Source: an uncultured bacterium
GTDB lineage: Bacteria > B130-G9
Assembly: GCA_965372715.1 (NCBI GenBank)
Contig: CBDVDH010000004.1
Coordinates: 1 to 64,000 of the forward strand
Reading direction: 5' to 3'
Length of the DNA: 64,000 bases
How positions within the stretch are numbered: position 1 is the stretch's first letter; every line of letters begins with the position of its first letter. The notes under the pieces were generated by a model, which saw only the letters and a list, made by a program, of their open reading frames with translations, was not told where the DNA came from and ran no database searches. Shown here one piece after another: positions 1 through 64,000 of the stretch. The position numbers were made by a program, and so were the translations under genes.

Positions 1-26
1 TTCGGACGTTCGATCACATCAGAGAA

Positions 27-50
27 GGGCGGGGCAAGCACCGCCCCTAC
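27..50 (-). repeat. GTAG-type REP-like palindrome
   Basis: gggcggggcaagcaccgcccctac; the reverse complement starts GTAGGGGCG and closes a GGGCG...CGCCC stem, as in the other copies in the window. Confidence 0.7.
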
Positions 51-78
51 GTAACATTAATGTAGGCCGGATCCTACA

Positions 79-1626
79 ATGCGACCTATGCGACTAAGGG
101 TTAGTTATTGGCGGAAGGCCGCGATCGCCGCAGCGGGCGGCGTCCTGCTCGCCTTGGCGTTCCCGCGATTCGAGCTTTTTTATCTCGTCTTCGTAGCGCT
201 CGTTCCGCTGTTCTTCGTTCTAAGGAGCGAGAAGGGCCTCAGAGCGTTCAGTCTGGGCTTCATAACAGGCTTTGTCTTCTACCTTATCTCGCTGTTTTGG
301 ATAACTGAGGCGCTGAGCAACTACAGCGCCCTGGGCTTCTTCTCGAGCGTGCTCATCCTGCTGTTGCTCGTGGCCTACCTGTCCGCGCTCGTTGGGGTTT
401 TTGCCAACGTCGTCTCGTTTTGTCGTCTGGACGGCTGGGGCGCCATTCTTGTCCCGATGTTTTGGGTCGCAATCGAGTTCACGAAGGCGAAGGTCTTGAG
501 CGGGTTCCCCTGGAACGAACTGAGCTGGGCGCTCTATCGGCAGACAACGCTCATCCAGATAGCGGACGCCCTGGGCAGCTATGGGGTCTCTTTTGGGATT
601 GTCCTGGTCAACTGGCTCGTTTTCCTTCTTCTGGCAAGGCTCGTCAGACAGCGCGTGGAGCTTGGATGGGGAAGGATTCTCGCCGCGATAGCTCTTGTTC
701 TCGTTTTCGCCTGGGGCTACGGCAGCGGCAGGCTTTCGACGTTCCCGCCATCCTCAGCGTCGATCAAGGTGGGGATCATCCAACCGAACATCCCGCAGGC
801 AATGAAGCTGAGCGGGCGATTCATGCAACAAATGCTCGAAACATACGCGCAGCAGGCCGGCGAGCTTCAGGCCAAGGGCGTCGATGCGGTGGTTCTACCG
901 GAAGCTGCGATCAACCACGCCTACAATGTGCGTCCGACCTCTCAATCGTGGGTCAAAAGGACGTTCAGCGACAATGGATGCACCGTCCTATTTGGCGCGT
1001 TGGCGAGTCAAGACGGCCGGTTCATGAATTCCGCGTATGTGGTGGACCCTGAGAGCCGGACGCACAGATACGACAAGGTCCACCTCGTGCCGTTCGGCGA
1101 ATACGTCCCGCTTTCTTGGCTCTTAACCTTTGTTGAGGCGATAGCCGGTCACCAGGGCTCGCTGACCAAGGGGCCAACCCACTCCATTCTTCCGCTGGGC
1201 GACCTTTCCATTGGGGTGCCGATCTGCTACGAGATCGTGTTTCCCGAGATCTCCAGGGAGTTCGTGAAGAACGGTGCCGAGCTAATCTGCACGCTCTCAA
1301 ACGACGCGTGGTTCGGTAGGACGTCCGGTCCTTATCAGCACTTCGCGGCCACAGTCTTTCGGGCCATCGAAAACCGAGTCCCGGTCCTTCGGTGCGCGAA
1401 CTCCGGCGTATCCGGCCTCGTCGATGCCACCGGCAGAATCAGGCTTGAGACACCCATCTTTGTCAGGCGAACCGATGTGGTCGAAGTGCAGATCGCGAAA
1501 CAGACGAGCGTGTTTAGGGAAGTTGGGGAGCTCTTTGCGTATCTTTGCCTCGCCGGCTCAATACTGGTTGGCGTAAATGGCGCCTGCAGACTTCGCCATA
1601 GTAAGTCGCAGAGCTACGTCGGCTGA
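79..1626 (+). CDS. lnt: apolipoprotein N-acyltransferase
   Basis: Multi-TM N-terminus, GFPW, QPNIPQ, LPEAA, YDKVHLVPFGEY, ICYEIVF and SNDAWFG (nitrilase E-K-C triad). Confidence 0.95.
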   Translation: MRPMRLRVSYWRKAAIAAAGGVLLALAFPRFELFYLVFVALVPLFFVLRSEKGLRAFSLGFITGFVFYLISLFWITEALSNYSALGFFSSVLILLLLVAYLSALVGVFANVVSFCRLDGWGAILVPMFWVAIEFTKAKVLSGFPWNELSWALYRQTTLIQIADALGSYGVSFGIVLVNWLVFLLLARLVRQRVELGWGRILAAIALVLVFAWGYGSGRLSTFPPSSASIKVGIIQPNIPQAMKLSGRFMQQMLETYAQQAGELQAKGVDAVVLPEAAINHAYNVRPTSQSWVKRTFSDNGCTVLFGALASQDGRFMNSAYVVDPESRTHRYDKVHLVPFGEYVPLSWLLTFVEAIAGHQGSLTKGPTHSILPLGDLSIGVPICYEIVFPEISREFVKNGAELICTLSNDAWFGRTSGPYQHFAATVFRAIENRVPVLRCANSGVSGLVDATGRIRLETPIFVRRTDVVEVQIAKQTSVFREVGELFAYLCLAGSILVGVNGACRLRHSKSQSYVG

Positions 1627-1639
1627 AACCGAATCGGAC

Positions 1640-1909
1640 CTACTTCGAGGCGGCGCCTCGGTCTTCGTGTTTTCGGCTTTGTGGCCTGAAAAGGTCCTTG
1701 ATCGGCACGGTCGGGGACATCGAGGCGATGGCGTGTTTGAAGATCATCTGCTGCTCGTTGTCGCCGTTCAGAATGATCGTGAACTTATCAAAACCCTGGA
1801 TGCAGCCTGAGAGCCGGTCCCCGTTGACCAAGAGAACCGTTACGGGGATACTCCGGATCCTTGCCAGATTCAGAAAAGCGTCCTGTATATTGATTGAAGG
1901 ATTTGTCAT
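1640..1909 (-). CDS. hfq: RNA chaperone Hfq
   Basis: NIQDAFLN, LVNG, FDKFTI and QMIFKHAI Sm motifs; lies directly downstream of miaA, the conserved order. Confidence 0.95.
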   Translation of the reverse strand: MTNPSINIQDAFLNLARIRSIPVTVLLVNGDRLSGCIQGFDKFTIILNGDNEQQMIFKHAIASMSPTVPIKDLFRPQSRKHEDRGAASK

Positions 1910-1985
1910 CCAGAATGGAGCCTCTTATCACCTCGATGTTATGGACTGCAAACTGCCCATTGAGCGCACATGATGCTACAATAGC

Positions 1986-2963
1986 TCACGCGAATCCCGG
2001 TTGCAAGACTTTTTTGCACCGCTCAACTACCTTGCCGACGTTTGATTCGGCATTCTGCGCGCTCAGGAACTCAAATCCCCAGTCCTGTTTCAACCATAAC
2101 GTCTGCTTCTTGGCGTAACGCCTCGTCTGGGCTTTAGTGGCCTGTACAGCCTGGCCCAGAGTCAGCACACCGTTAATGAAGTCCGCTGCGTGGCGATAGC
2201 CGAGGCTTGAAAACGAGTTGAGTGAGGGCTCGTATCCCGCATCAAGCAGTCCCTGAACTTCCCTAACGAATCCATTCGCAAACATATCATCAACCCTGGC
2301 GTCTATGACAGCATTCAACGCGTCTCTCTCCATCGTGAGCGCGAAAATAGTGGGTGAAAACAGCCCTTCGTTGGGCGATGGCTGCTGCATCCTGAGCTCG
2401 GACACCGTCCGCCCGGTCGTCTCGCATATCTCAAGCGCCCTGATGAGCCTAACGTGATCGTTCGGATGGATGGCGCTTGCGGTCTCCGGGTCAAGCTCCG
2501 TCAGCCTCTTGTGAAGGCTCCCACCTCCAAGACGCTGCGCCTCGTCCCTCAACCTTGCCCTAATGTCATCAGACCGCGATGGCGCGTCAAAAAAGCCCCA
2601 CAGCAGAGCCTTCAGGTAAAGGAACGTCCCTCCGACGACGAGCGGCGCAGCGCCCCTCTCGTGAATCCTCTTGATGATTGGTATCGCCTCTTCGGCGAAG
2701 TCAGCCGCGCTGAAGACCTCGTCCGGGTCGAGAATGTCAATGAGATGATGCGGAGCAATCCGTTGCTGGTCAGGGGTGGGTTTCCCGGTACCGATGTCCA
2801 TCCTGCGGTATATCTGCCTCGAATCCGCGCTTATGATCTCCACCGGGACCTGCGTCCCTGCCGCAAGGGCGAGGCGCGTCTTGCCTACCGCAGTTGGGCC
2901 GGCGATGACCACGATCGGTATCTCCGCGGGCTGGTGAGAATGCGACTCTTTCGAGCTGTGCAA
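1986..2963 (-). CDS. miaA: tRNA dimethylallyltransferase
   Basis: GPTAVGKT, DSRQIYRRMDIGTGKP, VGGTFLY, RRYAKKQ. Confidence 0.97.
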   Translation of the reverse strand: MHSSKESHSHQPAEIPIVVIAGPTAVGKTRLALAAGTQVPVEIISADSRQIYRRMDIGTGKPTPDQQRIAPHHLIDILDPDEVFSAADFAEEAIPIIKRIHERGAAPLVVGGTFLYLKALLWGFFDAPSRSDDIRARLRDEAQRLGGGSLHKRLTELDPETASAIHPNDHVRLIRALEICETTGRTVSELRMQQPSPNEGLFSPTIFALTMERDALNAVIDARVDDMFANGFVREVQGLLDAGYEPSLNSFSSLGYRHAADFINGVLTLGQAVQATKAQTRRYAKKQTLWLKQDWGFEFLSAQNAESNVGKVVERCKKVLQPGFA

Positions 2964-2984
2964 CGTTCTCTCTGCCTCCGATAG

Positions 2985-4289
2985 CTAACCAGAACGCTGA
3001 TTGATGCGGTTGTTCCTTTCGCCGGGCGCAGCGACCTTCTCAGTCTTTGCCGAGTTGGCCTCGAGAACTATCCTAACTCGTTTTATCCTCCGTTCGTCCG
3101 AATCGAGAATGATGAATGTCCTGTTGCTGGCGACGATTGCGGCGCCGGGCCGTGGGATGGCGCCGAATTGCTCGATCAGAAGGCCCGCCAGCGTCTCGTA
3201 TCGGCCAGAAGGAAGCGAGATATCGAGCATCGATCTCATTTCTGTTACCCCGATGTAGGCGTCAACATCGATGTAACCCTCCTCGGGATGACGCTCGATA
3301 CGGGGTGAACGGTCAAGCTCGTCGCGAATCTCGCCGAATATCTCCTCAATCAGGTCCTCGAGGGTAACGATCCCGACACAAGCGCCATGTTCGTTGACAA
3401 CCGCCGCCATCTGGACATGCAGGTTCTGCATCTGCTTGAGAACATCTGAACATCTCTGCGCCTCGGCCACGTAGAGCAGCTGGCTCATCTGGTCTACGAC
3501 TGTTCCATCGGCGGCCGCGGCATGAAGAGATGAGATGTGGACGAAACCCGCCGGATTGCTGATCTGCCCAGAATGAACCAATAGCCTCGACAAGCCCCTC
3601 TGAAGCGCCACGGAAATTGCGCGGGGCACACGTGTGTCGGGCGAGACCGAGACCACTTGGCTAATATCGACCATGATATCCTCGACTCTCTTCTCGGAGA
3701 ACCGTATCACACGCGAGATCGCTCTTGGGCCAAGGCGCCGCAGCGAGGAGAGCTCGTCCTGCGCAGGACTGGCTAACAGGTCCCGGCTGATTAGCACGGT
3801 GTCTAAAAGGCCAGCTTGGGACGCCCGTTTCCCGATTATGCGTCGTTGAATAACATTCAGAACCGAAACGATCGGAGAAAGGATAACCTGTGCGAGTCTC
3901 AGCGGCGCAGAAAAGGCTAGTGCAAGCCGATTAGCTCTTTGCTGGAAGGTTATCTTCGGCAAGAGCTCGCCAAAGAAGAAGACCAACGGCCCAAGAACGG
4001 CCGTCACGATGGCGGGCGCGGCCAGACCAAGGTGCTTGCTCACGAAAATCGTCGCTATGACCGAATTGCCGACAACGCAGAGATTCGTGCCTAGAAGCGT
4101 CGTGGCAACCAGTCTGCCCGGGGATGCAAGCATTTTAAGCAGCCTGCTCGCGGCGCGGTCCCCGTTCTTGGCAAGCTGCTGAACTGTAACTTTGTCGCAA
4201 GATATAGCCGCCGCCTCGACGCCGGAAAAGAAGGCCTCGAGCGCGATTAGACAGGCTACTGCGATTAACGGGAGCAGGACCGTCAGCAT
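2985..4289 (-). CDS. CNNM (DUF21)-CBS-CorC/HlyC family membrane protein
   Basis: AFFSGVEAA, LLGTNL, FFGELLPK, VVNEHG..GIVTLEDLIEEIFGEIRDE, YETLAG. Confidence 0.92.
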   Translation of the reverse strand: MLTVLLPLIAVACLIALEAFFSGVEAAAISCDKVTVQQLAKNGDRAASRLLKMLASPGRLVATTLLGTNLCVVGNSVIATIFVSKHLGLAAPAIVTAVLGPLVFFFGELLPKITFQQRANRLALAFSAPLRLAQVILSPIVSVLNVIQRRIIGKRASQAGLLDTVLISRDLLASPAQDELSSLRRLGPRAISRVIRFSEKRVEDIMVDISQVVSVSPDTRVPRAISVALQRGLSRLLVHSGQISNPAGFVHISSLHAAAADGTVVDQMSQLLYVAEAQRCSDVLKQMQNLHVQMAAVVNEHGACVGIVTLEDLIEEIFGEIRDELDRSPRIERHPEEGYIDVDAYIGVTEMRSMLDISLPSGRYETLAGLLIEQFGAIPRPGAAIVASNRTFIILDSDERRIKRVRIVLEANSAKTEKVAAPGERNNRINQRSG

Positions 4290-5593
4290 CAGGTCTCGTC
4301 CCTCTGTTCGGCTTTTGCGGAATCTCGCCCTTCGGCGGATTTGGTTGGTTTTGGCCGACGCCTCCTGACCAGCATTGAAATGACCCTCGACTTCTCCGTT
4401 CTGAGTACCTCAAACACAAGGGGCCCCTCTTCAATCCGCTCGCCCTGCGCTGGGATGCTCCCCAACTTCGTTACGATGAACCCCCCGACCGTGTCATAGT
4501 CCCCATCGGGCAGTTCAAGGCCGACCTCTTCGGCAAACAGGTCGAGCCTCGCGCTGGAAAGCACGCTGAATGTATCAAGCCCGATTCTGGTGATTTCCAG
4601 CACCTCCTCGTCCTTTTCGTCAACGATCTCCCCGACAATCTCCTCCAAGACGTCCTCCAGGGTCACAATCCCCTCTGTCCCGCCATACTCGTCGATAACC
4701 ACCGCCAGGTGAGCTTTCTCTGCCACAAGCAGCGCGAGCAGGTTGTTTGCTTTCTTGGTCTCCGGCACAACCGGCACTTCCCTCACAAACTCCGTGACCC
4801 GAGAGCGTCCTGCGCCGGAATTCGCGGCCTTAATCAGCTCCTTTGCCAGCACCACGCCGAGCACGTTGTCGATTGACTCGGCAAAAACTGGAATCCTTGC
4901 GAAATAGGTCTTGCGCAGCGCGGATACTGCATCAGCGACCGTGGTCTTCTCAGGCATTGCCACAACCTCTGGGCGAGGAGTCATGAGCTCCTTAGCAGTT
5001 ATATGTCGCAGTGCCAGTATCCGCCGCATCATCTGGGCCTCGTCCCGCTTATACAAGCCCTTTGCAAGGCCTGCCTCAATCAGACTCTCAAACTCCTCGT
5101 CTGAAAAGCCCCTCCTCAACTGCGACTTTCTCAATGAGCCAGAAAGCAGCATATTCGTCATGCCCTGAACCAGCTTTCGGACCGGTTTCAGAGCCGTGTA
5201 GATGAACCTGAGAGGATGCACCGCAGCGACCGCGAAATCCTCGGGATAGCGAAGAGCAAGCGATTTAGGTGTGAACTCACCGAACAGGATTAGAAGCCCA
5301 AGCGCAAGGCCAAAGGCGACCGGCGTCCCCTGTTTCTCACCTAGCCTGGGCAGGACGATCGAGGCTATGACGGACGCCAGCGCCACGTTGACGAACTCAT
5401 TGCCGAGCAGAAGCGTCGTCATCAAGCCCCGCGTATCGGACAAGAGCGATTTTATGGCGCCTGAGGCCCTCATGTGCGTGGCCGACGAACGAGCCACGCG
5501 CATCCGAGAAAGAGAGAGCATCGCGGCTTCACTGCCGGAGAAAAAAAACGACAGCAGAAGAAGGAATACTACGGTCAGTACTTGTGCTAACAC
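4289..5593 (-). CDS. CNNM (DUF21)-CBS-CorC/HlyC family membrane protein, second paralog
   Basis: FFSGSEAA, LLGNEFVN, FGEFTPK, MTPR, IDEYGGTEGIVTLEDVLEEIVGEI, YDTVGG; stop overlaps the next start by 1 nt. Confidence 0.93.
   Translation of the reverse strand: MLAQVLTVVFLLLLSFFFSGSEAAMLSLSRMRVARSSATHMRASGAIKSLLSDTRGLMTTLLLGNEFVNVALASVIASIVLPRLGEKQGTPVAFGLALGLLILFGEFTPKSLALRYPEDFAVAAVHPLRFIYTALKPVRKLVQGMTNMLLSGSLRKSQLRRGFSDEEFESLIEAGLAKGLYKRDEAQMMRRILALRHITAKELMTPRPEVVAMPEKTTVADAVSALRKTYFARIPVFAESIDNVLGVVLAKELIKAANSGAGRSRVTEFVREVPVVPETKKANNLLALLVAEKAHLAVVIDEYGGTEGIVTLEDVLEEIVGEIVDEKDEEVLEITRIGLDTFSVLSSARLDLFAEEVGLELPDGDYDTVGGFIVTKLGSIPAQGERIEEGPLVFEVLRTEKSRVISMLVRRRRPKPTKSAEGRDSAKAEQRDET
4312..4339. 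repeat. 28-bp element inside coding sequence (encodes SAEGRDSAK), copy 1
   Basis: cttttgcggaatctcgcccttcggcgga, identical to 6172..6199. Confidence 0.85.
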
Positions 5594-5618
5594 GGCCTCG
5601 CCGAGGTTATGTTCAGTC

Positions 5619-6116
5619 TCAAGTATCCAGTTTCAGCCTCTTGCGCCGCGCCTCCCTCAGTCTCCTATAGCGCGCGATGAACCAGCAGAGGACGAAGTAT
5701 GCGGCGACAGCGGCGACCGTCGCAGTGATGAAGTTGCCGACGAAGTAGGCCTTTGCGGCTTCTCTCGTCCCGCCAAACACATCTTCTAGAGAGAAATGCT
5801 TGAACGCCGAGGCATTGATATTCAAATCATAACCCAGAACCACAGAGCCCACGTAGGTCCCAAACATATATACCGGCGCAAAGGTGAAGGGGTTTGAGAT
5901 GAGTGTCCCGATGAACGCCGCAATCTTGTTCAACCTGAACACAAGGGCACAGAACAGCGCCATCCCTGTCTGTAGGCCGAAGAACGGCGGTGTTACGGGA
6001 GACATCCCCCAGAATATGCCGACTGCAAAAGCCATCGCCGTCCGCTCGGGGCTATCACCGAGATGAAGGAGCTTCAGCAGCGTAACCTTCACCCTGCGCC
6101 AGGAGAGCCTTCTCAT
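5619..6116 (-). CDS. DUF2062 family membrane protein
   Basis: DSPERTAMAFAVGIFWG..P...GLQT, RLNK, ISNPFT pattern. Confidence 0.85.
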   Translation of the reverse strand: MRRLSWRRVKVTLLKLLHLGDSPERTAMAFAVGIFWGMSPVTPPFFGLQTGMALFCALVFRLNKIAAFIGTLISNPFTFAPVYMFGTYVGSVVLGYDLNINASAFKHFSLEDVFGGTREAAKAYFVGNFITATVAAVAAYFVLCWFIARYRRLREARRKRLKLDT

Positions 6117-6118
6117 TG

Positions 6119-7237
6119 TCAGTGCCCATCCGCCCTTCTGGTAAAGTGATCAAACCCGGCGAATCGTTCGCCTTTTGCGGAATCTCGCCCTTCGGCGGAC
6201 TTGAAACGCTCCCCGTTGCCGTCCACGTAAACCACGCCCTTCGATTTTGGGACTACATGGCCGATCCTGCTGATCGGACAAAGCGCATTCTTGTCGAAAA
6301 GCTGATGCAGCCGGGCCTCGTTGTTACGATCAATGGTGAAAAGAAGCTCGTAATCCTCCCCGCCACATATCGCAAACTGTGTTAAGTCAGACTCTTCTGT
6401 CATCGCAATCGCCGGTATCCTATCAAACAGCGGAATACTATCAATCTCAACTAATGCGCCAACGCCGCTCTCGTCGCAAATATGACTCAGGTCCGACCCG
6501 ATCCCATCACTTATGTCGATCATCGAGGTGCATATCCTCGCTTCCGCCAGCAAGAGCGACTCGTCCGCTCTGATCTTGGGCACAAAGAACCGCGCCAAAA
6601 GCTCAACGACCGCCGCGTCATCACCCACAGCTCGCGTCCCGTCGCTGGCGCCTCTGAGAACTGCCTCGGCTCTCGCTACCATCGCTCCATCGATTCGGCC
6701 TTTGAGCAGGCACTTCGCCGCAAGCGCCGCGCCGCCGAGCTCGCCGGTTACGTAAATGCTGTCCCCAACGTTCGCCCCGGCCCTTGTGATAACCGCCTCG
6801 GGTCGGACAACCCCGGTAACAGTCATATCAATGAAGAGGTTTTCCGACCTCGAGATGTTGCCACCGACGATCGACGCGTTAAAGCGATTCGCCTGTTTGA
6901 TCATGCCGTCAAAGAGGTCTTCGACAAAAGCAGGCTCAATTCTCGTTGGAAGGCCGAGGCTTACAAGGCACGTTTGCGGCGCGGCGCCCATGGCGAATAT
7001 GTCGCTGACGCTTGTCAGCAGAGCCTTTTGGCCCAGAAGAAACCCCGTGGCCCACTCGAGGCTGAAATGCACATCCTCAACCAGCGCATCGGTTGAAATG
7101 ACCAGCGCCTCCCCCACAGGATGGGCGATAACGGCGGCGTCGTCGCCGGGCCCCACAATGACATCCTCCGAAGAAACGCCCGGAGCGAGCTTCCGCCTGA
7201 TGAGCGAAATCAGTTCTCTCTCGCTGAGGCGCATCAA
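6119..7237 (-). CDS. thiL: thiamine-monophosphate kinase
   Basis: GPGDDAA, STDALVEDVHF, SDIFAMG, MIDISDG, GGEDYELLFT, C-terminal GFDHF. Confidence 0.95.
   Translation of the reverse strand: MMRLSERELISLIRRKLAPGVSSEDVIVGPGDDAAVIAHPVGEALVISTDALVEDVHFSLEWATGFLLGQKALLTSVSDIFAMGAAPQTCLVSLGLPTRIEPAFVEDLFDGMIKQANRFNASIVGGNISRSENLFIDMTVTGVVRPEAVITRAGANVGDSIYVTGELGGAALAAKCLLKGRIDGAMVARAEAVLRGASDGTRAVGDDAAVVELLARFFVPKIRADESLLLAEARICTSMIDISDGIGSDLSHICDESGVGALVEIDSIPLFDRIPAIAMTEESDLTQFAICGGEDYELLFTIDRNNEARLHQLFDKNALCPISRIGHVVPKSKGVVYVDGNGERFKSAEGRDSAKGERFAGFDHFTRRADGH
6172..6199. repeat. 28-bp element inside coding sequence (encodes SAEGRDSAK), copy 2
   Basis: Identical to 4312..4339. Confidence 0.85.
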
Positions 7238-7389
7238 TCATCTCTCCGACTGAACTCTTGGAACAACTCGCTGGAGCAACTCTATCGCTATGCAAAATAC
7301 CAGCCGCCCGAAAAAAAGCGAACTCTGATCGCTGGCTCGCCCTGAACTGAGCCCGCTTCGAATCCACATGGGCTGAGGGCAAGCCTCCC

Positions 7390-7653
7390 GAGGCTGGGTC
7401 ATAAGTCGATTGGCGAGGATTTCATTGTCGATTCACACAATAAGGATACAGGAAACACGGTCGATTGTCAAGATCAACGCGGCGGTTTTCTTATGCGACG
7501 CGATTGTCGGAATCGGCCTGTAGGGGCGGTGTCTCAGACCCGCCCGCCTAAGTCAATCCAATCGAATACCGCATCCTCGATACGGCAATCAATTAGAACG
7601 GGCGGGTCTGAGACACCGCCCCTACAATCCGCAACGACTTATGTCCCAGCCTC
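7390..7653. mobile_element. MITE-like non-autonomous element with IS1182-like ends and an internal inverted REP pair
   Basis: 19-bp TIR gaggctgggtcataagtcg / cgacttatgtcccagcctc (1 mismatch); tccc direct repeat at 7386-7389 and 7654-7657; REPs at 7520-7545 and 7600-7625. Confidence 0.75.
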
Positions 7654-7842
7654 TCCCGAGGCAGCCTCAGAATCCGGGCAATGGCAAGAGTTCTTCTTTC
7701 GACTTCTTACGGGGATTCGTCGGAGCCTGACGGTTTGCCAAGCTCAAAACACCGATGTAGCATACCTTCAATTATTCTTCGGCTCTGCCGATAAGTAGGA
7801 ATGAGAATATGACGTTGGTTCAATAGAGAGGTCACTTGAGCC

Positions 7843-9156
7843 GTGAGAAAGCCGACCAAGCTGTTCGCCGTTTACTCAGTAGCAGTTTTGTTAGTAGCGT
7901 TTTCGGTGGCGGCGAGTGGCGCCGACGCGGGGAGCGATGTAGCGAGCGAACCCCCATTCCGGCAGGTGGCCATCGAGCTTGTGCTTGCCGACGGCCATCA
8001 GCTGGTCGATCTGAGCGTCCTGACGAGATCGCTCGGTCTTGAAAGAATCTGGAACGCTCTCGGCCGGAAGGTGATTGTTTCCAACAAAGAGAAGTTCCTT
8101 GTGTTGTTTGTCGGGAGCAATCGGGTCGCACTCGAAGGCAAGATCGTCAGGCTCTCCACATCACCTTCCATCGTCAACGGCGCGATACTCGTCCCGGTCG
8201 ATTTTATCACCGAGGCGCTGAATGGCATTATGGATGAGAAGCTGTCTTTCGATGTGGTCGGTGAACAGGTCGTCGTGTTCGACCGGCGCAAGGGCATAAC
8301 GCGACCGATCAAGAGCCGGCCGTCCGCATACCCCGAGGTCGGCTATCTACAGGAAGACCTCGTCCAGGAAGATGAGTCCCCTAATGGAGCGACCGAGGCC
8401 ACCTTGATGAACGGCCCGCCGAACGGCGCCCCGCTCCGTTTCAGGGACGCCGATTTCGACGTAGTCGTCATCGATCCGGGCCACGGCGGAGCGGACACCG
8501 GCTATTCTGGCCCGACAGGGCTTCTGGAGAAGGAGGTTACGATGAAGCTCGCAATGCGGCTCAAAAAGACCCTTGAGAAAAGGATGAGGGTCCGTGTGGT
8601 CTTGACGCGAGATGCGGACGCGCCAATCTCGCTGGAGAGAAGGACTGCGCTTGCCAACAGCGAAAAGGCGGACCTCTTCATCAGTCTTCACGCTTGCGGC
8701 TCACTTGACAGGGACTTGAGCGGCCTCAGAGCGTTCGTCGCAAGCGTCGAGCCGGCGGACGCCGAGACTGCCAAAACTGTCTCGGCGGAGAACAAGGTTA
8801 TAACGCTGGAGCCAGGTAATAAATCGCAGAAGCCTGATGAATATGCCACGATGCTCTGGGACCTTTCCGAGAATGAATACTTCCGCGAGGGGCTCGCGCT
8901 TGCGAGGCATATACTTGCTGCGTGCAAGACAAACGGGGTTCATCTGGCGTCAAACGAGCCAGCCCAGGGGCCGTTCATCGTTCTGATCGGCGCCTCGATG
9001 CCGGCGGTTTTGCTCGAGATCGGCTATCCGACAAATCCAGCCGACGAGCACCTACTCAAGCAAAGCAAATACCTCGACCGACTAGCCGAGGCGATCTATC
9101 GTGGCATCGCTCGGCTCGAGGCGCAAGCGAGCGGGCAAGCCGCAAGCAATGGCTGA
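7843..9156 (+). CDS. N-acetylmuramoyl-L-alanine amidase (Amidase_3) with signal peptide and extra N-terminal domain
   Basis: VVIDPGHGG, EKEV, LTRD, R..LAN..KADLFISLHA, PAVLLEIGY. Confidence 0.92.
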   Translation: MRKPTKLFAVYSVAVLLVAFSVAASGADAGSDVASEPPFRQVAIELVLADGHQLVDLSVLTRSLGLERIWNALGRKVIVSNKEKFLVLFVGSNRVALEGKIVRLSTSPSIVNGAILVPVDFITEALNGIMDEKLSFDVVGEQVVVFDRRKGITRPIKSRPSAYPEVGYLQEDLVQEDESPNGATEATLMNGPPNGAPLRFRDADFDVVVIDPGHGGADTGYSGPTGLLEKEVTMKLAMRLKKTLEKRMRVRVVLTRDADAPISLERRTALANSEKADLFISLHACGSLDRDLSGLRAFVASVEPADAETAKTVSAENKVITLEPGNKSQKPDEYATMLWDLSENEYFREGLALARHILAACKTNGVHLASNEPAQGPFIVLIGASMPAVLLEIGYPTNPADEHLLKQSKYLDRLAEAIYRGIARLEAQASGQAASNG

Positions 9157-9236
9157 TCTTCATTCTGCCGGGCCATTGAAGAAAAAGATGCCCATGAGCG
9201 CCCACTCACAGGACGGTGCTCGGTGGGCGAGATGAT

Positions 9237-10049
9237 ATGAACGCCAACAAGAGCTCTTCTCCGATTGGGGTTTTCGACTCCGGCATTGGCGGGCTGTCTG
9301 TAATCAAGGCGTTGACAGAGCGGCTGCCGAGCGAGAACTACATCTATCTGGGCGATACGGCCCGTGTTCCTTATGGGACGAAGACCAAAAGCACAATCAC
9401 GCGATTCTCATTCCAGAACGCTGAATTCCTGCTTGACAAGGGCGTCAAGATGGTCGTCATCGCGTGCAATTCCGCATCCGCGACGGCGCTCGATGCGCTT
9501 CGTGAGAGCTATGATCTCCCGATAATCGGCGTGATCGAGCCGGGCGCCCAGGCGGCTGTTGCGGCCTCGAAATCGGGCGCAATTGGCGTCATCGGAACCG
9601 AGGCGACGATCAACAGCGGATGTTACGAGCGCGAGATACTCCGGCTGCGTCCCGGCGCGAAGGTGGTGGCAAAGCCGTGCCCGCTATTTGTGCCGCTGGT
9701 AGAGGAGGGCTGGCTGGACGACCCGGTGACGTATCAAGTGGCCGAGCGTTACCTTTCGACGGTCAGGGACGCTGGGGTTGACGTGCTGATTCTGGGCTGC
9801 ACACACTACCCGCTTTTGGCTCCGCTGATTGGCGACATCGTGGGACGAGGAACCACAATCGTAGATTCCGCGTCCAGCGTCACCTCAGCGGTCGCCCGGA
9901 CGCTCAACGAGATAGACCTCACCAACGAAAGCGCCTCGCCCGGCTCCCGCGAGTTCTACGTAACCGACCTCCCCGCAAAGGTCAACCGCATCGGCAAGAT
10001 GTTCCTGGGGATAGACGACCTGAAAATCGAGCTTGCCCAGCTAGGCTGA
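9237..10049 (+). CDS. murI: glutamate racemase
   Basis: FDSGIGGLSV, DTARVPYG, ACNSAS, LGCTHYP; the start could instead be 9216. Confidence 0.97.
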   Translation: MNANKSSSPIGVFDSGIGGLSVIKALTERLPSENYIYLGDTARVPYGTKTKSTITRFSFQNAEFLLDKGVKMVVIACNSASATALDALRESYDLPIIGVIEPGAQAAVAASKSGAIGVIGTEATINSGCYEREILRLRPGAKVVAKPCPLFVPLVEEGWLDDPVTYQVAERYLSTVRDAGVDVLILGCTHYPLLAPLIGDIVGRGTTIVDSASSVTSAVARTLNEIDLTNESASPGSREFYVTDLPAKVNRIGKMFLGIDDLKIELAQLG

Positions 10050-10081
10050 GGCCGGCGGCAACAGCAAATTGCCGGGGCGAA

Positions 10082-10780
10082 TCATCTTGCAGCTCTAACG
10101 GTCGCTTTCCTGTCGAGAGCGTTCCGGCGGAAAGGGGCCTTGGTCCAATGCTCATCGATGTTCTGAGCGAACTCCGCGCGGACGATCTTCGCCCGGCCGA
10201 GCACGCGATCGCTGTTTTCCTTCCGCAAGTAAATCCCTTCCATTGGGCCACTCGTCAGGCGGGATTCAGCCAACAGCCCGACGAGTTCTGATACGGTGAA
10301 TGAACCCTCTGTCACCACGGGGACTCGGCACAAGCCCAACGCATCGATGAAGTGATTCCTCCTCGCGACGCACCAGAACGCATTAGCCCGTGCATCGTAA
10401 ACGTCGAACGCAAGAAACCAGTCGGGCAGCTGATCGTAGTAGATTGAATGCTGCGCGTAGCACCATTCACCAAAGAGAATGAGATCACACCCCAGCGCCT
10501 CACTCAAGGCGCTCTGCCGTGTGCTAATCCAAGGCCAAAGTGGATCAAACTGACGATGGCTCCTGCCGCTGAGATAGCTTCCCCGGTTCTGAACCCGTAT
10601 TCCACCGTCCGGACCAAGAGACAAGCCAATGTTAGCGCCATCCACCTTTTCTTCGACATAGATGTCCCCCTCACAGAACCAATCGGCTTCCTCGGGTGAA
10701 AGAACCTTGTCGACCCGAGGCAGCCCTTCGCCAAGCCAGACCAAATGCGGTGTATGGGGAAACTTGAAGAACTCAACCAT
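10082..10780 (-). CDS. ATP-dependent RNA ligase family protein
   Basis: KFPHTPHL, motif I EEKVDGAN, FGEW, FLAFDV, MEGIYL, RAKIV; ATG at 10780 overlaps the upstream stop by 8 nt. Confidence 0.85.
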   Translation of the reverse strand: MVEFFKFPHTPHLVWLGEGLPRVDKVLSPEEADWFCEGDIYVEEKVDGANIGLSLGPDGGIRVQNRGSYLSGRSHRQFDPLWPWISTRQSALSEALGCDLILFGEWCYAQHSIYYDQLPDWFLAFDVYDARANAFWCVARRNHFIDALGLCRVPVVTEGSFTVSELVGLLAESRLTSGPMEGIYLRKENSDRVLGRAKIVRAEFAQNIDEHWTKAPFRRNALDRKATVRAAR

Positions 10781-11321
10781 TAGCGGCTTTTTTGAGTTTG
10801 CCTTCGAGCACATCCTTGATTTCCGGGCAAAGGAACACGACCTTGATTCCACTCTCTGTTAGGGCCTTTATAGCGATCAACCAGTCGGTGTCGGTTGCAT
10901 TCAGAATCGGAGGATGCTCCGGATGACCAGCTGCGACGGCGACGAACTTCCGGTCCGACGGGTCGAAGTTCCGTAGGTCTGGATGCTCAGGGAACTCCTT
11001 GAAGTCGAGAGGGATACCATCCTGAAAAGAACCTGGCTTCGGGGTGATTGGGACCAGGGTGCAGCGCAACGGATTGGCTTGATTGGTCAAGACCCATTTC
11101 AGGAACTTGTTTCCGATTTCTCGCTGATTAGAGGGATCCAACTTGTTCATATACTCGCCCAAGATGAACCAGAGATTGTCCAAGATAACGTGACCGTTCG
11201 TTACGATCTGCACCAGACAATCAACACAGGCCAACATACACGCATCGCTTGCGTCAGAGCTGCCGTTTGCGGCGAGGGGCACGTTTGTGTCAACCACGCA
11301 CGGCGGATATGCGCTGCTCAT
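10773..11321 (-). CDS. PIN-like domain protein (putative ribonuclease)
   Basis: N-terminal VVDTNV, a central acidic residue (ILGEY), DPSDRKFVAVA and ATDTDW fit the PIN acidic-residue pattern. Confidence 0.65.
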   Translation of the reverse strand: MSSAYPPCVVDTNVPLAANGSSDASDACMLACVDCLVQIVTNGHVILDNLWFILGEYMNKLDPSNQREIGNKFLKWVLTNQANPLRCTLVPITPKPGSFQDGIPLDFKEFPEHPDLRNFDPSDRKFVAVAAGHPEHPPILNATDTDWLIAIKALTESGIKVVFLCPEIKDVLEGKLKKAANG

Positions 11322-12706
11322 TTCGACCCTGCCTTCACTCGGCGCTTGATTCCTGCTCGAGTCATTTCGACCAGATCACTAACCTCATCGCCGAAGAAGC
11401 CCTCTGGCCAGTTAGTGATGTTCCCGAAGATGTCCAAGTGTAGGCGCCCCATCTCTGCCTCCGAACTAGTGGGCTTGCAGAAGTAGATGGCCACTTTGTC
11501 CTGCGTGATCATCTCCTCCGCGATGCGACGCTGCAATCGCCGAAGGAAATACTCGGAATGGCTCTCGACTATAAGCTGAATGTTGCGATCCTTACCGTTC
11601 TCCCGCGCGTGAATCGCCTCAATGAACAGATCTGCAAGCGAGGCTTGCACAGACGGGTGAAGGTGAAGCTCGGGTTGCTCCAGTAGGATCACTGAATCCG
11701 GAGGTGCATAGAAGCATTGGACCAACACCGGCAAAACTTGAGAGACACCGAAGCCGACATCGGTGAGGTTCACCTTTTGCTTGATGTCCTTGGTCCTGAT
11801 CAGGACCTCGTACTCGCGCCGACCCTCCGCAACTGGTTGGACTTCAAATGAGTCAATTAACCCCATCTGTTCAAGCCAACCAGCAATGAGAGTATTGAAA
11901 ACTCGATACTTCTCGTATTTCCCCGCGTTGATGGACCGACTTGCCGCCGCCAATATGGCGTAAACCGCCCCTTCGCCCTCCCAGCCGACGTGCTCCGGCG
12001 ATTCACCGGACCATGGATAAGAACGTTCCGGATGCTTCCGCAAGGGCCCAAGATAGTAAATCCGGCGCAAGCATCGTTCCAGTGCAAGTGCAAGGTCGCC
12101 AACGAAGTCCGCATTCTGATAATGGGCACCTGCCTCATCCGGGAATCCATAGAAACGCACGGGCGCGGGCAGCGGCCATGGTTTACCCCGTTTACGCTTC
12201 AATCCGTAGCCCAATGTGGACAACTCATACTTGTTCTTGCCAGATTCCTTCCGTTGCATAACTACTACTAAACCGTCTTCTGATAAGTCACCCAACTCAT
12301 ATCGCATCTGCTGCACCGCTACGTCCCGTCTCTTGGTTTCGAGCAGTCCTACTACTGCCCGGAAGATGATGCGATCACCAGAGAACTTCTTGCCTGAAAT
12401 AGCATCTTCTACCCGTATATTCTGAGGAAGGTCCCATCCAAAGTTGAAATCGATCAACTCCTCAACATCGTGCCCGTAAACGATATCTTGGTAGCTTCCA
12501 AGATCGACGATTGAGTCCTTGTCGCCCAGATGGAGCACTCTCTGCCTGTCCGCCGATTGAGCCGTCTGCTTCAACATCAACAGAAACTGACTGATGCTGC
12601 TCTTGCCAGAGCTATTTGTGCCAAAAAAGACTGTCAGCGGCGCCAAGCGGATATCGCCGGTGTCCTGCCACGCCTTGAAGTTCTTTATGCGAAGATGTGT
12701 GAGCAT
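11318..12706 (-). CDS. ABC-type ATPase (AAA_15/AAA_21-like) with DUF3696-type C-terminus
   Basis: IKNFKAW, Walker A GTNSSGKSS, signature VGFGVSQV, Walker B/D-loop LLEQPELHLHP, ESHSE, C-terminal NWPEGFF; aaggaggg precedes ATG 12706. Confidence 0.9.
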   Translation of the reverse strand: MLTHLRIKNFKAWQDTGDIRLAPLTVFFGTNSSGKSSISQFLLMLKQTAQSADRQRVLHLGDKDSIVDLGSYQDIVYGHDVEELIDFNFGWDLPQNIRVEDAISGKKFSGDRIIFRAVVGLLETKRRDVAVQQMRYELGDLSEDGLVVVMQRKESGKNKYELSTLGYGLKRKRGKPWPLPAPVRFYGFPDEAGAHYQNADFVGDLALALERCLRRIYYLGPLRKHPERSYPWSGESPEHVGWEGEGAVYAILAAASRSINAGKYEKYRVFNTLIAGWLEQMGLIDSFEVQPVAEGRREYEVLIRTKDIKQKVNLTDVGFGVSQVLPVLVQCFYAPPDSVILLEQPELHLHPSVQASLADLFIEAIHARENGKDRNIQLIVESHSEYFLRRLQRRIAEEMITQDKVAIYFCKPTSSEAEMGRLHLDIFGNITNWPEGFFGDEVSDLVEMTRAGIKRRVKAGSK

Positions 12707-12888
12707 GACAATGCCCTCCTTACTATTGGTCCTTTGGCCTTCGCGTCCTTTGATTGGGAGTATTTCAGACCAGACCTTACTCACTAGCCAAGTCAGCGTC
12801 AAGAAGCGCACTTGTACCCCTCGCATGTTTGGCGTCGCGGCGGACTGCTCAGACCTTACAGGAATACGATCAAATCGTGAGGAAGATC

Positions 12889-13599
12889 ATGCTTATCCCT
12901 CGGGGAATCGAGGCGGTTCGTCCCGAGATGCCCTCCGGCAGCGTCGTCTATCTTGTGGGGGACCCGATAGGGCCCGAAGGAACACCGATACTGCCGGACG
13001 CGTTCTCACTTCACCTTACGTTTATCTACTCTCGCTTCGTAAAGTCCGACACGTTCGACGGTTTTCTGGATCGGCTCGGGACTATGAGCAGGTTTCCCGA
13101 AGACAAGTTACTCTTCGTTGAATACAGGGACGGAAGAGTCTTCGAGCGGCCCGACGTCATGGACGCGATGAGGCGCAAGTTCGTGCTGCGGCCACAAGCC
13201 GAGAGGTACCAGAAGACTTGGGAGTTCGGGCTTTCGGCCAAGAACGCTACTTGGAGCGTCGTCCGCCCGAACCGTTTTGTCAGGGGCCCAGATTCCGTCT
13301 GGATTTCAACCTGCTCTGAGGATTGCATCGTAAAGTCGCCCAATTGCACGATATCAACGCTCGCGATATCGGCCATCTCGGTCACAACGAGCGTCTCTCT
13401 TAGAGACAATCAGAGCTTGATACAGAGACTTGAGGCCCTTTCAGCCGACGTAGCTCTGCGATCTACTATGGCGAAGTCTGCCGCCAGGGACTTGCTCTGG
13501 CGCTACAAACCGTCCCTCCAAATAGCGCTACCAGGGATACCGATACAGGGACCTCCTCAAGAGCCACATCCTTACGAGCTGCCGTATATCGAACAGTAG
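12889..13599 (+). CDS. hypothetical protein
   Basis: 236-aa ORF filling the gap, with gagga before the ATG; no motif recognised. Confidence 0.55.
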   Translation: MLIPRGIEAVRPEMPSGSVVYLVGDPIGPEGTPILPDAFSLHLTFIYSRFVKSDTFDGFLDRLGTMSRFPEDKLLFVEYRDGRVFERPDVMDAMRRKFVLRPQAERYQKTWEFGLSAKNATWSVVRPNRFVRGPDSVWISTCSEDCIVKSPNCTISTLAISAISVTTSVSLRDNQSLIQRLEALSADVALRSTMAKSAARDLLWRYKPSLQIALPGIPIQGPPQEPHPYELPYIEQ

Positions 13600-13901
13600 G
13601 CGCCTCGCCCGCCAATCAAGCTAGCCCTGATTGGCATCCCAGCGAGAAGGGCAACTTCACATATAAGGACTGGGCCGGAGAGAGTGGCGCCCGTTTCTAT
13701 GTCGGCAACTCCACCAGCGCGTGGTTTCTTCGGCTCGCAAAGAGGATGGGGATCAGGCTCTCGTTGCCCGTGCTGGCGCATCTTGCCACTTTGGAGAATG
13801 CGCAAAAAACAGATTTTCCGGTGGTTAGTACGTAGTCTGTTATAGCCCTATTGGCATGTTCCGAAGTTCCATGTATGATTGTAATCGAAAGGAGTTTAGC
13901 G

Positions 13902-15956
13902 ATGAAACACTTCTACACTACGTTGATATCTGTTTGTCTGGCAATGGTGCTGGGTGCCAGCCTGTTCGCGGCGGAATATCACGTGAACCAAGATGGCACT
14001 GGTGATTTCACGGTCATCCAGGAGGCGATAGATACGGCGGTTGATGGTGACACGATAATCGTCCACCCGGGGACATACTACGAGAACATCCACTTTCAGG
14101 GCAAGAATATCGTGCTCTGTTGCGTTGATCCTGAAGACGCAGGCTGCGTCGAGAGCACTATCATCGACGGCGGCCAGATCGGTCCAGTCGTTGCCTTTTA
14201 CGGCACGGAGGACGAGGCGTGTTTGCTGTCGGGTTTCACGATCATAAATGGGAAGAACGGCTACGGCGGGGGGATATGCGGCGCCCGCAAATGGAACGCG
14301 CCTCATACGAAGGCCTCGATCGAAAACTGCACGATCACGGAGAACGCTGCGGCGGATGCCGTTGCCGCGTCAGGCGGTGGCCTAATGTGGTGCGCCGGGA
14401 GGATAGAAGGCTGCACAATCAGGGATAACACAGCGGGATGGGGCGCGGGCCTCGCCGAATGTTTCGGCGGTAGCCTTGAAAACTGCCTCATAATCGGGAA
14501 CACGGCAGATGGCAGCGGCGGCGGGCTCTTCAGGTTCGAGGGGAGCATGGTGGGGTGCACGGTGAAGCAGAACTTCGCGAGCCATGACGGTGGAGGTCTC
14601 CACGACTGTAGCGCAAAGACTGACAGCTGCTCCATACTCTCGAACTGGACAGGACATGGGAGCGGGGGTGGGCTATCCGAGAGCAGTGGGAGCATCAATA
14701 ATTGTGTCATCAGCGACAACTCCGCCGGCTACGGAAGAGGCGGAGGTCTTTATCAATGGATGGGCGACATCGCCAATAGCCAGATTACCGGCAACGCGGC
14801 CCATTATGAAGGTGGCGGGATATATGATTGTGAAGGAGACATACTAAACTGCGTCATAAAAGACAACTGGACCGGGAACTTCGCCACCTGGGACGGTGCC
14901 GGGATACATGGATGCGTAGGAGACATAAGATACTGCACAATCAGCAACAACACTGGCTCCGGCCTTTACGATTGCCATGGAATTATCAAGGGCTGCACCA
15001 TTTCCGGTAATGTTGCCTGGATGGGAGCGGGCTTGGACTCTTGCTCTGGAACGCTTGAAGACTGCGTCATCAGGGACAACTTCGCAAGCATGGGTTGTGG
15101 AGGCGGTATATACGACTTCGACGGACAGATCAAGAACTGTTTGATAATCAATAATGTTGCTGACTACAGCGCGGGAGGTGGCCTGGGCAGTTGCCAGGGG
15201 ATGGTCCAGAACTGCACAATTGCTCACAACTCGGCAGCAAGAGACGCTGGTGGTGTCTACTTCCATACAGGCGCCATCGTGGACTGCATTATCTGGGACA
15301 ATGGCGATGCAGGGGAAGTGGGGCCGGACTGTTGCACGCCATCTTACAGCTGCATTCAAAACTGGACGCAAGGCGGCGTTGGCAACATCAGCGAAGACCC
15401 GGTTTTCGCAACTGGGCCACTGGGTGACTATTATCTGTCCTCCCTGACGGCGGGTCAGGATGCGGATAGCCCTTGCATAGACGCTGGCAGCGACACGGCC
15501 GAGAACCTCGGCCTGGACAAGCTCACAACCCGGACCGACGGAGGCGCCGACAAAGGGATTGCCGATATGGGATACCACTATCCCATCCTTGATGTAGCTA
15601 TCGAGTGTTCGCTCAATAACGATGAGTTTGCCCCGGGGGATTTGATCGAGGCGTTTGCCGCCATTGAAAACACGGGCCCAGAAACCCTTGTCGATGCCTA
15701 CGTAGCGATTGTTTTGCCCGACGAAACCATCGTGTGCCTCGGCCCGGATGGCTTCGATGTCGGTATCCTGCCTCTTGTAACGAACATCTTTCTGCCCGCG
15801 GACGCCAGCATGGGACCGCTTCAGGTATTCGAGCTGACAGTCCCGGCGAACGCAGCGCCGGGCTCGTATCTTTACGCCGCGGGGCTTTCGGCAGCGGCGC
15901 GTAAGTCCTTCATATCAACCTGTCTAAAATCGTTTCTGATTCGAGTTGATGAGTGA
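13902..15956 (+). CDS. secreted right-handed parallel beta-helix repeat protein with C-terminal beta-sandwich-like module
   Basis: Signal peptide, GTGDFTVIQEAID...HPGTYYENI cap, many NCxIxxNxA..GGGL repeats, DP.F...YYL...SPCIDAG; RBS aaaggag. Confidence 0.88.
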   Translation: MKHFYTTLISVCLAMVLGASLFAAEYHVNQDGTGDFTVIQEAIDTAVDGDTIIVHPGTYYENIHFQGKNIVLCCVDPEDAGCVESTIIDGGQIGPVVAFYGTEDEACLLSGFTIINGKNGYGGGICGARKWNAPHTKASIENCTITENAAADAVAASGGGLMWCAGRIEGCTIRDNTAGWGAGLAECFGGSLENCLIIGNTADGSGGGLFRFEGSMVGCTVKQNFASHDGGGLHDCSAKTDSCSILSNWTGHGSGGGLSESSGSINNCVISDNSAGYGRGGGLYQWMGDIANSQITGNAAHYEGGGIYDCEGDILNCVIKDNWTGNFATWDGAGIHGCVGDIRYCTISNNTGSGLYDCHGIIKGCTISGNVAWMGAGLDSCSGTLEDCVIRDNFASMGCGGGIYDFDGQIKNCLIINNVADYSAGGGLGSCQGMVQNCTIAHNSAARDAGGVYFHTGAIVDCIIWDNGDAGEVGPDCCTPSYSCIQNWTQGGVGNISEDPVFATGPLGDYYLSSLTAGQDADSPCIDAGSDTAENLGLDKLTTRTDGGADKGIADMGYHYPILDVAIECSLNNDEFAPGDLIEAFAAIENTGPETLVDAYVAIVLPDETIVCLGPDGFDVGILPLVTNIFLPADASMGPLQVFELTVPANAAPGSYLYAAGLSAAARKSFISTCLKSFLIRVDE

Positions 15957-16011
15957 GCGTTTCGACACCACTGCTTGGAATACAGCGGAATATGACAAGG
16001 AGGGTTATAGG

Positions 16012-19000
16012 ATGAAGCTGTCTTCTTCTATCTTGATTATGGTTTCAGTCATGGTTCTTGGTTACGTGGCGGCCATGCTCTCGGCGGCGGAATACCACGT
16101 CAGTATAGACGGCTCTGGTGATTTCACTGTCATTCAGGAGGCGATCGATGCCGCTGTTGATGGCGACACCATCATCGTCCACCCTGGAACGCACTACGAG
16201 AACATCCGGTTTGAGGGCAAGAATATCATCCTTCGTTCGACGGACCCAGAGGATTGGGACGTAGTTGAGGCGACGATCATCGACGGTCAGCAGCTCGGCT
16301 CAGTGGTGGAGTTCTCGGGCACTGAGGACGAAACCTGTCAGCTCCGCGGCCTTACGATGACAAACGGCTCAGCGACCAATGGCGGCGGAATATTCGGCGG
16401 ATTGGAAGATGGACCCCATTCAATGGCTTCGATCTACAATTGTATCATCTACGGCAACACTGCAAGTTCGGGTGGCGGGTTTTGTGGCTGCGACGGTCGA
16501 ATCAAGGGCTGTTGGATTGCCGGGAATCAGGCATCAGGCGGTGGGGCCCTCTATGATTGTCGGGGTGAGATCGTTCGTTGCGTCATCTCCGGCAATATCG
16601 GCGCGTATGGTGGTGCGATTCGCGCGTGCGACGGCCTATTTGCTAACTGCCTCATCTGCGATAACTCCGCGCCAAGAGCAGGTGCAATTTGGGCAAACGA
16701 CAGGTCGCCCACGATAAAAAATTGCACCATAACTGGCAACATCGCGGAACGAGGAGGCGGGCTATACGAGTTTAACGGGAAAATCTTCAACAGCATCATT
16801 TGGGGTAACTGGGCCCCTGAAGGCCCCGATGTTTACCCAGATGACTCATCGTTCACATCATTCAGTAGCTGCATAGGCGATTGGGATGGTTCAGGCTTTG
16901 GCAACATCTCGGACGACCCGCTGTTCGTCGATGCAGTTGAGGGCGATTATCATCTTTCCGCCCGTTCGCCGTGCGTTGACGCGGGAAACAACTCGTATGT
17001 CGTGGGCCTCAGGGACGTTGAGGGTGGTCCGAGAATAGCCAACCGAATTGTTGACATGGGCGCCTACGAATACGCCGTAGGCTGTTACGTCTTCGTTGAG
17101 CCCGACAAGAAAGTTTACGCAACCGGTGAGACAGCCAAGCTGTCGATCCACGCGGGAAGCTCGGACTTTGACCAGCTCGTTGACGTCTATGCGGCGTTTA
17201 GAGTTCCCGGCGGACAACTGTTTTTCATCCCGTCGCTCTCTGCTGATATGACCCCCTGGATTGCCGACGTATCTCTTGGGCCGGAGAGTACGTTTGTCGA
17301 TACGTTTGAGTATGAACTTACTGACGCAGCCCCTGACGGCAACTACATCGTCTATTCGGCGCTTTTTGTGCACGGCTCAACGGATTCAAGCGCTCTGCTC
17401 ACCGATCTGTCTCAGGCCTCATTCATATATCACAAGGGCGAACCGACAACACTCCTTGTAAAGCAGGATGGGTCCGGCGACTTCACCACAATTCAGAGAG
17501 CCATCGATACCGCGCTGGATGGGGATGTGATTGTTGTCTATCCCGGCGTCTATTATGAAAACATCGAGGTCAGCAACAAGAACTTGACCCTGCGATCCAC
17601 CGATCCCGGTGACCTGGATGTTGTGGAGAGAACAGTCATCGGCGGCGCGCAAAACGGCTCCGTGATAACTTTTTACGGGAGGGTGGACGAGACGTGCTTG
17701 CTTTCGGGTTTTACGATAACGAACGGCCAAGCTCAAGAGGGAGCCGGGATAAGTGGCGTTAGGGTTGTTCAGGACGAGATCAAGGCGAGGCCGACGATTA
17801 AGAACTGCATCGTGCGCGACACAGGCGATGGGATTCTTGCCTGCGACGGCCCGATAGAGAATTGTACCGTGAGGGACAACGGTTCAGGCGGCATAGTCAA
17901 TTGTGACGGCGCCATAACTAATTGCCTGATTAGTGGCAATTACGCGGACCGTGCCGGTGGGGGCCTGTCAGGATGCGACGGGGACATCATCAGCTGTAAG
18001 ATTCTAGGAAACTCGGCGGGGCAGTTTGGCGGCGGGGTATATGGCTGCGATGGTCGGATCCTCAACTGCCTGATCAGCGGCAACCGGACCCGGGATTACG
18101 GCGATATGGGTATTTTCGGCGGCGGTGGGATCTCCGGTTGCAATTGCATAATAGAGAGCTGCACGATATCGGACAACTTCAGCACCTGCTACGGAGGGGG
18201 CCTCTATGAGTGCGGAGGCACCATTGCGAACTGCGTGATTTCCGGCAACGAGGCCACATACGGCGGGAGTGCCTTGGGTCGGTATTATGAGAGATTCGAT
18301 GGCAACCTCATCAATTGCACGCTTGTTGACAATTCACACCGGGGAGCCATCGGCTGGTTCGATGGCGAATTCGTCAACTGCGTTATCTGGGAGGATGAGG
18401 GCCTCCCCGAAGAGGACGAGGTCTCGTACTCCTGCATCAAGAATTGGACCGGCGGCGGCGAGGGGAATATCTCTGACGACCCGCTCTTCGCCGATCCTGA
18501 AAACCGCGATTACCGGCTGCTGCCCGGCTCACCGTGCACAAACTCTGGCAACAATTGGGCGGTAAATGGACAATTGGATATCGCCGGGATGCCTCGGGTA
18601 ATAGGCTCGAAAGTCGATATGGGCGCTTATGAGTACCCCGAAGGATGCTTCGTCTCAATAACGGCGGATCAAGATCTGTACACAGGTTCCGATGAAATGA
18701 CGCTCCACCTCACGGCAGGGGCCTTCGGATTCACGCAATTAGTGGACATCTACGCAGCCATTGCATTTCGAGGCCGCGATCTTCTCTTCATCCCCAATTG
18801 GACGTCTGATTGGGTCCCCTGGTTTTCGGGAGTTGAGCTCCAGGAGGGCCCCATCTTCGACGAGTCCTTTATCTATCCTCTTGTGGGGACCGAACCTGAC
18901 GGCACTTCATTCGTATATGCCGCCGCGTTCCCGCATGACTCAAGCGACCTCGCGGACCCATTGACAAATGTGGCCAGCTGCTCATTCAGATACCATCGAG

Positions 19001-20151
19001 CGGGAACGGCAGAGCTGCACGTGACGCAGGACGGGACGGGTGACTTCGAGACGATTCAGGAGGCAATTGACGCCTCACTTGACGGCGACACGATAATCGT
19101 CCATCCAGGGATTTATCGCGAGAACATCGACTTCTTAGGCAAGAGCATCGCCCTCAGATCGATAGATCCGTCAGACCCACGGACGGTTGTCTCCACGGTG
19201 ATTCACGGCCTGTCAGACGAGCCTGTGGTGACGCTCAGATGGGCGGAAGATGGGCTTTGCGAGATTTCTGGGCTCACTATTACCGGCGGCTACACTGGAA
19301 TAACGAGTGATCGTTCGCCTCGTGCGAATGTTACGATCAGCAACTGCATCGTCAGCGGCAACGGGGGGGGACCTCTCATTTATGGTGGTATTCACGGGTG
19401 CGCTGGCGACATCGAAAGCTGCCTCATAAGGAACAACTATGGCTGCGGCATTGCATATTTCAGCGGCACCGTCCGTGACTGCTTTGTAATAGGCAATGGT
19501 TGCACCGGTCTGAGCCATTCCGCTGGGGAGGTATTTAATTGCCTGATCACGGAAAACACGTCGCCCTACGGTGGGGGCGGCATCTGTTATTATAGCGGGA
19601 ACATCACGAATTGCACGATAGCCGGGAATAGCGCGGCGTATGGTGGCGGTCTGGGTGCATGCGACGGGAGGATTCAAAATTGCATTATCTGGGGCAACAA
19701 CGCCCCGGTGGGCGGTGAGATTAGCAGCTCATCTGCGATTACTTATTGCTGCGTCCGCGACTTCGCGGGAGGCGGCGAGGGAAACATCTCGGATGACCCG
19801 CTCTTCGTAACAGGGCCACTGGGTGACTACTATCTGTCCTCCCTGACGGCAGGTCAGGATGCGGACAGCCCTTGCATAGACGCCGGCTGGGGAACGCCCA
19901 GCGATTACGGTCTTGAGCGATATACGACAAGAACCGACGGGACGCCAGATACCGGCACCGTCGATATGGGTTTCCACTACCCGACGGATGAAGCGCAGGT
20001 CGATATAGAGGTGAGCTGCTCGCTCAACGCCGATGGGTTTGCTGCGGGCCACCACAAGCCCGGCGCCTATAGTCACATCTCAACGCTCGCGCCCAGCGCC
20101 TCGCCCTACGGTTTCATCTGCACAGATTCAGCGCAGTTCAACGTCAATTGA
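16012..20151 (+). CDS. secreted protein with three tandem beta-helix modules; last C-terminal module apparently truncated
   Basis: Three G.GDF..IQ.AID caps, three repeat tracts and three DPLF...SPC closures; paralog of 13902..15956. Confidence 0.88.
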   Translation: MKLSSSILIMVSVMVLGYVAAMLSAAEYHVSIDGSGDFTVIQEAIDAAVDGDTIIVHPGTHYENIRFEGKNIILRSTDPEDWDVVEATIIDGQQLGSVVEFSGTEDETCQLRGLTMTNGSATNGGGIFGGLEDGPHSMASIYNCIIYGNTASSGGGFCGCDGRIKGCWIAGNQASGGGALYDCRGEIVRCVISGNIGAYGGAIRACDGLFANCLICDNSAPRAGAIWANDRSPTIKNCTITGNIAERGGGLYEFNGKIFNSIIWGNWAPEGPDVYPDDSSFTSFSSCIGDWDGSGFGNISDDPLFVDAVEGDYHLSARSPCVDAGNNSYVVGLRDVEGGPRIANRIVDMGAYEYAVGCYVFVEPDKKVYATGETAKLSIHAGSSDFDQLVDVYAAFRVPGGQLFFIPSLSADMTPWIADVSLGPESTFVDTFEYELTDAAPDGNYIVYSALFVHGSTDSSALLTDLSQASFIYHKGEPTTLLVKQDGSGDFTTIQRAIDTALDGDVIVVYPGVYYENIEVSNKNLTLRSTDPGDLDVVERTVIGGAQNGSVITFYGRVDETCLLSGFTITNGQAQEGAGISGVRVVQDEIKARPTIKNCIVRDTGDGILACDGPIENCTVRDNGSGGIVNCDGAITNCLISGNYADRAGGGLSGCDGDIISCKILGNSAGQFGGGVYGCDGRILNCLISGNRTRDYGDMGIFGGGGISGCNCIIESCTISDNFSTCYGGGLYECGGTIANCVISGNEATYGGSALGRYYERFDGNLINCTLVDNSHRGAIGWFDGEFVNCVIWEDEGLPEEDEVSYSCIKNWTGGGEGNISDDPLFADPENRDYRLLPGSPCTNSGNNWAVNGQLDIAGMPRVIGSKVDMGAYEYPEGCFVSITADQDLYTGSDEMTLHLTAGAFGFTQLVDIYAAIAFRGRDLLFIPNWTSDWVPWFSGVELQEGPIFDESFIYPLVGTEPDGTSFVYAAAFPHDSSDLADPLTNVASCSFRYHRAGTAELHVTQDGTGDFETIQEAIDASLDGDTIIVHPGIYRENIDFLGKSIALRSIDPSDPRTVVSTVIHGLSDEPVVTLRWAEDGLCEISGLTITGGYTGITSDRSPRANVTISNCIVSGNGGGPLIYGGIHGCAGDIESCLIRNNYGCGIAYFSGTVRDCFVIGNGCTGLSHSAGEVFNCLITENTSPYGGGGICYYSGNITNCTIAGNSAAYGGGLGACDGRIQNCIIWGNNAPVGGEISSSSAITYCCVRDFAGGGEGNISDDPLFVTGPLGDYYLSSLTAGQDADSPCIDAGWGTPSDYGLERYTTRTDGTPDTGTVDMGFHYPTDEAQVDIEVSCSLNADGFAAGHHKPGAYSHISTLAPSASPYGFICTDSAQFNVN

Positions 20152-21046
20152 CAGGTCGGCAGACGATTATCAGCCTGCACTCAGCGAAGAAGGGGAGACG
20201 CTCGCGGAGGAAGATCAACCTGTCGGCGTCGTCGTCCGAGACGATGATGTCGCAGCCGGTCGGCTTCGAGGCGGACACTGCCTCGACGGTCTTGGGATTC
20301 ACGCCGATGAGCCTGCAAGCCTTCGCGGCGTCAAGGTCCGACATATACGTGATGCCGCCATGCTGCATGAACCAGAGTCGCCTTGCGTGTTGGACGTCAA
20401 AGACGAGTCGCCCGTCCTCTGCGTATATGGCGGGGCAGAGCGCGGGGCTTAGTGCGACTTTGCGCGCATCGACGATCAGCCCCGTCGGGTGCCTGATCGA
20501 CGACAACCATTCGGCGCTCGCGTCGGGCGGTGGAGGCGTTGGCTTCGGCAGACCGACCTGGAGCTCGCCCACGCCGATACCCTCAACAAGACGCGGCAAG
20601 ACGCGGCTGCTTCTCAGGTCCAGGCCTAGCAGGACTGAGGCGCTCGGCGCCTCCCGATATCGAACGCACTGCGCTAGCACGCAGGGGTCGGATGCCAGGC
20701 GCTGGAGCTCGAGCAGTGCTGAAGCGCGACGGCTCAGCTGCGCCTCGACGGTTGCGGTTGATGTTGCATTCATCTCCTGTATAGCCGCCAGGATCGCCTG
20801 TCTGGCATTCCCGTAGGCCCTGACGGTCGCCTGCGCCTCATCCCCACCCTCGACTTCCGAGGACCCGACGGCGTAGATGACGTGGCTCGTCCAGTCGATT
20901 GAGGCGTTTTGCCGGTATTCGACGCAGTGTGATGGCGTAAGTGGCCAGAACGGAGGCGCAGGGTCCGGCTGGCCAGAGAGCGCCAAAGACGAGGGCGGCA
21001 GAACTAGCCACGCAACGGTGAGAGCTGTCCAAAGCACCGAGCGCAT
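20144..21046 (-). CDS. exported conserved hypothetical protein (LPP20-like family, tentative)
   Basis: Signal peptide, IDW...I.A.G, TGLIVDAR..LSPAL.P.I..EDG motif. Confidence 0.6.
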   Translation of the reverse strand: MRSVLWTALTVAWLVLPPSSLALSGQPDPAPPFWPLTPSHCVEYRQNASIDWTSHVIYAVGSSEVEGGDEAQATVRAYGNARQAILAAIQEMNATSTATVEAQLSRRASALLELQRLASDPCVLAQCVRYREAPSASVLLGLDLRSSRVLPRLVEGIGVGELQVGLPKPTPPPPDASAEWLSSIRHPTGLIVDARKVALSPALCPAIYAEDGRLVFDVQHARRLWFMQHGGITYMSDLDAAKACRLIGVNPKTVEAVSASKPTGCDIIVSDDDADRLIFLRERLPFFAECRLIIVCRPVN

Positions 21047-21058
21047 TCATGTTCTCCC

Positions 21059-21133
21059 GTAGGGGCGGCTCACGAGCCGCCCTAGTTTCATCGGATCGGA
21101 CGCGAGAAAGGGCGATTCGTGAATCGCCCCTAC
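21059..21133. repeat. inverted REP doublet
   Basis: gtaggggcggctcacgagccgccc (21059-21082) and gggcgattcgtgaatcgcccctac (21110-21133). Confidence 0.8.
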
Positions 21134-21174
21134 ACACACCGCACAGATTACGCAGATTGGGAAGTCCTGGGGAC

Positions 21175-23259
21175 CTACTCCCCCTCGTCCTTTTTCGACG
21201 CGGCGATGATCTTCTCGCTAATCGCAGCTGGGACTTGCTCGTAGGATGAGAATCGCATGGTGTAGCTTCCTCTTCCGCCAGTAATGGACCTCAGGTCTGG
21301 GGCGTATTTGGCGAGCTCCGCAAGCGGGGCGCTGGCCTTGATCACCTGCCGGCCAGAGATGGTTTCCGTGCCAATGACCTTGCCTCTTCTCGAACTGAGG
21401 TCTCCGATCACGTCGCCCATCGACTCCTCCGGAACGACAACTTCTAGCTCCATGATCGGCTCCAAGAGGACTATCTTTGCGTCAGCGGCAGCCTTTTTGA
21501 AGGCCATGGAGCCAGCTATCTTGAAAGCCATCTCTGATGAATCGACAGTGTGGAACGAGCCATCATAGACCGTGACGCGCACATCGACGACCTGGTAGCC
21601 CGCAAGCACGCCCTTTGCCATAGCGCCGATTACGCCCTTCTCGACTGCCGGAATGTACTGCCTCGGTATGGTCCCTCCGACGATCTTATCGACAAACTCG
21701 AAGCCCGTTCCATGAGGCAGTGGCTCGATCCTGAGCCAACAGTCACCGAATTGCCCGCGCCCGCCTGTCTGCTTCTTGTATTTGCCCTGCGCCTTGGCGC
21801 TTTTCTTGATCGTCTCTCGATACGGCACTTTGGGCGCTCTCAGGTTGACCTCGACGCCGAATTTCCGCTTCATCTTGCCGACGATGACCTCCACGTGGAG
21901 CTGACCCGAGCCCGAAATAACCAGCTCCTTCGTGTCGGGGTCTCGCTTCGACTTCATGGTTGGGTCCTCTTCCATAAGGCGAGTGACGGCGTTGGAGATC
22001 TTGTCCTCGTCGCCCTTGGACTTCGGCTCTATCGCGAAGGAGATCATCGGCTCGGGATATGCGATTGAGGAAAACCGGACCTTCTTACTCTCGCTGCACA
22101 ACGTGTCGCCGGTGGTCGTCTCCTTCAGCTTGGCCACGGCAACGATGTCGCCCGCCTTCGCAAGTGGACATATCGAGTGTGCCTTGCCCTCGAGGTATAT
22201 GAGCTGGCCGATGCGCTCCTTGCGGTCTTGTGTGGGATTATAGACCGTGGTGTCGGAAGAAAGCGCCCCGGAATACACCTTTATGACGGATAGCTTGCCC
22301 GCGTATGGGTCCGCGATCGTCTTAAAAACAAATGCAGAAAGCGGGCCCTCTGGGTCTGTCTTCACCTCGATTTCGTTTTGTCCCGAGACGTCTGTGGCCA
22401 GCACCGGCGGCGACTCCAGCGGGCAGGGCAGCAATGAAATCGCCATCCTGCTCAAGACATCTATCCCGATGTTCTGTTTCGCCGAACCACACAGCACAGG
22501 GACCAAGGCGCCTTCCTTGACCGCCCTTGCCAAGGCCTCGAGCAGCTCGTTGTCGGAGATGCTCTCGTCCTCGAAATAGCGCTCCAATAGCGCGTCATCG
22601 GTCGAGACGATCGCCTCAACCATCTTCCCACGGTATTCGGCCGCGCGGTCAGCGTCGCTCTCGGGGATGTCAACCTTCTTACTCTTGCCGGAGCCATCGC
22701 TCTCATAGACGAACGCCTTCATCGCCAAAAGGTCTATCACGCCCTTGAAATCGGTCTCCTCGCCGAGCGGAAGATTGAGCACGACGGCCTTTTCGGTGAG
22801 GAACTTCTTTATCGACTCGACCGCGCGGTCCAGATTTGCTCTCTCACGGCCCATCTTGTTGAAAAAGATCATTCTGCGGGTATCGAACTCCTCGCAGAAA
22901 TCCCAGACCTGCTGCGTCTGGACCTCGACGCCAGCCACGCCGCACAAAACGAGTATCGCGCCCTCACACACCTTGATCGGGCTCTTGGCGTCCATGATGA
23001 AATCAGCATACCCGGGCGTGTCTATGAGGTTAATGCGCACACCCTTCGTCTCGAAGAACGAGAACGAGCTCGAAATCGATATGCCCCGCTCCACCTCGTC
23101 AGGGTCGTAATCCATCACTGTGGCGCCGTCCTCAACCTTGCCCAGCCGCGTCGTCTTCTTGTTGTTGAAGAGCAGCGCCTCAGCCACGGAGGTTTTGCCG
23201 CTGTCACCATGTCCACAAAGGACGATATTACGAATGTTTCCTACGTCATAATCCTTCAT
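21175..23259 (-). CDS. fusA: elongation factor G paralog (EF-G2 type)
   Basis: GHGDSGKT, ERGISI, DTPG, NKMG, KKQTGGRGQF, DSSEMAF; start reassigned to MKDYD at 23259. Confidence 0.92.
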   Translation of the reverse strand: MKDYDVGNIRNIVLCGHGDSGKTSVAEALLFNNKKTTRLGKVEDGATVMDYDPDEVERGISISSSFSFFETKGVRINLIDTPGYADFIMDAKSPIKVCEGAILVLCGVAGVEVQTQQVWDFCEEFDTRRMIFFNKMGRERANLDRAVESIKKFLTEKAVVLNLPLGEETDFKGVIDLLAMKAFVYESDGSGKSKKVDIPESDADRAAEYRGKMVEAIVSTDDALLERYFEDESISDNELLEALARAVKEGALVPVLCGSAKQNIGIDVLSRMAISLLPCPLESPPVLATDVSGQNEIEVKTDPEGPLSAFVFKTIADPYAGKLSVIKVYSGALSSDTTVYNPTQDRKERIGQLIYLEGKAHSICPLAKAGDIVAVAKLKETTTGDTLCSESKKVRFSSIAYPEPMISFAIEPKSKGDEDKISNAVTRLMEEDPTMKSKRDPDTKELVISGSGQLHVEVIVGKMKRKFGVEVNLRAPKVPYRETIKKSAKAQGKYKKQTGGRGQFGDCWLRIEPLPHGTGFEFVDKIVGGTIPRQYIPAVEKGVIGAMAKGVLAGYQVVDVRVTVYDGSFHTVDSSEMAFKIAGSMAFKKAAADAKIVLLEPIMELEVVVPEESMGDVIGDLSSRRGKVIGTETISGRQVIKASAPLAELAKYAPDLRSITGGRGSYTMRFSSYEQVPAAISEKIIAASKKDEGE

Positions 23260-23575
23260 TCGATCTTCCTCAAAATGGATGTCCGCATTGCCGATCTCGC
23301 CCAAATATAGGGCGTACGCAACGCCTCTGTCAAGCAACGCCGACGGCACGTTCGCGTCCGACCTCGCACTCTGGCCGCTCACTATCACCGGCGATTGATT
23401 GTAGTAATACACCACAGAGACACAGAGACACAGAGAGGAAAGAGAGAAGAGGGCAGGCGTCGGAGGCGAGCTCCCTTTGGGTGCGAGCCGACCAGTCACA
23501 TTCACGGGTAAAAGGAGATATGGGAGTGCGGCACGCACCTTGACGGGAGGGGGGAGGATGGGGTAAGAAGTAGGC

Positions 23576-23857
23576 GTGGAAGTGAGCGAAGTTCGGATTT
23601 ATCCGTTCGAGTCCCAAGAGGGAACGAGCCAGGTTCTGGCGTATGCCGACGTTACATTCGACGGCGAGCTCGTGATCAAGGGCTTTAAGGTAGTCATCAA
23701 GCCCAACGGCGCCGTTTTCGTCGGTTATCCTTCGGCCCGGCAGTCGGGCGGCGAGTTTGTGCAGACGGTCGTCGCGCAGAACACCGAGCTCAGGAGCAAG
23801 ATACGCGAGGCGGTAGTGGCCAAATACAGGGAGTATTTTCCAAAGTCCAAAGTCTAA
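23576..23857 (+). CDS. spoVG: SpoVG family nucleic-acid-binding protein
   Basis: EVSEVRI, LAYADVTFD, VIKGFKV, FVGYPS, LRSKIREAV. Confidence 0.85.
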   Translation: MEVSEVRIYPFESQEGTSQVLAYADVTFDGELVIKGFKVVIKPNGAVFVGYPSARQSGGEFVQTVVAQNTELRSKIREAVVAKYREYFPKSKV

Positions 23858-23871
23858 AGTCGAGGGCTGGG

Positions 23872-23915
23872 AGTTTCAAGTTTCAAGTTCCAAGTTTCAA
23901 GTTTCAAGTTTTAGG
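23872..23915. repeat. heptamer tandem repeat (AGTTTCA)n
   Basis: agtttca agtttca agttcca agtttca agtttca agtttta; related tccaaag repeats at 23839-23861. Confidence 0.85.
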
Positions 23916-23977
23916 TTACTTGAGCCCTTTATGTCATTGTGGTTGAGCGAATCCAAAGTTGGATGGTTTGAGGTTCG

Positions 23978-24346
23978 ATGTTTGAGCTGACGGTCAAGAG
24001 CTCGTTTGCAGCGGCTCATCGGTTGCGGGAATACGACGGCAAGTGCGAGAACCTGCACGGGCACAACTGGCTGGTTGAGGTGACGGTCGCAGCCGAGTCG
24101 CTCAATCACGTGGGCCTCGCGGTCGATTTCAAGGACCTCAAGGCTGCTACGGAGAGTGTTCTACAGCGCCTCGATCACAAATGCCTCAACGATGTCGAGC
24201 CATTTGACGAATTGAATCCCTCGAGTGAGAACATCGCGCGCTGGATATTCAAGGCCCTCAAGGAGCACCTTCGGGACTTTCCAGTATCCCTGAGGCGGGT
24301 CTCGGTGTGGGAGAATCGCGACTGCTGCGCAGCGTTCTGGGAATGA
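23978..24346 (+). CDS. queD: 6-carboxytetrahydropterin synthase
   Basis: FAAAHRL, CENLHGHNW, VDF, LDH..LND, NPSSENIA, VWE. Confidence 0.95.
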   Translation: MFELTVKSSFAAAHRLREYDGKCENLHGHNWLVEVTVAAESLNHVGLAVDFKDLKAATESVLQRLDHKCLNDVEPFDELNPSSENIARWIFKALKEHLRDFPVSLRRVSVWENRDCCAAFWE

Positions 24347-24347
24347 G

Positions 24348-25457
24348 ATGGCGAGGCAAGGCGTTCCGGCTGTGGATGAGAGGGCGGTCCAGAGCCTGTT
24401 GTTTCGGTATCCTCAGATAGTCGAGTCGCATCTAGCGAGAAAGCGGCTCTCGTTATCCGGGCTCGAGGCTGAGACGTGCGAGGACGTTTGCGCGGCTGGC
24501 AGAATAGACCTCGCGTTCAGGGACAGAGCGAGCAACTCGCTGGTTCTTTTGGAGATACAGCTGGGCCGTGCCGATAGGGACCATTACGACCGGCTCGTCT
24601 CGTATGTCGATGAGTATTCGGAGCGTTTCTCTTTCTCATGGGTGATTGGCGTCCATTTCGCGGAGGCTTTCCCCAAGACGCTGCCGCGATACAGGCCTCC
24701 GCTCTATAGGGTGCGTTTTACGGCTAGCAAGGTCGTCCGGCTTGCCGAGGCGCTTGAGGAAAAGGAGGCGAAGCTCCTGGGTCTTGATTGCCCGAAGCCG
24801 CCTGTCTGCGCGTTCGCCAAGCTTTCCTATCTCAACGGCTTCTTCGCCTTTATGAGGAAGCGGTCGTTTGTCACGTTCCGCGAGGTGGTTGAGAACGTCC
24901 CGAATGTGGCCAAGAACCCGCGTCAGATACGGAATCCTGAGTATCGGGCGCGGCTTTGGATACGCTTTGGGGAGAGTTTTGGGCTTTTGGCTTCTGGTGA
25001 CGGCAGGATAGTTCTCACCGATTTGGGGACGGCATACGCCGCCTCATTGGATAGGTCCTTTGTATGGGCCGTTTCCCCTCGCCAGAGGCGGATTCTGATT
25101 ACAGGGATTTCTGCCGCTCGCTGCACGAATGGGCACAAGTTCGGCATTTTCTGCATCTTGAAGGCAGCGGAGCAATCGGAGGAAACGGCGCTCGCGTCGG
25201 CGGATGCTCAGATGCAGAGCTTTGTGTCATTCTGCCGCTCCAGTGGCCGGTGGGCGAGAGTCTCGCAGAAGGCATCTTTCGTCTGGTATGGCAATTACGC
25301 CCGCGAATTGGGCCTCTGCGAAGATACCGGCGCCTCTTCTGGCCCGCTCTTGCTCACCGCGCGCGGCCGGGATGTCCTTGCTCTGTTTTCGAGGCAATTT
25401 GCAGCATTTGAGATGGAGCGCCGGCTGCTTTTGAGAGGCTTGGGCGGCGCGTTTTGA
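24348..25457 (+). CDS. putative nuclease: N-terminal PD-(D/E)xK-like domain plus two winged-helix-like segments
   Basis: GRIDLAFRD...LLEIQLG..D..H...Y; two helix-GL..(x)n-LT..G segments in the C-terminal half. Confidence 0.55.
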   Translation: MARQGVPAVDERAVQSLLFRYPQIVESHLARKRLSLSGLEAETCEDVCAAGRIDLAFRDRASNSLVLLEIQLGRADRDHYDRLVSYVDEYSERFSFSWVIGVHFAEAFPKTLPRYRPPLYRVRFTASKVVRLAEALEEKEAKLLGLDCPKPPVCAFAKLSYLNGFFAFMRKRSFVTFREVVENVPNVAKNPRQIRNPEYRARLWIRFGESFGLLASGDGRIVLTDLGTAYAASLDRSFVWAVSPRQRRILITGISAARCTNGHKFGIFCILKAAEQSEETALASADAQMQSFVSFCRSSGRWARVSQKASFVWYGNYARELGLCEDTGASSGPLLLTARGRDVLALFSRQFAAFEMERRLLLRGLGGAF

Positions 25458-25661
25458 CGCAGTAGCGAATCTCAGTTCAGAAACCGCCCAAGACGCGTGT
25501 CTTCGTGGGATTGAGGCGCGGATCGTCCAATGATTCGGCTTGCAGAGGCGTTCATTATGGCTGCGGAGTGGCTGTCTGTTTTGCAGGGGACGTCTTGAGT
25601 TCGGCCTTTACATCTGCGAGCCCTAGCGTAAGATGAATGATATGGACAGAGACAGGCCAAG

Positions 25662-25800
25662 ATGAACGATGTCCTCATTGGGTTTGGCGTGCTTCAAGTC
25701 TGGGCGGAAGATGAGGATGGGCATTTCGTGACCGACAAGAAGACAATGAACGTGTTGGTGTATCCAGAGATCAACTGCAAGTATGAGGACGGAAGATGGT
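25662..25800 (+). pseudogene. diverged remnant of cassette gene A (A0)
   Basis: NDVLIGFGVLQVWAE...KKTMNVLVYPEINCKYEDGRW aligns with NNVPIGWAELMIEAE..RKMTMKVFVTPDIWCKYENGRW. Confidence 0.7.
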
Positions 25801-26635
25801 GGCGTCGCGCCTGTCGGCTGAGAAGATCGACCCGAGGCGCGTGGTGACCGCGATCGTGTCGCGGATACCTGAGCATCTTAGGACGTGCGAGGTTTGCCTT
25901 CGCTCGCAGGGCGAGAATAGGGCTAACGAGCCATTGTGGGAGCGCCGCGATAAGTTTCTATTTGAACCGTTCACAGATGGGAATGGCGTGCCCTACATCG
26001 CGGCCAGGGTAACATTCAACAACGTCCCTATCGGCTGGGCGGAGTTGATGATCGAGGCGGAGGGCTACAGGAAGATGACGATGAAGGTCTTCGTGACGCC
26101 TGAGTTGAGGTGCAGGTTCGACGAAGAGAACAATAGATGGCAGCTTCTGCCGGTCAGGATCCCTTGGGTGATCGACCCGGAGCGTAGCCCCTACGCTGTT
26201 GACCAGGGCCAGGTCGGTATCGTTCCACCACCCCAACCGTCCGCTATTCACGTCCCCGGCTTCCTCTGGAAGCGAGTCAATGGCTACTTCATCATCGATG
26301 ACCCGCTGAACAAGCCGTGGGACCGATATGTGCCCTCAAAGATCAGAGGGTACAACTACGGAGCCAACGACCCATGGTTCAGCGTCGATGCGCAGGAAGT
26401 CAAGAACGATCAAGACGTTTTCTTGTACTTCTGTGGCCCCAACAATGAGGATCCGAGGCAGGAGCCACCTAGCCCTACTAATGAATGCCAGAACACCCTC
26501 CCACAACACGCATCCGAGCCTATAGGAGAGATTGAGTTAGCGCCTCTCAGTCCGGCGGAGGCATTTATCGATATTGAGGAGACGGATGAAGCGCTTCAGT
26601 TTGAGGAGGGTGATGATGGTTTGTGCAAGGACTGA
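25796..26635 (+). CDS. cassette gene A1 (constant block plus variable C-terminal module); possibly 5'-truncated
   Basis: Paralog of 28116..28898 and 30234..30791; no convincing RBS or signal peptide. Confidence 0.7.
   Translation: MVASRLSAEKIDPRRVVTAIVSRIPEHLRTCEVCLRSQGENRANEPLWERRDKFLFEPFTDGNGVPYIAARVTFNNVPIGWAELMIEAEGYRKMTMKVFVTPELRCRFDEENNRWQLLPVRIPWVIDPERSPYAVDQGQVGIVPPPQPSAIHVPGFLWKRVNGYFIIDDPLNKPWDRYVPSKIRGYNYGANDPWFSVDAQEVKNDQDVFLYFCGPNNEDPRQEPPSPTNECQNTLPQHASEPIGEIELAPLSPAEAFIDIEETDEALQFEEGDDGLCKD
25834..26103 (+). repeat. 270-bp constant block, copy 1
   Basis: About 3 mismatches to 28148..28417 by eye. Confidence 0.95.
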
Positions 26636-27989
26636 GCACCGCATAACACTGATTGTTCTTATCGTGGCGGCGTCGATCCTGAATGCTTGGCCTGGGGACG
26701 CCTACCCTTGGGTCCACTATTTCAAAAGACCGGAGATGCCGAGGATTCGTTGCGCGTTCGCGGATCCGGAAGGCAATGTACTTGTTGGGACCGGGGACTG
26801 GGACAACACACGTGCGGGCCCGTCTGGATACTACTGGCGAGAGTTTTGGTCCGAAGGCATCTTTCTCATCAATGAGGATCGGATCCAAGCGATATCGTGT
26901 CCTGAAGACATGATTACCGTCGACCTCGCGGCTGACCGAAGGGGTAAAACGTGGGCGCTGATTGCCACGGGCCAGGACTACCTAGTGGAGAAGAGCCTGC
27001 TTGATTTAGGATCTAACGCGCGATGTACTTCCCTACAATCGCGACGCATTGCGCGCTCGCGATCGAGCGGGGCAGTTGATTCTAGATTGGCCTATTTGGT
27101 GGGAACTACACTCGTTGAGTATACAGGATTGATTGATGCGATCCCATATCACTCCAGGTCCATGACATCAGATGCTCAAGGTCGCTTATTTGTGCTCAGC
27201 GGCGAGCAAGTTGGATGGTATTTCTATCAATACGCGATATCCTGGTGGGATGCCGAGGAACCGATAGAGATTCACACTTTAGACTTCAGCAACATTCTCC
27301 CGGATGCGGAGATGGTGGGGGTGTGTACAGACCTGATGGGGGAATACCCCGTGTTCGGGCCGGATGGGTTGGTATATATCGCAGCGGAGTATTCGTTGGA
27401 TGAGGAGTCCAGAACGTGCGGCGTCCTTTGCCTGAATCTGGACACTGAAGAATGGCTGCTGTTCAGCGGTGGGGAGAATCCGCTCCTCGACTCGAAGTTA
27501 GAGTATTTCTACGTGGACCAGATGAATAGAAGATGGTTCTGCACAGAGGACGGCCTGGTCTTGTTTGACGGCGAGAACTGGGTGCGCTTCACGACAGACA
27601 ACAGCGATCTGTCCTACGATCGCATCAAGCTGGTCGTTTATGACGAGATCGATGAGGTCTATTACGTCGGTTCAGCAGCGGAAGACTGGCAGCAAGATCC
27701 AGACCATTACGTCGCGTTGAGTGTCTTCGCGCCTAATGGACGGCAAATTGGGGAGCCCTTTTATTTGCCGAGGGGGCCTATCCTGCGCCGGGGAGCCAAC
27801 GGGATTCACTATCTCCTCCCAGGCTGGGATGATGATCTAGTTTACGCCTATGATCACGACAGAATCAGCGAATTCAGCCTGCGAGATTGGATGGACATCC
27901 CTGAGTATTCGGCTTGGGATCTTTATATCTTCCCTACGTCAGTCGGGGACACGTTCTTCGTTACTAATTACAGTGTTATGATCTGGTAA
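26616..27989 (+). CDS. cassette gene B1, secreted Trp/Tyr-rich probable beta-propeller
   Basis: Signal peptide ending GDA; WFCTEDGLVLFDGENW..FTT.NS propeller-like motif; ends MIW; overlaps A1 by 20 nt with RBS gaggagg. Confidence 0.85.
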   Translation: MVCARTEHRITLIVLIVAASILNAWPGDAYPWVHYFKRPEMPRIRCAFADPEGNVLVGTGDWDNTRAGPSGYYWREFWSEGIFLINEDRIQAISCPEDMITVDLAADRRGKTWALIATGQDYLVEKSLLDLGSNARCTSLQSRRIARSRSSGAVDSRLAYLVGTTLVEYTGLIDAIPYHSRSMTSDAQGRLFVLSGEQVGWYFYQYAISWWDAEEPIEIHTLDFSNILPDAEMVGVCTDLMGEYPVFGPDGLVYIAAEYSLDEESRTCGVLCLNLDTEEWLLFSGGENPLLDSKLEYFYVDQMNRRWFCTEDGLVLFDGENWVRFTTDNSDLSYDRIKLVVYDEIDEVYYVGSAAEDWQQDPDHYVALSVFAPNGRQIGEPFYLPRGPILRRGANGIHYLLPGWDDDLVYAYDHDRISEFSLRDWMDIPEYSAWDLYIFPTSVGDTFFVTNYSVMIW

Positions 27990-28004
27990 CGGACCGTTCC
28001 ATGG

Positions 28005-28110
28005 GAACCAAATAGGGGAGATTGACTTAGAGGGTGAGAGGGCTCGTATCGTCCCAACGGCAGAGGGGCGCAACTTCTGCCTTGAGGCCGATTCGCTGAT
28101 GATCTGGTAG
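28005..28110 (+). pseudogene. C-terminal remnant of another B gene
   Basis: Reads IGEIDLEGERARIVPTAEGRNFCLEADSLMIW-stop; compare B2 IGSTANGRNFSVESKWIMIW-stop. Confidence 0.75.
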
Positions 28111-28115
28111 GAGAC

Positions 28116-28898
28116 ATGCTGGGCTTGTGGTCTAACAGGATCGACGTGAGGCGCGTGGTGACCGCGATCGTGTCGCGGATTCCGGAGCATCTTAGGACGT
28201 GCGAGGTTTGCCTTCGCTCGCAGGGCGAGAACAGGGCTAACGAGCCATTGTGGGAGCGCCGCGATAAGTTTCTATTTGAACCGTTCACAGATGGGAATGG
28301 CGTGCCCTACATCGCGGCCAGGGTAACATTCAACAACGTCCCTATCGGCTGGGCGGAGTTGATGATCGAGGCGGAGGGCTACAGGAAGATGACGATGAAG
28401 GTCTTCGTGACGCCTGACATCTGGTGCAAGCACGACGATGAGAAGAAACGGTGGTATCTGCTCCCGCCCAGAGAGGAGCTGATCCGGGTCACAGAGCTCA
28501 CGGGTGAGCTGCGACGGGCGGTCGAACAGATCACGCGGCAGATACCCCAGCAGGATGGCGAATTTCACATCCCGGGCTTCCTCTGGAAGCGAGTTGATGG
28601 CTACTTCAAACTTGATCCGGATGGCTCCCGCTACGACCCCAAAACAATCGCGGGCTATAACTACGGAGCGAACGACCCCTGGTTCGACGTCGATGAGCAG
28701 AAGGTCGAAGATCCCGAAACGGGGATATTTCTGGGCTTTTGCGGTCCCAATAATGAAGACCCAGTAACGCTGGGTTACTCGGAGGGGTGTCACGGCGCTT
28801 TGCCGTCACATGAGTCCGAGCCAATAGGCGAGATTCAACTCGTCCCCATCATAGTCGCAGAGGTAAAGGAGGGAGATCATGACCTTTGTGAGGATTAA
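28116..28898 (+). CDS. cassette gene A2
   Basis: aggag before the ATG; constant block followed by a variant C-terminal module ending EGDHDLCED. Confidence 0.75.
   Translation: MLGLWSNRIDVRRVVTAIVSRIPEHLRTCEVCLRSQGENRANEPLWERRDKFLFEPFTDGNGVPYIAARVTFNNVPIGWAELMIEAEGYRKMTMKVFVTPDIWCKHDDEKKRWYLLPPREELIRVTELTGELRRAVEQITRQIPQQDGEFHIPGFLWKRVDGYFKLDPDGSRYDPKTIAGYNYGANDPWFDVDEQKVEDPETGIFLGFCGPNNEDPVTLGYSEGCHGALPSHESEPIGEIQLVPIIVAEVKEGDHDLCED
28148..28417 (+). repeat. 270-bp constant block, copy 2
   Basis: Near-identical to copies 1 and 3. Confidence 0.95.
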
Positions 28899-30252
28899 AC
28901 AGAAAACAACTTTGCTTCTTCTTATTCTCACTGCGAGTGTTTGTCACACTCAGCTGATAGAGGCCTATCCCTGGATTCACTACTTCCAAAGGCCGGAGAT
29001 GCCTCGGATCCACTGCGCTTTCGCAGATCCGGAAGGCAATGTGATTGTTGCCACCGGAGACTGGGACAATACGCGTGCGGGCTATCCTGGGACATACTGG
29101 CATGAATACTGGTCCGAGGGCATTTTTCTCATCAATGAGGATTGCATTGAGACGATACGGGGACCAGCCAACCTTTATGTCAATGATTTCGCGGTTGGCG
29201 CCGGAGGGCGAGTCTGGGCGATGGTGCGAACAGGCCAAGATTACATGGTGGAGACGGCTGCGCTTGATCGAGCAGCAGAGGCGCAGTGTGGCCCAGAATC
29301 GGTGTTTTCCCAGCGCGGCGGGAGCTCGAGCGGGAGCATTGTTGTTGACGGCAGACTGGCCTATCTCGTAGATGGTGCCCTCGTCGAATATCCTGGCCTC
29401 ATTGATGAGATTCCATATTGGGCCACAACATTGACATCAGATGCCCAGGGTCGGTTGTTTTTGATGAGCGGCGTGCGCCCAGATGAGTATCACTTCTATG
29501 AATGCGCGCTATCCTGGTGGGATGGCGAGGAACCGATAGAGATTCACACTTTCGACTTCAGCGACATTATCCCGGATGCGGAGATGGTGGGGCAATATCC
29601 GGTGTTTGGGCCGGATGGCTTAGTATATATCCCAACACTGTATTCCTTGGATGAGGAGTCGAGAACGTGCGCGATCCTGTCCCTGAATCTCGAGACGGAG
29701 GAGTGGCAGCTGTTTACCGGTGCAGAGAATCCCCTGCTAGACTCGAAGTTACGGTATTTCTATGTGGACCAGATGAATAGGAGATGGTTCGGCACTGAGG
29801 ACGGGCTGGTCCTCTTTGACGGCGAAAACTGGGCGCGATTTACGACCATTAACAGCAACATTCCCTATGACAGAGTCATAGAGATCGATTTCGACAACCT
29901 GAGTGATTGCTATTATGTGTTATGCAGAGAGGCCGGTGCAACAGGACCCGGGGGCTGGCCCAGGAGGGCATTGACCATATTACATTCCAATGGTCAGTTC
30001 TGTGATCCTCCTTTCCATTTCGATGGGCTGTGGGTATCAAGCCCAGGGGATCACGTTTTCAGGGATTGCCGAGACGTCTGGTGGTTCCAACACATCGCGG
30101 AGTCATCTATTGTATATTCTTATGACCATCAGCAAGTCATGACGTGGGACACCCGGGACTGGATTGAGGATTCTTTAGGAGGAGACTATATCGGCTCAAC
30201 CGCCAACGGGCGTAACTTCTCCGTGGAATCCAAGTGGATAATGATCTGGTAG
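28879..30252 (+). CDS. cassette gene B2, secreted probable beta-propeller
   Basis: Paralog of B1 (YPWIHYFQRPEMPRI.CAFADPEGNV...WSEGIFLINED); signal peptide; 20-nt overlap with A2; ends MIW. Confidence 0.85.
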   Translation: MTFVRIKQKTTLLLLILTASVCHTQLIEAYPWIHYFQRPEMPRIHCAFADPEGNVIVATGDWDNTRAGYPGTYWHEYWSEGIFLINEDCIETIRGPANLYVNDFAVGAGGRVWAMVRTGQDYMVETAALDRAAEAQCGPESVFSQRGGSSSGSIVVDGRLAYLVDGALVEYPGLIDEIPYWATTLTSDAQGRLFLMSGVRPDEYHFYECALSWWDGEEPIEIHTFDFSDIIPDAEMVGQYPVFGPDGLVYIPTLYSLDEESRTCAILSLNLETEEWQLFTGAENPLLDSKLRYFYVDQMNRRWFGTEDGLVLFDGENWARFTTINSNIPYDRVIEIDFDNLSDCYYVLCREAGATGPGGWPRRALTILHSNGQFCDPPFHFDGLWVSSPGDHVFRDCRDVWWFQHIAESSIVYSYDHQQVMTWDTRDWIEDSLGGDYIGSTANGRNFSVESKWIMIW

Positions 30253-30791
30253 GAGGATTCCTGACCTCTGAGAAGATCGAGGTGAGGCGCGTGGTGACCG
30301 CGATCGTGTCGGGGATTCCGGAGCATCTTAGGACGTGCGAGGTTTGCCTTCGCTCGCAGGGCGAGAACAGGGCTAACGAGCCATTGTGGGAGCGCCGCGA
30401 TAAGTTTCTATTTGAACCGTTCACAGATGGGAATGGCGGGCCCTACATCGCGGCCAAGGTAACATTCAACAACGTCCCTATCGGCTGGGCGGAGTTGATG
30501 ATCGGGGCGGAGGGCTACAGGAAGATGACGATGAAGGTCTTCGTGACGCCCGACATCTGGTGCAAGTATGAGAACGGAAGGTGGTATCTGCTGCCGCCGA
30601 CGGAGGAGGCGCTGCCGCTCACGGAGCTCACGGGTGAGCCGCGACCGGTGGTCGAGCCGATACTCCCCGACGAGGGCGTCTATCACATCCGCGCTGCGCT
30701 CTGGAAGCAGTCCGACGGCTACTTCCACGGCACTAGATACGACCCAGCCGGTGAGCTCTTCCCCATGACATCTAAGGTCGATGCCAGCTGA
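30234..30791 (+). pseudogene. cassette gene A3, 3'-truncated, with no partner B
   Basis: Homology to A1/A2 stops after GYF..RYDP; the NYGANDPWF, CGPNNEDP and EPIGEI motifs are missing. Confidence 0.7.
30284..30553 (+). repeat. 270-bp constant block, copy 3
   Basis: About 5 mismatches to copy 2, four of them non-synonymous. Confidence 0.95.
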
Positions 30792-30840
30792 CCCAACCAT
30801 CTCCGCCTGCCTGATCGTCCGTGACGAAGGTGCGTACCGC
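30781..30840 (+). pseudogene. N-terminal fragment of a family-2 glycosyltransferase (tentative)
   Basis: PTISACLIVRDE matches the GT2 first-strand motif; the frame then runs into repeat DNA. Confidence 0.5.
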
Positions 30841-30924
30841 GCACGAGATGCAGATTCAGCCGAGGCCGCGGGCGTCGGCTCGCACGTGCCGAGCGCGCCT
30901 CAGTCGGAAAGGGGGAGAAAGGGG

Positions 30925-31011
30925 AATCCGCCGACGCCAAGGCTATGGCGGACAAGGGGGCAAGGGGTCAATAGGTCAATCCGCCGACGCCAAGGCTATG
31001 GCGGACAAGGG
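30925..31011. repeat. two direct copies of a 34-bp palindromic element
   Basis: aatccgccgacgccaaggctatggcggacaaggg at 30925 and 30978 (tccgcc...ggcgga stem). Confidence 0.9.
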
Positions 31012-31310
31012 CGTGGAGCAGGTGTTTCTTGGGCAGCGCCTGCTGAGACCGCAGCGGATTCTTAAGGAGCCAGACTGACCGTCTGCGGCAGGAATTGTCT
31101 GGTTACTCGTTCGCGCGTTTGCCAGTTGGGGAACTCCTCCCAAGAAAAGACTTGAATGGCGCAAAAAATAGGGTATGTTAAATGCGGCTGTATTAACGGC
31201 TAACTGATAAGTTTACATTCTATGCTGCATGTCAGACTGGGCAGACTGGCCATAGTGGTGGTTTTGTGTGCATTGGTTGCGGCGTCATGTTATTTGATGG
31301 AGGACCGGAA

Positions 31311-34300
31311 ATGTCATTAAGACGGGTCGCGATCGGTTGCTCGGTATTTGTTTTTCTTATCATTGGTTTGACTATATGCCAGGCCGGCGAATGGTCCGAC
31401 TACGAGATCACTGAGGATACAACTTGGGATGCGAGCGAAAACCCAATTGTCTTGATGCGTGATCTTACCGTTCATAGCGTCAATCCAGATGATCCGAGCG
31501 ACAGGGTCAAGCTGATTATAGGGCCGGGCGTTGTTGTCAAGCTTGCGTCGCATGTTGACATCTTCGTTGATGGCGTAGTGGAGGCGGAGGAGGCGCTTTT
31601 TACCTCGATAAACGACGATACAACGCTTGACGGCGCTTGGGAGGGCAGCACAGGGTCGCCTCAGGTGGGTGACTGGAATTCGATTTACATCTACAACCAC
31701 AATGCCACGTTCTCTGGTTGTACTTTCCGCTACGGCAAGTCGATAGAGATCGAGGATTGCTCACCGAGGCTGTATGGCAACCGTATCGAGATGTTCAGTC
31801 GCTATGGGTTCTACATCGTTGCACGGGACACGCTCGTCAGCCCTGTTATCGAGTGCAACAAGATTTTCGACATCGGTGAGCCTTATACGGACGACAACCC
31901 CGAGAACGGCAAGTTCGACGCTGGCCAAGAGGAGTATCAGGACTTCGACAATAATGATCAGTATGATGCTGGTGTCGCGATCTATTGCTACACTCCTCCT
32001 TCGTCCTTCGGGCCGTGCGTTCCGCTGATAGAGTTTAACCAGATAATCATGAGCACCGATCCTGAGGTTGCTCGCGGCGGCTTGCCGATAGTGTTTGAGA
32101 ACACATTGCCTGTCATGCTTGACGTGGGCGGCGTCCCACAGAACCCGATTCCGGACGGGAACATGATTCGACAGAGGACGAATGACGACAGGTTCGTTTC
32201 CGCGATCGGTATCAAGGGCTACATAAAGCCCGGTGAGCTGGACGATGAGACCGGCGATTATACTTACGTCGAATACTTCCTCCCGCTAGTTGACGACAGG
32301 GCTGTGGCGGCGGGGCAGATATCGCCGATGAATCAGCATCTTCCTTACGTCGTGTTGGAGGACCTCGTCATCGCCGCGGGCTGCGATCTCGCTATTTCGC
32401 CGAACTGCGTGGTAAAGTTCTCCGGGGGCACAAGCCTCGAGATACTGGGCACCATTCAGACTTCCGACCTTCCAGCCTCGCGCAGCTACTTCACGTCGCT
32501 TCACAACAATGCTTCCGGCTTGAGGGTTCCGGGAAGCAACAGCGTCCCCTCGCCAGGGGACTGGTATCAGTTCAGGATATGCTGCAGTGACTGCTTGGTG
32601 AAGAACAGCGACTTCAGCTACGGCACTTTCATCAAGATCGATCAGTGTTGCCCTACATTCATCAACAACACCATCGCCAACTTCTACTTGTATGGCCTGT
32701 ATATCTACGCAGAGGCGCAGCCGGCGAGGCCCGAGGTCTCGCGCAATACAATTCGGGACTGCGGTCACGTCGTAGATGAGGCTAGCGGCATCTATGAGGG
32801 CGGCGGTATATGCCTCGAGACGGGGCGAGATTATCTGGGCCCCTGCGAGCCGACGCTTCAGGACAACCGGATTCAGAGCAATCACGGCTATCCGTTGACT
32901 CTCTTGGGCACGTGCGATCCGCTTTACATCAACAACACATTGATGAGTAATGCCTATCGTGCTGTGGCGATTGGCGGCACGATTCGGGGCCGCGGCGCCA
33001 CTTGGGATGACGTAACTGGTTTCCATTATCCTTACGTTGTCATCGACCCGGTGGTAATAGCCGGTGGATACAGAAGCTACGGGCTTTCCACGGCTATCAT
33101 ATCAAGCGACCCGGTCGGCGGCGTTTTCGACACGCTTGTTGACGCAACCGCCGACTGGAAGGAGAACGTTCTCACGGGTTCTATGCTGTGCCCAAATACG
33201 GAGCGAGAAGAGCAGTTTGAGATAGTCTCCAACACTCGCACGGCGATCTTGGTTGGTTCCGACATGTCCGGCGTTGCTGATAGCGGCGACCCTTATGAGT
33301 TCGTCGTGGAAGACACCGTTGTGGATGTTCCTCTTGGGACGATAATCAAGATGGCCAAGGACATGAGCATCTACGTTAAGGGCCAGCTTGTCTTGAACGG
33401 CACGACTCGGGACAGGATTCATTTCACGTCCTTCAATGACGACGCTGCCGGCGGCTCGGTTCTTCTTTCGGGTTCCACGCCGATGCCACAGCCCGGTGAC
33501 TGGGAGTTCTTCAAGTGCGAGAACGACAAGAATAAGATCGAGGAATGCGTCTTCAAGTATGGCACGTCGATATTCATAGACAGCTGCTCGCCGCTGATTC
33601 AGCACAATTCCATTGCTCTGTTCTCGAGGGCCGGCATTCACTGCTACGCACACAGCGGAAAGGCGTCACCCTCCATACTCAACAACGCGATCATGTGCAA
33701 TCGCAACGGCGTGCGCTGCGAGACCGACCCGGGATTCACTGACCCGCACGGCGCGACCCCGATGATCCATTCCAACGACATCGTGAGCAATGAGGAGTTT
33801 GGAGTGGTGAACCTTCAGGAGGGGGCCGCGATAGACGCCGTCCTGAACTGGTGGGGCGCGGTAGATGGGCCGGCGGGCGTCGGAACCGGTACCGGCGACC
33901 ACGTCAATGAGGGCGTGGTCTTCGAGCCGTTTCAGGACGAGGCAAACTTCGAGGTCGATTCTGCGCCTCCCGTGTTCTCGGATATATTCCCCGCGCCACA
34001 TTCGGTGGATGTCGATACAAGCACGATCATCATGTTGACGGTTACGGACGTCGGCAAGGGCGTGGATACCAACTCGGTCTCGATAAGGGTCGATCATGAT
34101 GATGGCGAGGGTTTTGTCTATGTGATGAAAGATGGCGAGGACGTTCAGTATAACGGCGGATATGTTACCCGAGATGATGTGGGAAACGGCTATCGCTATA
34201 GTTATGTTCCGGGACGCGCTTTCGCTGCTGGACGGCAGATATGCGTGAAGATGCGTGTTTCGGACCTCGAGCTGTGCCCCAACAGCTCGGAGTATTCGTT

Positions 34301-36851
34301 CTGCTTCTGGACGGGTCGAAGTATTGGGCTTGCGTTTGGCCGGGTGGAGCCTGAGATCGGGACCACCAGGACGCAGTTCACGTATAGCGTTGACTTCTTC
34401 GACAGGGACCTCGCTGCTCCAGTATCCGCGCTGGTCTATATAGACAACATGCCTCGCAGCATGGCGTTTGTGGCGGGCGACCCGTGGGAGGGGACTTACT
34501 CCTATACCACGTCCATGAAGGTTGGCTATCACACGTTCTACTTCGAGTTTGAGGGCGGAGGCGGCGCGGGAGTGGTGTGGCTGCCAGAGTTTGGCGAAGT
34601 TCCGCCTTATTTCTATGGCCCGACGGTTCTTTCAGATGAAAGGACCGAGATTTGGCCGATGTTCAGGCACGATCCAGACCACAGCGGCAGCTCTCCTGTT
34701 GTGGCCACCTCGGCGCCAACGCTCAACTGGAGCTTCGTTGCGGGCAGCTATATAATCTCGTCCCCCGTCGTAGATGCCGACAACACCGTTTACTTCGGCT
34801 GCTGCGACGGCAATGTCTATGCGATCAACACCGATGGGACGGTCAAGTGGGCGGTCAGCACGGGCGATTATGTCGCGAGCACACCAGCTCTTGCCGAGGA
34901 TGGCAGTTTGTACATCGGTTCTGGCGATCGCTACTTCTACTCTTTCGATCAAGAGGGCGCGCTGAACTGGTCCTATAAGACCGGCGGCGTTTTAGATTCA
35001 TCTCCCGTGATCGGTATCGACGGGAACGTCTATTTCGGCTGCAACGACAGCTATCTGTATTCAATGACGCCCGACGGCGAGCTGAGGTGGCGATTCAATA
35101 CCGGCAGCTGGGTAACCTCTTCGCCCGCGATATGGTTTGACGGCACGGTCTTCTTTGGGTCCGACGACAACAAACTTTACGCGGTTCGGCACGACGGGAA
35201 CCTGCGCTGGAGCTACGATACGGGCGACGTTATTACGTCCTCGCCGGTTGTAGGTCCTAACGCGACAATATATGTGGGCGCGGGCTATCAAATACTCGCC
35301 ATCAACTCCGACGGGACGCTCAAGTGGCGAGTTAATGCCGACAACATCGTGCATTCGTCGCCAGCGCTATCTCAAGATGGCGTGCTTTACGTGGGCTCTT
35401 ACGACCACAAGCTCTACGCGATCGATGCTGAGACGGGAACGATAGACTGGACCTACGCCGCAAACAACATCATCCACACCTCGCCTGCGATCGACGGGAA
35501 CGGCAACGTTCTATTCGGCTCGCACGACGGCAACCTCTACTGCGTTGGCAAGGACGGCACGCTGATGTGGCGTTTCTACGATCCGGTCAGGCCTGGTTAT
35601 GGCTTTGACGTTCACAGCTCACCAGCGATTGGGCCAGACGGCAGCGTCTATTTCGGGTCTGAGGAGAAGTTATACGCTTTGAAAGACCTGCCAGTGCATA
35701 ACTCCGCCCCGACGCTTTCGGATGCGACGTATGGTCCGTCCGGCAGAAGCGCGACGAGATACGAGTTCAAGATCCACTACTTCGACAGGGAGCTCGAGCC
35801 GCCGTCGGTGGCGAAGGTCATCGTAGATGACGCGGAGTATGCGCTCTCCCACTGTTCGGGAGAGGCGGCCAACGGCTACTACGCTACGAACATCATGCTC
35901 ACGCCCGGGGAGCACACTCACTATTTTCTCTTCGCCGATGCGACGAGCAAGACGGCGAGGTTCCCCGCGGTTGGCGCAATCGATGGCCCAGATATTGAGG
36001 AAGGCTCGCAGGGGACAACTCCTTCCGCCCGCTCGGTGCCTCCAACGGTCTGGATGGCAGGCTACTTCGGCTCTCACGTCTCCGAGCGGCTTGGAGGCCG
36101 GCTCCACATGGTAGCGTATTGCACCGATCCTGACGACGATATCGCTCGCGTCGATCTTTGCTTAAAAGGCGAGGCGCTCGTGCCGCTCCTTGACGACGGC
36201 GAGTCGCAGGACGGCCTTGCCGGGGACGGGATATACGCCTGTTTCGTGGAGGTCAAGCCCGGACTTCGGGCGGGTCTTCATCTGTATGAGGTTATAGCGA
36301 CCGACGCCGATGGGAATATGAGCAACGTCTGGCCTTACGTGACGATCGACGATTATCCGCAGTTCGACCTCCCGGGGCTCCGGAGCACATCACCTGGCGC
36401 CATTCCCGGTATTGGAACGTCTTCACCCGTTGGTGGAGAGCCGGCGCCAAGGCTAAGCCTGAATCTCCAGAACTACATTCTGGACTCGATTCGAGGCGTC
36501 TCAAGCCGGAACGTGGGGCCCGAGCCAGAGATACTCCTCGCCGGTTTTGGCAGCTGCAAGATCGACCAGGACACGGGTGGGACGCTCTTCCTCAACGTTA
36601 TCGTCAACGACCCCGATGGGCCTTCGGACATCGCCTCGGTCGAGGCCGGGAAGTCGGTCTATGACGCGGGCGATTTCGACTTCGGGACCGTTCAGCTTGA
36701 TTCGCTTACCGGCGACGGCCACAGGACCTATTATGGCGCCAGATGCCGCATCTCTGGCGGCGAGCGAGGCCATCATCTGATAGAGATTCAAGCGGTGGAC
36801 GAGGGCGGCAACCGCAGCACTTCCTTCCCATACCTTGTCGTAACCGACTAG
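31311..36851 (+). CDS. giant secreted multidomain protein (beta-helix repeats, Ig-like modules, PQQ-like beta-propeller, choice-of-anchor X-like motif)
   Basis: Signal peptide; three FTS.ND...P.PGDW units; about eight SSP.i..DG.vYfGs.D..lYa....G...W blades; LLDDGESQDGLAGDGIY; RBS ggagg. Confidence 0.88.
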   Translation: MSLRRVAIGCSVFVFLIIGLTICQAGEWSDYEITEDTTWDASENPIVLMRDLTVHSVNPDDPSDRVKLIIGPGVVVKLASHVDIFVDGVVEAEEALFTSINDDTTLDGAWEGSTGSPQVGDWNSIYIYNHNATFSGCTFRYGKSIEIEDCSPRLYGNRIEMFSRYGFYIVARDTLVSPVIECNKIFDIGEPYTDDNPENGKFDAGQEEYQDFDNNDQYDAGVAIYCYTPPSSFGPCVPLIEFNQIIMSTDPEVARGGLPIVFENTLPVMLDVGGVPQNPIPDGNMIRQRTNDDRFVSAIGIKGYIKPGELDDETGDYTYVEYFLPLVDDRAVAAGQISPMNQHLPYVVLEDLVIAAGCDLAISPNCVVKFSGGTSLEILGTIQTSDLPASRSYFTSLHNNASGLRVPGSNSVPSPGDWYQFRICCSDCLVKNSDFSYGTFIKIDQCCPTFINNTIANFYLYGLYIYAEAQPARPEVSRNTIRDCGHVVDEASGIYEGGGICLETGRDYLGPCEPTLQDNRIQSNHGYPLTLLGTCDPLYINNTLMSNAYRAVAIGGTIRGRGATWDDVTGFHYPYVVIDPVVIAGGYRSYGLSTAIISSDPVGGVFDTLVDATADWKENVLTGSMLCPNTEREEQFEIVSNTRTAILVGSDMSGVADSGDPYEFVVEDTVVDVPLGTIIKMAKDMSIYVKGQLVLNGTTRDRIHFTSFNDDAAGGSVLLSGSTPMPQPGDWEFFKCENDKNKIEECVFKYGTSIFIDSCSPLIQHNSIALFSRAGIHCYAHSGKASPSILNNAIMCNRNGVRCETDPGFTDPHGATPMIHSNDIVSNEEFGVVNLQEGAAIDAVLNWWGAVDGPAGVGTGTGDHVNEGVVFEPFQDEANFEVDSAPPVFSDIFPAPHSVDVDTSTIIMLTVTDVGKGVDTNSVSIRVDHDDGEGFVYVMKDGEDVQYNGGYVTRDDVGNGYRYSYVPGRAFAAGRQICVKMRVSDLELCPNSSEYSFCFWTGRSIGLAFGRVEPEIGTTRTQFTYSVDFFDRDLAAPVSALVYIDNMPRSMAFVAGDPWEGTYSYTTSMKVGYHTFYFEFEGGGGAGVVWLPEFGEVPPYFYGPTVLSDERTEIWPMFRHDPDHSGSSPVVATSAPTLNWSFVAGSYIISSPVVDADNTVYFGCCDGNVYAINTDGTVKWAVSTGDYVASTPALAEDGSLYIGSGDRYFYSFDQEGALNWSYKTGGVLDSSPVIGIDGNVYFGCNDSYLYSMTPDGELRWRFNTGSWVTSSPAIWFDGTVFFGSDDNKLYAVRHDGNLRWSYDTGDVITSSPVVGPNATIYVGAGYQILAINSDGTLKWRVNADNIVHSSPALSQDGVLYVGSYDHKLYAIDAETGTIDWTYAANNIIHTSPAIDGNGNVLFGSHDGNLYCVGKDGTLMWRFYDPVRPGYGFDVHSSPAIGPDGSVYFGSEEKLYALKDLPVHNSAPTLSDATYGPSGRSATRYEFKIHYFDRELEPPSVAKVIVDDAEYALSHCSGEAANGYYATNIMLTPGEHTHYFLFADATSKTARFPAVGAIDGPDIEEGSQGTTPSARSVPPTVWMAGYFGSHVSERLGGRLHMVAYCTDPDDDIARVDLCLKGEALVPLLDDGESQDGLAGDGIYACFVEVKPGLRAGLHLYEVIATDADGNMSNVWPYVTIDDYPQFDLPGLRSTSPGAIPGIGTSSPVGGEPAPRLSLNLQNYILDSIRGVSSRNVGPEPEILLAGFGSCKIDQDTGGTLFLNVIVNDPDGPSDIASVEAGKSVYDAGDFDFGTVQLDSLTGDGHRTYYGARCRISGGERGHHLIEIQAVDEGGNRSTSFPYLVVTD

Positions 36852-36884
36852 CCGCCTCAGTGGTGTTTGTGTAGGGCTTCGCCG

Positions 36885-37079
36885 CCTGATTGTCGAGATC
36901 AACCGGGAGGCGTTCATTTGAGGTGTGATTGCCGGAATCGGCTTGTAGGGGCGTGGTCTCAGACCCGCCCGCTTATATCAATCCGTCAAAATGGCATTCT
37001 CCACATGGCAATTCATTCGAAAGGGCGGGTCTGAGACCACGCCCCTACGACATCGTGCACTGACTTATGGGACCGCCCC
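36885..37079. repeat. degenerate copy of the REP-doublet MITE-like element
   Basis: Shares gattgtc.agatcaac, cggaatcggc, the REP pair (36945-36970, 37023-37048) and a gacttatgggac end with 7390..7653. Confidence 0.75.
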
Positions 37080-37118
37080 TCTAATTGGCCGGCCCATTCA
37101 TGGGCGTGGAGCGCGGGC

Positions 37119-39839
37119 GTGAGATACTGGGTTGGCATTGCGCTTTTCGTCCTTGCGTTCTTCACGTATTTGAAGACCCTGTGCCCAACCATTTATGTCG
37201 GCGATAGCGGCGAACTCATCACGGCCGCGAGCTGCCTCGGGATACCGCACCCGCCCGGCTACCCGATCTTTGTCCTTCTGATCGAGCTTGCCTGCACCGT
37301 CTTTCCATTCGGGTCGCTTGCCGCAAGATGCGGGCTTGTCTCAGTGCTGTCCGGAGCGGCCGCGGTCTTCGTTCTCTACAGGATATGCCTGTGTGTCTCG
37401 ACCGCCAAACCCACAAACAGGCCCGCAAGCCCATTTGCAGCCCTGGGCGCCGCCATCGCCGCGGTGGCGTTCACGTTCTCGCTCACGTTCTGGTCCCAGA
37501 CGACGATTGCTGAGGTCTATGCTCTGACGCTTCTTTTTGTCCTCCTGACGCTCTATCTCGTATTGCGATGGGAACGAGAGCCCGAGGGGCAAAGGGATCA
37601 CAGGTTCCTTCTTCTGGCAGCGTTTGTCGGCGGCCTGGGACTGTCGAGCCATCACACCGTGGCGCTCCTTCTCGCCGCGCTGGCTGTTTATGTGATATAC
37701 AGATCGCCGCGACTGCTGCTGAATGGCCGTGTTGTCTTCCCCGCGATTGCGCTCGGCATTCTTGGCGTATTGGTTCACCTCTACCTGACGTTTCGCGCCT
37801 CGACCAACCCGGCGCTCAACTGGGGCGCGCCCGACACATTTGCGAGCTTCGTAACCCACATACTGCGCCGCGAATACGGCAGCTCGAGTCATACGGCCAG
37901 GTCGCTCGCTCTTTTCTCTAGGCAGCTTTGGTTCTATATCTCCGCGCTCGTCAGACAATTCACCCCGCTCGGCTTCCTCTTGTCTGCGATAGGCGTTGTG
38001 GTCGGTATTCGCCGGCGCAACAGGGCGCTGCTCCTGCTTTTCGTGACCTTTCTCCTTTGCAGTCTTTTCTTCATTCTATATACGAATTTCAGGCTCATTC
38101 CGCGCGACACGTATCTAGTGGAGGTCTTCTTCATCCCATCGTTCGCGGTCGCCGCTATCCTCATGTCCCTTGGCGCCTCGTCTGTCCTTCGGAACGTTTA
38201 CCGGCTGGTCAGCAAGCCGAAAACACTTGCCGTCCTGGCCAGCGCCTTTGGCCTTCTGGTCTGCGCCATGCCGCTTCTTGCCAACTATTTCTACAGCGAT
38301 AAGAGCCGTCATTTCCTCACTTACGACTATGGGGTCAACATCCTCAAGTCAATGCCGAGCGACGACTCCGTCGTTTTTGTCGATCGTGATATGGAGGTTT
38401 TCACGCTGCTTTTCTTGAAGGATGTCGAGGGGATTTGCCCCGACGTCGAGATAATCGATCGCTCCGGCATCTTGAGGCGCGATTTCTACGTCAAGGACAT
38501 GCGGCTGATGTCCGAAAAGCAGCGCCAGGTCGCTCAGTTGCAAGCGGAGCATCGGCTGTTTGGGGAGGAGACGAGGCCTATATGCTATGTGCCCGGCGTC
38601 GATCTGGGCGGCGTCAAGGAGTTCAGGCTGAAGCCCATCGGTGTTGCGACGGTGCTCGTTCCGGCGGAGCAGGCGGACGAATTCACCGACAGCGAGCGGG
38701 AAGTCTCTAGAAAGCTCGTCAACAGGAGCCTCGAGGACCCCGGCCTCTTCAAGGACTACACCAGCCGGTGCGTGGCGATGGTCTGGGAGCTCCAGCTTGG
38801 CGATTCCTACTATTGGCAGGGCGATCGTGAGGAGGGAAAGAGGCTCTGGCGGGCTTCCAGTAGAACGGCTGGAGACATTATGATCCTGCACAACATGCTG
38901 GCTGAAAAGGCGACGACGATTGGGCAGACTGCGCTGGCGATTGAGGAGTATGCGAAGATCGCAGAGCTCAAACCCGACGATCACCTCGTCCAAATGAACT
39001 TAGGCACGCTGCTGGAGCGTGAGGGCCAAACTTCCGAGGCGCTCGACGCCTTCGAGAAAGCGCACCTTATCAAACCGAACTTCCTGCCCGCACTCAAGGC
39101 AGCTATCAACATCCACGTCAAACGGCGTCAATTCGAGCAGGCAATTGGCCCTGCGGTGAAGATATGCAGGCTTGCTCCTCGTGACCCGGACGCGCAGCGC
39201 AACCTCGGCTTGGTCTATGAGGGGGCTGGAAGATTTCAGGAGGCTCTCGGCGCGTATGAGCGAGCGGTAGCGCTGAAGCCCACATTCGCACTTGCCTATG
39301 CGGATATCGCGATTCTTAACGAGAAGATAGGCAACGCGGAAAAGGCGGAGGAGGCTATGCAGCGTGCGCTTGCGCTCGACCCCAACCTCGCCACTTCCGA
39401 TGAGCGGCTGCAAGGAAGCAATCTGGCTGGCCCCTTGATTGAAGAGATCAAAACCTCGCAGGTCGAGGCTTTTGCCGGCCTGTCGAGCGAGGAACTGAGG
39501 GGTAGAATCCAGGCCCTCGTTGCCGCCAAGCACTTCCCACGTGCAATCGAGGCGTACAAACGGCTTGTCCAGCTCGAGCCGAACAACTCGAAGGCGCTGG
39601 TGGATATGGGTATTCTGCTCGATCAGACGGGCAAGTTGGAGCAGGCGGAGGCGGCGTTCAAGAAGGCCCTATCGATCGATCCCAACTCTGCTGAGGCGCA
39701 CAATGCGCTTGGCGTCGTCTATGCCAAGCGCAAGGACTACGTGAACGCTCGCGCACAGTGGGAGGCGGCGCTTGCGCTCAAGCCCGACTCGGCAGGGACG
39801 CTAAGCAACCTCAAGCAGCTCGAGCAGCTTGGGTATTGA
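37119..39839 (+). CDS. DUF2723 (TMEM260-like GT-C) membrane protein with C-terminal TPRs
   Basis: PTIYVGDSGELITAA..LGIPHPPGYP, WSQ..IAEVYAL, HHT, LNWG.P, multiple TPR repeats. Confidence 0.9.
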   Translation: MRYWVGIALFVLAFFTYLKTLCPTIYVGDSGELITAASCLGIPHPPGYPIFVLLIELACTVFPFGSLAARCGLVSVLSGAAAVFVLYRICLCVSTAKPTNRPASPFAALGAAIAAVAFTFSLTFWSQTTIAEVYALTLLFVLLTLYLVLRWEREPEGQRDHRFLLLAAFVGGLGLSSHHTVALLLAALAVYVIYRSPRLLLNGRVVFPAIALGILGVLVHLYLTFRASTNPALNWGAPDTFASFVTHILRREYGSSSHTARSLALFSRQLWFYISALVRQFTPLGFLLSAIGVVVGIRRRNRALLLLFVTFLLCSLFFILYTNFRLIPRDTYLVEVFFIPSFAVAAILMSLGASSVLRNVYRLVSKPKTLAVLASAFGLLVCAMPLLANYFYSDKSRHFLTYDYGVNILKSMPSDDSVVFVDRDMEVFTLLFLKDVEGICPDVEIIDRSGILRRDFYVKDMRLMSEKQRQVAQLQAEHRLFGEETRPICYVPGVDLGGVKEFRLKPIGVATVLVPAEQADEFTDSEREVSRKLVNRSLEDPGLFKDYTSRCVAMVWELQLGDSYYWQGDREEGKRLWRASSRTAGDIMILHNMLAEKATTIGQTALAIEEYAKIAELKPDDHLVQMNLGTLLEREGQTSEALDAFEKAHLIKPNFLPALKAAINIHVKRRQFEQAIGPAVKICRLAPRDPDAQRNLGLVYEGAGRFQEALGAYERAVALKPTFALAYADIAILNEKIGNAEKAEEAMQRALALDPNLATSDERLQGSNLAGPLIEEIKTSQVEAFAGLSSEELRGRIQALVAAKHFPRAIEAYKRLVQLEPNNSKALVDMGILLDQTGKLEQAEAAFKKALSIDPNSAEAHNALGVVYAKRKDYVNARAQWEAALALKPDSAGTLSNLKQLEQLGY

Positions 39840-39860
39840 GAATGGACATGCCAATCAGTT

Positions 39861-39937
39861 GTAGGGGCGGCTCACGAGCCGCCCTCCTTTGATCTAGCGG
39901 GTTGGGGGGTCAAGGGCGGCTCGTGAGCCGCCCCTAC
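39861..39937. repeat. perfect inverted REP doublet between convergent genes
   Basis: gtaggggcggctcacgagccgccc ... gggcggctcgtgagccgcccctac. Confidence 0.85.
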
Positions 39938-40036
39938 AGAACACATCTTCCGTTGCGCGGCGGCGATCCGTCGATTCGGCCAAGGAGGCGACCCCAATTC
40001 AAGGAATCGCCCAGGGTGGCGGAGTCGCGAATGAAT

Positions 40037-40471
40037 CTACTCAATGAACAGGTTGATGCGGGTCTTGCCCTTCTCGTCGTCAACCTCGATTATGTTCTCA
40101 TCGTCGAGCTCGTCGAGGTTGGCCAGCACCGCGTCAAGGTCGAGGTCGAGTCCCTCAATCTTAGCCTTGCCTGTCTTCGACAAAAACCTGCCGCCGAGCT
40201 TGGCCAAAGAAAGCGGAAGCTTGATGTTCACCTTCGGCTTTTCCTTGTCGCCCTCAAAGACCTGTATCCGCAGCTTCTTGCCCTTGAGCGATTTCTTGTC
40301 CTTGACCTTGACGGCTCCGGCGGAACTTGTGCTGCTCGTTGAGAAAACCATCCCGCTCCCAACCGACTTCAGCAGCCCCATCGCGTCATCCGCCGAAATC
40401 TTGCCGTCCTCGACCATTTTCAGGATGCGCATGCGCTCTTCGTGGATGGAATCTTGATTCTCAATAGTCAT
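40037..40471 (-). CDS. small protein with SHOCT-like (YvlB/LiaX-type) N-terminus
   Basis: EERMRILKMVEDGKISADDA, KVNIKLPL; start reassigned to 40471 because the longer ORF runs through a REP. Confidence 0.75.
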   Translation of the reverse strand: MTIENQDSIHEERMRILKMVEDGKISADDAMGLLKSVGSGMVFSTSSTSSAGAVKVKDKKSLKGKKLRIQVFEGDKEKPKVNIKLPLSLAKLGGRFLSKTGKAKIEGLDLDLDAVLANLDELDDENIIEVDDEKGKTRINLFIE

Positions 40472-40514
40472 CTTTTTCTCCTGTTCTTGCGTTTCTGTTG
40501 ACTTCTGACTTGGC

Positions 40515-40542
40515 GGGCGTGGTCTCCAGACCGCGCCCCTAC
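40515..40542 (-). repeat. REP-like palindrome
   Basis: gggcgtggtctccagaccgcgcccctac. Confidence 0.75.
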
Positions 40543-40571
40543 AAGGCATCTAATTCGCGTCGGGACCGCCT

Positions 40572-42026
40572 CTACTCCTCCAGTAAGATCTTCTTGACGA
40601 TGCGATTGACGATTTGCGGATCGGCCTGCCCCTTGGTGCGCTTCATCACTTGCCCGACGAAGAAGCCCAGCACGTTGAGTTTGCCCTGCTTGAGCTTCTC
40701 GATGAGATCGGGACTTGAATCAGCGACCTCGTGGATGATGTTAGCGATCACATTCTCGTCGGAAACGGTTGACAGATTCTGCTCGGCAACGATTGCCTCG
40801 GGGCCTTTCCCGGTCTGGACGACCTGTTCGAAGACATCCTTCGCTATCTTGCCGCTGATCTTGCGGTCTTTGACCAGAGCGAGAAGCTCTGCCAGATGTT
40901 CGGGCGTTACTGGGCACTCGTCGATGTTGATGTTGCGCTCTTTGACGACCCGCAGAACCGACCCCATGACCCAATTGCTGACCGCCTTCCCGTCGGCGTG
41001 AAGTGAGGCGCATTTCTCGAAGTAGTCCGCGACCTCCTGCGTGGCTGTGAGGACCGACGCGTCGTATTCGGGGATGCCGTATTGCTCGACAAGCCGCTTG
41101 CGCCTCGCGTCCGGAAGCTCGGGCAGCGTCTCTCTGATCTCTGCTACCCAGTCATCGGTCGCATCCAGGAAGACCAGGTCCGGTTCGGGGAAATACCTGT
41201 AGTCGTGCGAGTGCTCCTTGCTTCGCATCAGAAAGGTCTTGCCCGAGGCCGGATTGAACCCGTAGGTCGCCTGCTCGACCACTCCACCGGCGTCGATGAC
41301 TGCTTGCTGCCTGCTCATCTCGTATTCGAGCGCGCGCTTGGCGAACCGGAACGAGTTGAGGTTCTTGATCTCGCACTTGGTGCCGATGCTGCCGTCCTCG
41401 TTACGAAGGGAGATGTTCGCATCGCAGCGAAGGCTGCCCTCCTCCATGTTGCAGTCGCTCACGCCACAGTATTGCATGATCGTTTTCAGCTTCAGAAGGT
41501 ATTGCCGGGCCTCTTCGGGGTTTTCGAGGTCAGGCTCAGTTACGATCTCGATGAGCGGAACTCCGCAGCGGTTGAAGTCGATGAGGCTCGTGCCCTCAAG
41601 GTTCTGCTCCTCGTTGTGGAGCGATTTGCCCGAATCTTCCTCGAGATGCAGCCGGTTTATTCGGATGCGCTTCCGCACCGTTTCCCCGGAGTCATCCTCT
41701 ACGTTGATGTTGATGTGGCCGTTTGTCGCGAGCGGCAGCGAAAACTGCGTTATCTGAAACCCCTTCGTGAGGTCGGGATAGAAGTAGTTCTTGCGTGCGA
41801 ACTGGCTTCTCGATCTTATGTCGCAGTTGAGGGCGAGCGCCGCTTTGATAGCGAGGTCCACCGCCTTCCTGTTGAGAACCGGCAGCACACCGGGGAGACC
41901 GAGGCACACCGGGCAGGTGTTGGAGTTTGGCTTCGCGCCGAACTGGGTGCTGCACGAGCAGAATATCTTGCTCTTGGTGAGCAGCTGAACGTGGACCTCG
42001 ATACCAATGACAGGTCTTGGTTTCAT
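40572..42026 (-). CDS. gatB: Asp/Glu-tRNA amidotransferase subunit B
   Basis: IGIEVHVQL, CPVCLGLPG, RKNYFYPDL, HLEED, EGSLRCDAN, DYRYFPEPDL, GQVMKRTKG. Confidence 0.98.
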   Translation of the reverse strand: MKPRPVIGIEVHVQLLTKSKIFCSCSTQFGAKPNSNTCPVCLGLPGVLPVLNRKAVDLAIKAALALNCDIRSRSQFARKNYFYPDLTKGFQITQFSLPLATNGHININVEDDSGETVRKRIRINRLHLEEDSGKSLHNEEQNLEGTSLIDFNRCGVPLIEIVTEPDLENPEEARQYLLKLKTIMQYCGVSDCNMEEGSLRCDANISLRNEDGSIGTKCEIKNLNSFRFAKRALEYEMSRQQAVIDAGGVVEQATYGFNPASGKTFLMRSKEHSHDYRYFPEPDLVFLDATDDWVAEIRETLPELPDARRKRLVEQYGIPEYDASVLTATQEVADYFEKCASLHADGKAVSNWVMGSVLRVVKERNINIDECPVTPEHLAELLALVKDRKISGKIAKDVFEQVVQTGKGPEAIVAEQNLSTVSDENVIANIIHEVADSSPDLIEKLKQGKLNVLGFFVGQVMKRTKGQADPQIVNRIVKKILLEE

Positions 42027-42213
42027 GACATTGGATTCTAAGGTTCCAGGCGGATAGTTCAAGGCCTATGGCCGGAGCTTCGTCGAAATACGAATCCGCG
42101 GTTCGATGGGGCGACATTGATTAGCAATTGACAGGTGATGGGGCTGGCAATACGCTTCCGTTCGGCTGCAATTGGCCGCCTCTACTGTGAACTGACCCCG
42201 CTTGGGAGGCAAT

Positions 42214-44028
42214 ATGGCTCTGAATTTCGCGGTGCTTAGAAAGAAGCTGATGGGCCTGAGCGTGATCGTCGTCGCTTTCTGCGTGTTGTGGATTACAGGC
42301 ATCGGCGCGGGTCTTTGGCATCTGAAGGACGCCGTTGATCCTATCCCGCTTTTCTTTGGCGTCCTCGGTGGATTGGGGCTTTTCATATTCGGCATTCAGA
42401 TCATGTCGGATTCGCTCCAAAAGGCGGCAGGAAGCCGGCTTCGCCGGATTCTCGACCTTTTGACAGGGGGACCGATAAGGGGAGTCATGGTCGGGGCCGG
42501 CGTAACGGCGCTCATCCAGAGCAGCAGCGCGACGACGGTGATGGTGGTTGGCTTCGTGAACGCTGGGCTTCTGACGCTGGTTCAGGCAATTGGGGTCATA
42601 CTTGGGGCTCACATCGGGACCACAATCACGGCCCAGCTTGTGGCGTTCAACATCAGCAAGTATGCGCTGCCCGCGATCGCGGTTGGTATGGCGATTACGA
42701 TGGGCTCGAAGCAGCGCGAGCGTATGAGGCTTTGGGGCCAAGTTATTCTCGGGTTTGGGATGCTTTTCTATGGTCTGGTGACCATGGTGACGTCGCTGAA
42801 GCCGCTCCAGGGCAGCGATCAATTCAAGGAGTTCTTCCTTCAGTTTGGCGCCAACCCGCTGCTGGGTATTCTGGCGGGGATAATGCTGACCGCGGTGGTC
42901 CAGTCGAGCAGCGCAACGGTGGGGCTCGTGATTGCACTTGGGACGAGCGGGCTCATCGATTTCAGGACGGCCTTGCCGCTCATGCTGGGCGATAACATCG
43001 GCACCACGGTCACGGCGCTGTTGTCGTCGATCGGGACGAGTCGAGAGGCCAGGAGAGCTGCCCTTGCGCACTGCTTATCTAACATCATAGGTGTTGCGTG
43101 GGTTTTTGTAGCTCTGTCGCATTTTGGGAAGCTTGTGGACCTCGTTACACCGGGCAACGCCAACTCGCCGGCCGCTATTGCCCGGCACATCGCCAACGCG
43201 CACACGATGTTCAACGTCTTCAACACGGTAGTGCAGCTCCCGTTCATCAAGTGCCTCGCTCGGCTCGTCACCTGGGCGATACCCGATAGGGCGCCAGCCC
43301 CTAGCAGGACCAAGGTGGGTGCTCTGTTGCAGGCGCAGTTCCTCAATTCGCCGCCGGTGGCAATACAACAGGTCAAGAAGGCCATATTGCACATGTTCGA
43401 CCGGGCGTATGGGATGCTGACTCTTGCCAGAGAAATGGTGGCTGAGGAGGACACCGGCCCGAGTTCCGAGATCTACAAGCTGGAAGATGAACTGGACGGC
43501 CATCAGGCCGAGATCACGGAATACATCAGCCTGGTCATGCACAAGGGCGTTTCGGCGAGGGACAGCGAGACGCTGACGCACCTATTGCACGCGGTCAACG
43601 ACGTTGAGAACATCGGGGACTCGCTGGAGAGCACGTCGAAGCTACTTGAGCGGCTAGAAAAGCTCGGCCAGAGCTTCTCTGCCCCAGCAAAGCAGGATAT
43701 CCTGGAGATGTCGGATATGGTCTTGAGTATGGCCGAGCGCTCGCTGCGCGCATTGAAGGAGGAGAACAAAGGTCTGGCCGAGGCGGCACTTGAGGAAGAG
43801 GCCAAGATCGACGAGTTGAAGCGGACGCTGCGCAAGCGAAACAGGGACAGATATGTTGCCTTCAAGCGCGGCGAAAGCCAAACTGAGGAGAGACTTTGGG
43901 GCCAAGTTATATCGAATGATATAATCTCCAACATGGAGAAGATCGCGGATAATGCTGTGAATGTATTGGAGGCGTTCGAGCTGGCGACAGATTATCCTGG
44001 GTCGGCTCTTGGGCAGGGAGGAGCATGA
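42214..44028 (+). CDS. Na+/Pi cotransporter family protein with PhoU-like C-terminal region
   Basis: Two QSSSAT motifs, GAHIGTT and GDNIGTT, IANAHTMFN, helical C-terminus with E.IGD/EKIAD. Confidence 0.93.
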   Translation: MALNFAVLRKKLMGLSVIVVAFCVLWITGIGAGLWHLKDAVDPIPLFFGVLGGLGLFIFGIQIMSDSLQKAAGSRLRRILDLLTGGPIRGVMVGAGVTALIQSSSATTVMVVGFVNAGLLTLVQAIGVILGAHIGTTITAQLVAFNISKYALPAIAVGMAITMGSKQRERMRLWGQVILGFGMLFYGLVTMVTSLKPLQGSDQFKEFFLQFGANPLLGILAGIMLTAVVQSSSATVGLVIALGTSGLIDFRTALPLMLGDNIGTTVTALLSSIGTSREARRAALAHCLSNIIGVAWVFVALSHFGKLVDLVTPGNANSPAAIARHIANAHTMFNVFNTVVQLPFIKCLARLVTWAIPDRAPAPSRTKVGALLQAQFLNSPPVAIQQVKKAILHMFDRAYGMLTLAREMVAEEDTGPSSEIYKLEDELDGHQAEITEYISLVMHKGVSARDSETLTHLLHAVNDVENIGDSLESTSKLLERLEKLGQSFSAPAKQDILEMSDMVLSMAERSLRALKEENKGLAEAALEEEAKIDELKRTLRKRNRDRYVAFKRGESQTEERLWGQVISNDIISNMEKIADNAVNVLEAFELATDYPGSALGQGGA

Positions 44029-44357
44029 GATTATCACAATTCACGAGGATTGCGGCTTGCTGCCTGGTCGTCGCCGCTTTCGGCTGCGGCGGGGAGCATG
44101 GGATGTATGAGGGCTCGCAGATCAGCGCAACGATCATGCTCTCTGCCTTCTATGTTTTCTCGTTTGTTTGTACTGTTGGGTCATTGCTGAAGCGTTGGGG
44201 CATGGCGCCGCTCCTGGCCGGCGTGTTCGTCCTAGTCTGTTGCACGATAACGCTCTGCATGACGCCATACTTGTGGCTTGGGGCTGCTCTTTTGATAGTG
44301 GGCCTGATCGTGGGCTATCTAGCGTTTCGACGATTGCGGCGGCAGGGCGGCTCGTGA
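44025..44357 (+). CDS. small membrane protein, possible lipoprotein
   Basis: ATGA overlap with the upstream stop, lipobox-like AFGC, three hydrophobic segments. Confidence 0.6.
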   Translation: MRLSQFTRIAACCLVVAAFGCGGEHGMYEGSQISATIMLSAFYVFSFVCTVGSLLKRWGMAPLLAGVFVLVCCTITLCMTPYLWLGAALLIVGLIVGYLAFRRLRRQGGS

Positions 44358-44399
44358 GCCGCTCCTACAAAGCCCAGCGCCGACTTGCGGGACAGCCTC
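44345..44399. repeat. REP plus MITE right-end remnant
   Basis: gggcggctcgtgagccgctcctac followed by cgacttgcgggacagcctc. Confidence 0.7.
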
Positions 44400-44496
44400 A
44401 ATAAGCAAGGGTCTGTCCACAGGGGACGCGAATGGCCGCATTTCCCTGACCTATTCACGTGCTGGTTGACATATAGACGCTGGGGGTGGTTTTCTC

Positions 44497-45372
44497 TTGC
44501 GATTGATTGATTCGGGGACTTGCTCCGCCGCTTTCAACATGGCAGTTGACGAGTCGCTTTTCTCGAGTTTCGATTCGTCCAGAGACGATCCGGTGCTCAG
44601 GCTTTACTGTTGGGAGAGGCCGTGCGTTTCTTTGGGCTATTTCCAAAGAGCCAACGACGCGGTAAGGAAGGCCTCCTGTGAAGAACACGGCGTCGATGTT
44701 GTTCGGCGGATAACTGGCGGCCGGGCGGTTCTACATGACCAGGAGGTTACGTATTGTGTGGTTGCGCCGGTGAAGGCGGGTCCTTTTGGGGGGCGGTTGC
44801 TTGAATGTTATCGGGCCATCGCGGCGTGCCTTTCGGCGGGTTGCGAGTTGCTGGGGGTTCCCGGCGATGAGATCGAGGTTGTGACCGGTCAGGACCTTCG
44901 AGCCGGAAGCGCGTCGTCGGCTTGCTTCATGACGGCCTCGGCGTATGAGATACTCGTCGGGGGCCGGAAGCTAATAGGCAGCGCTCAGAAACGGGGAGAT
45001 GAGGTTCTCGTGCAGCACGGTTCCATCCCGCTGCGTGTTGACATCCCGTTGACGTTGAGTGTAATGCGCGTGGATGAGGGGTCGGGTTCAGCCGACGTAG
45101 CCGCCGCCGCAGCTAGTGCTTTGGCGGACAAGCAGGCTACTATGGCGAAGTCAGCCACGACCAGCGGTGAGGCCCTGCGGCCAGCCTGCCTCGAGGAGGT
45201 AGTGGGCAGGGGCCTGACCTTCGACGAGGTCAAGAGCGCAATAGGAGAGGGCTTCGCCAAGAGCCTTGGAAGGACACTTGAACGGTCGAATCTGACAGAA
45301 GGCGAGCGTGCGCTTGCCGATACGCTTTCGCGAGAGAAGTATGGAAGTGATTCTTGGAATTTCCGTAGGTAG
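44497..45372 (+). CDS. lipoate-protein ligase A / LipM-like octanoyltransferase
   Basis: FNMAVDE, LRLY.W, SLGYFQ, RRITGGRAVLHD, CF, KLIGSAQ, QHGSI. Confidence 0.92.
   Translation: MRLIDSGTCSAAFNMAVDESLFSSFDSSRDDPVLRLYCWERPCVSLGYFQRANDAVRKASCEEHGVDVVRRITGGRAVLHDQEVTYCVVAPVKAGPFGGRLLECYRAIAACLSAGCELLGVPGDEIEVVTGQDLRAGSASSACFMTASAYEILVGGRKLIGSAQKRGDEVLVQHGSIPLRVDIPLTLSVMRVDEGSGSADVAAAAASALADKQATMAKSATTSGEALRPACLEEVVGRGLTFDEVKSAIGEGFAKSLGRTLERSNLTEGERALADTLSREKYGSDSWNFRR
45085..45156. repeat. in-frame nested palindromic insertion
   Basis: Outer arms match the intergenic copy at 45397..45438; the inner part resembles the 30925 element. Confidence 0.75.
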
Positions 45373-45465
45373 GGTCTGGCACACTGTTGGCTCGCCGGTT
45401 CAGCCGACGTAGCCAGGGATACTATGGTGAAGTCGGCCGGATATTAGTTTGGAGGTTTTATTCAG

Positions 45466-46218
45466 TTGAGGGCAAACGGTAGGAAGAATGACGAGATTCG
45501 CCCAGTCGTAATTGATCGGGGCTATGCGAAGTTCGCCGAAGGCTCGGCGCTCATCACGCTGGGTGACACAAAGGTATTGTGCACGGCTACTGTCAAGGAC
45601 GACGTGCCGCAGTGGCTGCGAGGTTCGGGGCAGGGATGGATAACCGGCGAGTATGGCATGCTGCCTCGTTCGTCGCCCAATAGGATACCCAGGGAGGCAA
45701 ATCGGGGGAGGATTTCTGGCCGGACGCACGAGATACAGCGGCTGATCGGTCGGTCTTTGCGAGCGGTCGTCGATCTGTCGTTGATCAAGGATCGGACGGT
45801 CTGGATGGATTGCGACGTGATCCAGGCGGACGGCGGGACCAGAACAGCGTCTGTAACAGGCTGTTTTGTGGCGTTGTGCGACGCGCTGACTTGGCTTGCT
45901 GGCAGGGAGCAGGGCTTGCCGTGCTTGAGCGGCTTCGTGGCAGCGACGAGCGTCGGAGTCGTCTCGGATGAGTTCCTCTTGGACCTAGACTACTCCGAAG
46001 ATTCGAAAGCGGCGGTCGATATGAACGTAGTCATGACCGATACAGGTCAGTTTGTCGAGATTCAAGGCACCGCCGAGTCGCAACCTTTTGAAAAGGAGTC
46101 CCTTGATGAGCTTCTCGCGCTTGCGAGGCGCGGGATATCCCGCCTTGTGGAGATTCAGCGAGAGGTACTTGGCGACGTAGGTCACCTTATGGTTGGCGGT
46201 GCAGGGCGGGCTTTCTAG
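45466..46218 (+). CDS. rph: ribonuclease PH
   Basis: AEGS, GEYGMLPR, GRTHEIQRLIGRSLRA, DVIQADGGTRTAS, DLDYSEDS, EIQGTAE. Confidence 0.97.
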   Translation: MRANGRKNDEIRPVVIDRGYAKFAEGSALITLGDTKVLCTATVKDDVPQWLRGSGQGWITGEYGMLPRSSPNRIPREANRGRISGRTHEIQRLIGRSLRAVVDLSLIKDRTVWMDCDVIQADGGTRTASVTGCFVALCDALTWLAGREQGLPCLSGFVAATSVGVVSDEFLLDLDYSEDSKAAVDMNVVMTDTGQFVEIQGTAESQPFEKESLDELLALARRGISRLVEIQREVLGDVGHLMVGGAGRAF

Positions 46219-46254
46219 CCTGCCATTTATATGATGCTAGAAAGGAGTTTCATC

Positions 46255-46497
46255 ATGGCAAGAGTATGTGATATATGCGGTAAAAGGCCGATGTTCGGGC
46301 ACAAAATAAGCCACGCTCACAACGTGAGCAATCGCCGCTGGATACCCAACTTGCAGACCGTTCGCGCGAACGTCAATGGGAAGGTCAAACGAGTAACGGT
46401 CTGCACTAGTTGTCTTAAGGCCGGCAAGGTGGACAAGTATCAAAAAGCGCAGGTCGCAAAGGAGTTAAGTCCCGCTGTTGCGGAGACGAAGAGCTAG
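46255..46497 (+). CDS. rpmB: 50S ribosomal protein L28 (Cys-containing type)
   Basis: [32 protein letters not shown] aaggag. Confidence 0.97.
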
Positions 46498-46529
46498 ACG
46501 CCTTATCGGCTCTAATTCGTGGTGACCCA

Positions 46530-48422
46530 TTGAATGGTGAAGTCGTGGAGCAGAGGACTTCTATTCTTGTTGTGGAGGATTCGACCGACCTGAGGGAGCT
46601 TCTGGTTCAGGCGCTTTCGTTGGGGGGGTATCATGTTGAGGCCGCGGACAACGGTCAGTCCGCGCTGGAGGCTCTCGCCAAGAATTCGTTTGACGTGGTT
46701 GTAACCGACATCAGGATGCCGGGCATGGACGGTTTAGCTCTTCTGGACCGTATCTTGGCGATGAATAAGGAGCCTGAGACCGCGGTCATCCTTATGACGG
46801 CCTACATGACCATCGAATCGGCGGTTTCCTCGCTCAAGAAAGGCGCCTACGATTATCTCGCTAAGCCGGTCAAGATCGAGCAGCTGCTGCATACTGTGCA
46901 GACGGTTGTGGATAAGCGGCGATTGAAGCTCGAGAATATCCGGCTGACCAGAGAGCTCACGAGGCTCAATCGGGAGCTCGAAAAGAAGGTCCGGCTGAGA
47001 ACCAAACAGCTCCAGGATTCTCAGGACAAGCTGCAAAGGAGTTACCTGGAAGTAATCAAGTCCTTCGCGGTGGTTCTCGAGGAGCGGGACGCTTACACCC
47101 AGGGCCATTCCTCGCGTGTAACCGAGTACTCGGTCAGGACTGCGACCGAGATGGGTCTAGCCGAAGAACAGATCGTTGCCCTTCAGATAGGTGGCAGTCT
47201 TCACGATATTGGCAAGATAGGTATCCCCGAAGAGGTGCTATGTAAGACAGAAGAACTCACTCGCGAAGAGTGGCGCGTGATGCGCGAGCATCCGGACAAA
47301 GGGGCGCGGATGATTGAGCCGTTGAGTTTTCTGTCCAAGGAGAAGGTTCTTATTCGGCATCACCACGAGCGCTGGGACGGCAAAGGCTACCCCGACCGCC
47401 TCGCCGGCGAGGAGATACCGCTCCTTTCGCGGGTATTGTGCGTGGCGGACGCGTTTGACGCGATGACCTCCACCAGAAGTTACAGGAAGCGGATGACGCT
47501 TGAGACCGCCGTCGAACAGCTTAAGATGAACAAAGGGACGCAGCTTGACCCCACGGTAGTTGACGTTTTTCTCGATTGCCTGGACAAGTACGGGATCATT
47601 ACTTCGATGGACTGCATAATCCTTGCCGCCGGGAAGGGCAAACGGATGGACGGCGATGACCCGAAGGTACTGATTGAGGCGCACGGCAAGCCGCTGCTCG
47701 GTTACGTTCTTGACCTTGTCGCTAAGTTTGGCGTGCGCAAGATATATATCGTGGTTGGTCACGGGGCGGACGAAGTTAAGGAATATGCCGGGAAGACGTA
47801 TTGGCAGACGAAGCCGACCGGCTGGCATGATGCTCTGGGCAGAACCGGGCAGGATGAGCTGATTGAATTTGTGCCTCAAGATGAGCAGCTCGGAACCGCG
47901 CACGCTGTTGCGCAGGTTCTGCCGTATCTAGCTCACTCAAAGAACGGTCTGTTGATTCTCAGCGGCGACGTCCCACTTCTGAGTTTCAACACCGTGAACA
48001 AGATGATAGATGAGCAGATGAGAACTGAGGCCGGACTGGTTCTCGCCACGGCGGACGTTGAGGAGCCCGGTTCTCTGGGGCGGATAACGCGGGCGCCAAA
48101 CGGGCAGTTTGAGGCGATAGTCGAGGCGGCCGACGCCAGCAAGAAGGAGTTGAGGATCAATGAGATCAACGTCGGCGCGTATTGCCTAGCGGGTGATCAT
48201 TGCCTTCTCGACCTCATCAGCGAGGTTCAGACCAACAATGCGCAGGGCGAGTACTACCTGACCGACGCGGTCCGGTTGTTCGCAAAACGTGGCAATCGGG
48301 TGCGTCTCTGCAAGGTTGCGGACAGCCGGGAGGCGCTCGGTATCAATACAATGCAGGACCTCCAGCTGGCCGAGGAATACATCGAAGAGATGAGTCGGTC
48401 TTCTGTAGGGCGGGCTTTCTAG
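46530..48422 (+). CDS. fusion: response-regulator receiver + HD-GYP phosphodiesterase + GlmU-type nucleotidyltransferase domain
   Basis: VVED/TDIRMPGMDG/KP; HDIGKIG and HHERWDGKGYP; LAAGKGKRM..PKVL, QLGTAHAV, SGDVPL, NNAQGEYYLTD. Confidence 0.9.
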   Translation: MNGEVVEQRTSILVVEDSTDLRELLVQALSLGGYHVEAADNGQSALEALAKNSFDVVVTDIRMPGMDGLALLDRILAMNKEPETAVILMTAYMTIESAVSSLKKGAYDYLAKPVKIEQLLHTVQTVVDKRRLKLENIRLTRELTRLNRELEKKVRLRTKQLQDSQDKLQRSYLEVIKSFAVVLEERDAYTQGHSSRVTEYSVRTATEMGLAEEQIVALQIGGSLHDIGKIGIPEEVLCKTEELTREEWRVMREHPDKGARMIEPLSFLSKEKVLIRHHHERWDGKGYPDRLAGEEIPLLSRVLCVADAFDAMTSTRSYRKRMTLETAVEQLKMNKGTQLDPTVVDVFLDCLDKYGIITSMDCIILAAGKGKRMDGDDPKVLIEAHGKPLLGYVLDLVAKFGVRKIYIVVGHGADEVKEYAGKTYWQTKPTGWHDALGRTGQDELIEFVPQDEQLGTAHAVAQVLPYLAHSKNGLLILSGDVPLLSFNTVNKMIDEQMRTEAGLVLATADVEEPGSLGRITRAPNGQFEAIVEAADASKKELRINEINVGAYCLAGDHCLLDLISEVQTNNAQGEYYLTDAVRLFAKRGNRVRLCKVADSREALGINTMQDLQLAEEYIEEMSRSSVGRAF

Positions 48423-48441
48423 CCTGCCTTCCTCTAATAAG

Positions 48442-50718
48442 ATGCGGATTCAGGGAACGGATGGGATACGTCGGCCAACGGCCCTCGATAGCTCTGCCCG
48501 TGTTCGGGGCCTCGGCCCGCTGCAAGCTTTCCTCCAGGCAGGCCTCATCACGCCTAGATTCATGGAGCTCTATGCCTACTCCTTCGTAACCGACCTTCTC
48601 GGGCTCAAGAGACTTGAGCCGGGCGATCCTGTCGTTGTGGGTTGGGACCCGAGAGACCCCGACGGCGATTTCATTGAGCCATTCATACTAGGTATTCGAA
48701 AGGCGGGCGCCGCCGTCTTCTCGGTCGGCGTCGTCCCGACGCCTGCTGTCCCGGCGTATTTGCTCCACGTCGGCGCAGCGGCCGGGGCAATGATTACGGC
48801 GTCCCATAACCTCAAGGATCAAAACGGCGTCAAGCTCTTCTGGGCGAACCAAGGCCTCAAATATCTCCCCTCAGATGACGAGCGCCTCACCGCCGTCATT
48901 TTTGAGCTCGCCGACAGCGTTGATCTACAAGGGCTGGACCCGACCGGTGCGCTGGAAGACCATAACCATGCGGCCTCTGCATTGTTCGAGGAGTTTATGC
49001 TCGACCCGGCCAATAGCTGGCTTGACCCGACCCAGGATGCGGCAGCGCGGCTAAACCTCGATCGCATCGAGCTCGTCGTTGACGCTGCTAACGGCTGCCT
49101 CAGCAAGTTCGCCGGGAAGCTCTTCCGCAAATGGGGCTTCGGCACTGTTCACGAGGTCAACACGTCCGACGCCGGGCACGTGAATGAGGGCGGCGGCGTT
49201 GCGGCGCTTGAGGGGACCGAGATCATTACGCGCGGGGATGTCTTCGCCGGTGAGGGCGGGGGGAGTTCGCCGTTTTCCGAGCACAAGGCCGTCCTTGAGA
49301 TGTTCCGCCTCGCCGACGAGCTGAGAGATGACCTCGTGGCCGGCGATCGTCTGCTGGTTGCCACGGTGTTCGACGCGGACGGGGACCGCTTCTTCCGGCT
49401 CGACTACGCGCCTCATCAAGACGGGCTCATTGTCTCTTCCGGAGATGAGACGGCGTTCTTGCAGGCGAAGTACCTCGTCGAGAGGCGAGCGGTTGCAAAT
49501 CGCCCGCGCATGGTGCACACGGTCGAGAGCGACATCAACGTTGGCGCCTTCGCGGACAAATCACTCAGCGTGAGCCCGGGCATGACAGCCGTCGGCGACA
49601 AATGGGTGCTTTACGAGGCGTTCTCGTCGCTTCTCGAGGGCCGAATGACGTTGCTCAAAAAGCACTTCGCGGAAGGAGGCCAAGAAGACGCAGCAAAGGA
49701 GCTTGAAACGGCTTGGAAAGGGCTCGAAGCGCTCCGTTCGCATCGGTCAAGCGACAGCCAGGTCTATTTCGACCTTCAGTGCCAGGTCGATTGGATTCAG
49801 CAGAAGCACTGCCGCCCCGACGAGATTGCAGCCCTAGAAAAAGACCTCGTCAAACCGGGCGCAATTCCATACCTGATGGGATTCGAGGAGACCGGCCACT
49901 CGATAACTCCCGGTATCCTTGAGACCGCCAACCGCCAATTCGCCGCGCGGCGAACCAACCGCCAATTCGCCGCGCGGCGAATCTCCGGCCTCCGGCCTCC
50001 GACCGCCCGTGGGTTGTTCTTCGCCGGCAACGGTCTGAAGGCCGCCATCAACACGTTCGTCGCGACGCAGACGATGCTTCAGTCGATGGACGTCAGGGCG
50101 TTTCATCACATGATGGCGGCGCCGTTTATGCGCGGCTTCAAACGGACGTTCTATGCTTACTACACGCGGAAGGAGGAGTTCGCGTTCGGCAAGGAATACT
50201 GGCGGCAGTTCGCAGACTGGCTCGAGCGGGAATGCCTCGCTCGGTTTGCCTCGGATTTCGATGTTAAGCGGGTCGAGTTCGCCGAGGACAAGGACATGAT
50301 CTTTATTTCGCTGGCCCCTCATGGCGGCTCAAGGACGGTTGCCTCGATCTTCGTCCGCAACTCCGGCACCGAGGAGAAGACGGGCGTCAACGTCCGCGGC
50401 ACGAAGGAGCTCGCCGAGCTGCTCGACACTGTGGGCGACCTGGCGAGGCGCCGACTGCAAAGATCGGTCAAATCGTCCAGCAGCGATTACGCGGCGGCGG
50501 AGACGATGCTGCTTGCGGAGATGATGCAGCAGGAGGCTCGTGGCGCCGTTTTCGCCGTTGGCGATGCGACGCAGAGGCTGGCGGGCAAGTATCCCAACGT
50601 CGTCCCCGAGCGCTTGCTGCTGGAGATGTTCAAGCAGGACTTCATCTCTATCGAATCGATCACAGAACTGAACGCGCCCCTCCGCCTCACGCCCCTCGCC
50701 CGTTGGTATGTCGGGTAG
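48442..50718 (+). CDS. enlarged phosphoglucosamine-mutase-like alpha-D-phosphohexomutase
   Basis: GTDGIR, ITASHN..QNGVK, VDAANG, FDADGDR, VGDKWV, RNSGTE. Confidence 0.85.
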   Translation: MRIQGTDGIRRPTALDSSARVRGLGPLQAFLQAGLITPRFMELYAYSFVTDLLGLKRLEPGDPVVVGWDPRDPDGDFIEPFILGIRKAGAAVFSVGVVPTPAVPAYLLHVGAAAGAMITASHNLKDQNGVKLFWANQGLKYLPSDDERLTAVIFELADSVDLQGLDPTGALEDHNHAASALFEEFMLDPANSWLDPTQDAAARLNLDRIELVVDAANGCLSKFAGKLFRKWGFGTVHEVNTSDAGHVNEGGGVAALEGTEIITRGDVFAGEGGGSSPFSEHKAVLEMFRLADELRDDLVAGDRLLVATVFDADGDRFFRLDYAPHQDGLIVSSGDETAFLQAKYLVERRAVANRPRMVHTVESDINVGAFADKSLSVSPGMTAVGDKWVLYEAFSSLLEGRMTLLKKHFAEGGQEDAAKELETAWKGLEALRSHRSSDSQVYFDLQCQVDWIQQKHCRPDEIAALEKDLVKPGAIPYLMGFEETGHSITPGILETANRQFAARRTNRQFAARRISGLRPPTARGLFFAGNGLKAAINTFVATQTMLQSMDVRAFHHMMAAPFMRGFKRTFYAYYTRKEEFAFGKEYWRQFADWLERECLARFASDFDVKRVEFAEDKDMIFISLAPHGGSRTVASIFVRNSGTEEKTGVNVRGTKELAELLDTVGDLARRRLQRSVKSSSSDYAAAETMLLAEMMQQEARGAVFAVGDATQRLAGKYPNVVPERLLLEMFKQDFISIESITELNAPLRLTPLARWYVG
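49928..49981. repeat. 27-bp in-frame tandem duplication containing a palindrome
   Basis: ccaaccgccaattcgccgcgcggcgaa x2. Confidence 0.9.
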
Positions 50719-50739
50719 CACTGAGGGGACATTCCGACC

Positions 50740-50969
50740 CTGTCCGTTCACACAACAACGATACATCAGATTCGGCTGATTTTCAAGATCAACGAGCATC
50801 GTCTTCATTCGCGACATAGTCGTCGGAATTAGGCTGTAGGGGCGTGGTCTCAGACCCGCCCGTGTCTGTCAATTCGTTAAATCCGGCGCCATCGATGCAC
50901 CAATCAATTAGAACGGGCGGGTCAAAGACCGCGCCCCTACATCTCCAGAATCGACTTATGGGACAGCCC
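50740..50969. repeat. degenerate copy of the REP-doublet MITE-like element
   Basis: ttcacacaa..gatac, caagatcaacg, REP pair (50836-50861, 50915-50940), caatcaattagaacgggcggg, cgacttatgggacagccc end. Confidence 0.8.
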
Positions 50970-51085
50970 GTTCAGTCAGGTGGCGTCAGGGGCGCACCGT
51001 CCTTATCCTCCTCCTCTCCTCACGGCGGGCCGGGACGCCGATCCACAACCCGAACGTATGGAACAACTTGTGTAGTAGTTTCGTA

Positions 51086-51115
51086 TTGACGTTATATGTT
51101 GTGTTGATGTAAGAT
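51086..51115 (+). promoter_or_regulatory. possible sigma70-type promoter for smc
   Basis: TTGACG-18 bp-TAAGAT in an AT-rich stretch about 50 bp upstream of the ATG. Confidence 0.35.
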
Positions 51116-51167
51116 GCGTTGTGGTTTGGCGCTGTTGGCTTTTTCGTCCTGATTCTGGTCCTGAAGA

Positions 51168-54100
51168 ATGAAGCTGAAAAGCATCGAGTTGGTCGGTTTC
51201 AAGTCATTCCCGCGACGAGTGCGGCTGGAGCTCGCCGACCGGGCGACGGTGCTGGTTGGTCCGAACGGCTGCGGGAAGAGCAATATCTGTGATGCGGTTG
51301 TCTGGGCGTTCGGCGAACAGAGCCCACGCCTTCTACGCGGCCAGCGCATGCAGGAGGTCATCTTCTCAGGCACTGAGGAGCAAAGGCCGATCAACTACGC
51401 GCAGGTTTCCATGCACTTCACCGGCGCGGCCGATTGGCTCAAGGTCAAGTTCGACGAGATCGTCATCTCACGGAAGATGTTTCGGTCTGGCGAGAGCGAG
51501 TTTTCGATAAATCAGGCCCCGTGCCGCCTGCGCGACATTCAGGAGCTCTTCATGGATACGGGCGTCGGGGCCAGGTCTTACTCCGTCATCCCGCAGGGGC
51601 AGATTTCATACCTCATCGACGAGAAACCCTCTGAACGGCGTCTGATCATCGAGGAGGCGGCCGGCATCCAGAAGTATCGTCATCGCAAGAAGATGGCGCT
51701 CGCGCGGCTTGCCGACACCGAGGACAACTTGGTGCGCGTCGATCAGCGGGTTCTTGAGATCTCGCGAACCACTCGGACCCTAAAATCGCAGTCGGAGAAG
51801 GCGCAGCGGTTCAAGGATTTGCAGAAGCGGGCCCGTGATCTGCGGATGCGGCTCAATTGCGCGGAATACACGGAGCTTTCAGAGCGGCTCAGAGCAGAGC
51901 AGGACTCGCAGGAAAGGAATGCGGAGCGAAAGGCCGAGCTCTTGCGTGATGTCGCGAAGACGAAGAATGCCTTGGAGCAGGCACAGAACCGTTTTAAGGC
52001 CCTGTCGGACGAGCGGGATGACCTTGAGCGACGGCTGCGGGAATCGCGAGTCGAGGCCGACTCGCTTCGCCTTTCTACCGGAACGCTGACGGAGAAGATA
52101 CGATCGGAGAACCAGCGCGCCAAATCGTGCCAGGAGGACCTCGGGGAGCTCTCGAAGCAGTCCGAGGAGACTGGCAAAGAGCTTCGGAAGTTTGAAAGGG
52201 AGCACGAGCGTATCACTGCCTCGCTCGCCAAGATCGACGACGGCTCGAGGTTGGCAAAGGCGGCTTGTGACGAGGCGCGACAGGAGCGCAGGAGACTTAC
52301 CGATAGGTTAACCAAGGCGCAGAATCGCTGGATGCAGGCAGCGACCAAGCTGGCGAGGGCTCAGGAGGAGAGCCGGGCCAACACGTTCACGCTCAAGCAT
52401 CTGTCCCAGCAACTCGTTTCGACAAGTGAACACGCGACCGAAAGCCGGACCAGGCTTAATAAGCTCCGGGCGAGGCTTGACCTTGCGAAGGAGCAGGCTT
52501 CAAGCCATCAAGAGCAGCTCGCCTCGCTTGAAGCGGCAAGTGAGTCCTGCTCCAGGGCGCTGTCAGACGCTGCTAGTGCGAGGGACGCGGCGGTTCAGCA
52601 TTGCGCTACGCTGAAATCGAAGCTGGCGTTGACGCGCTCTCGGCTTCAGACGACGCGCGAGCTCTTGAGCCAGCTTGAGGGCTTTCAAGAAGGAATCCGC
52701 GCGGTCGCGAAGGTCTGGAAGGAGCGCTCCTCCGGCGGCGACACACCTGAGGTCATTGGCCACCTGCTCCACGCCAAAGAGGGCTATGAGACGCCCCTGG
52801 AGGCCGTGCTCGGCTCTCGCCTTCAGTGCCTCGTCATGGATGATTTTAGGCAGGTCGGCGAAGCGGTCTCGTACCTTCAGGAGCACAAGGCCGGCAGGGG
52901 CAGCTTCGTCGCAAAGGAGGCGGCCCAAGCGCGCGCCTCGTTCACGTCCGAACCGCACTCGCTGCCCGGCACGCTGGGGCCGGCGCAGAGTTTTGTGGAG
53001 TCCTGCAACTATCCCGATCTTACGAACATGCTGTTGCACGACGTGTGGGTCGTTGAGGACCTTGACCGCGCCGTCTCGCTCTGGGGCGCAGGCGGCAATG
53101 GCGCGACTTTTGTTACGCTGTCCGGCGAGGTTGTTGAGAGCAGCGGCGTAGTCCACGGCGGCAGCAAGGTTCCCGGCGCGCGAGTCTTGACTCGGCAGCG
53201 GGAGCTGTCCGACCTGGAGAAGAGCGAGGAGAAGCTTGTTTCAGACCTCGCAGTGGAGGAGAAGGCGTTGAAGGACGCGAACGAGCTCTATTTGAAGGCC
53301 CAAGAGGCTTCTACCAAGTCGCAGGAGGCCGTGGACGCTGCTCGGCTGGGGCTCATGGACGAGCGGAAGATACTCGAAGGCTTGAGCCGCGAATGCGACC
53401 TGGCCATCGATGAGATGAAGAACCTTCAAGCTCGGGTGCAGGAAATCGACAAGGCCAAGTCGCGATGCGCCGACCGGGACAAGGAGCTTCAGGCCGAGAT
53501 AGCGCAACTTGAGGACGATGGCAAGCAGCTTGAGGTGTCAGTCGAGACGATGCGAGCCGAGGTTGCCATCGACATAAAGAAGAGCTCGTCGCTTGAGAGT
53601 CGGCTGTCCGAGTTCGCGCAGCGCCGGGCCGCGGCGCGGGAGAAGCAGCGCGGCGCGTCGGCGAACTTCTCTCGGCTTGAGGCGGATATGCAGAGTATAA
53701 GGGACAAGGAGCAACAGAAGCAGCGTCTGTTGAGACAGCTCGATGAGGAAGTGGTCAGGCTGCGGCGAGGGCAGACGGAGGGGTCCAAGCGGCTTGCCGA
53801 GCTTGAAAGAGCGATGTCGATGCTCTCATCGAGCCTTGATGAGAAGAGCAAGCAGCAGAATGAGCTGGCGACCAGACGGGAGGTCTTGAGCCGAGAATAC
53901 GACCGTTATCTCGAGCAGGAGCGAAAGGTCGCAGCCTCGTTGAGCGACGCACGCGCACGCGCCTCGTCCCTTGAGGCGCAGCTTGAGGCTTCGCTTCAGC
54001 GCATCGAGGGCGAGATGCCCGGCTTCCCAGAGATGCGGGACGTTGATGGTTTGCTGGCTGAATACGGGCGAGACGGGCCGATTGCGGCCGAGACGCGGGC

Positions 54101-54779
54101 TGAGATGCGGGCCGAGCTGGGAGTCATTTCCGACCGGCTTCAGAGCCTGGGCGACGTGAACTTCGCGGCCATTCAGGACTACAAATCGACAAAGGACGAG
54201 CTCGATTTCCTGAAACGCGAGCGCGGCGACATAGCCCAGTCCGTCAAGCTCATCAATCGCACCATCGGCAAGATTGACAGCGAGGCAAAGCGCCGGTTTG
54301 TTGAGGCGTTCGAGTCGATAAGCGGCAAGTTCGGCCAGCGGTTCACCGACCTATTTGGCGGCGGCACGGCACGGCTCAAACTCGTCGGGAGCGACGACGT
54401 CTTGGAGGCGGGCGTTGAGATAATCGCACAGCCTCATGGCAAGCGTCAGATGAGCGTTGGCCTGCTCTCAGGAGGTGAGAAGGCGCTTGCGGGCATCGCG
54501 CTTACGTTCGCGCTATTTGAGCACCGCCCGGCACCGGTCTGCATCCTGGACGAGATCGACGCGGCCCTTGACGAGGCGAACACGGTCAGGTTCATCGAGC
54601 GGCTGCGCCTCTACAGCCAATCGACGCAGTTCGTAATCATCACGCACAACCGGCGGACGATGGAGATAGCCGACCTCTTGTATGGTGTAACGATGGAGAG
54701 CAAAGGCGTCTCGAAAATCCTGAAGCTCCGCATGGAAGACCTCACGGCGCCCGACGCGAAGGCCAAAGCCGCAAACTAG
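51168..54779 (+). CDS. smc: chromosome segregation protein SMC
   Basis: GFKSF, GPNGCGKSN, coiled coils, hinge (GEVVESSGVVHGG), LLSGGEK, LDEIDAALD, ITH. Confidence 0.97.
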   Translation: MKLKSIELVGFKSFPRRVRLELADRATVLVGPNGCGKSNICDAVVWAFGEQSPRLLRGQRMQEVIFSGTEEQRPINYAQVSMHFTGAADWLKVKFDEIVISRKMFRSGESEFSINQAPCRLRDIQELFMDTGVGARSYSVIPQGQISYLIDEKPSERRLIIEEAAGIQKYRHRKKMALARLADTEDNLVRVDQRVLEISRTTRTLKSQSEKAQRFKDLQKRARDLRMRLNCAEYTELSERLRAEQDSQERNAERKAELLRDVAKTKNALEQAQNRFKALSDERDDLERRLRESRVEADSLRLSTGTLTEKIRSENQRAKSCQEDLGELSKQSEETGKELRKFEREHERITASLAKIDDGSRLAKAACDEARQERRRLTDRLTKAQNRWMQAATKLARAQEESRANTFTLKHLSQQLVSTSEHATESRTRLNKLRARLDLAKEQASSHQEQLASLEAASESCSRALSDAASARDAAVQHCATLKSKLALTRSRLQTTRELLSQLEGFQEGIRAVAKVWKERSSGGDTPEVIGHLLHAKEGYETPLEAVLGSRLQCLVMDDFRQVGEAVSYLQEHKAGRGSFVAKEAAQARASFTSEPHSLPGTLGPAQSFVESCNYPDLTNMLLHDVWVVEDLDRAVSLWGAGGNGATFVTLSGEVVESSGVVHGGSKVPGARVLTRQRELSDLEKSEEKLVSDLAVEEKALKDANELYLKAQEASTKSQEAVDAARLGLMDERKILEGLSRECDLAIDEMKNLQARVQEIDKAKSRCADRDKELQAEIAQLEDDGKQLEVSVETMRAEVAIDIKKSSSLESRLSEFAQRRAAAREKQRGASANFSRLEADMQSIRDKEQQKQRLLRQLDEEVVRLRRGQTEGSKRLAELERAMSMLSSSLDEKSKQQNELATRREVLSREYDRYLEQERKVAASLSDARARASSLEAQLEASLQRIEGEMPGFPEMRDVDGLLAEYGRDGPIAAETRAEMRAELGVISDRLQSLGDVNFAAIQDYKSTKDELDFLKRERGDIAQSVKLINRTIGKIDSEAKRRFVEAFESISGKFGQRFTDLFGGGTARLKLVGSDDVLEAGVEIIAQPHGKRQMSVGLLSGGEKALAGIALTFALFEHRPAPVCILDEIDAALDEANTVRFIERLRLYSQSTQFVIITHNRRTMEIADLLYGVTMESKGVSKILKLRMEDLTAPDAKAKAAN

Positions 54780-55202
54780 CGATTCGGCTGCTGTTGCACG
54801 GGTTTGCGTATGTTTTGATGCACAGTCTGCGTTGCCTGCTTAAGCGCACAGAACTTGCCCGCGTGCAGTTTGACACGTTGCGCCTCAAGTTGTTGCAAGT
54901 CGGCGGCAGGGTGAGGTTCGCCGCACGGCGAACTCGGCGCCGAGCCAGCACAAAAACTCCGTCGAGCCACGCCCCAGGGATTATTACGGCAAAAATCACG
55001 CAAGATGGGCACGAATCAAGCGCATCACAGCGATCTCAGCATTGAATCTCAGGACAATCCCGTCCGCCCCTCCGCCTCAGCATCAACTCACCAACAATCC
55101 AACCTAAGATCCCCAAAGCCTGTCCCAAAACCAGATCAACAACCCAATCTCCACCGTTTATAAATGATCCGGGCTAGGAGTCATGGCCTTGAGCTATTCG
55201 GG

Positions 55203-57359
55203 TTAGCGAGCACTTAGGGAGAGGACCCTCCCGTCCATCGAAGACGGCGGGGCAATGCCGAGTATCGACAGCGCAGTGGGCGCGAGGTCCAGGATTGTGG
55301 GCCGGCCCGTTCGGATTGGGCGGTTGCAAAGCAGAATCCCGGAACTTATCGCAACGTCGAGCGAGCAGTGATCGCCAGACCACTTCTTGTTGTTATTCGC
55401 GAAAACGTCCGGCGAGACGCCGCCCAGAGTGCTCTGCCACGAAACGCGATAACCGCTTGCCATCCCTACCTGAAGGTCCGGCGCCTCGTCAAACTGGTTT
55501 CCGAAATAGATGTCGTCGCGGTCATAGACGGTCCTCACGGCGACGGCCCCGGTCTTCGGGTCCAGAAGGCCGGACAGTCCCCTCACAAGTTCCTTCTTGA
55601 GCGATCGATACTCCGCGCCAGGCCGCACGGCGCCGAGAGCCTCCCGTCCCTTCAGATTGACGTAAATCTGCCCCAGGCCAAGCGCGTATGCCCTTGTCCG
55701 CTCAAAATCGACATTCGGCCAGAAATCGCCCCGGCCAAATAGGGCCTCAAGATTGAAATCCTTGCCGCCCGTCCCCGCGAACTGCATGTAGCCGTTCCGA
55801 ACGAGCCACGTGTTGAGGTTGATGCCCCGCCTGAAAGGATGAAACCCGTGGTCAGAGAGAACCATAACTGTGGTGTCCGAATCGGCCTTGCGCAACACCT
55901 GGCCAATGACGTCATCCATGCGCCTGTAGGAGTCAAGAATCGGGTTGCCAAGCCGCGCTTCGAGCTGCGGGTCGTAGAGCGTGTGCTCCTTGTCAAGCAT
56001 CCGAAAGAACGCGTGCTGCACGCGGTCTGTGCCCGAAAAGAGCATGAAGAAGAGATTGTTCGGCAACTCGTCAAGAGCGAAATCAAGCATTCGCTTTCGT
56101 GCCTCGAACGTACTCACTGCATCCTGCAAGAACGTCTCGTCCGAGAGCTTGCCCTCGTTGAGAGCCATCGTATCAATGGCCCAGCCCTGCGTCTTAAAAA
56201 GGCCAATCTGCTCGGCAAGCTCCCTCGAAAACCGCCTCGGCCGGGAGATCGGCATAACTGGGTCGGTCGGATCGATATTGATCGGCGTCATATAGACGCT
56301 GACCTCAGGTGACACCGACTCGAGGTAGAAACGCGCAATGCCTCTCGCCGAGGCAAACGCTGTTACATCGAACTCAACCGGCACGAATTCCGACCACTGG
56401 CCGAGCCGCAGACGGACCTCTCGTCCGGCGACTTTCACAACGAGCTCATCGCTGCCTACCCGCCGGAACGTAATGGGCGCGACAAGGATTGGCCTACGGG
56501 CCTCAAGTTCACTCCGCCGCCGCAGAAGCTCGGCCTTGTCCTCCCGAAGCTGGCCTAGACGTCTCGGGCTTGCGGGTGATGCTGCGATCTCGCCATCGAG
56601 CGCGGCCAGCTCCTTCGCGAGCTTTTCCTTCTGCTGTAAAAGGACGGGGTCCCACGGCCCCTGGACCTCCGCTCTCGCGACGGCGCCGCGGAAGTCGAGC
56701 TTGATGAGTTTCCCTCCCATCTCGGTGTCCCCGATTTGAGCTCTCGAAAGCCCCGTCGAGAAATAGTGATAGGTTCCCTGAGTGCCCCGCAAATCGGGCA
56801 CGCCGAGACCGGAGAGAATGTAGCCGCCCTCTAGCTCCTCTGGCTCGAAACTCACGGGCGCGAGCAGAGCCGCCGATCGTACCCCGTGCTCGCTCGCGAT
56901 CTTCCAGAACGACTTGCCTCGTCGGCCGCACACGGCCCCGGGCGCCTCAATCGGGATGGTGTCAAACAGAAACCTCGGCCGCCTGGGCTGCGCAATGGCA
57001 ATGTGTGGCGAGTAGGTCTGAGGGTCCCGCTTGAGGAAATCGAATATCCCGTGCTTGCCGGGGTTGCACCCGGTCACAAATGATGCCCAAGCGACTGGCG
57101 ATTCGGGCGGATTCGTCGTGCCAAGCCTTCGGTAGCCGCCCAGGCGCATCAGCTTTTTGACGTTGGGGAGCAGACCTTTCTCGGCCCAGGGCTCCAGGAG
57201 CGATGGCGAGACGCCATCGAAGCCCAATATGACCACCTTTTGGCGCAGCTCCCGCATCCCCCTCGACTCGCACCCGCTCAACCCCGCAAGCGAGCCGAGT
57301 CCCGCCGCGGCGCCTGCGCCTCCAGCGAGCCGCAAGAACTCTCGTCTGCTAAGCTTCAT
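55203..57359 (-). CDS. Tat-exported alkaline-phosphatase-superfamily (nucleotide pyrophosphatase/phosphodiesterase-like) protein
   Basis: SRREFL twin-arginine motif, lipobox-like LSGC, GFDG, SPVAWASFVTG.NPGKHGIFDF, DRVQH, SDHGF, SGDH. Confidence 0.9.
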   Translation of the reverse strand: MKLSRREFLRLAGGAGAAAGLGSLAGLSGCESRGMRELRQKVVILGFDGVSPSLLEPWAEKGLLPNVKKLMRLGGYRRLGTTNPPESPVAWASFVTGCNPGKHGIFDFLKRDPQTYSPHIAIAQPRRPRFLFDTIPIEAPGAVCGRRGKSFWKIASEHGVRSAALLAPVSFEPEELEGGYILSGLGVPDLRGTQGTYHYFSTGLSRAQIGDTEMGGKLIKLDFRGAVARAEVQGPWDPVLLQQKEKLAKELAALDGEIAASPASPRRLGQLREDKAELLRRRSELEARRPILVAPITFRRVGSDELVVKVAGREVRLRLGQWSEFVPVEFDVTAFASARGIARFYLESVSPEVSVYMTPINIDPTDPVMPISRPRRFSRELAEQIGLFKTQGWAIDTMALNEGKLSDETFLQDAVSTFEARKRMLDFALDELPNNLFFMLFSGTDRVQHAFFRMLDKEHTLYDPQLEARLGNPILDSYRRMDDVIGQVLRKADSDTTVMVLSDHGFHPFRRGINLNTWLVRNGYMQFAGTGGKDFNLEALFGRGDFWPNVDFERTRAYALGLGQIYVNLKGREALGAVRPGAEYRSLKKELVRGLSGLLDPKTGAVAVRTVYDRDDIYFGNQFDEAPDLQVGMASGYRVSWQSTLGGVSPDVFANNNKKWSGDHCSLDVAISSGILLCNRPIRTGRPTILDLAPTALSILGIAPPSSMDGRVLSLSAR

Positions 57360-57421
57360 TTGATGGCCATTTGGCTTGGCGTGTCTTCATGGATCGCGCC
57401 CATCCGGAGCAGACTCGGGCG

Positions 57422-58153
57422 TCAAGGCTTGGGACCTTCGTAATCGTGCTGGTCGGGTCTCGGGTTGCGACCCATGCCGAGGAGCACGATGAGATCGATA
57501 ATCGAGATGAGGTGCGCAACGCCGACGGCAAGGACTGTGTATTTGACCTTGCTGCTCAGGAGGGAGCCCACGAGGGCGTAGATGTTCGTCCTCGGGAGGT
57601 TCTGGTAACCTCTTGCCGTTACGTCAAATCCCTCATCCAAGGGAACGGCGAAGAACGTAACAATGCCCGCAAGGATGACGAGCAAGAAGAAAGCGGCGCC
57701 GCGAGCCGGCCGTCCCATGCGGAAGTGTCCGGCGCCCGGGAAAAACAAGCCCGCGATGAAGGTGAACATGCCAGGCGAGTACCCAGCACGTCGCTTTCTG
57801 TCGCGCTCCGACATTTGCTTCAACTTGGGCGAGGCGCTGTATTTGATCGCGTCCTGCACGTCCTTGTGCTGCCTTGCGGCCCAGAACTCGTTGTCGTCCG
57901 GCTCGGGTTCTTGCCAGTTGTCGGCGTTGCGTGGGGCACGAGCACGCGGCCCATCCTCCCGGCGGAGGTCCTTGACCGAAAACGCCTCGTTCTCACCGCG
58001 ACGTCTCTCGAATGAGCGATCGTGGGGAGGTTCTGCCTCGCTCTCAGGACTGATGGTTCTGGTGTCGATCATGTGGTGGCAGCACGGGCAATCGATCAGC
58101 ACCTCGCCCATCGCATCGAATCTGTGGCCACACTGGGGGCATCTGATTTCCAT
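57422..58153 (-). CDS. zinc-ribbon-containing membrane protein
   Basis: CPQC..CPCC N-terminus, PGAGHF..G...RG membrane motif. Confidence 0.7.
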   Translation of the reverse strand: MEIRCPQCGHRFDAMGEVLIDCPCCHHMIDTRTISPESEAEPPHDRSFERRRGENEAFSVKDLRREDGPRARAPRNADNWQEPEPDDNEFWAARQHKDVQDAIKYSASPKLKQMSERDRKRRAGYSPGMFTFIAGLFFPGAGHFRMGRPARGAAFFLLVILAGIVTFFAVPLDEGFDVTARGYQNLPRTNIYALVGSLLSSKVKYTVLAVGVAHLISIIDLIVLLGMGRNPRPDQHDYEGPKP

Positions 58154-58166
58154 AGAGGCTATTTAA

Positions 58167-58233
58167 CCACGAATTGCCACGAATAGCGCGCCGGGCACAA
58201 TCTACATTCGTGCTCATTCGTGTTCATTCGTGG
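58167..58233. repeat. inverted short-period repeat hairpin
   Basis: ccacgaat x2 ... attcgtg x3. Confidence 0.75.
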
Positions 58234-58243
58234 CTAAAGGCTA

Positions 58244-59104
58244 CTATTCGATGGTCTCGACCGATTCTTTGGGCAACCAACCAGAGAGACCCGTTTCGAT
58301 GCTTATCTGATGCCAATCGTCCTTAGTGGTCTGAATGCGGACCTTCGTGCCACTGTGAAGCTCAAAGACCTCGGCAAACTCCTCCCTGGGGCCGCTCCTG
58401 GCCTTCACGGCTTCTGCGACCACGATCCCCAAATCACGTGCGTTGAAAGCGCGAGCCTTGATTGCGGTGTTAGTCCAACAGAACACGGCTAGAATGAGCA
58501 AAACCGCACCAATTCGCACGAGTATCCGCCGGGCAGCTTCTCTTCTTGCCCTACTTCCTTCGCGCTTCGCCTCATCTTTCAAAAGGATGACAGCGATAAC
58601 CACGGCCATGAGCGCCAAGTAGAGTGAGAGCGAAATAGCCGTCCATTCGTTGACATTGAACAGCGAATAGATGTCCGCAAAGAGCTGTGCAAGAACGTTG
58701 CGCTCGGTCGGCTCGACCTTGTCGAGTATTCCCGACCGTGCTAAGTCCAGGTTATGCGTAATGGACGCATCGCGAGGCGCCATCTGTTTCGCCCTCTCGT
58801 AGTATAGGATTGCCCGTCCGAGGTCGCCCATTCTGAAGTAACAGTTGCCGAGGTTGTAGAAGAGGTGTGGGTTCTGCCATCTGGCCAGCGCCGCGGCGAG
58901 GAACCTGTCCCGTGCGCCCGCGAAGTCATCCTGCTCATAGTGGTCGCAGCCGTCGTTGTAGAGCTCAATTGTAACGTTGGGATCGACCTGAACCCTAGCG
59001 TGCGACGCCGCCGGACAGGCCATTACCGCGATGATTACAAAGAGGGCTGTTCGCCGCAATCCCTCAGCGAAAGGTCTGACCGAGTTGGTGGGGCAGATCA
59101 TCAC
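58244..59104 (-). CDS. batE: BatE-like TPR + SH3 protein
   Basis: YNLGNCYFR..DLGRAILYYERA, HNL, two TMs, RSGP..LHSGTKV..GWLP. Confidence 0.85.
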   Translation of the reverse strand: MMICPTNSVRPFAEGLRRTALFVIIAVMACPAASHARVQVDPNVTIELYNDGCDHYEQDDFAGARDRFLAAALARWQNPHLFYNLGNCYFRMGDLGRAILYYERAKQMAPRDASITHNLDLARSGILDKVEPTERNVLAQLFADIYSLFNVNEWTAISLSLYLALMAVVIAVILLKDEAKREGSRARREAARRILVRIGAVLLILAVFCWTNTAIKARAFNARDLGIVVAEAVKARSGPREEFAEVFELHSGTKVRIQTTKDDWHQISIETGLSGWLPKESVETIE

Positions 59105-60936
59105 GGGCGCTGCTCTCCTCCCTTCATTGGCGCAATCCCATGTAGTATCGAGATCGCCTCGTCAACCTTCGACAGCACGCTTCGCATTTCCTCTGTCGAG
59201 CTCTTTTGTGCGGAGAAGCGATAAAAGTCGCACACTTCTATACACTTTGAGGTGAGCGACGCAGCGCGTTTGCCGTCGTCCGAATCGCCGATCAGGGAGC
59301 TCACTGTGAGAGCCGAAACGCCCGGCGCTGGCACGTCAAATCTCTTCGAGACATAGTTTATGAGTGATTTCGCGACCTGCGAGTAGAAATCCTGAGGCGC
59401 ATCCGGATTCATCAGTGGTTTTGCCTTTGTGAGGCCCCGCATCGCCTCCTTCCTCGTGCTTCGCAGCCTGTCGCCGCTGAGGAGCTTCTGGGCCAAAACG
59501 CCCCTTATACAGAACCCGGCTGCGACAAGGCCGGGCAACAGAACCAACAACAGCGTTATTCTTCGCTTGTAGAGGTCTTGTCGGAAATCCTCAAAAGCCG
59601 TCATCTTGGGTCTTATGTAGTGGATGTCCGTGCCGGTTTGCAGGACGTCGGCCCTCTTCAGCAGGCCGGCCAATGGCGCTTCCGCCGATTCCGAGGCTGT
59701 CCCGGTAACGGTCAATTCGATCGGACGGGTCTTGACCGTTCTATATCTTGCGGCGCTCGGGTCGAAGAAGGAGAAACTGACTGAGGGAATCACCTGCGAC
59801 CCAGGCTTTTTAGGAACCATGACGAATTCAAACGACTTGGCGCCTTGAATAGGTGACTTCCTCCGGTCAACGCTTTCCTTTATGTTCGGCTCATAAACGT
59901 CGAAACCCTCGACTTGGGTCTTCGGAATCTGCTGGATGGTCTTCACGTTGCCCGTGCCCCAGACTCTGACCTCGAGCGTTATTGGTTTTCCCACCTTGAC
60001 GCCCTTCTGGTCAACCGTCGAGCTAATCGAGAACTGGCCAACTGTGCCGGAAAAACCATTCGGAGCGCCTTCCGGAAGCGGTTTCACTGTAACATCGATT
60101 GGCCTAGTCTCGAGATGACGCGGTCGCTGTAAGCCTCGCCGGCGAAACGAGAAGCCGGGCGTGAAGAACGTGTCAAGTGTGCACTTGAGGGACGCCGGGC
60201 CAATCGTCTGCAAGCCTGTCTTCGTGGGGAAGAGCGCTGTAGTCAACTCCTCAACTCTAAAGCGCTTACCGCGAACCACAGTCGTGTATCTGTTCTGACC
60301 CTCGATATCCTCTTTCCAGAAGTTGGTGCAGCCCGGCGCGGTGTAGTCCGCCGACCCCAGGTCGTATCTCGAGAAAAGCCTGAACGTCAACGTCAGCTGC
60401 TCGCCCAGGAACAACTCGTCCTTGTCAACCTCCGTCTTGATGAAGATGTCCTCATCGCCCGCAGTCTGCGGTTCCGGCTCGCCCGCGCGCGGCTGCCGGC
60501 CAGAACGCGGCTCTGCCGGCGACTTTGGTTTCGATTGGTGCTCCAAAACCTCAATCTGTATCGGCTTCGTCCGAACCGTCTTGGGACCGGCTCGCGCTCG
60601 TATCGGCGGGATTCTTAGCACGCCGACCCTTTCAGGTTGAAGCACGTAGCGATAAGTCGTGCTCGATTCGATCTGCATGTTGATTACGGTCACGCTGCGG
60701 GACTGTGACTCGGAAACTACCGTGAAATCATCCGAGAGGTCCGGCAGCTGGGGCTCCCCGTCGATGCCGCTTGCAGTAACGACCAGCGTGATCTGATCGT
60801 CGATGAATAGCGTGCTCTTGCTGACCGTGGCCTCGAGCGACGCTGAGCCAGCCCACGCTGAGCCACCCAAGGCCGAAAACACTACAATCGCAACGAACAG
60901 CACTGCCCGAGGGCGTGGCGGCCTCAATTCAAACAC
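59101..60936 (-). CDS. batD: BatD family protein
   Basis: Signal peptide, GEQLTLT, ALFP, VKPLP..P..FSGTVG.F, GTGN, FSFFDP, C-terminal TM; GTG start 1 nt after the batC stop. Confidence 0.85.
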   Translation of the reverse strand: MFELRPPRPRAVLFVAIVVFSALGGSAWAGSASLEATVSKSTLFIDDQITLVVTASGIDGEPQLPDLSDDFTVVSESQSRSVTVINMQIESSTTYRYVLQPERVGVLRIPPIRARAGPKTVRTKPIQIEVLEHQSKPKSPAEPRSGRQPRAGEPEPQTAGDEDIFIKTEVDKDELFLGEQLTLTFRLFSRYDLGSADYTAPGCTNFWKEDIEGQNRYTTVVRGKRFRVEELTTALFPTKTGLQTIGPASLKCTLDTFFTPGFSFRRRGLQRPRHLETRPIDVTVKPLPEGAPNGFSGTVGQFSISSTVDQKGVKVGKPITLEVRVWGTGNVKTIQQIPKTQVEGFDVYEPNIKESVDRRKSPIQGAKSFEFVMVPKKPGSQVIPSVSFSFFDPSAARYRTVKTRPIELTVTGTASESAEAPLAGLLKRADVLQTGTDIHYIRPKMTAFEDFRQDLYKRRITLLLVLLPGLVAAGFCIRGVLAQKLLSGDRLRSTRKEAMRGLTKAKPLMNPDAPQDFYSQVAKSLINYVSKRFDVPAPGVSALTVSSLIGDSDDGKRAASLTSKCIEVCDFYRFSAQKSSTEEMRSVLSKVDEAISILHGIAPMKGGEQRP

Positions 60937-60937
60937 G

Positions 60938-61735
60938 CTACCAATCCTTCTCCACGGAGGAGGAGCCGATCGCCTTCTTCTGCAGATTCTTCTCAACCTG
61001 CTCCTCCTGCTGCTCAAGCGCGGCAAGAATCTGCTCTATCTGGTCCTTCGTCAACTCCTGAGTCCGCTGGTCTTGACTCTGCTCCTCTTTGGGCTCTTTC
61101 CGTTCCGCTTCCTGCTCTTGCTGCTCTTGCTCGTCTTTCTGTTGCTGGTTTTGCTGTTCGCCACGATCCGACGGCTGTTGCTCGTCCTTTTGCTCCCGCC
61201 GCTCCTGATCCTCGCTCTGATCGCTCTGCTTCTGCTGCTCCTGGGCCTGCTTCGTCCGCAGCGCGATCTCAAGATTGAACCGCGCCTCGTCATCATTCGG
61301 GTCCCCTAGGAGCACCTTCACATAAGCCTCAACCGCTGCCTCGAGGTCATCCGCTTTGAACGAGGCGTTGCCCACATTGAACGTCGCGGATTGCGCCAGA
61401 GTGGCCGGCGCATCCTGCGAGGCGACCTTGTAGCCTGCGAGCGCATCCTCGAACCTGCCCTGCTTATAAAGGACGTTGCCCATGTTGTATTGCAGCTCAG
61501 GCGAGTCGGGCATGCCAACCTGTGCAGCGGTGATCTTGGCCAGCGCCTCGTCCAGCTTGTTCTCTTCGTAGAGGTTTACGGCCTGCTCGGCCTCCTGGGA
61601 GGCGGCGTCCTTCCAAGAGAGCCCGGTCGTTGTTGCCCAGACTCCCGTCAAAACGAGAACGATGAAGCATTTAGTCAGCGATTGGCGTACAAACATGGCC
61701 ACACACGTATTCTGGTCCGTCCCCATCGTCGTCAT
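60938..61735 (-). CDS. batC: BatC-like TPR protein with Q/E-rich tail
   Basis: YNMGNVLYKQG, FNVGN, ARFNLE, Q-rich linker, ends EKDW. Confidence 0.85.
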   Translation of the reverse strand: MTTMGTDQNTCVAMFVRQSLTKCFIVLVLTGVWATTTGLSWKDAASQEAEQAVNLYEENKLDEALAKITAAQVGMPDSPELQYNMGNVLYKQGRFEDALAGYKVASQDAPATLAQSATFNVGNASFKADDLEAAVEAYVKVLLGDPNDDEARFNLEIALRTKQAQEQQKQSDQSEDQERREQKDEQQPSDRGEQQNQQQKDEQEQQEQEAERKEPKEEQSQDQRTQELTKDQIEQILAALEQQEEQVEKNLQKKAIGSSSVEKDW

Positions 61736-62784
61736 TGAACGGCGCGCTTGGCCCTAGTGGGCAGCAAGACCGCCACCACGATAACTAATATAGCAAGTAG
61801 TAGCGGGTATTGAAACCTCTCGTTGTAGATAGTGTAGGTTCTGGACTGAAGCTCCTTAGTCGCCATGTCAGAAATCGCAGCCCAAACGGGAGCCATGCTC
61901 CCCGCCTGGCCCGTCATGGGCACGATCTTGCCGCCTGTCATGTCGGCGACCCTTGAAAGACCAGTCAGATTGAGCCTCGAGATGACGACGCTGCCGTCCC
62001 GAGCCTTCTGGTACTCCTTGAGCTCGCCCGATTCTGAGCGCACTGGGAGAGGCGCGCCCTTCCCAGTTCCCACGCCAACCGCGTGTATTACAACGCCCTG
62101 CTTAGCCGCTTCCCTCGCCGCGACCTCGAGGTTCCCGGAATGGTTCTCGCCATCGGAGAAAACGACCAGCGCCTTGTACTTCCTTTCGCCGGCGCTGAAA
62201 AGATTACACGCCTTCTCAATCGCGGACGGAAGCGCCGTGCCGCCCAGTTCCACCGAACCCACCTGCACGCTGGAAAGGAACATCGCAAACGCGCCGTAGT
62301 CCATCGTCAGCGGACACTGGACGTGCGCCTTTCCCGCGAACACGACCAGCGCCACGCGATTGCCCTCGAGTCGCTCGAGCAGCCGAAAGACCTCAAGCTT
62401 TGCTCGCTCATACCTGCTCGGTGCGATGTCCTCCGCGAGCATGCTTCTGGATGTGTCAAGCAGGACGACCACATCGACGCCCTCCGCCGAGAGCTCAACC
62501 GTTCGCTCCCCGAACCTCGGCCCAGCAAGCGCCATCAGGACAAGCGCGATGGCAACAATATAGAGCCCGGCCTTCAGCCTGCAACGGGGCTGATCGACCG
62601 ACTCGACAAGACGGCCCAGAACCGAAGTCCTGGCGAATCGGGACAATATCCGCGCAGACCGCCGCTCGGACCAGCGATAGAAAAGCACGAGAAATGCAAC
62701 TGCCAACGGAATAAGGTAGAGGTAGAGAAGATTCGCAAAGCCGCTGTCAAGCGCCGCAGAAATCCTCTCAAACAAGTGACTCAT
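61732..62784 (-). CDS. batB: BatB-like VWA domain protein
   Basis: DTSRSMLAEDI.PSR, FAG.A...PLT.D, SDGENH, GVGT..G.P.P, ERFQYPL; start reassigned to 62784. Confidence 0.88.
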   Translation of the reverse strand: MSHLFERISAALDSGFANLLYLYLIPLAVAFLVLFYRWSERRSARILSRFARTSVLGRLVESVDQPRCRLKAGLYIVAIALVLMALAGPRFGERTVELSAEGVDVVVLLDTSRSMLAEDIAPSRYERAKLEVFRLLERLEGNRVALVVFAGKAHVQCPLTMDYGAFAMFLSSVQVGSVELGGTALPSAIEKACNLFSAGERKYKALVVFSDGENHSGNLEVAAREAAKQGVVIHAVGVGTGKGAPLPVRSESGELKEYQKARDGSVVISRLNLTGLSRVADMTGGKIVPMTGQAGSMAPVWAAISDMATKELQSRTYTIYNERFQYPLLLAILVIVVAVLLPTRAKRAVQ

Positions 62785-63115
62785 TACCCCTGCCCGATTC
62801 GTTTGGATACGACCGCATCCCTCCGCGGCCATCTGTTTAACAAGTGGTGAGCCAAACTGTTCTGACGGGTCTGCTCCTGGCGTAATCCACGGGTACACAG
62901 CGACCGCGAATTTTGGATATGTGCGCAAATGTGTCTAGTATCCGTCAGGTTGACATTGGACATGCTGCGGCGCTTCAATTGTGTATAATCGCTATCTTGG
63001 TTACGACCGGTTAACGGGAGGAACTCGTCTGTGGCGCAGACCCGTGAGTATCATCCCTGATATATGGGATTGATTTCGCGGCGCCACCTGATTCTCGGTT
63101 AGTGGGAATGGGGTT

Positions 63116-64000
63116 TTGAGCCAAGAGGACACGAAGGCCGTGAAGGGACTCCGCATTGCTTTCTGGTTTAGCTTCGCCACAATGGCAGCTGCTCTATTCC
63201 TGCTCATCGACATCCAGCTCACCCACGGATCCTGGGTCGCCGGCAGCATATTCTCGGACTTCTCAAGGGCGTATCGTCCCCTTCTTCTGACGCTTCTCTT
63301 CGCGATCGTGGCCGCAGCCTTCGCATCGGTCCGGCTGGATCGGACCTGCGGCCGAGACAGACCGGTTTTCAGGACAGTCGTCGATCGGATACGTAAGCTC
63401 TGGGCACGGGCCGCGCTCGAAAGTCCCGTCTGGGTCAAGATCGCTGTCCCGGTTCTTTCGGTCCTCTTGCTGCTCATCTTCCTGCCCTCGCTGAGCCAAG
63501 ATAACATCGAGTACAGGGCGATGACCATTCCGTCCTGGCCACCTGAGGCGCCGCAGCTGATTGCCGAGTCGCGGGGAGAGAGGACGCAGGGATACTCGCG
63601 CGTGAGGCTCGGAGACGAGGTTCGCTACCTGCGCGAAGTGGGCTACCATATAGTGCTGCTGGATTGTGTGACCGAGAAGGTCTTACGACAGGCGCACTTT
63701 CCCCCGAACAATCCTGAGGAGTCGATGTCGCTTGTGGAGACGCTCGGCGACCTCCCTGATAATACGCTGGCCGTCCTCGTCGGGCACGGCCGCGCCTCTG
63801 ACTGCATTATCCCGCAGCTGGCAGCAATGATGTCACAGCTGGGCTCCGACACGACCAGAGAATCGCTCGGGCCAATGGGGCATCTTCTGCTCCTACGGCG
63901 TTCAAGTGGAACAACGGAGTTGCTGGCTGAGATCACGGGTCACCACATCGTCTTAGCCTTGAATCCGAACCTTGCCATCAGAATATACCTTTTGCTCAGG
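63116..64000 (+). CDS. membrane protein, partial (runs off the window), with ILEI/GG-like domain (tentative)
   Basis: Translated by hand: open frame from TTG 63116 with three hydrophobic segments, then GYHIVLLDCVTEKVL...LGDLPDNTLAVLV...SQLGS; absent from the ORF track, as expected for a frame with no stop in the window. Confidence 0.6.
   Translation, partial: MSQEDTKAVKGLRIAFWFSFATMAAALFLLIDIQLTHGSWVAGSIFSDFSRAYRPLLLTLLFAIVAAAFASVRLDRTCGRDRPVFRTVVDRIRKLWARAALESPVWVKIAVPVLSVLLLLIFLPSLSQDNIEYRAMTIPSWPPEAPQLIAESRGERTQGYSRVRLGDEVRYLREVGYHIVLLDCVTEKVLRQAHFPPNNPEESMSLVETLGDLPDNTLAVLVGHGRASDCIIPQLAAMMSQLGSDTTRESLGPMGHLLLLRRSSGTTELLAEITGHHIVLALNPNLAIRIYLLLR

Follow-up and report, generated by a model that had tools for sequence, protein, structure and literature searches.

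Among the closest described systems are the orphan CT/immunity arrays of CDI and Rhs loci. In the part of the source that covers them (PMC3150448), these are start-poor 3′ fragments with upstream homology of varying length, each followed by its partner gene; the boundary motif is constant, an orphan tip can lie near the tip of another strain's full gene, and the partner diverges faster than the tip (76% tip versus 35% partner identity in one CDI pair). Polymorphic toxin systems, in the sections of PMC3482391 on their architecture, join a constant 5′ body to a variable 3′ cassette with an adjacent gene and carry strings of displaced partners. Vibrio cholerae T6SS effector–immunity arrays, according to the portion of PMC5361080 that deals with them, retain old partners behind the newest module, contain members nearer to those of other strains than to each other and hold 3′ effector remnants. 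Tle lipases with exported Tli partners, as excerpted in 10.1101/2023.03.28.534661, are signal-less GxSxG α/β-hydrolases adjoining a partner with a signal; the same excerpt mentions a propeller partner for Proteus PefD/PefE. In Proteus IdsD/IdsE, allele-like variation is found in two homologous partner families (PMC4471559, in the part on these proteins).

The locus described here lies in the window, by which we mean the whole stretch of DNA analysed (64,000 nucleotides). It consists of orphan 3′ pieces of a long parent protein (A genes) and partner genes (B), and it resembles the CDI/Rhs, polymorphic toxin, V. cholerae, Tle/Tli and IdsD/IdsE systems in the respects listed, its own hydrolase being a candidate, but departs from each of them in others. 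The array contains no VENN, DPxGL, Rhs or haemagglutinin sequence, and its partner is a predicted exported propeller of ~460 aa, whereas CDI/Rhs partners are small and cytoplasmic; moreover, the head of the parent was found in no genome searched. Unlike polymorphic toxin systems, the parent has no known trafficking domain, and no hallmark of Rhs (Rhs-YD repeats with DPxGL), CDI (a TpsA body with VENN) or MafB (the MafB N-terminal domain behind a signal peptide) was matched in Pfam or NCBIfam on either known parent (P0009 and P0001) or on the tips. In contrast to the V. cholerae arrays, nearly every B gene is preceded by a tip and a T6SS marker was found in 0/5 genomes (VipA and Phage_base_V, controls detected); a T4SS marker (VirB4-type, controls detected) was found in 0/7. 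Tle/Tli differ in that there is no sequence match and no T6SS marker here, the parent is 1,338 aa long and its variable part lies outside the candidate hydrolase, and with IdsD/IdsE there is no shared family and export differs. The layout itself is already known; the proteins are outside the family libraries searched.

Organization of the array

The preliminary description gave the cassette order as A0, A1–B1, a B remnant, A2–B2 and A3, and this order is borne out by the sequence at 25662..30791:

24348..25457, + strand: left flank gene, outside the cassettes; conserved, 369 aa, weak NucS-like match
25662..25847, + strand: A0, array-head remnant; start codon joined to parent residues ~1147–1186, thereafter out of frame
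25796..26635, + strand: A1, orphan 3′ parent piece, 279 aa
25836..26102, + strand: constant block copy 1, 267 nt
26616..27989, + strand: B1, 457 aa, β-propeller partner, predicted exported
27990..28110, + strand: B remnant, final ~40 codons of another B gene; ends as other B genes do
28116..28898, + strand: A2, orphan 3′ parent piece, 260 aa
28150..28416, + strand: constant block copy 2, 267 nt
28879..30252, + strand: B2, 457 aa, β-propeller partner, predicted exported
30234..30791, + strand: A3, cut-short tip without a partner
30286..30552, + strand: constant block copy 3, 267 nt
31311..36851, + strand: right flank gene, outside the cassettes; 1,846 aa, β-helix and PQQ-type propeller

Each flank gene marks the array site in 6/7 family genomes. 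A0 lacks ~850 nt still present at a same-genus locus, and the B remnant matches the last part of B2 at 75% identity across 67 nt. Both A–B overlaps measure exactly the 20 nt first reported, and the B ribosome-binding site does lie inside A, with AGGAGG six bases ahead of the B start in both pairs. A promoter scan returned 4 matches versus 4.2 expected, that is, chance level.

A near-identical 5′ block is common to A1, A2 and A3, as had been noted, at a measured length of 267 nt rather than 270 bp; this extent is the version of this genome, and family-wide the boundary falls at the last codons of the block. The three copy pairs differ at 3, 8 and 5 positions (97–99% identical). The 3 differences between copies 1 and 2 are all silent, the A1 and A2 proteins being identical across the block, and 4 of the 5 between copies 3 and 2 change residues in A3. 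Identity drops from 95–100% inside the block to ~50% immediately downstream. Chance falls far short of producing repeats of such length and identity; outside the array, the direct-repeat families that rank next reach at most 53 nt.

All tips align as one homologous family (31–74% identity), and the variable insert carries two conserved cysteines. A1 is built of the stalk block, the variable insert, a closing strand and an acidic tail. Among the tip motifs described as shared, LWK..GYF occurs in A1, A2 and A3; NYGANDPWF, CGPNNEDP and EPIGEI are restricted to A1 and A2, because A3 is cut short. The right-hand end of A3 is common to G001 and G006, two other family genomes, and the break is therefore old. 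An A2 model gave no Foldseek match at E 0.001.

The B genes had been called propeller-like, and profile matches to 3v9f (E 4e-13), 4a2l (E 2e-8) and 5m11 (E 0.0014) agree; Pfam PF07494 scored above cut-off in the B gene of locus L040 only. B1 and B2 are 55–56% identical. The claim that A lacks a signal peptide and B has one also held in terms of N-terminal hydrophobicity, with Kyte–Doolittle values of 1.12 (A1) and 1.31 (A2) versus 3.28 (B1) and 2.77 (B2). The dN/dS ratio was 0.21 between two B genes and 0.19 between two tips, against 0.49–0.56 for truncated terminal copies, with two out-of-frame rows (A1 versus A2 distal; B1 rear versus G002 B4) left out. The between-strain ratios may stem from selection on ancestors in which the head was present.

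The parent protein and its candidate hydrolase

The reading of the A genes as tips of a far longer protein proved right: the 1,338-aa P0009 ends in stalk and tip, and a second parent, the metagenome protein P0001, ends in the constant block. Both are known here from protein sequences alone and lie on short metagenome contigs (6.9–8.8 kb); P0026, a repeat protein, was left out of the parent set. They are 39% identical over 1,137 columns and, as in polymorphic toxins, share a body that goes with many tip variants. The proposal that the parent is exported found no backing, in that it contains no signal-peptide-like stretch. Searches of Pfam, NCBIfam, PHROGs, PADLOC and PDB sequences gave no match for parent or tips, and the ESM Atlas returned low scores only for P0001 and nothing for P0009. 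The parent was not found in the viral contigs, plasmids and phages searched, a single-protein scan of genome contigs for it gave no match, and there were no shorter parent pieces among 8,000 candidates.

The order of motifs suggests that the constant head contains a serine α/β-hydrolase, compared here with the S9-like type. Both parents have GGSHG, a GxSxG nucleophile elbow (S631 of P0009). Shuffles matched the motif-chain scores of the parents in 0/1,000 and 7/1,000 cases (one figure per parent), and both scores exceed those of all 208 long frames of G000, the genome of the window; the chain was judged by single-sequence shuffle nulls only, as the paired column-shuffle null splits up gaps and sets too low a bar. 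In both parents the blocks for strand 4 and Ser fell at matching places, joined in the paired run by helix B and strand 6. The Asp and His blocks were placed differently in P0009 and P0001 and the first strand was missed; H970 is invariant in 8/8 rows. A whole-domain S9 profile scored the parent no better than shuffles and hhalign was negative; a fold model of P0001 reached pLDDT 30, with no Foldseek match. With the likely enzyme in the constant part, a swap would leave activity as it is and alter specificity, unlike in polymorphic toxins.

The constant block may code for most of a CarboxypepD_reg/transthyretin-like β-sandwich stalk into which the variable part is inserted. Hints come from a 13-sequence profile of this type, on which the stalks of A1, A2 and P0007 score 8–13 bits (reached by 0/1,200 shuffles) and four other stalks give no score, and from a model (pLDDT 53, residues 8–245 used) that matches 1nkg over 85 residues (Z 7.7, rmsd 2.9). 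No Pfam match was found for the stalk.

Cassette exchange and probable loss of the head

Cassette exchange between strains, as initially suggested, is well supported, because tips and B genes are nearer to copies in other strains than to their neighbours, an orphan tip matches a parent tip and B1 is mosaic. The distal part of A2 is 76% identical to metagenome tip P0007 (support 99/96), and that of A1 is 68% identical to metagenome tip P0008 and 58% to A2. As for polymorphic toxins, an orphan tip corresponds to a working tip elsewhere: that of P0009 is 70% identical to orphan G002 A1, with a support of 94/88 that falls slightly short of the level starred by the tool. The front of G002 B3 groups with the B gene of L042 (100/99), and B1 groups with B2 at its front and with G002 B4 at its rear (100/99 each). 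It follows from such mosaics that a portion of B moves independently of its tip. Of 14 B ends, 9 lead directly into a KTMQVFVYP-type boundary (one duplicate) and 3 into the block start; L041 was left out as it repeats the G006 junction. A tip pair at 74% identity has B partners at 49%, and orphan cassettes are paired with a downstream gene in the window, G001, G002, G006, L040 and L042.

The parent had been expected elsewhere in the same genome, but G000 (96% complete, 112 contigs) yielded none; its best matches outside the array had E 0.4 to P0009 and E 2.7 to P0001. The first 887 residues of the parent were found in 0/7 family genomes, four of which are at least 94% complete and three only 83–87%. 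Tips are present in 5/7, at the same site wherever traceable: G002 holds five A pieces and four B genes, G001 two and one, and in G003 the site is empty, with just 387 bp separating the flanks. The first cassette starts near parent residue 910 in G001, 956 in G002, 1039 in G006 and 1147 in G000. All four starts lie behind the GxSxG at S631, so that the head cut always removes the motif. From the flank gene to the first-cassette ATG downstream, the distance is 5 nt in G002 and G006 and 203–204 nt in G001 and G000. Comparison with these relatives indicates that the parent once headed this same array and was then deleted. Read data from one run (0.06 share) yielded short contigs only and no joints.

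Interpretation of the locus

We give an even chance to the proposal that a polymorphic effector–partner locus lost its head and left the array as its tail, with the tip setting specificity and B neutralising it. The intact form, seen in parts, would comprise a 1,338-aa parent in which an N-terminal region is followed by a probable Ser-Asp-His α/β-hydrolase and a C-terminal β-sandwich stalk bearing the cysteine-containing insert, B overlapping the end of each tip. On the observed layout, a tip–B unit from another strain would recombine at the homologous stalk-coding block and displace older units downstream, with crossovers within B too. The parent would act outside the cytoplasm of the neighbour cell, with the choice of binding target left to its tip, and B, as an exported propeller, would bind and neutralise its own tip type; a row of B genes would thus guard against several neighbours. 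The swapped part would be a specificity module, not a toxic domain. The hydrolase head appears deleted in G000 and the other traceable genomes, the array most likely being kept as a store of B proteins and spare tips. The dN/dS ratios, the open B genes and their signal-like starts count in favour of the effector–partner reading. A weak point of it is that the tips are all homologous, unlike the unrelated Rhs/CDI toxin domains; others are the signal-less parent, the T6SS and T4SS markers found in none of the genomes searched, the negative profile and fold results for the hydrolase, the B mosaics and the internal stop in the G001 B gene. A complex prediction for B2 (28–457) with A2 (8–260) scored 0.00 against a mark of 0.32; as the controls were unfolded and the partner fold was uncertain, it counts neither way.

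The locus could instead be a store for surface variation without antagonism, an explanation that we regard as improbable if serious. Parent and B would form one secreted or surface hydrolase complex, with B an anchor, chaperone or substrate-gating propeller; swaps of tip and B would alter adhesion or evade phages or predators, and headless arrays would be decaying reservoirs. Such a store would suit tips that are variants of one fold on an adhesin/pilin-like stalk (best VIA matches at Z of at most 7.7), the proline-rich linkers ahead of the stalk in G001 and G002, and B itself, whose Reg_prop-type repeats resemble those of solved ligand-binding sensor propellers and PorZ; S9 peptidases, too, have a propeller within the same chain. 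However, a signal-like start was present in 7/7 B proteins measured and is missing from the parent, which makes joint export hard to explain, and 9/10 B genes seen end to end are still open (that of G001 has an internal stop) though the head was found in none of the seven genomes.

Kin recognition seems to us distinctly unlikely. Here tip and cognate B would be an identity pair, as in Proteus IdsD/IdsE, a match meaning self and a mismatch leaving the hydrolase or signal active, and the array would broaden the range of strains recognised as self. This fits the homologous, allele-like variation of tip and B alike and the kinship of B with sensor propellers, and tip similarity tracks the front of B (Mantel ρ 0.45, p 0.009, 10 pairs), with no such relation at its rear (ρ 0.11, p 0.31). 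The front correlation is equally expected from linkage and shared descent, however, B has no membrane or signalling domain, and the five genomes searched show no marker of the T6SS, which Ids export requires according to the part of 10.1101/213785 that concerns it.

Doubtful to a slightly greater degree is an intact parent that the strain does have but that assembly or binning lost through its copy of the 267-nt block; the array would then be a silent donor set in current use. The 97–99% identity of the block copies, which needs recent homogenisation, speaks for it, as do the 112 contigs of G000 and the short contigs of the known parents. Against it stand the failure to find the head in any of the seven genomes, including the four most complete, the lack of any better G000 match than those given above, and A0, a deletion product where the parent would stand. 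Neutral debris, whether tandem duplication of one A–B pair in place with decay and no exchange, or an assembly artefact, is very improbable and largely refuted: A0, the B remnant and A3 are broken and one B has a stop, but the copies cluster with those of other strains rather than with adjacent ones, other genomes share both the junction types and the right-hand break, and each array unit has over 1.5 kb of unique sequence between blocks.

Extending the effector–partner reading, we tentatively raise the possibility, with the odds well against it, of a new conflict or recognition class in one tiny uncultured phylum, in which a signal-less serine hydrolase is targeted by a swappable disulfide-bearing stalk insert and countered by cognate exported propellers, outside known polymorphic-toxin routes, and is repeatedly disarmed with the propeller array kept. 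The logic seems inverted, with the enzyme constant and the specificity module swapped along with a sizeable exported partner. Should each B neutralise the tip type that it belongs to, the locus would bring an effector family, a fold for immunity proteins and, probably, an export route; ~20 homologous tips with ten partners would form a natural panel for the evolution of pair specificity. It would also give a first handle on cell–cell interaction in a phylum known solely from a few assembled genomes.

Layout of the array and its surroundings

The array lies in the window between a NucS-like gene and a gene for a large beta-helix protein.

24348-25457, NucS-like 369-aa gene (left flank)
25662-30791, + strand throughout, array in the order A0, A1-B1, B remnant, A2-B2, truncated A3
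31311-36851, 1846-aa beta-helix gene (right flank)

This gene order, as the preliminary description had it, was recovered in the sequence. The constant homology block that it reported in the A (tip) genes is also present. Its length is 267 nt and its copies differ at 3 to 8 positions; behind it identity falls to ~50%. The blocks of A1 and A2 differ at three positions, all silent, and that of A3 carries four residue changes. Both A-B overlaps were likewise found to be 20 nt with the B ribosome site inside, and a hydrophobic N-terminal stretch is present on B1 and B2 and absent from A1 and A2. A sigma-70-like site lies 28 nt upstream of A0 (25607-25634) in a stretch common to this genome (G000) and its relative G001, in a promoter scan that was overall at chance level.

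The left-flank gene, located behind queD, gave weak matches to the NucS C-terminal domain (E 0.005) and PDC-S11 (E 1e-4), is conserved in 6/7 family genomes with a dN/dS of ~0.1, and possibly encodes a lineage-specific nuclease. Between a SpoVG-like gene and queD there is a 7-nt tandem repeat (23872-23920), with like runs on unrelated contigs of run X1. At the other end, a fragment at 30781-31065 with no Pfam match resembles the beginning of a family 2 glycosyltransferase gene; longer remnants of a like kind come after the last B in G004 (L029) and L044. The fragment indicates the site of the array's old right-hand break. A 53-nt direct repeat (30906-31011) looks like a small interspersed repeat, and similar short elements occur on several other G000 contigs. 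Large exported beta-helix proteins of 701, 1401 and 1846 aa are encoded at 13851-20151 and 31311-36851; a short beta-rich module occurs at the end of, or within, the first two. By eye this module resembles an extra N-terminal domain on the B protein at metagenome locus L040, and it may serve for sorting or anchoring throughout the lineage.

Parent proteins and the missing head

A search for longer proteins found P0001 (1097 aa), which carries block residues 1-44 at its end. P0009 (1338 aa), whose C-terminus consists of stalk and tip, was among 23 matches of a 14-tip profile to 1.84 billion representatives. These two metagenome proteins share 39% identity across 1137 columns, and an additional search yielded no further parents among 8000 candidates. 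Because P0001 ends in the block and P0009 in stalk and tip, the A genes correspond to the 3′ part of a gene for a long protein. Their earlier interpretation as tips of a larger exported protein encoded elsewhere stands as regards the long protein, but no parent was found in G000 outside the array, where no match to P0009 was better than E 0.4, and export was not borne out, the parent having no signal-like stretch. P0001 and the tip protein P0008 are both on record with a 6897-bp contig. P0001 stops inside the block and P0008 picks up within it after a gap of a few residues, so the two may be parts of a single split parent gene.

The parent head (residues 1-887) was found in 0/7 family genomes, although tips occur in 5/7. 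At the site itself, the array comprises five A pieces and four B genes in G002 and two A pieces and one B gene in G001, and G006 and G004 have broken pieces; in G003 the flank genes are separated by just 387 bp. The match of the first cassette to the parent begins at about residue 910 in G001, 956 in G002, 1039 in G006 and 1147 in G000. The ATG of this cassette follows the flank gene after 5 nt in G002 and G006; in G001 and G000 the distance is 203-204 nt, and the G000 cassette has the same start as that of G001 and lacks a further ~850 nt. From these positions we infer that the parent stood at this site and that its head was lost through breaks at three distinct positions. At L040 the array adjoins another gene, and parent residues from ~825 onward sit behind a B gene. 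G002 A2 (L017:12214-13986) opens with the block start known from the window and then passes into mid-sequence of another parent type, which makes it a chimera of two parent lineages. Two contig ends of G004 (L023:7598-7933 and the end of L125) each carry a separate tip fragment, in both cases after repeated non-coding DNA and away from the NucS-like site.

The A2 model (pLDDT 53) gave middling-Z matches to transthyretin-like sandwiches (1nkg: Z 7.7, rmsd 2.9, 85 residues) that use residues near 10-100 and a strand near 240-246. With the CarboxypepD_reg profile, A1, A2 and the metagenome tip protein P0007 score 8-13 bits, a level reached by 0/1200 shuffles, and four other stalks gave no score; the A2 score rises by 2 bits if the last strand is taken from the terminal motif. 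Tentatively, then, the variable part is probably inserted into the stalk, and the closing strand would have to come with each cassette. At least two cysteines are present in all 20 distal tips.

The head had no match in Pfam, NCBIfam, PHROGs, PADLOC or PDB. Both parents contain GGSHG. Matched to a chain of eight S9 blocks in fixed order, they score 76.5 and 63.0, values reached by 0 and 7 of 1000 shuffles, respectively; the best of 208 long G000 frames scores 61.8. Strand 4 and the serine fall at matching places in both parents; the Asp and His blocks are unsettled, Asp 941-943 and the invariant His970 being the favoured candidates. The whole-domain S9 profile gave a negative result, and fold modelling was unsuccessful. 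A hydrolase in the head is therefore likely.

Exchange of cassettes between strains

Nine of the 14 B ends examined (one repeating another) reach a KTMQVFVYP-type motif within about a dozen bases; three lead to the start of the block as it stands in the window, one to a B remnant and one to unrelated DNA. The homogenised stretch comprises 240 nt behind that motif in G002 (81-100%) and 267 nt before it in G000. By tree and identity comparison, array members are nearer to other strains than to their array neighbours. In the tip tree, of which 9/17 inner branches are open, A2 groups with P0007 (76%, support 99/96) and the P0009 tip with the orphan G002 A1 (70%, support 94/88); A1 is nearer to P0008 (68%) than to A2 (58%). 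The front of G002 B3 groups with the B of locus L042 (support 100/99), and B1 is a mosaic, its front grouping with B2 and its rear with G002 B4 (100/99 each), to which it is 69% identical in the rear third and 35% in the front. PMC5361080 applies the same test to tell gain from other strains from in-place duplication, and according to PMC3150448 CDI and Rhs orphans bear the same marks. Cassettes have very probably been exchanged between strains.

B proteins and proposed function

A signal-like start is present on all seven B proteins measured, and some carry LTSC, which we take to be lipobox-like. B profiles match the solved sensor propellers 3v9f (E 4e-13) and 4a2l (E 2e-8), and also 5m11 (E 0.0014). 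Ten B genes were seen from end to end; nine are open, and a single internal stop interrupts the other. Between the members of a B pair dN/dS is 0.21, and between those of a tip pair 0.19; the flank gene gives 0.10-0.12 and truncated terminal copies 0.49-0.56. The single G001 B (L019:8868-10196, minus strand) has an in-frame stop that recurs in two near-identical, non-independent metagenome contigs. As Omp85, secretins and one FHIPEP gene are present in 5/5 genomes tested, the cells have an outer membrane. The assembly (3.56 Mb, 96% complete) belongs to a phylum represented in the collection by seven genomes, all in one family; Candidatus Coatesbacteria is the source name given for three tip proteins and for a record that contains a B gene.

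Polymorphic toxin systems resemble the array in their orphan-array mode of working (PMC3482391); the array differs in having no known trafficking domain and no unrelated toxin tips, its tips being homologous. It does not belong to Rhs, CDI or MafB, nor to Tle as described in 10.1101/2023.03.28.534661. Literature under the lineage name (including PMC12343361), B130-G9 and topic terms, mostly open-access main text, gave no account of this protein family.

The parent, the cassette layout, the cross-strain exchange, the recurrent absence of the head and the open B genes with signal-like starts are observed. The favoured reading of the array, an effector-immunity system, we judge an even call. Counting against it are a parent without a signal-like stretch, secretion markers that were not found (VipA and Phage_base_V in 0/5 genomes, VirB4-type in 0/7), tips that are all homologous, B genes that are mosaics and a predicted enzyme located outside the exchanged part. 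Among the alternatives, a surface hydrolase complex whose tip varies is doubtful and kin recognition improbable. Slightly less probable again is a parent present but unassembled in this strain. Debris or an assembly artefact is very improbable. If the array is an effector-immunity system, units of tip and B would enter at the stalk-coding homology, displacing older units; the parent would harm or mark neighbouring cells; each B would bind its own tip type and protect the cell; and headless genomes would retain the row for its B proteins.
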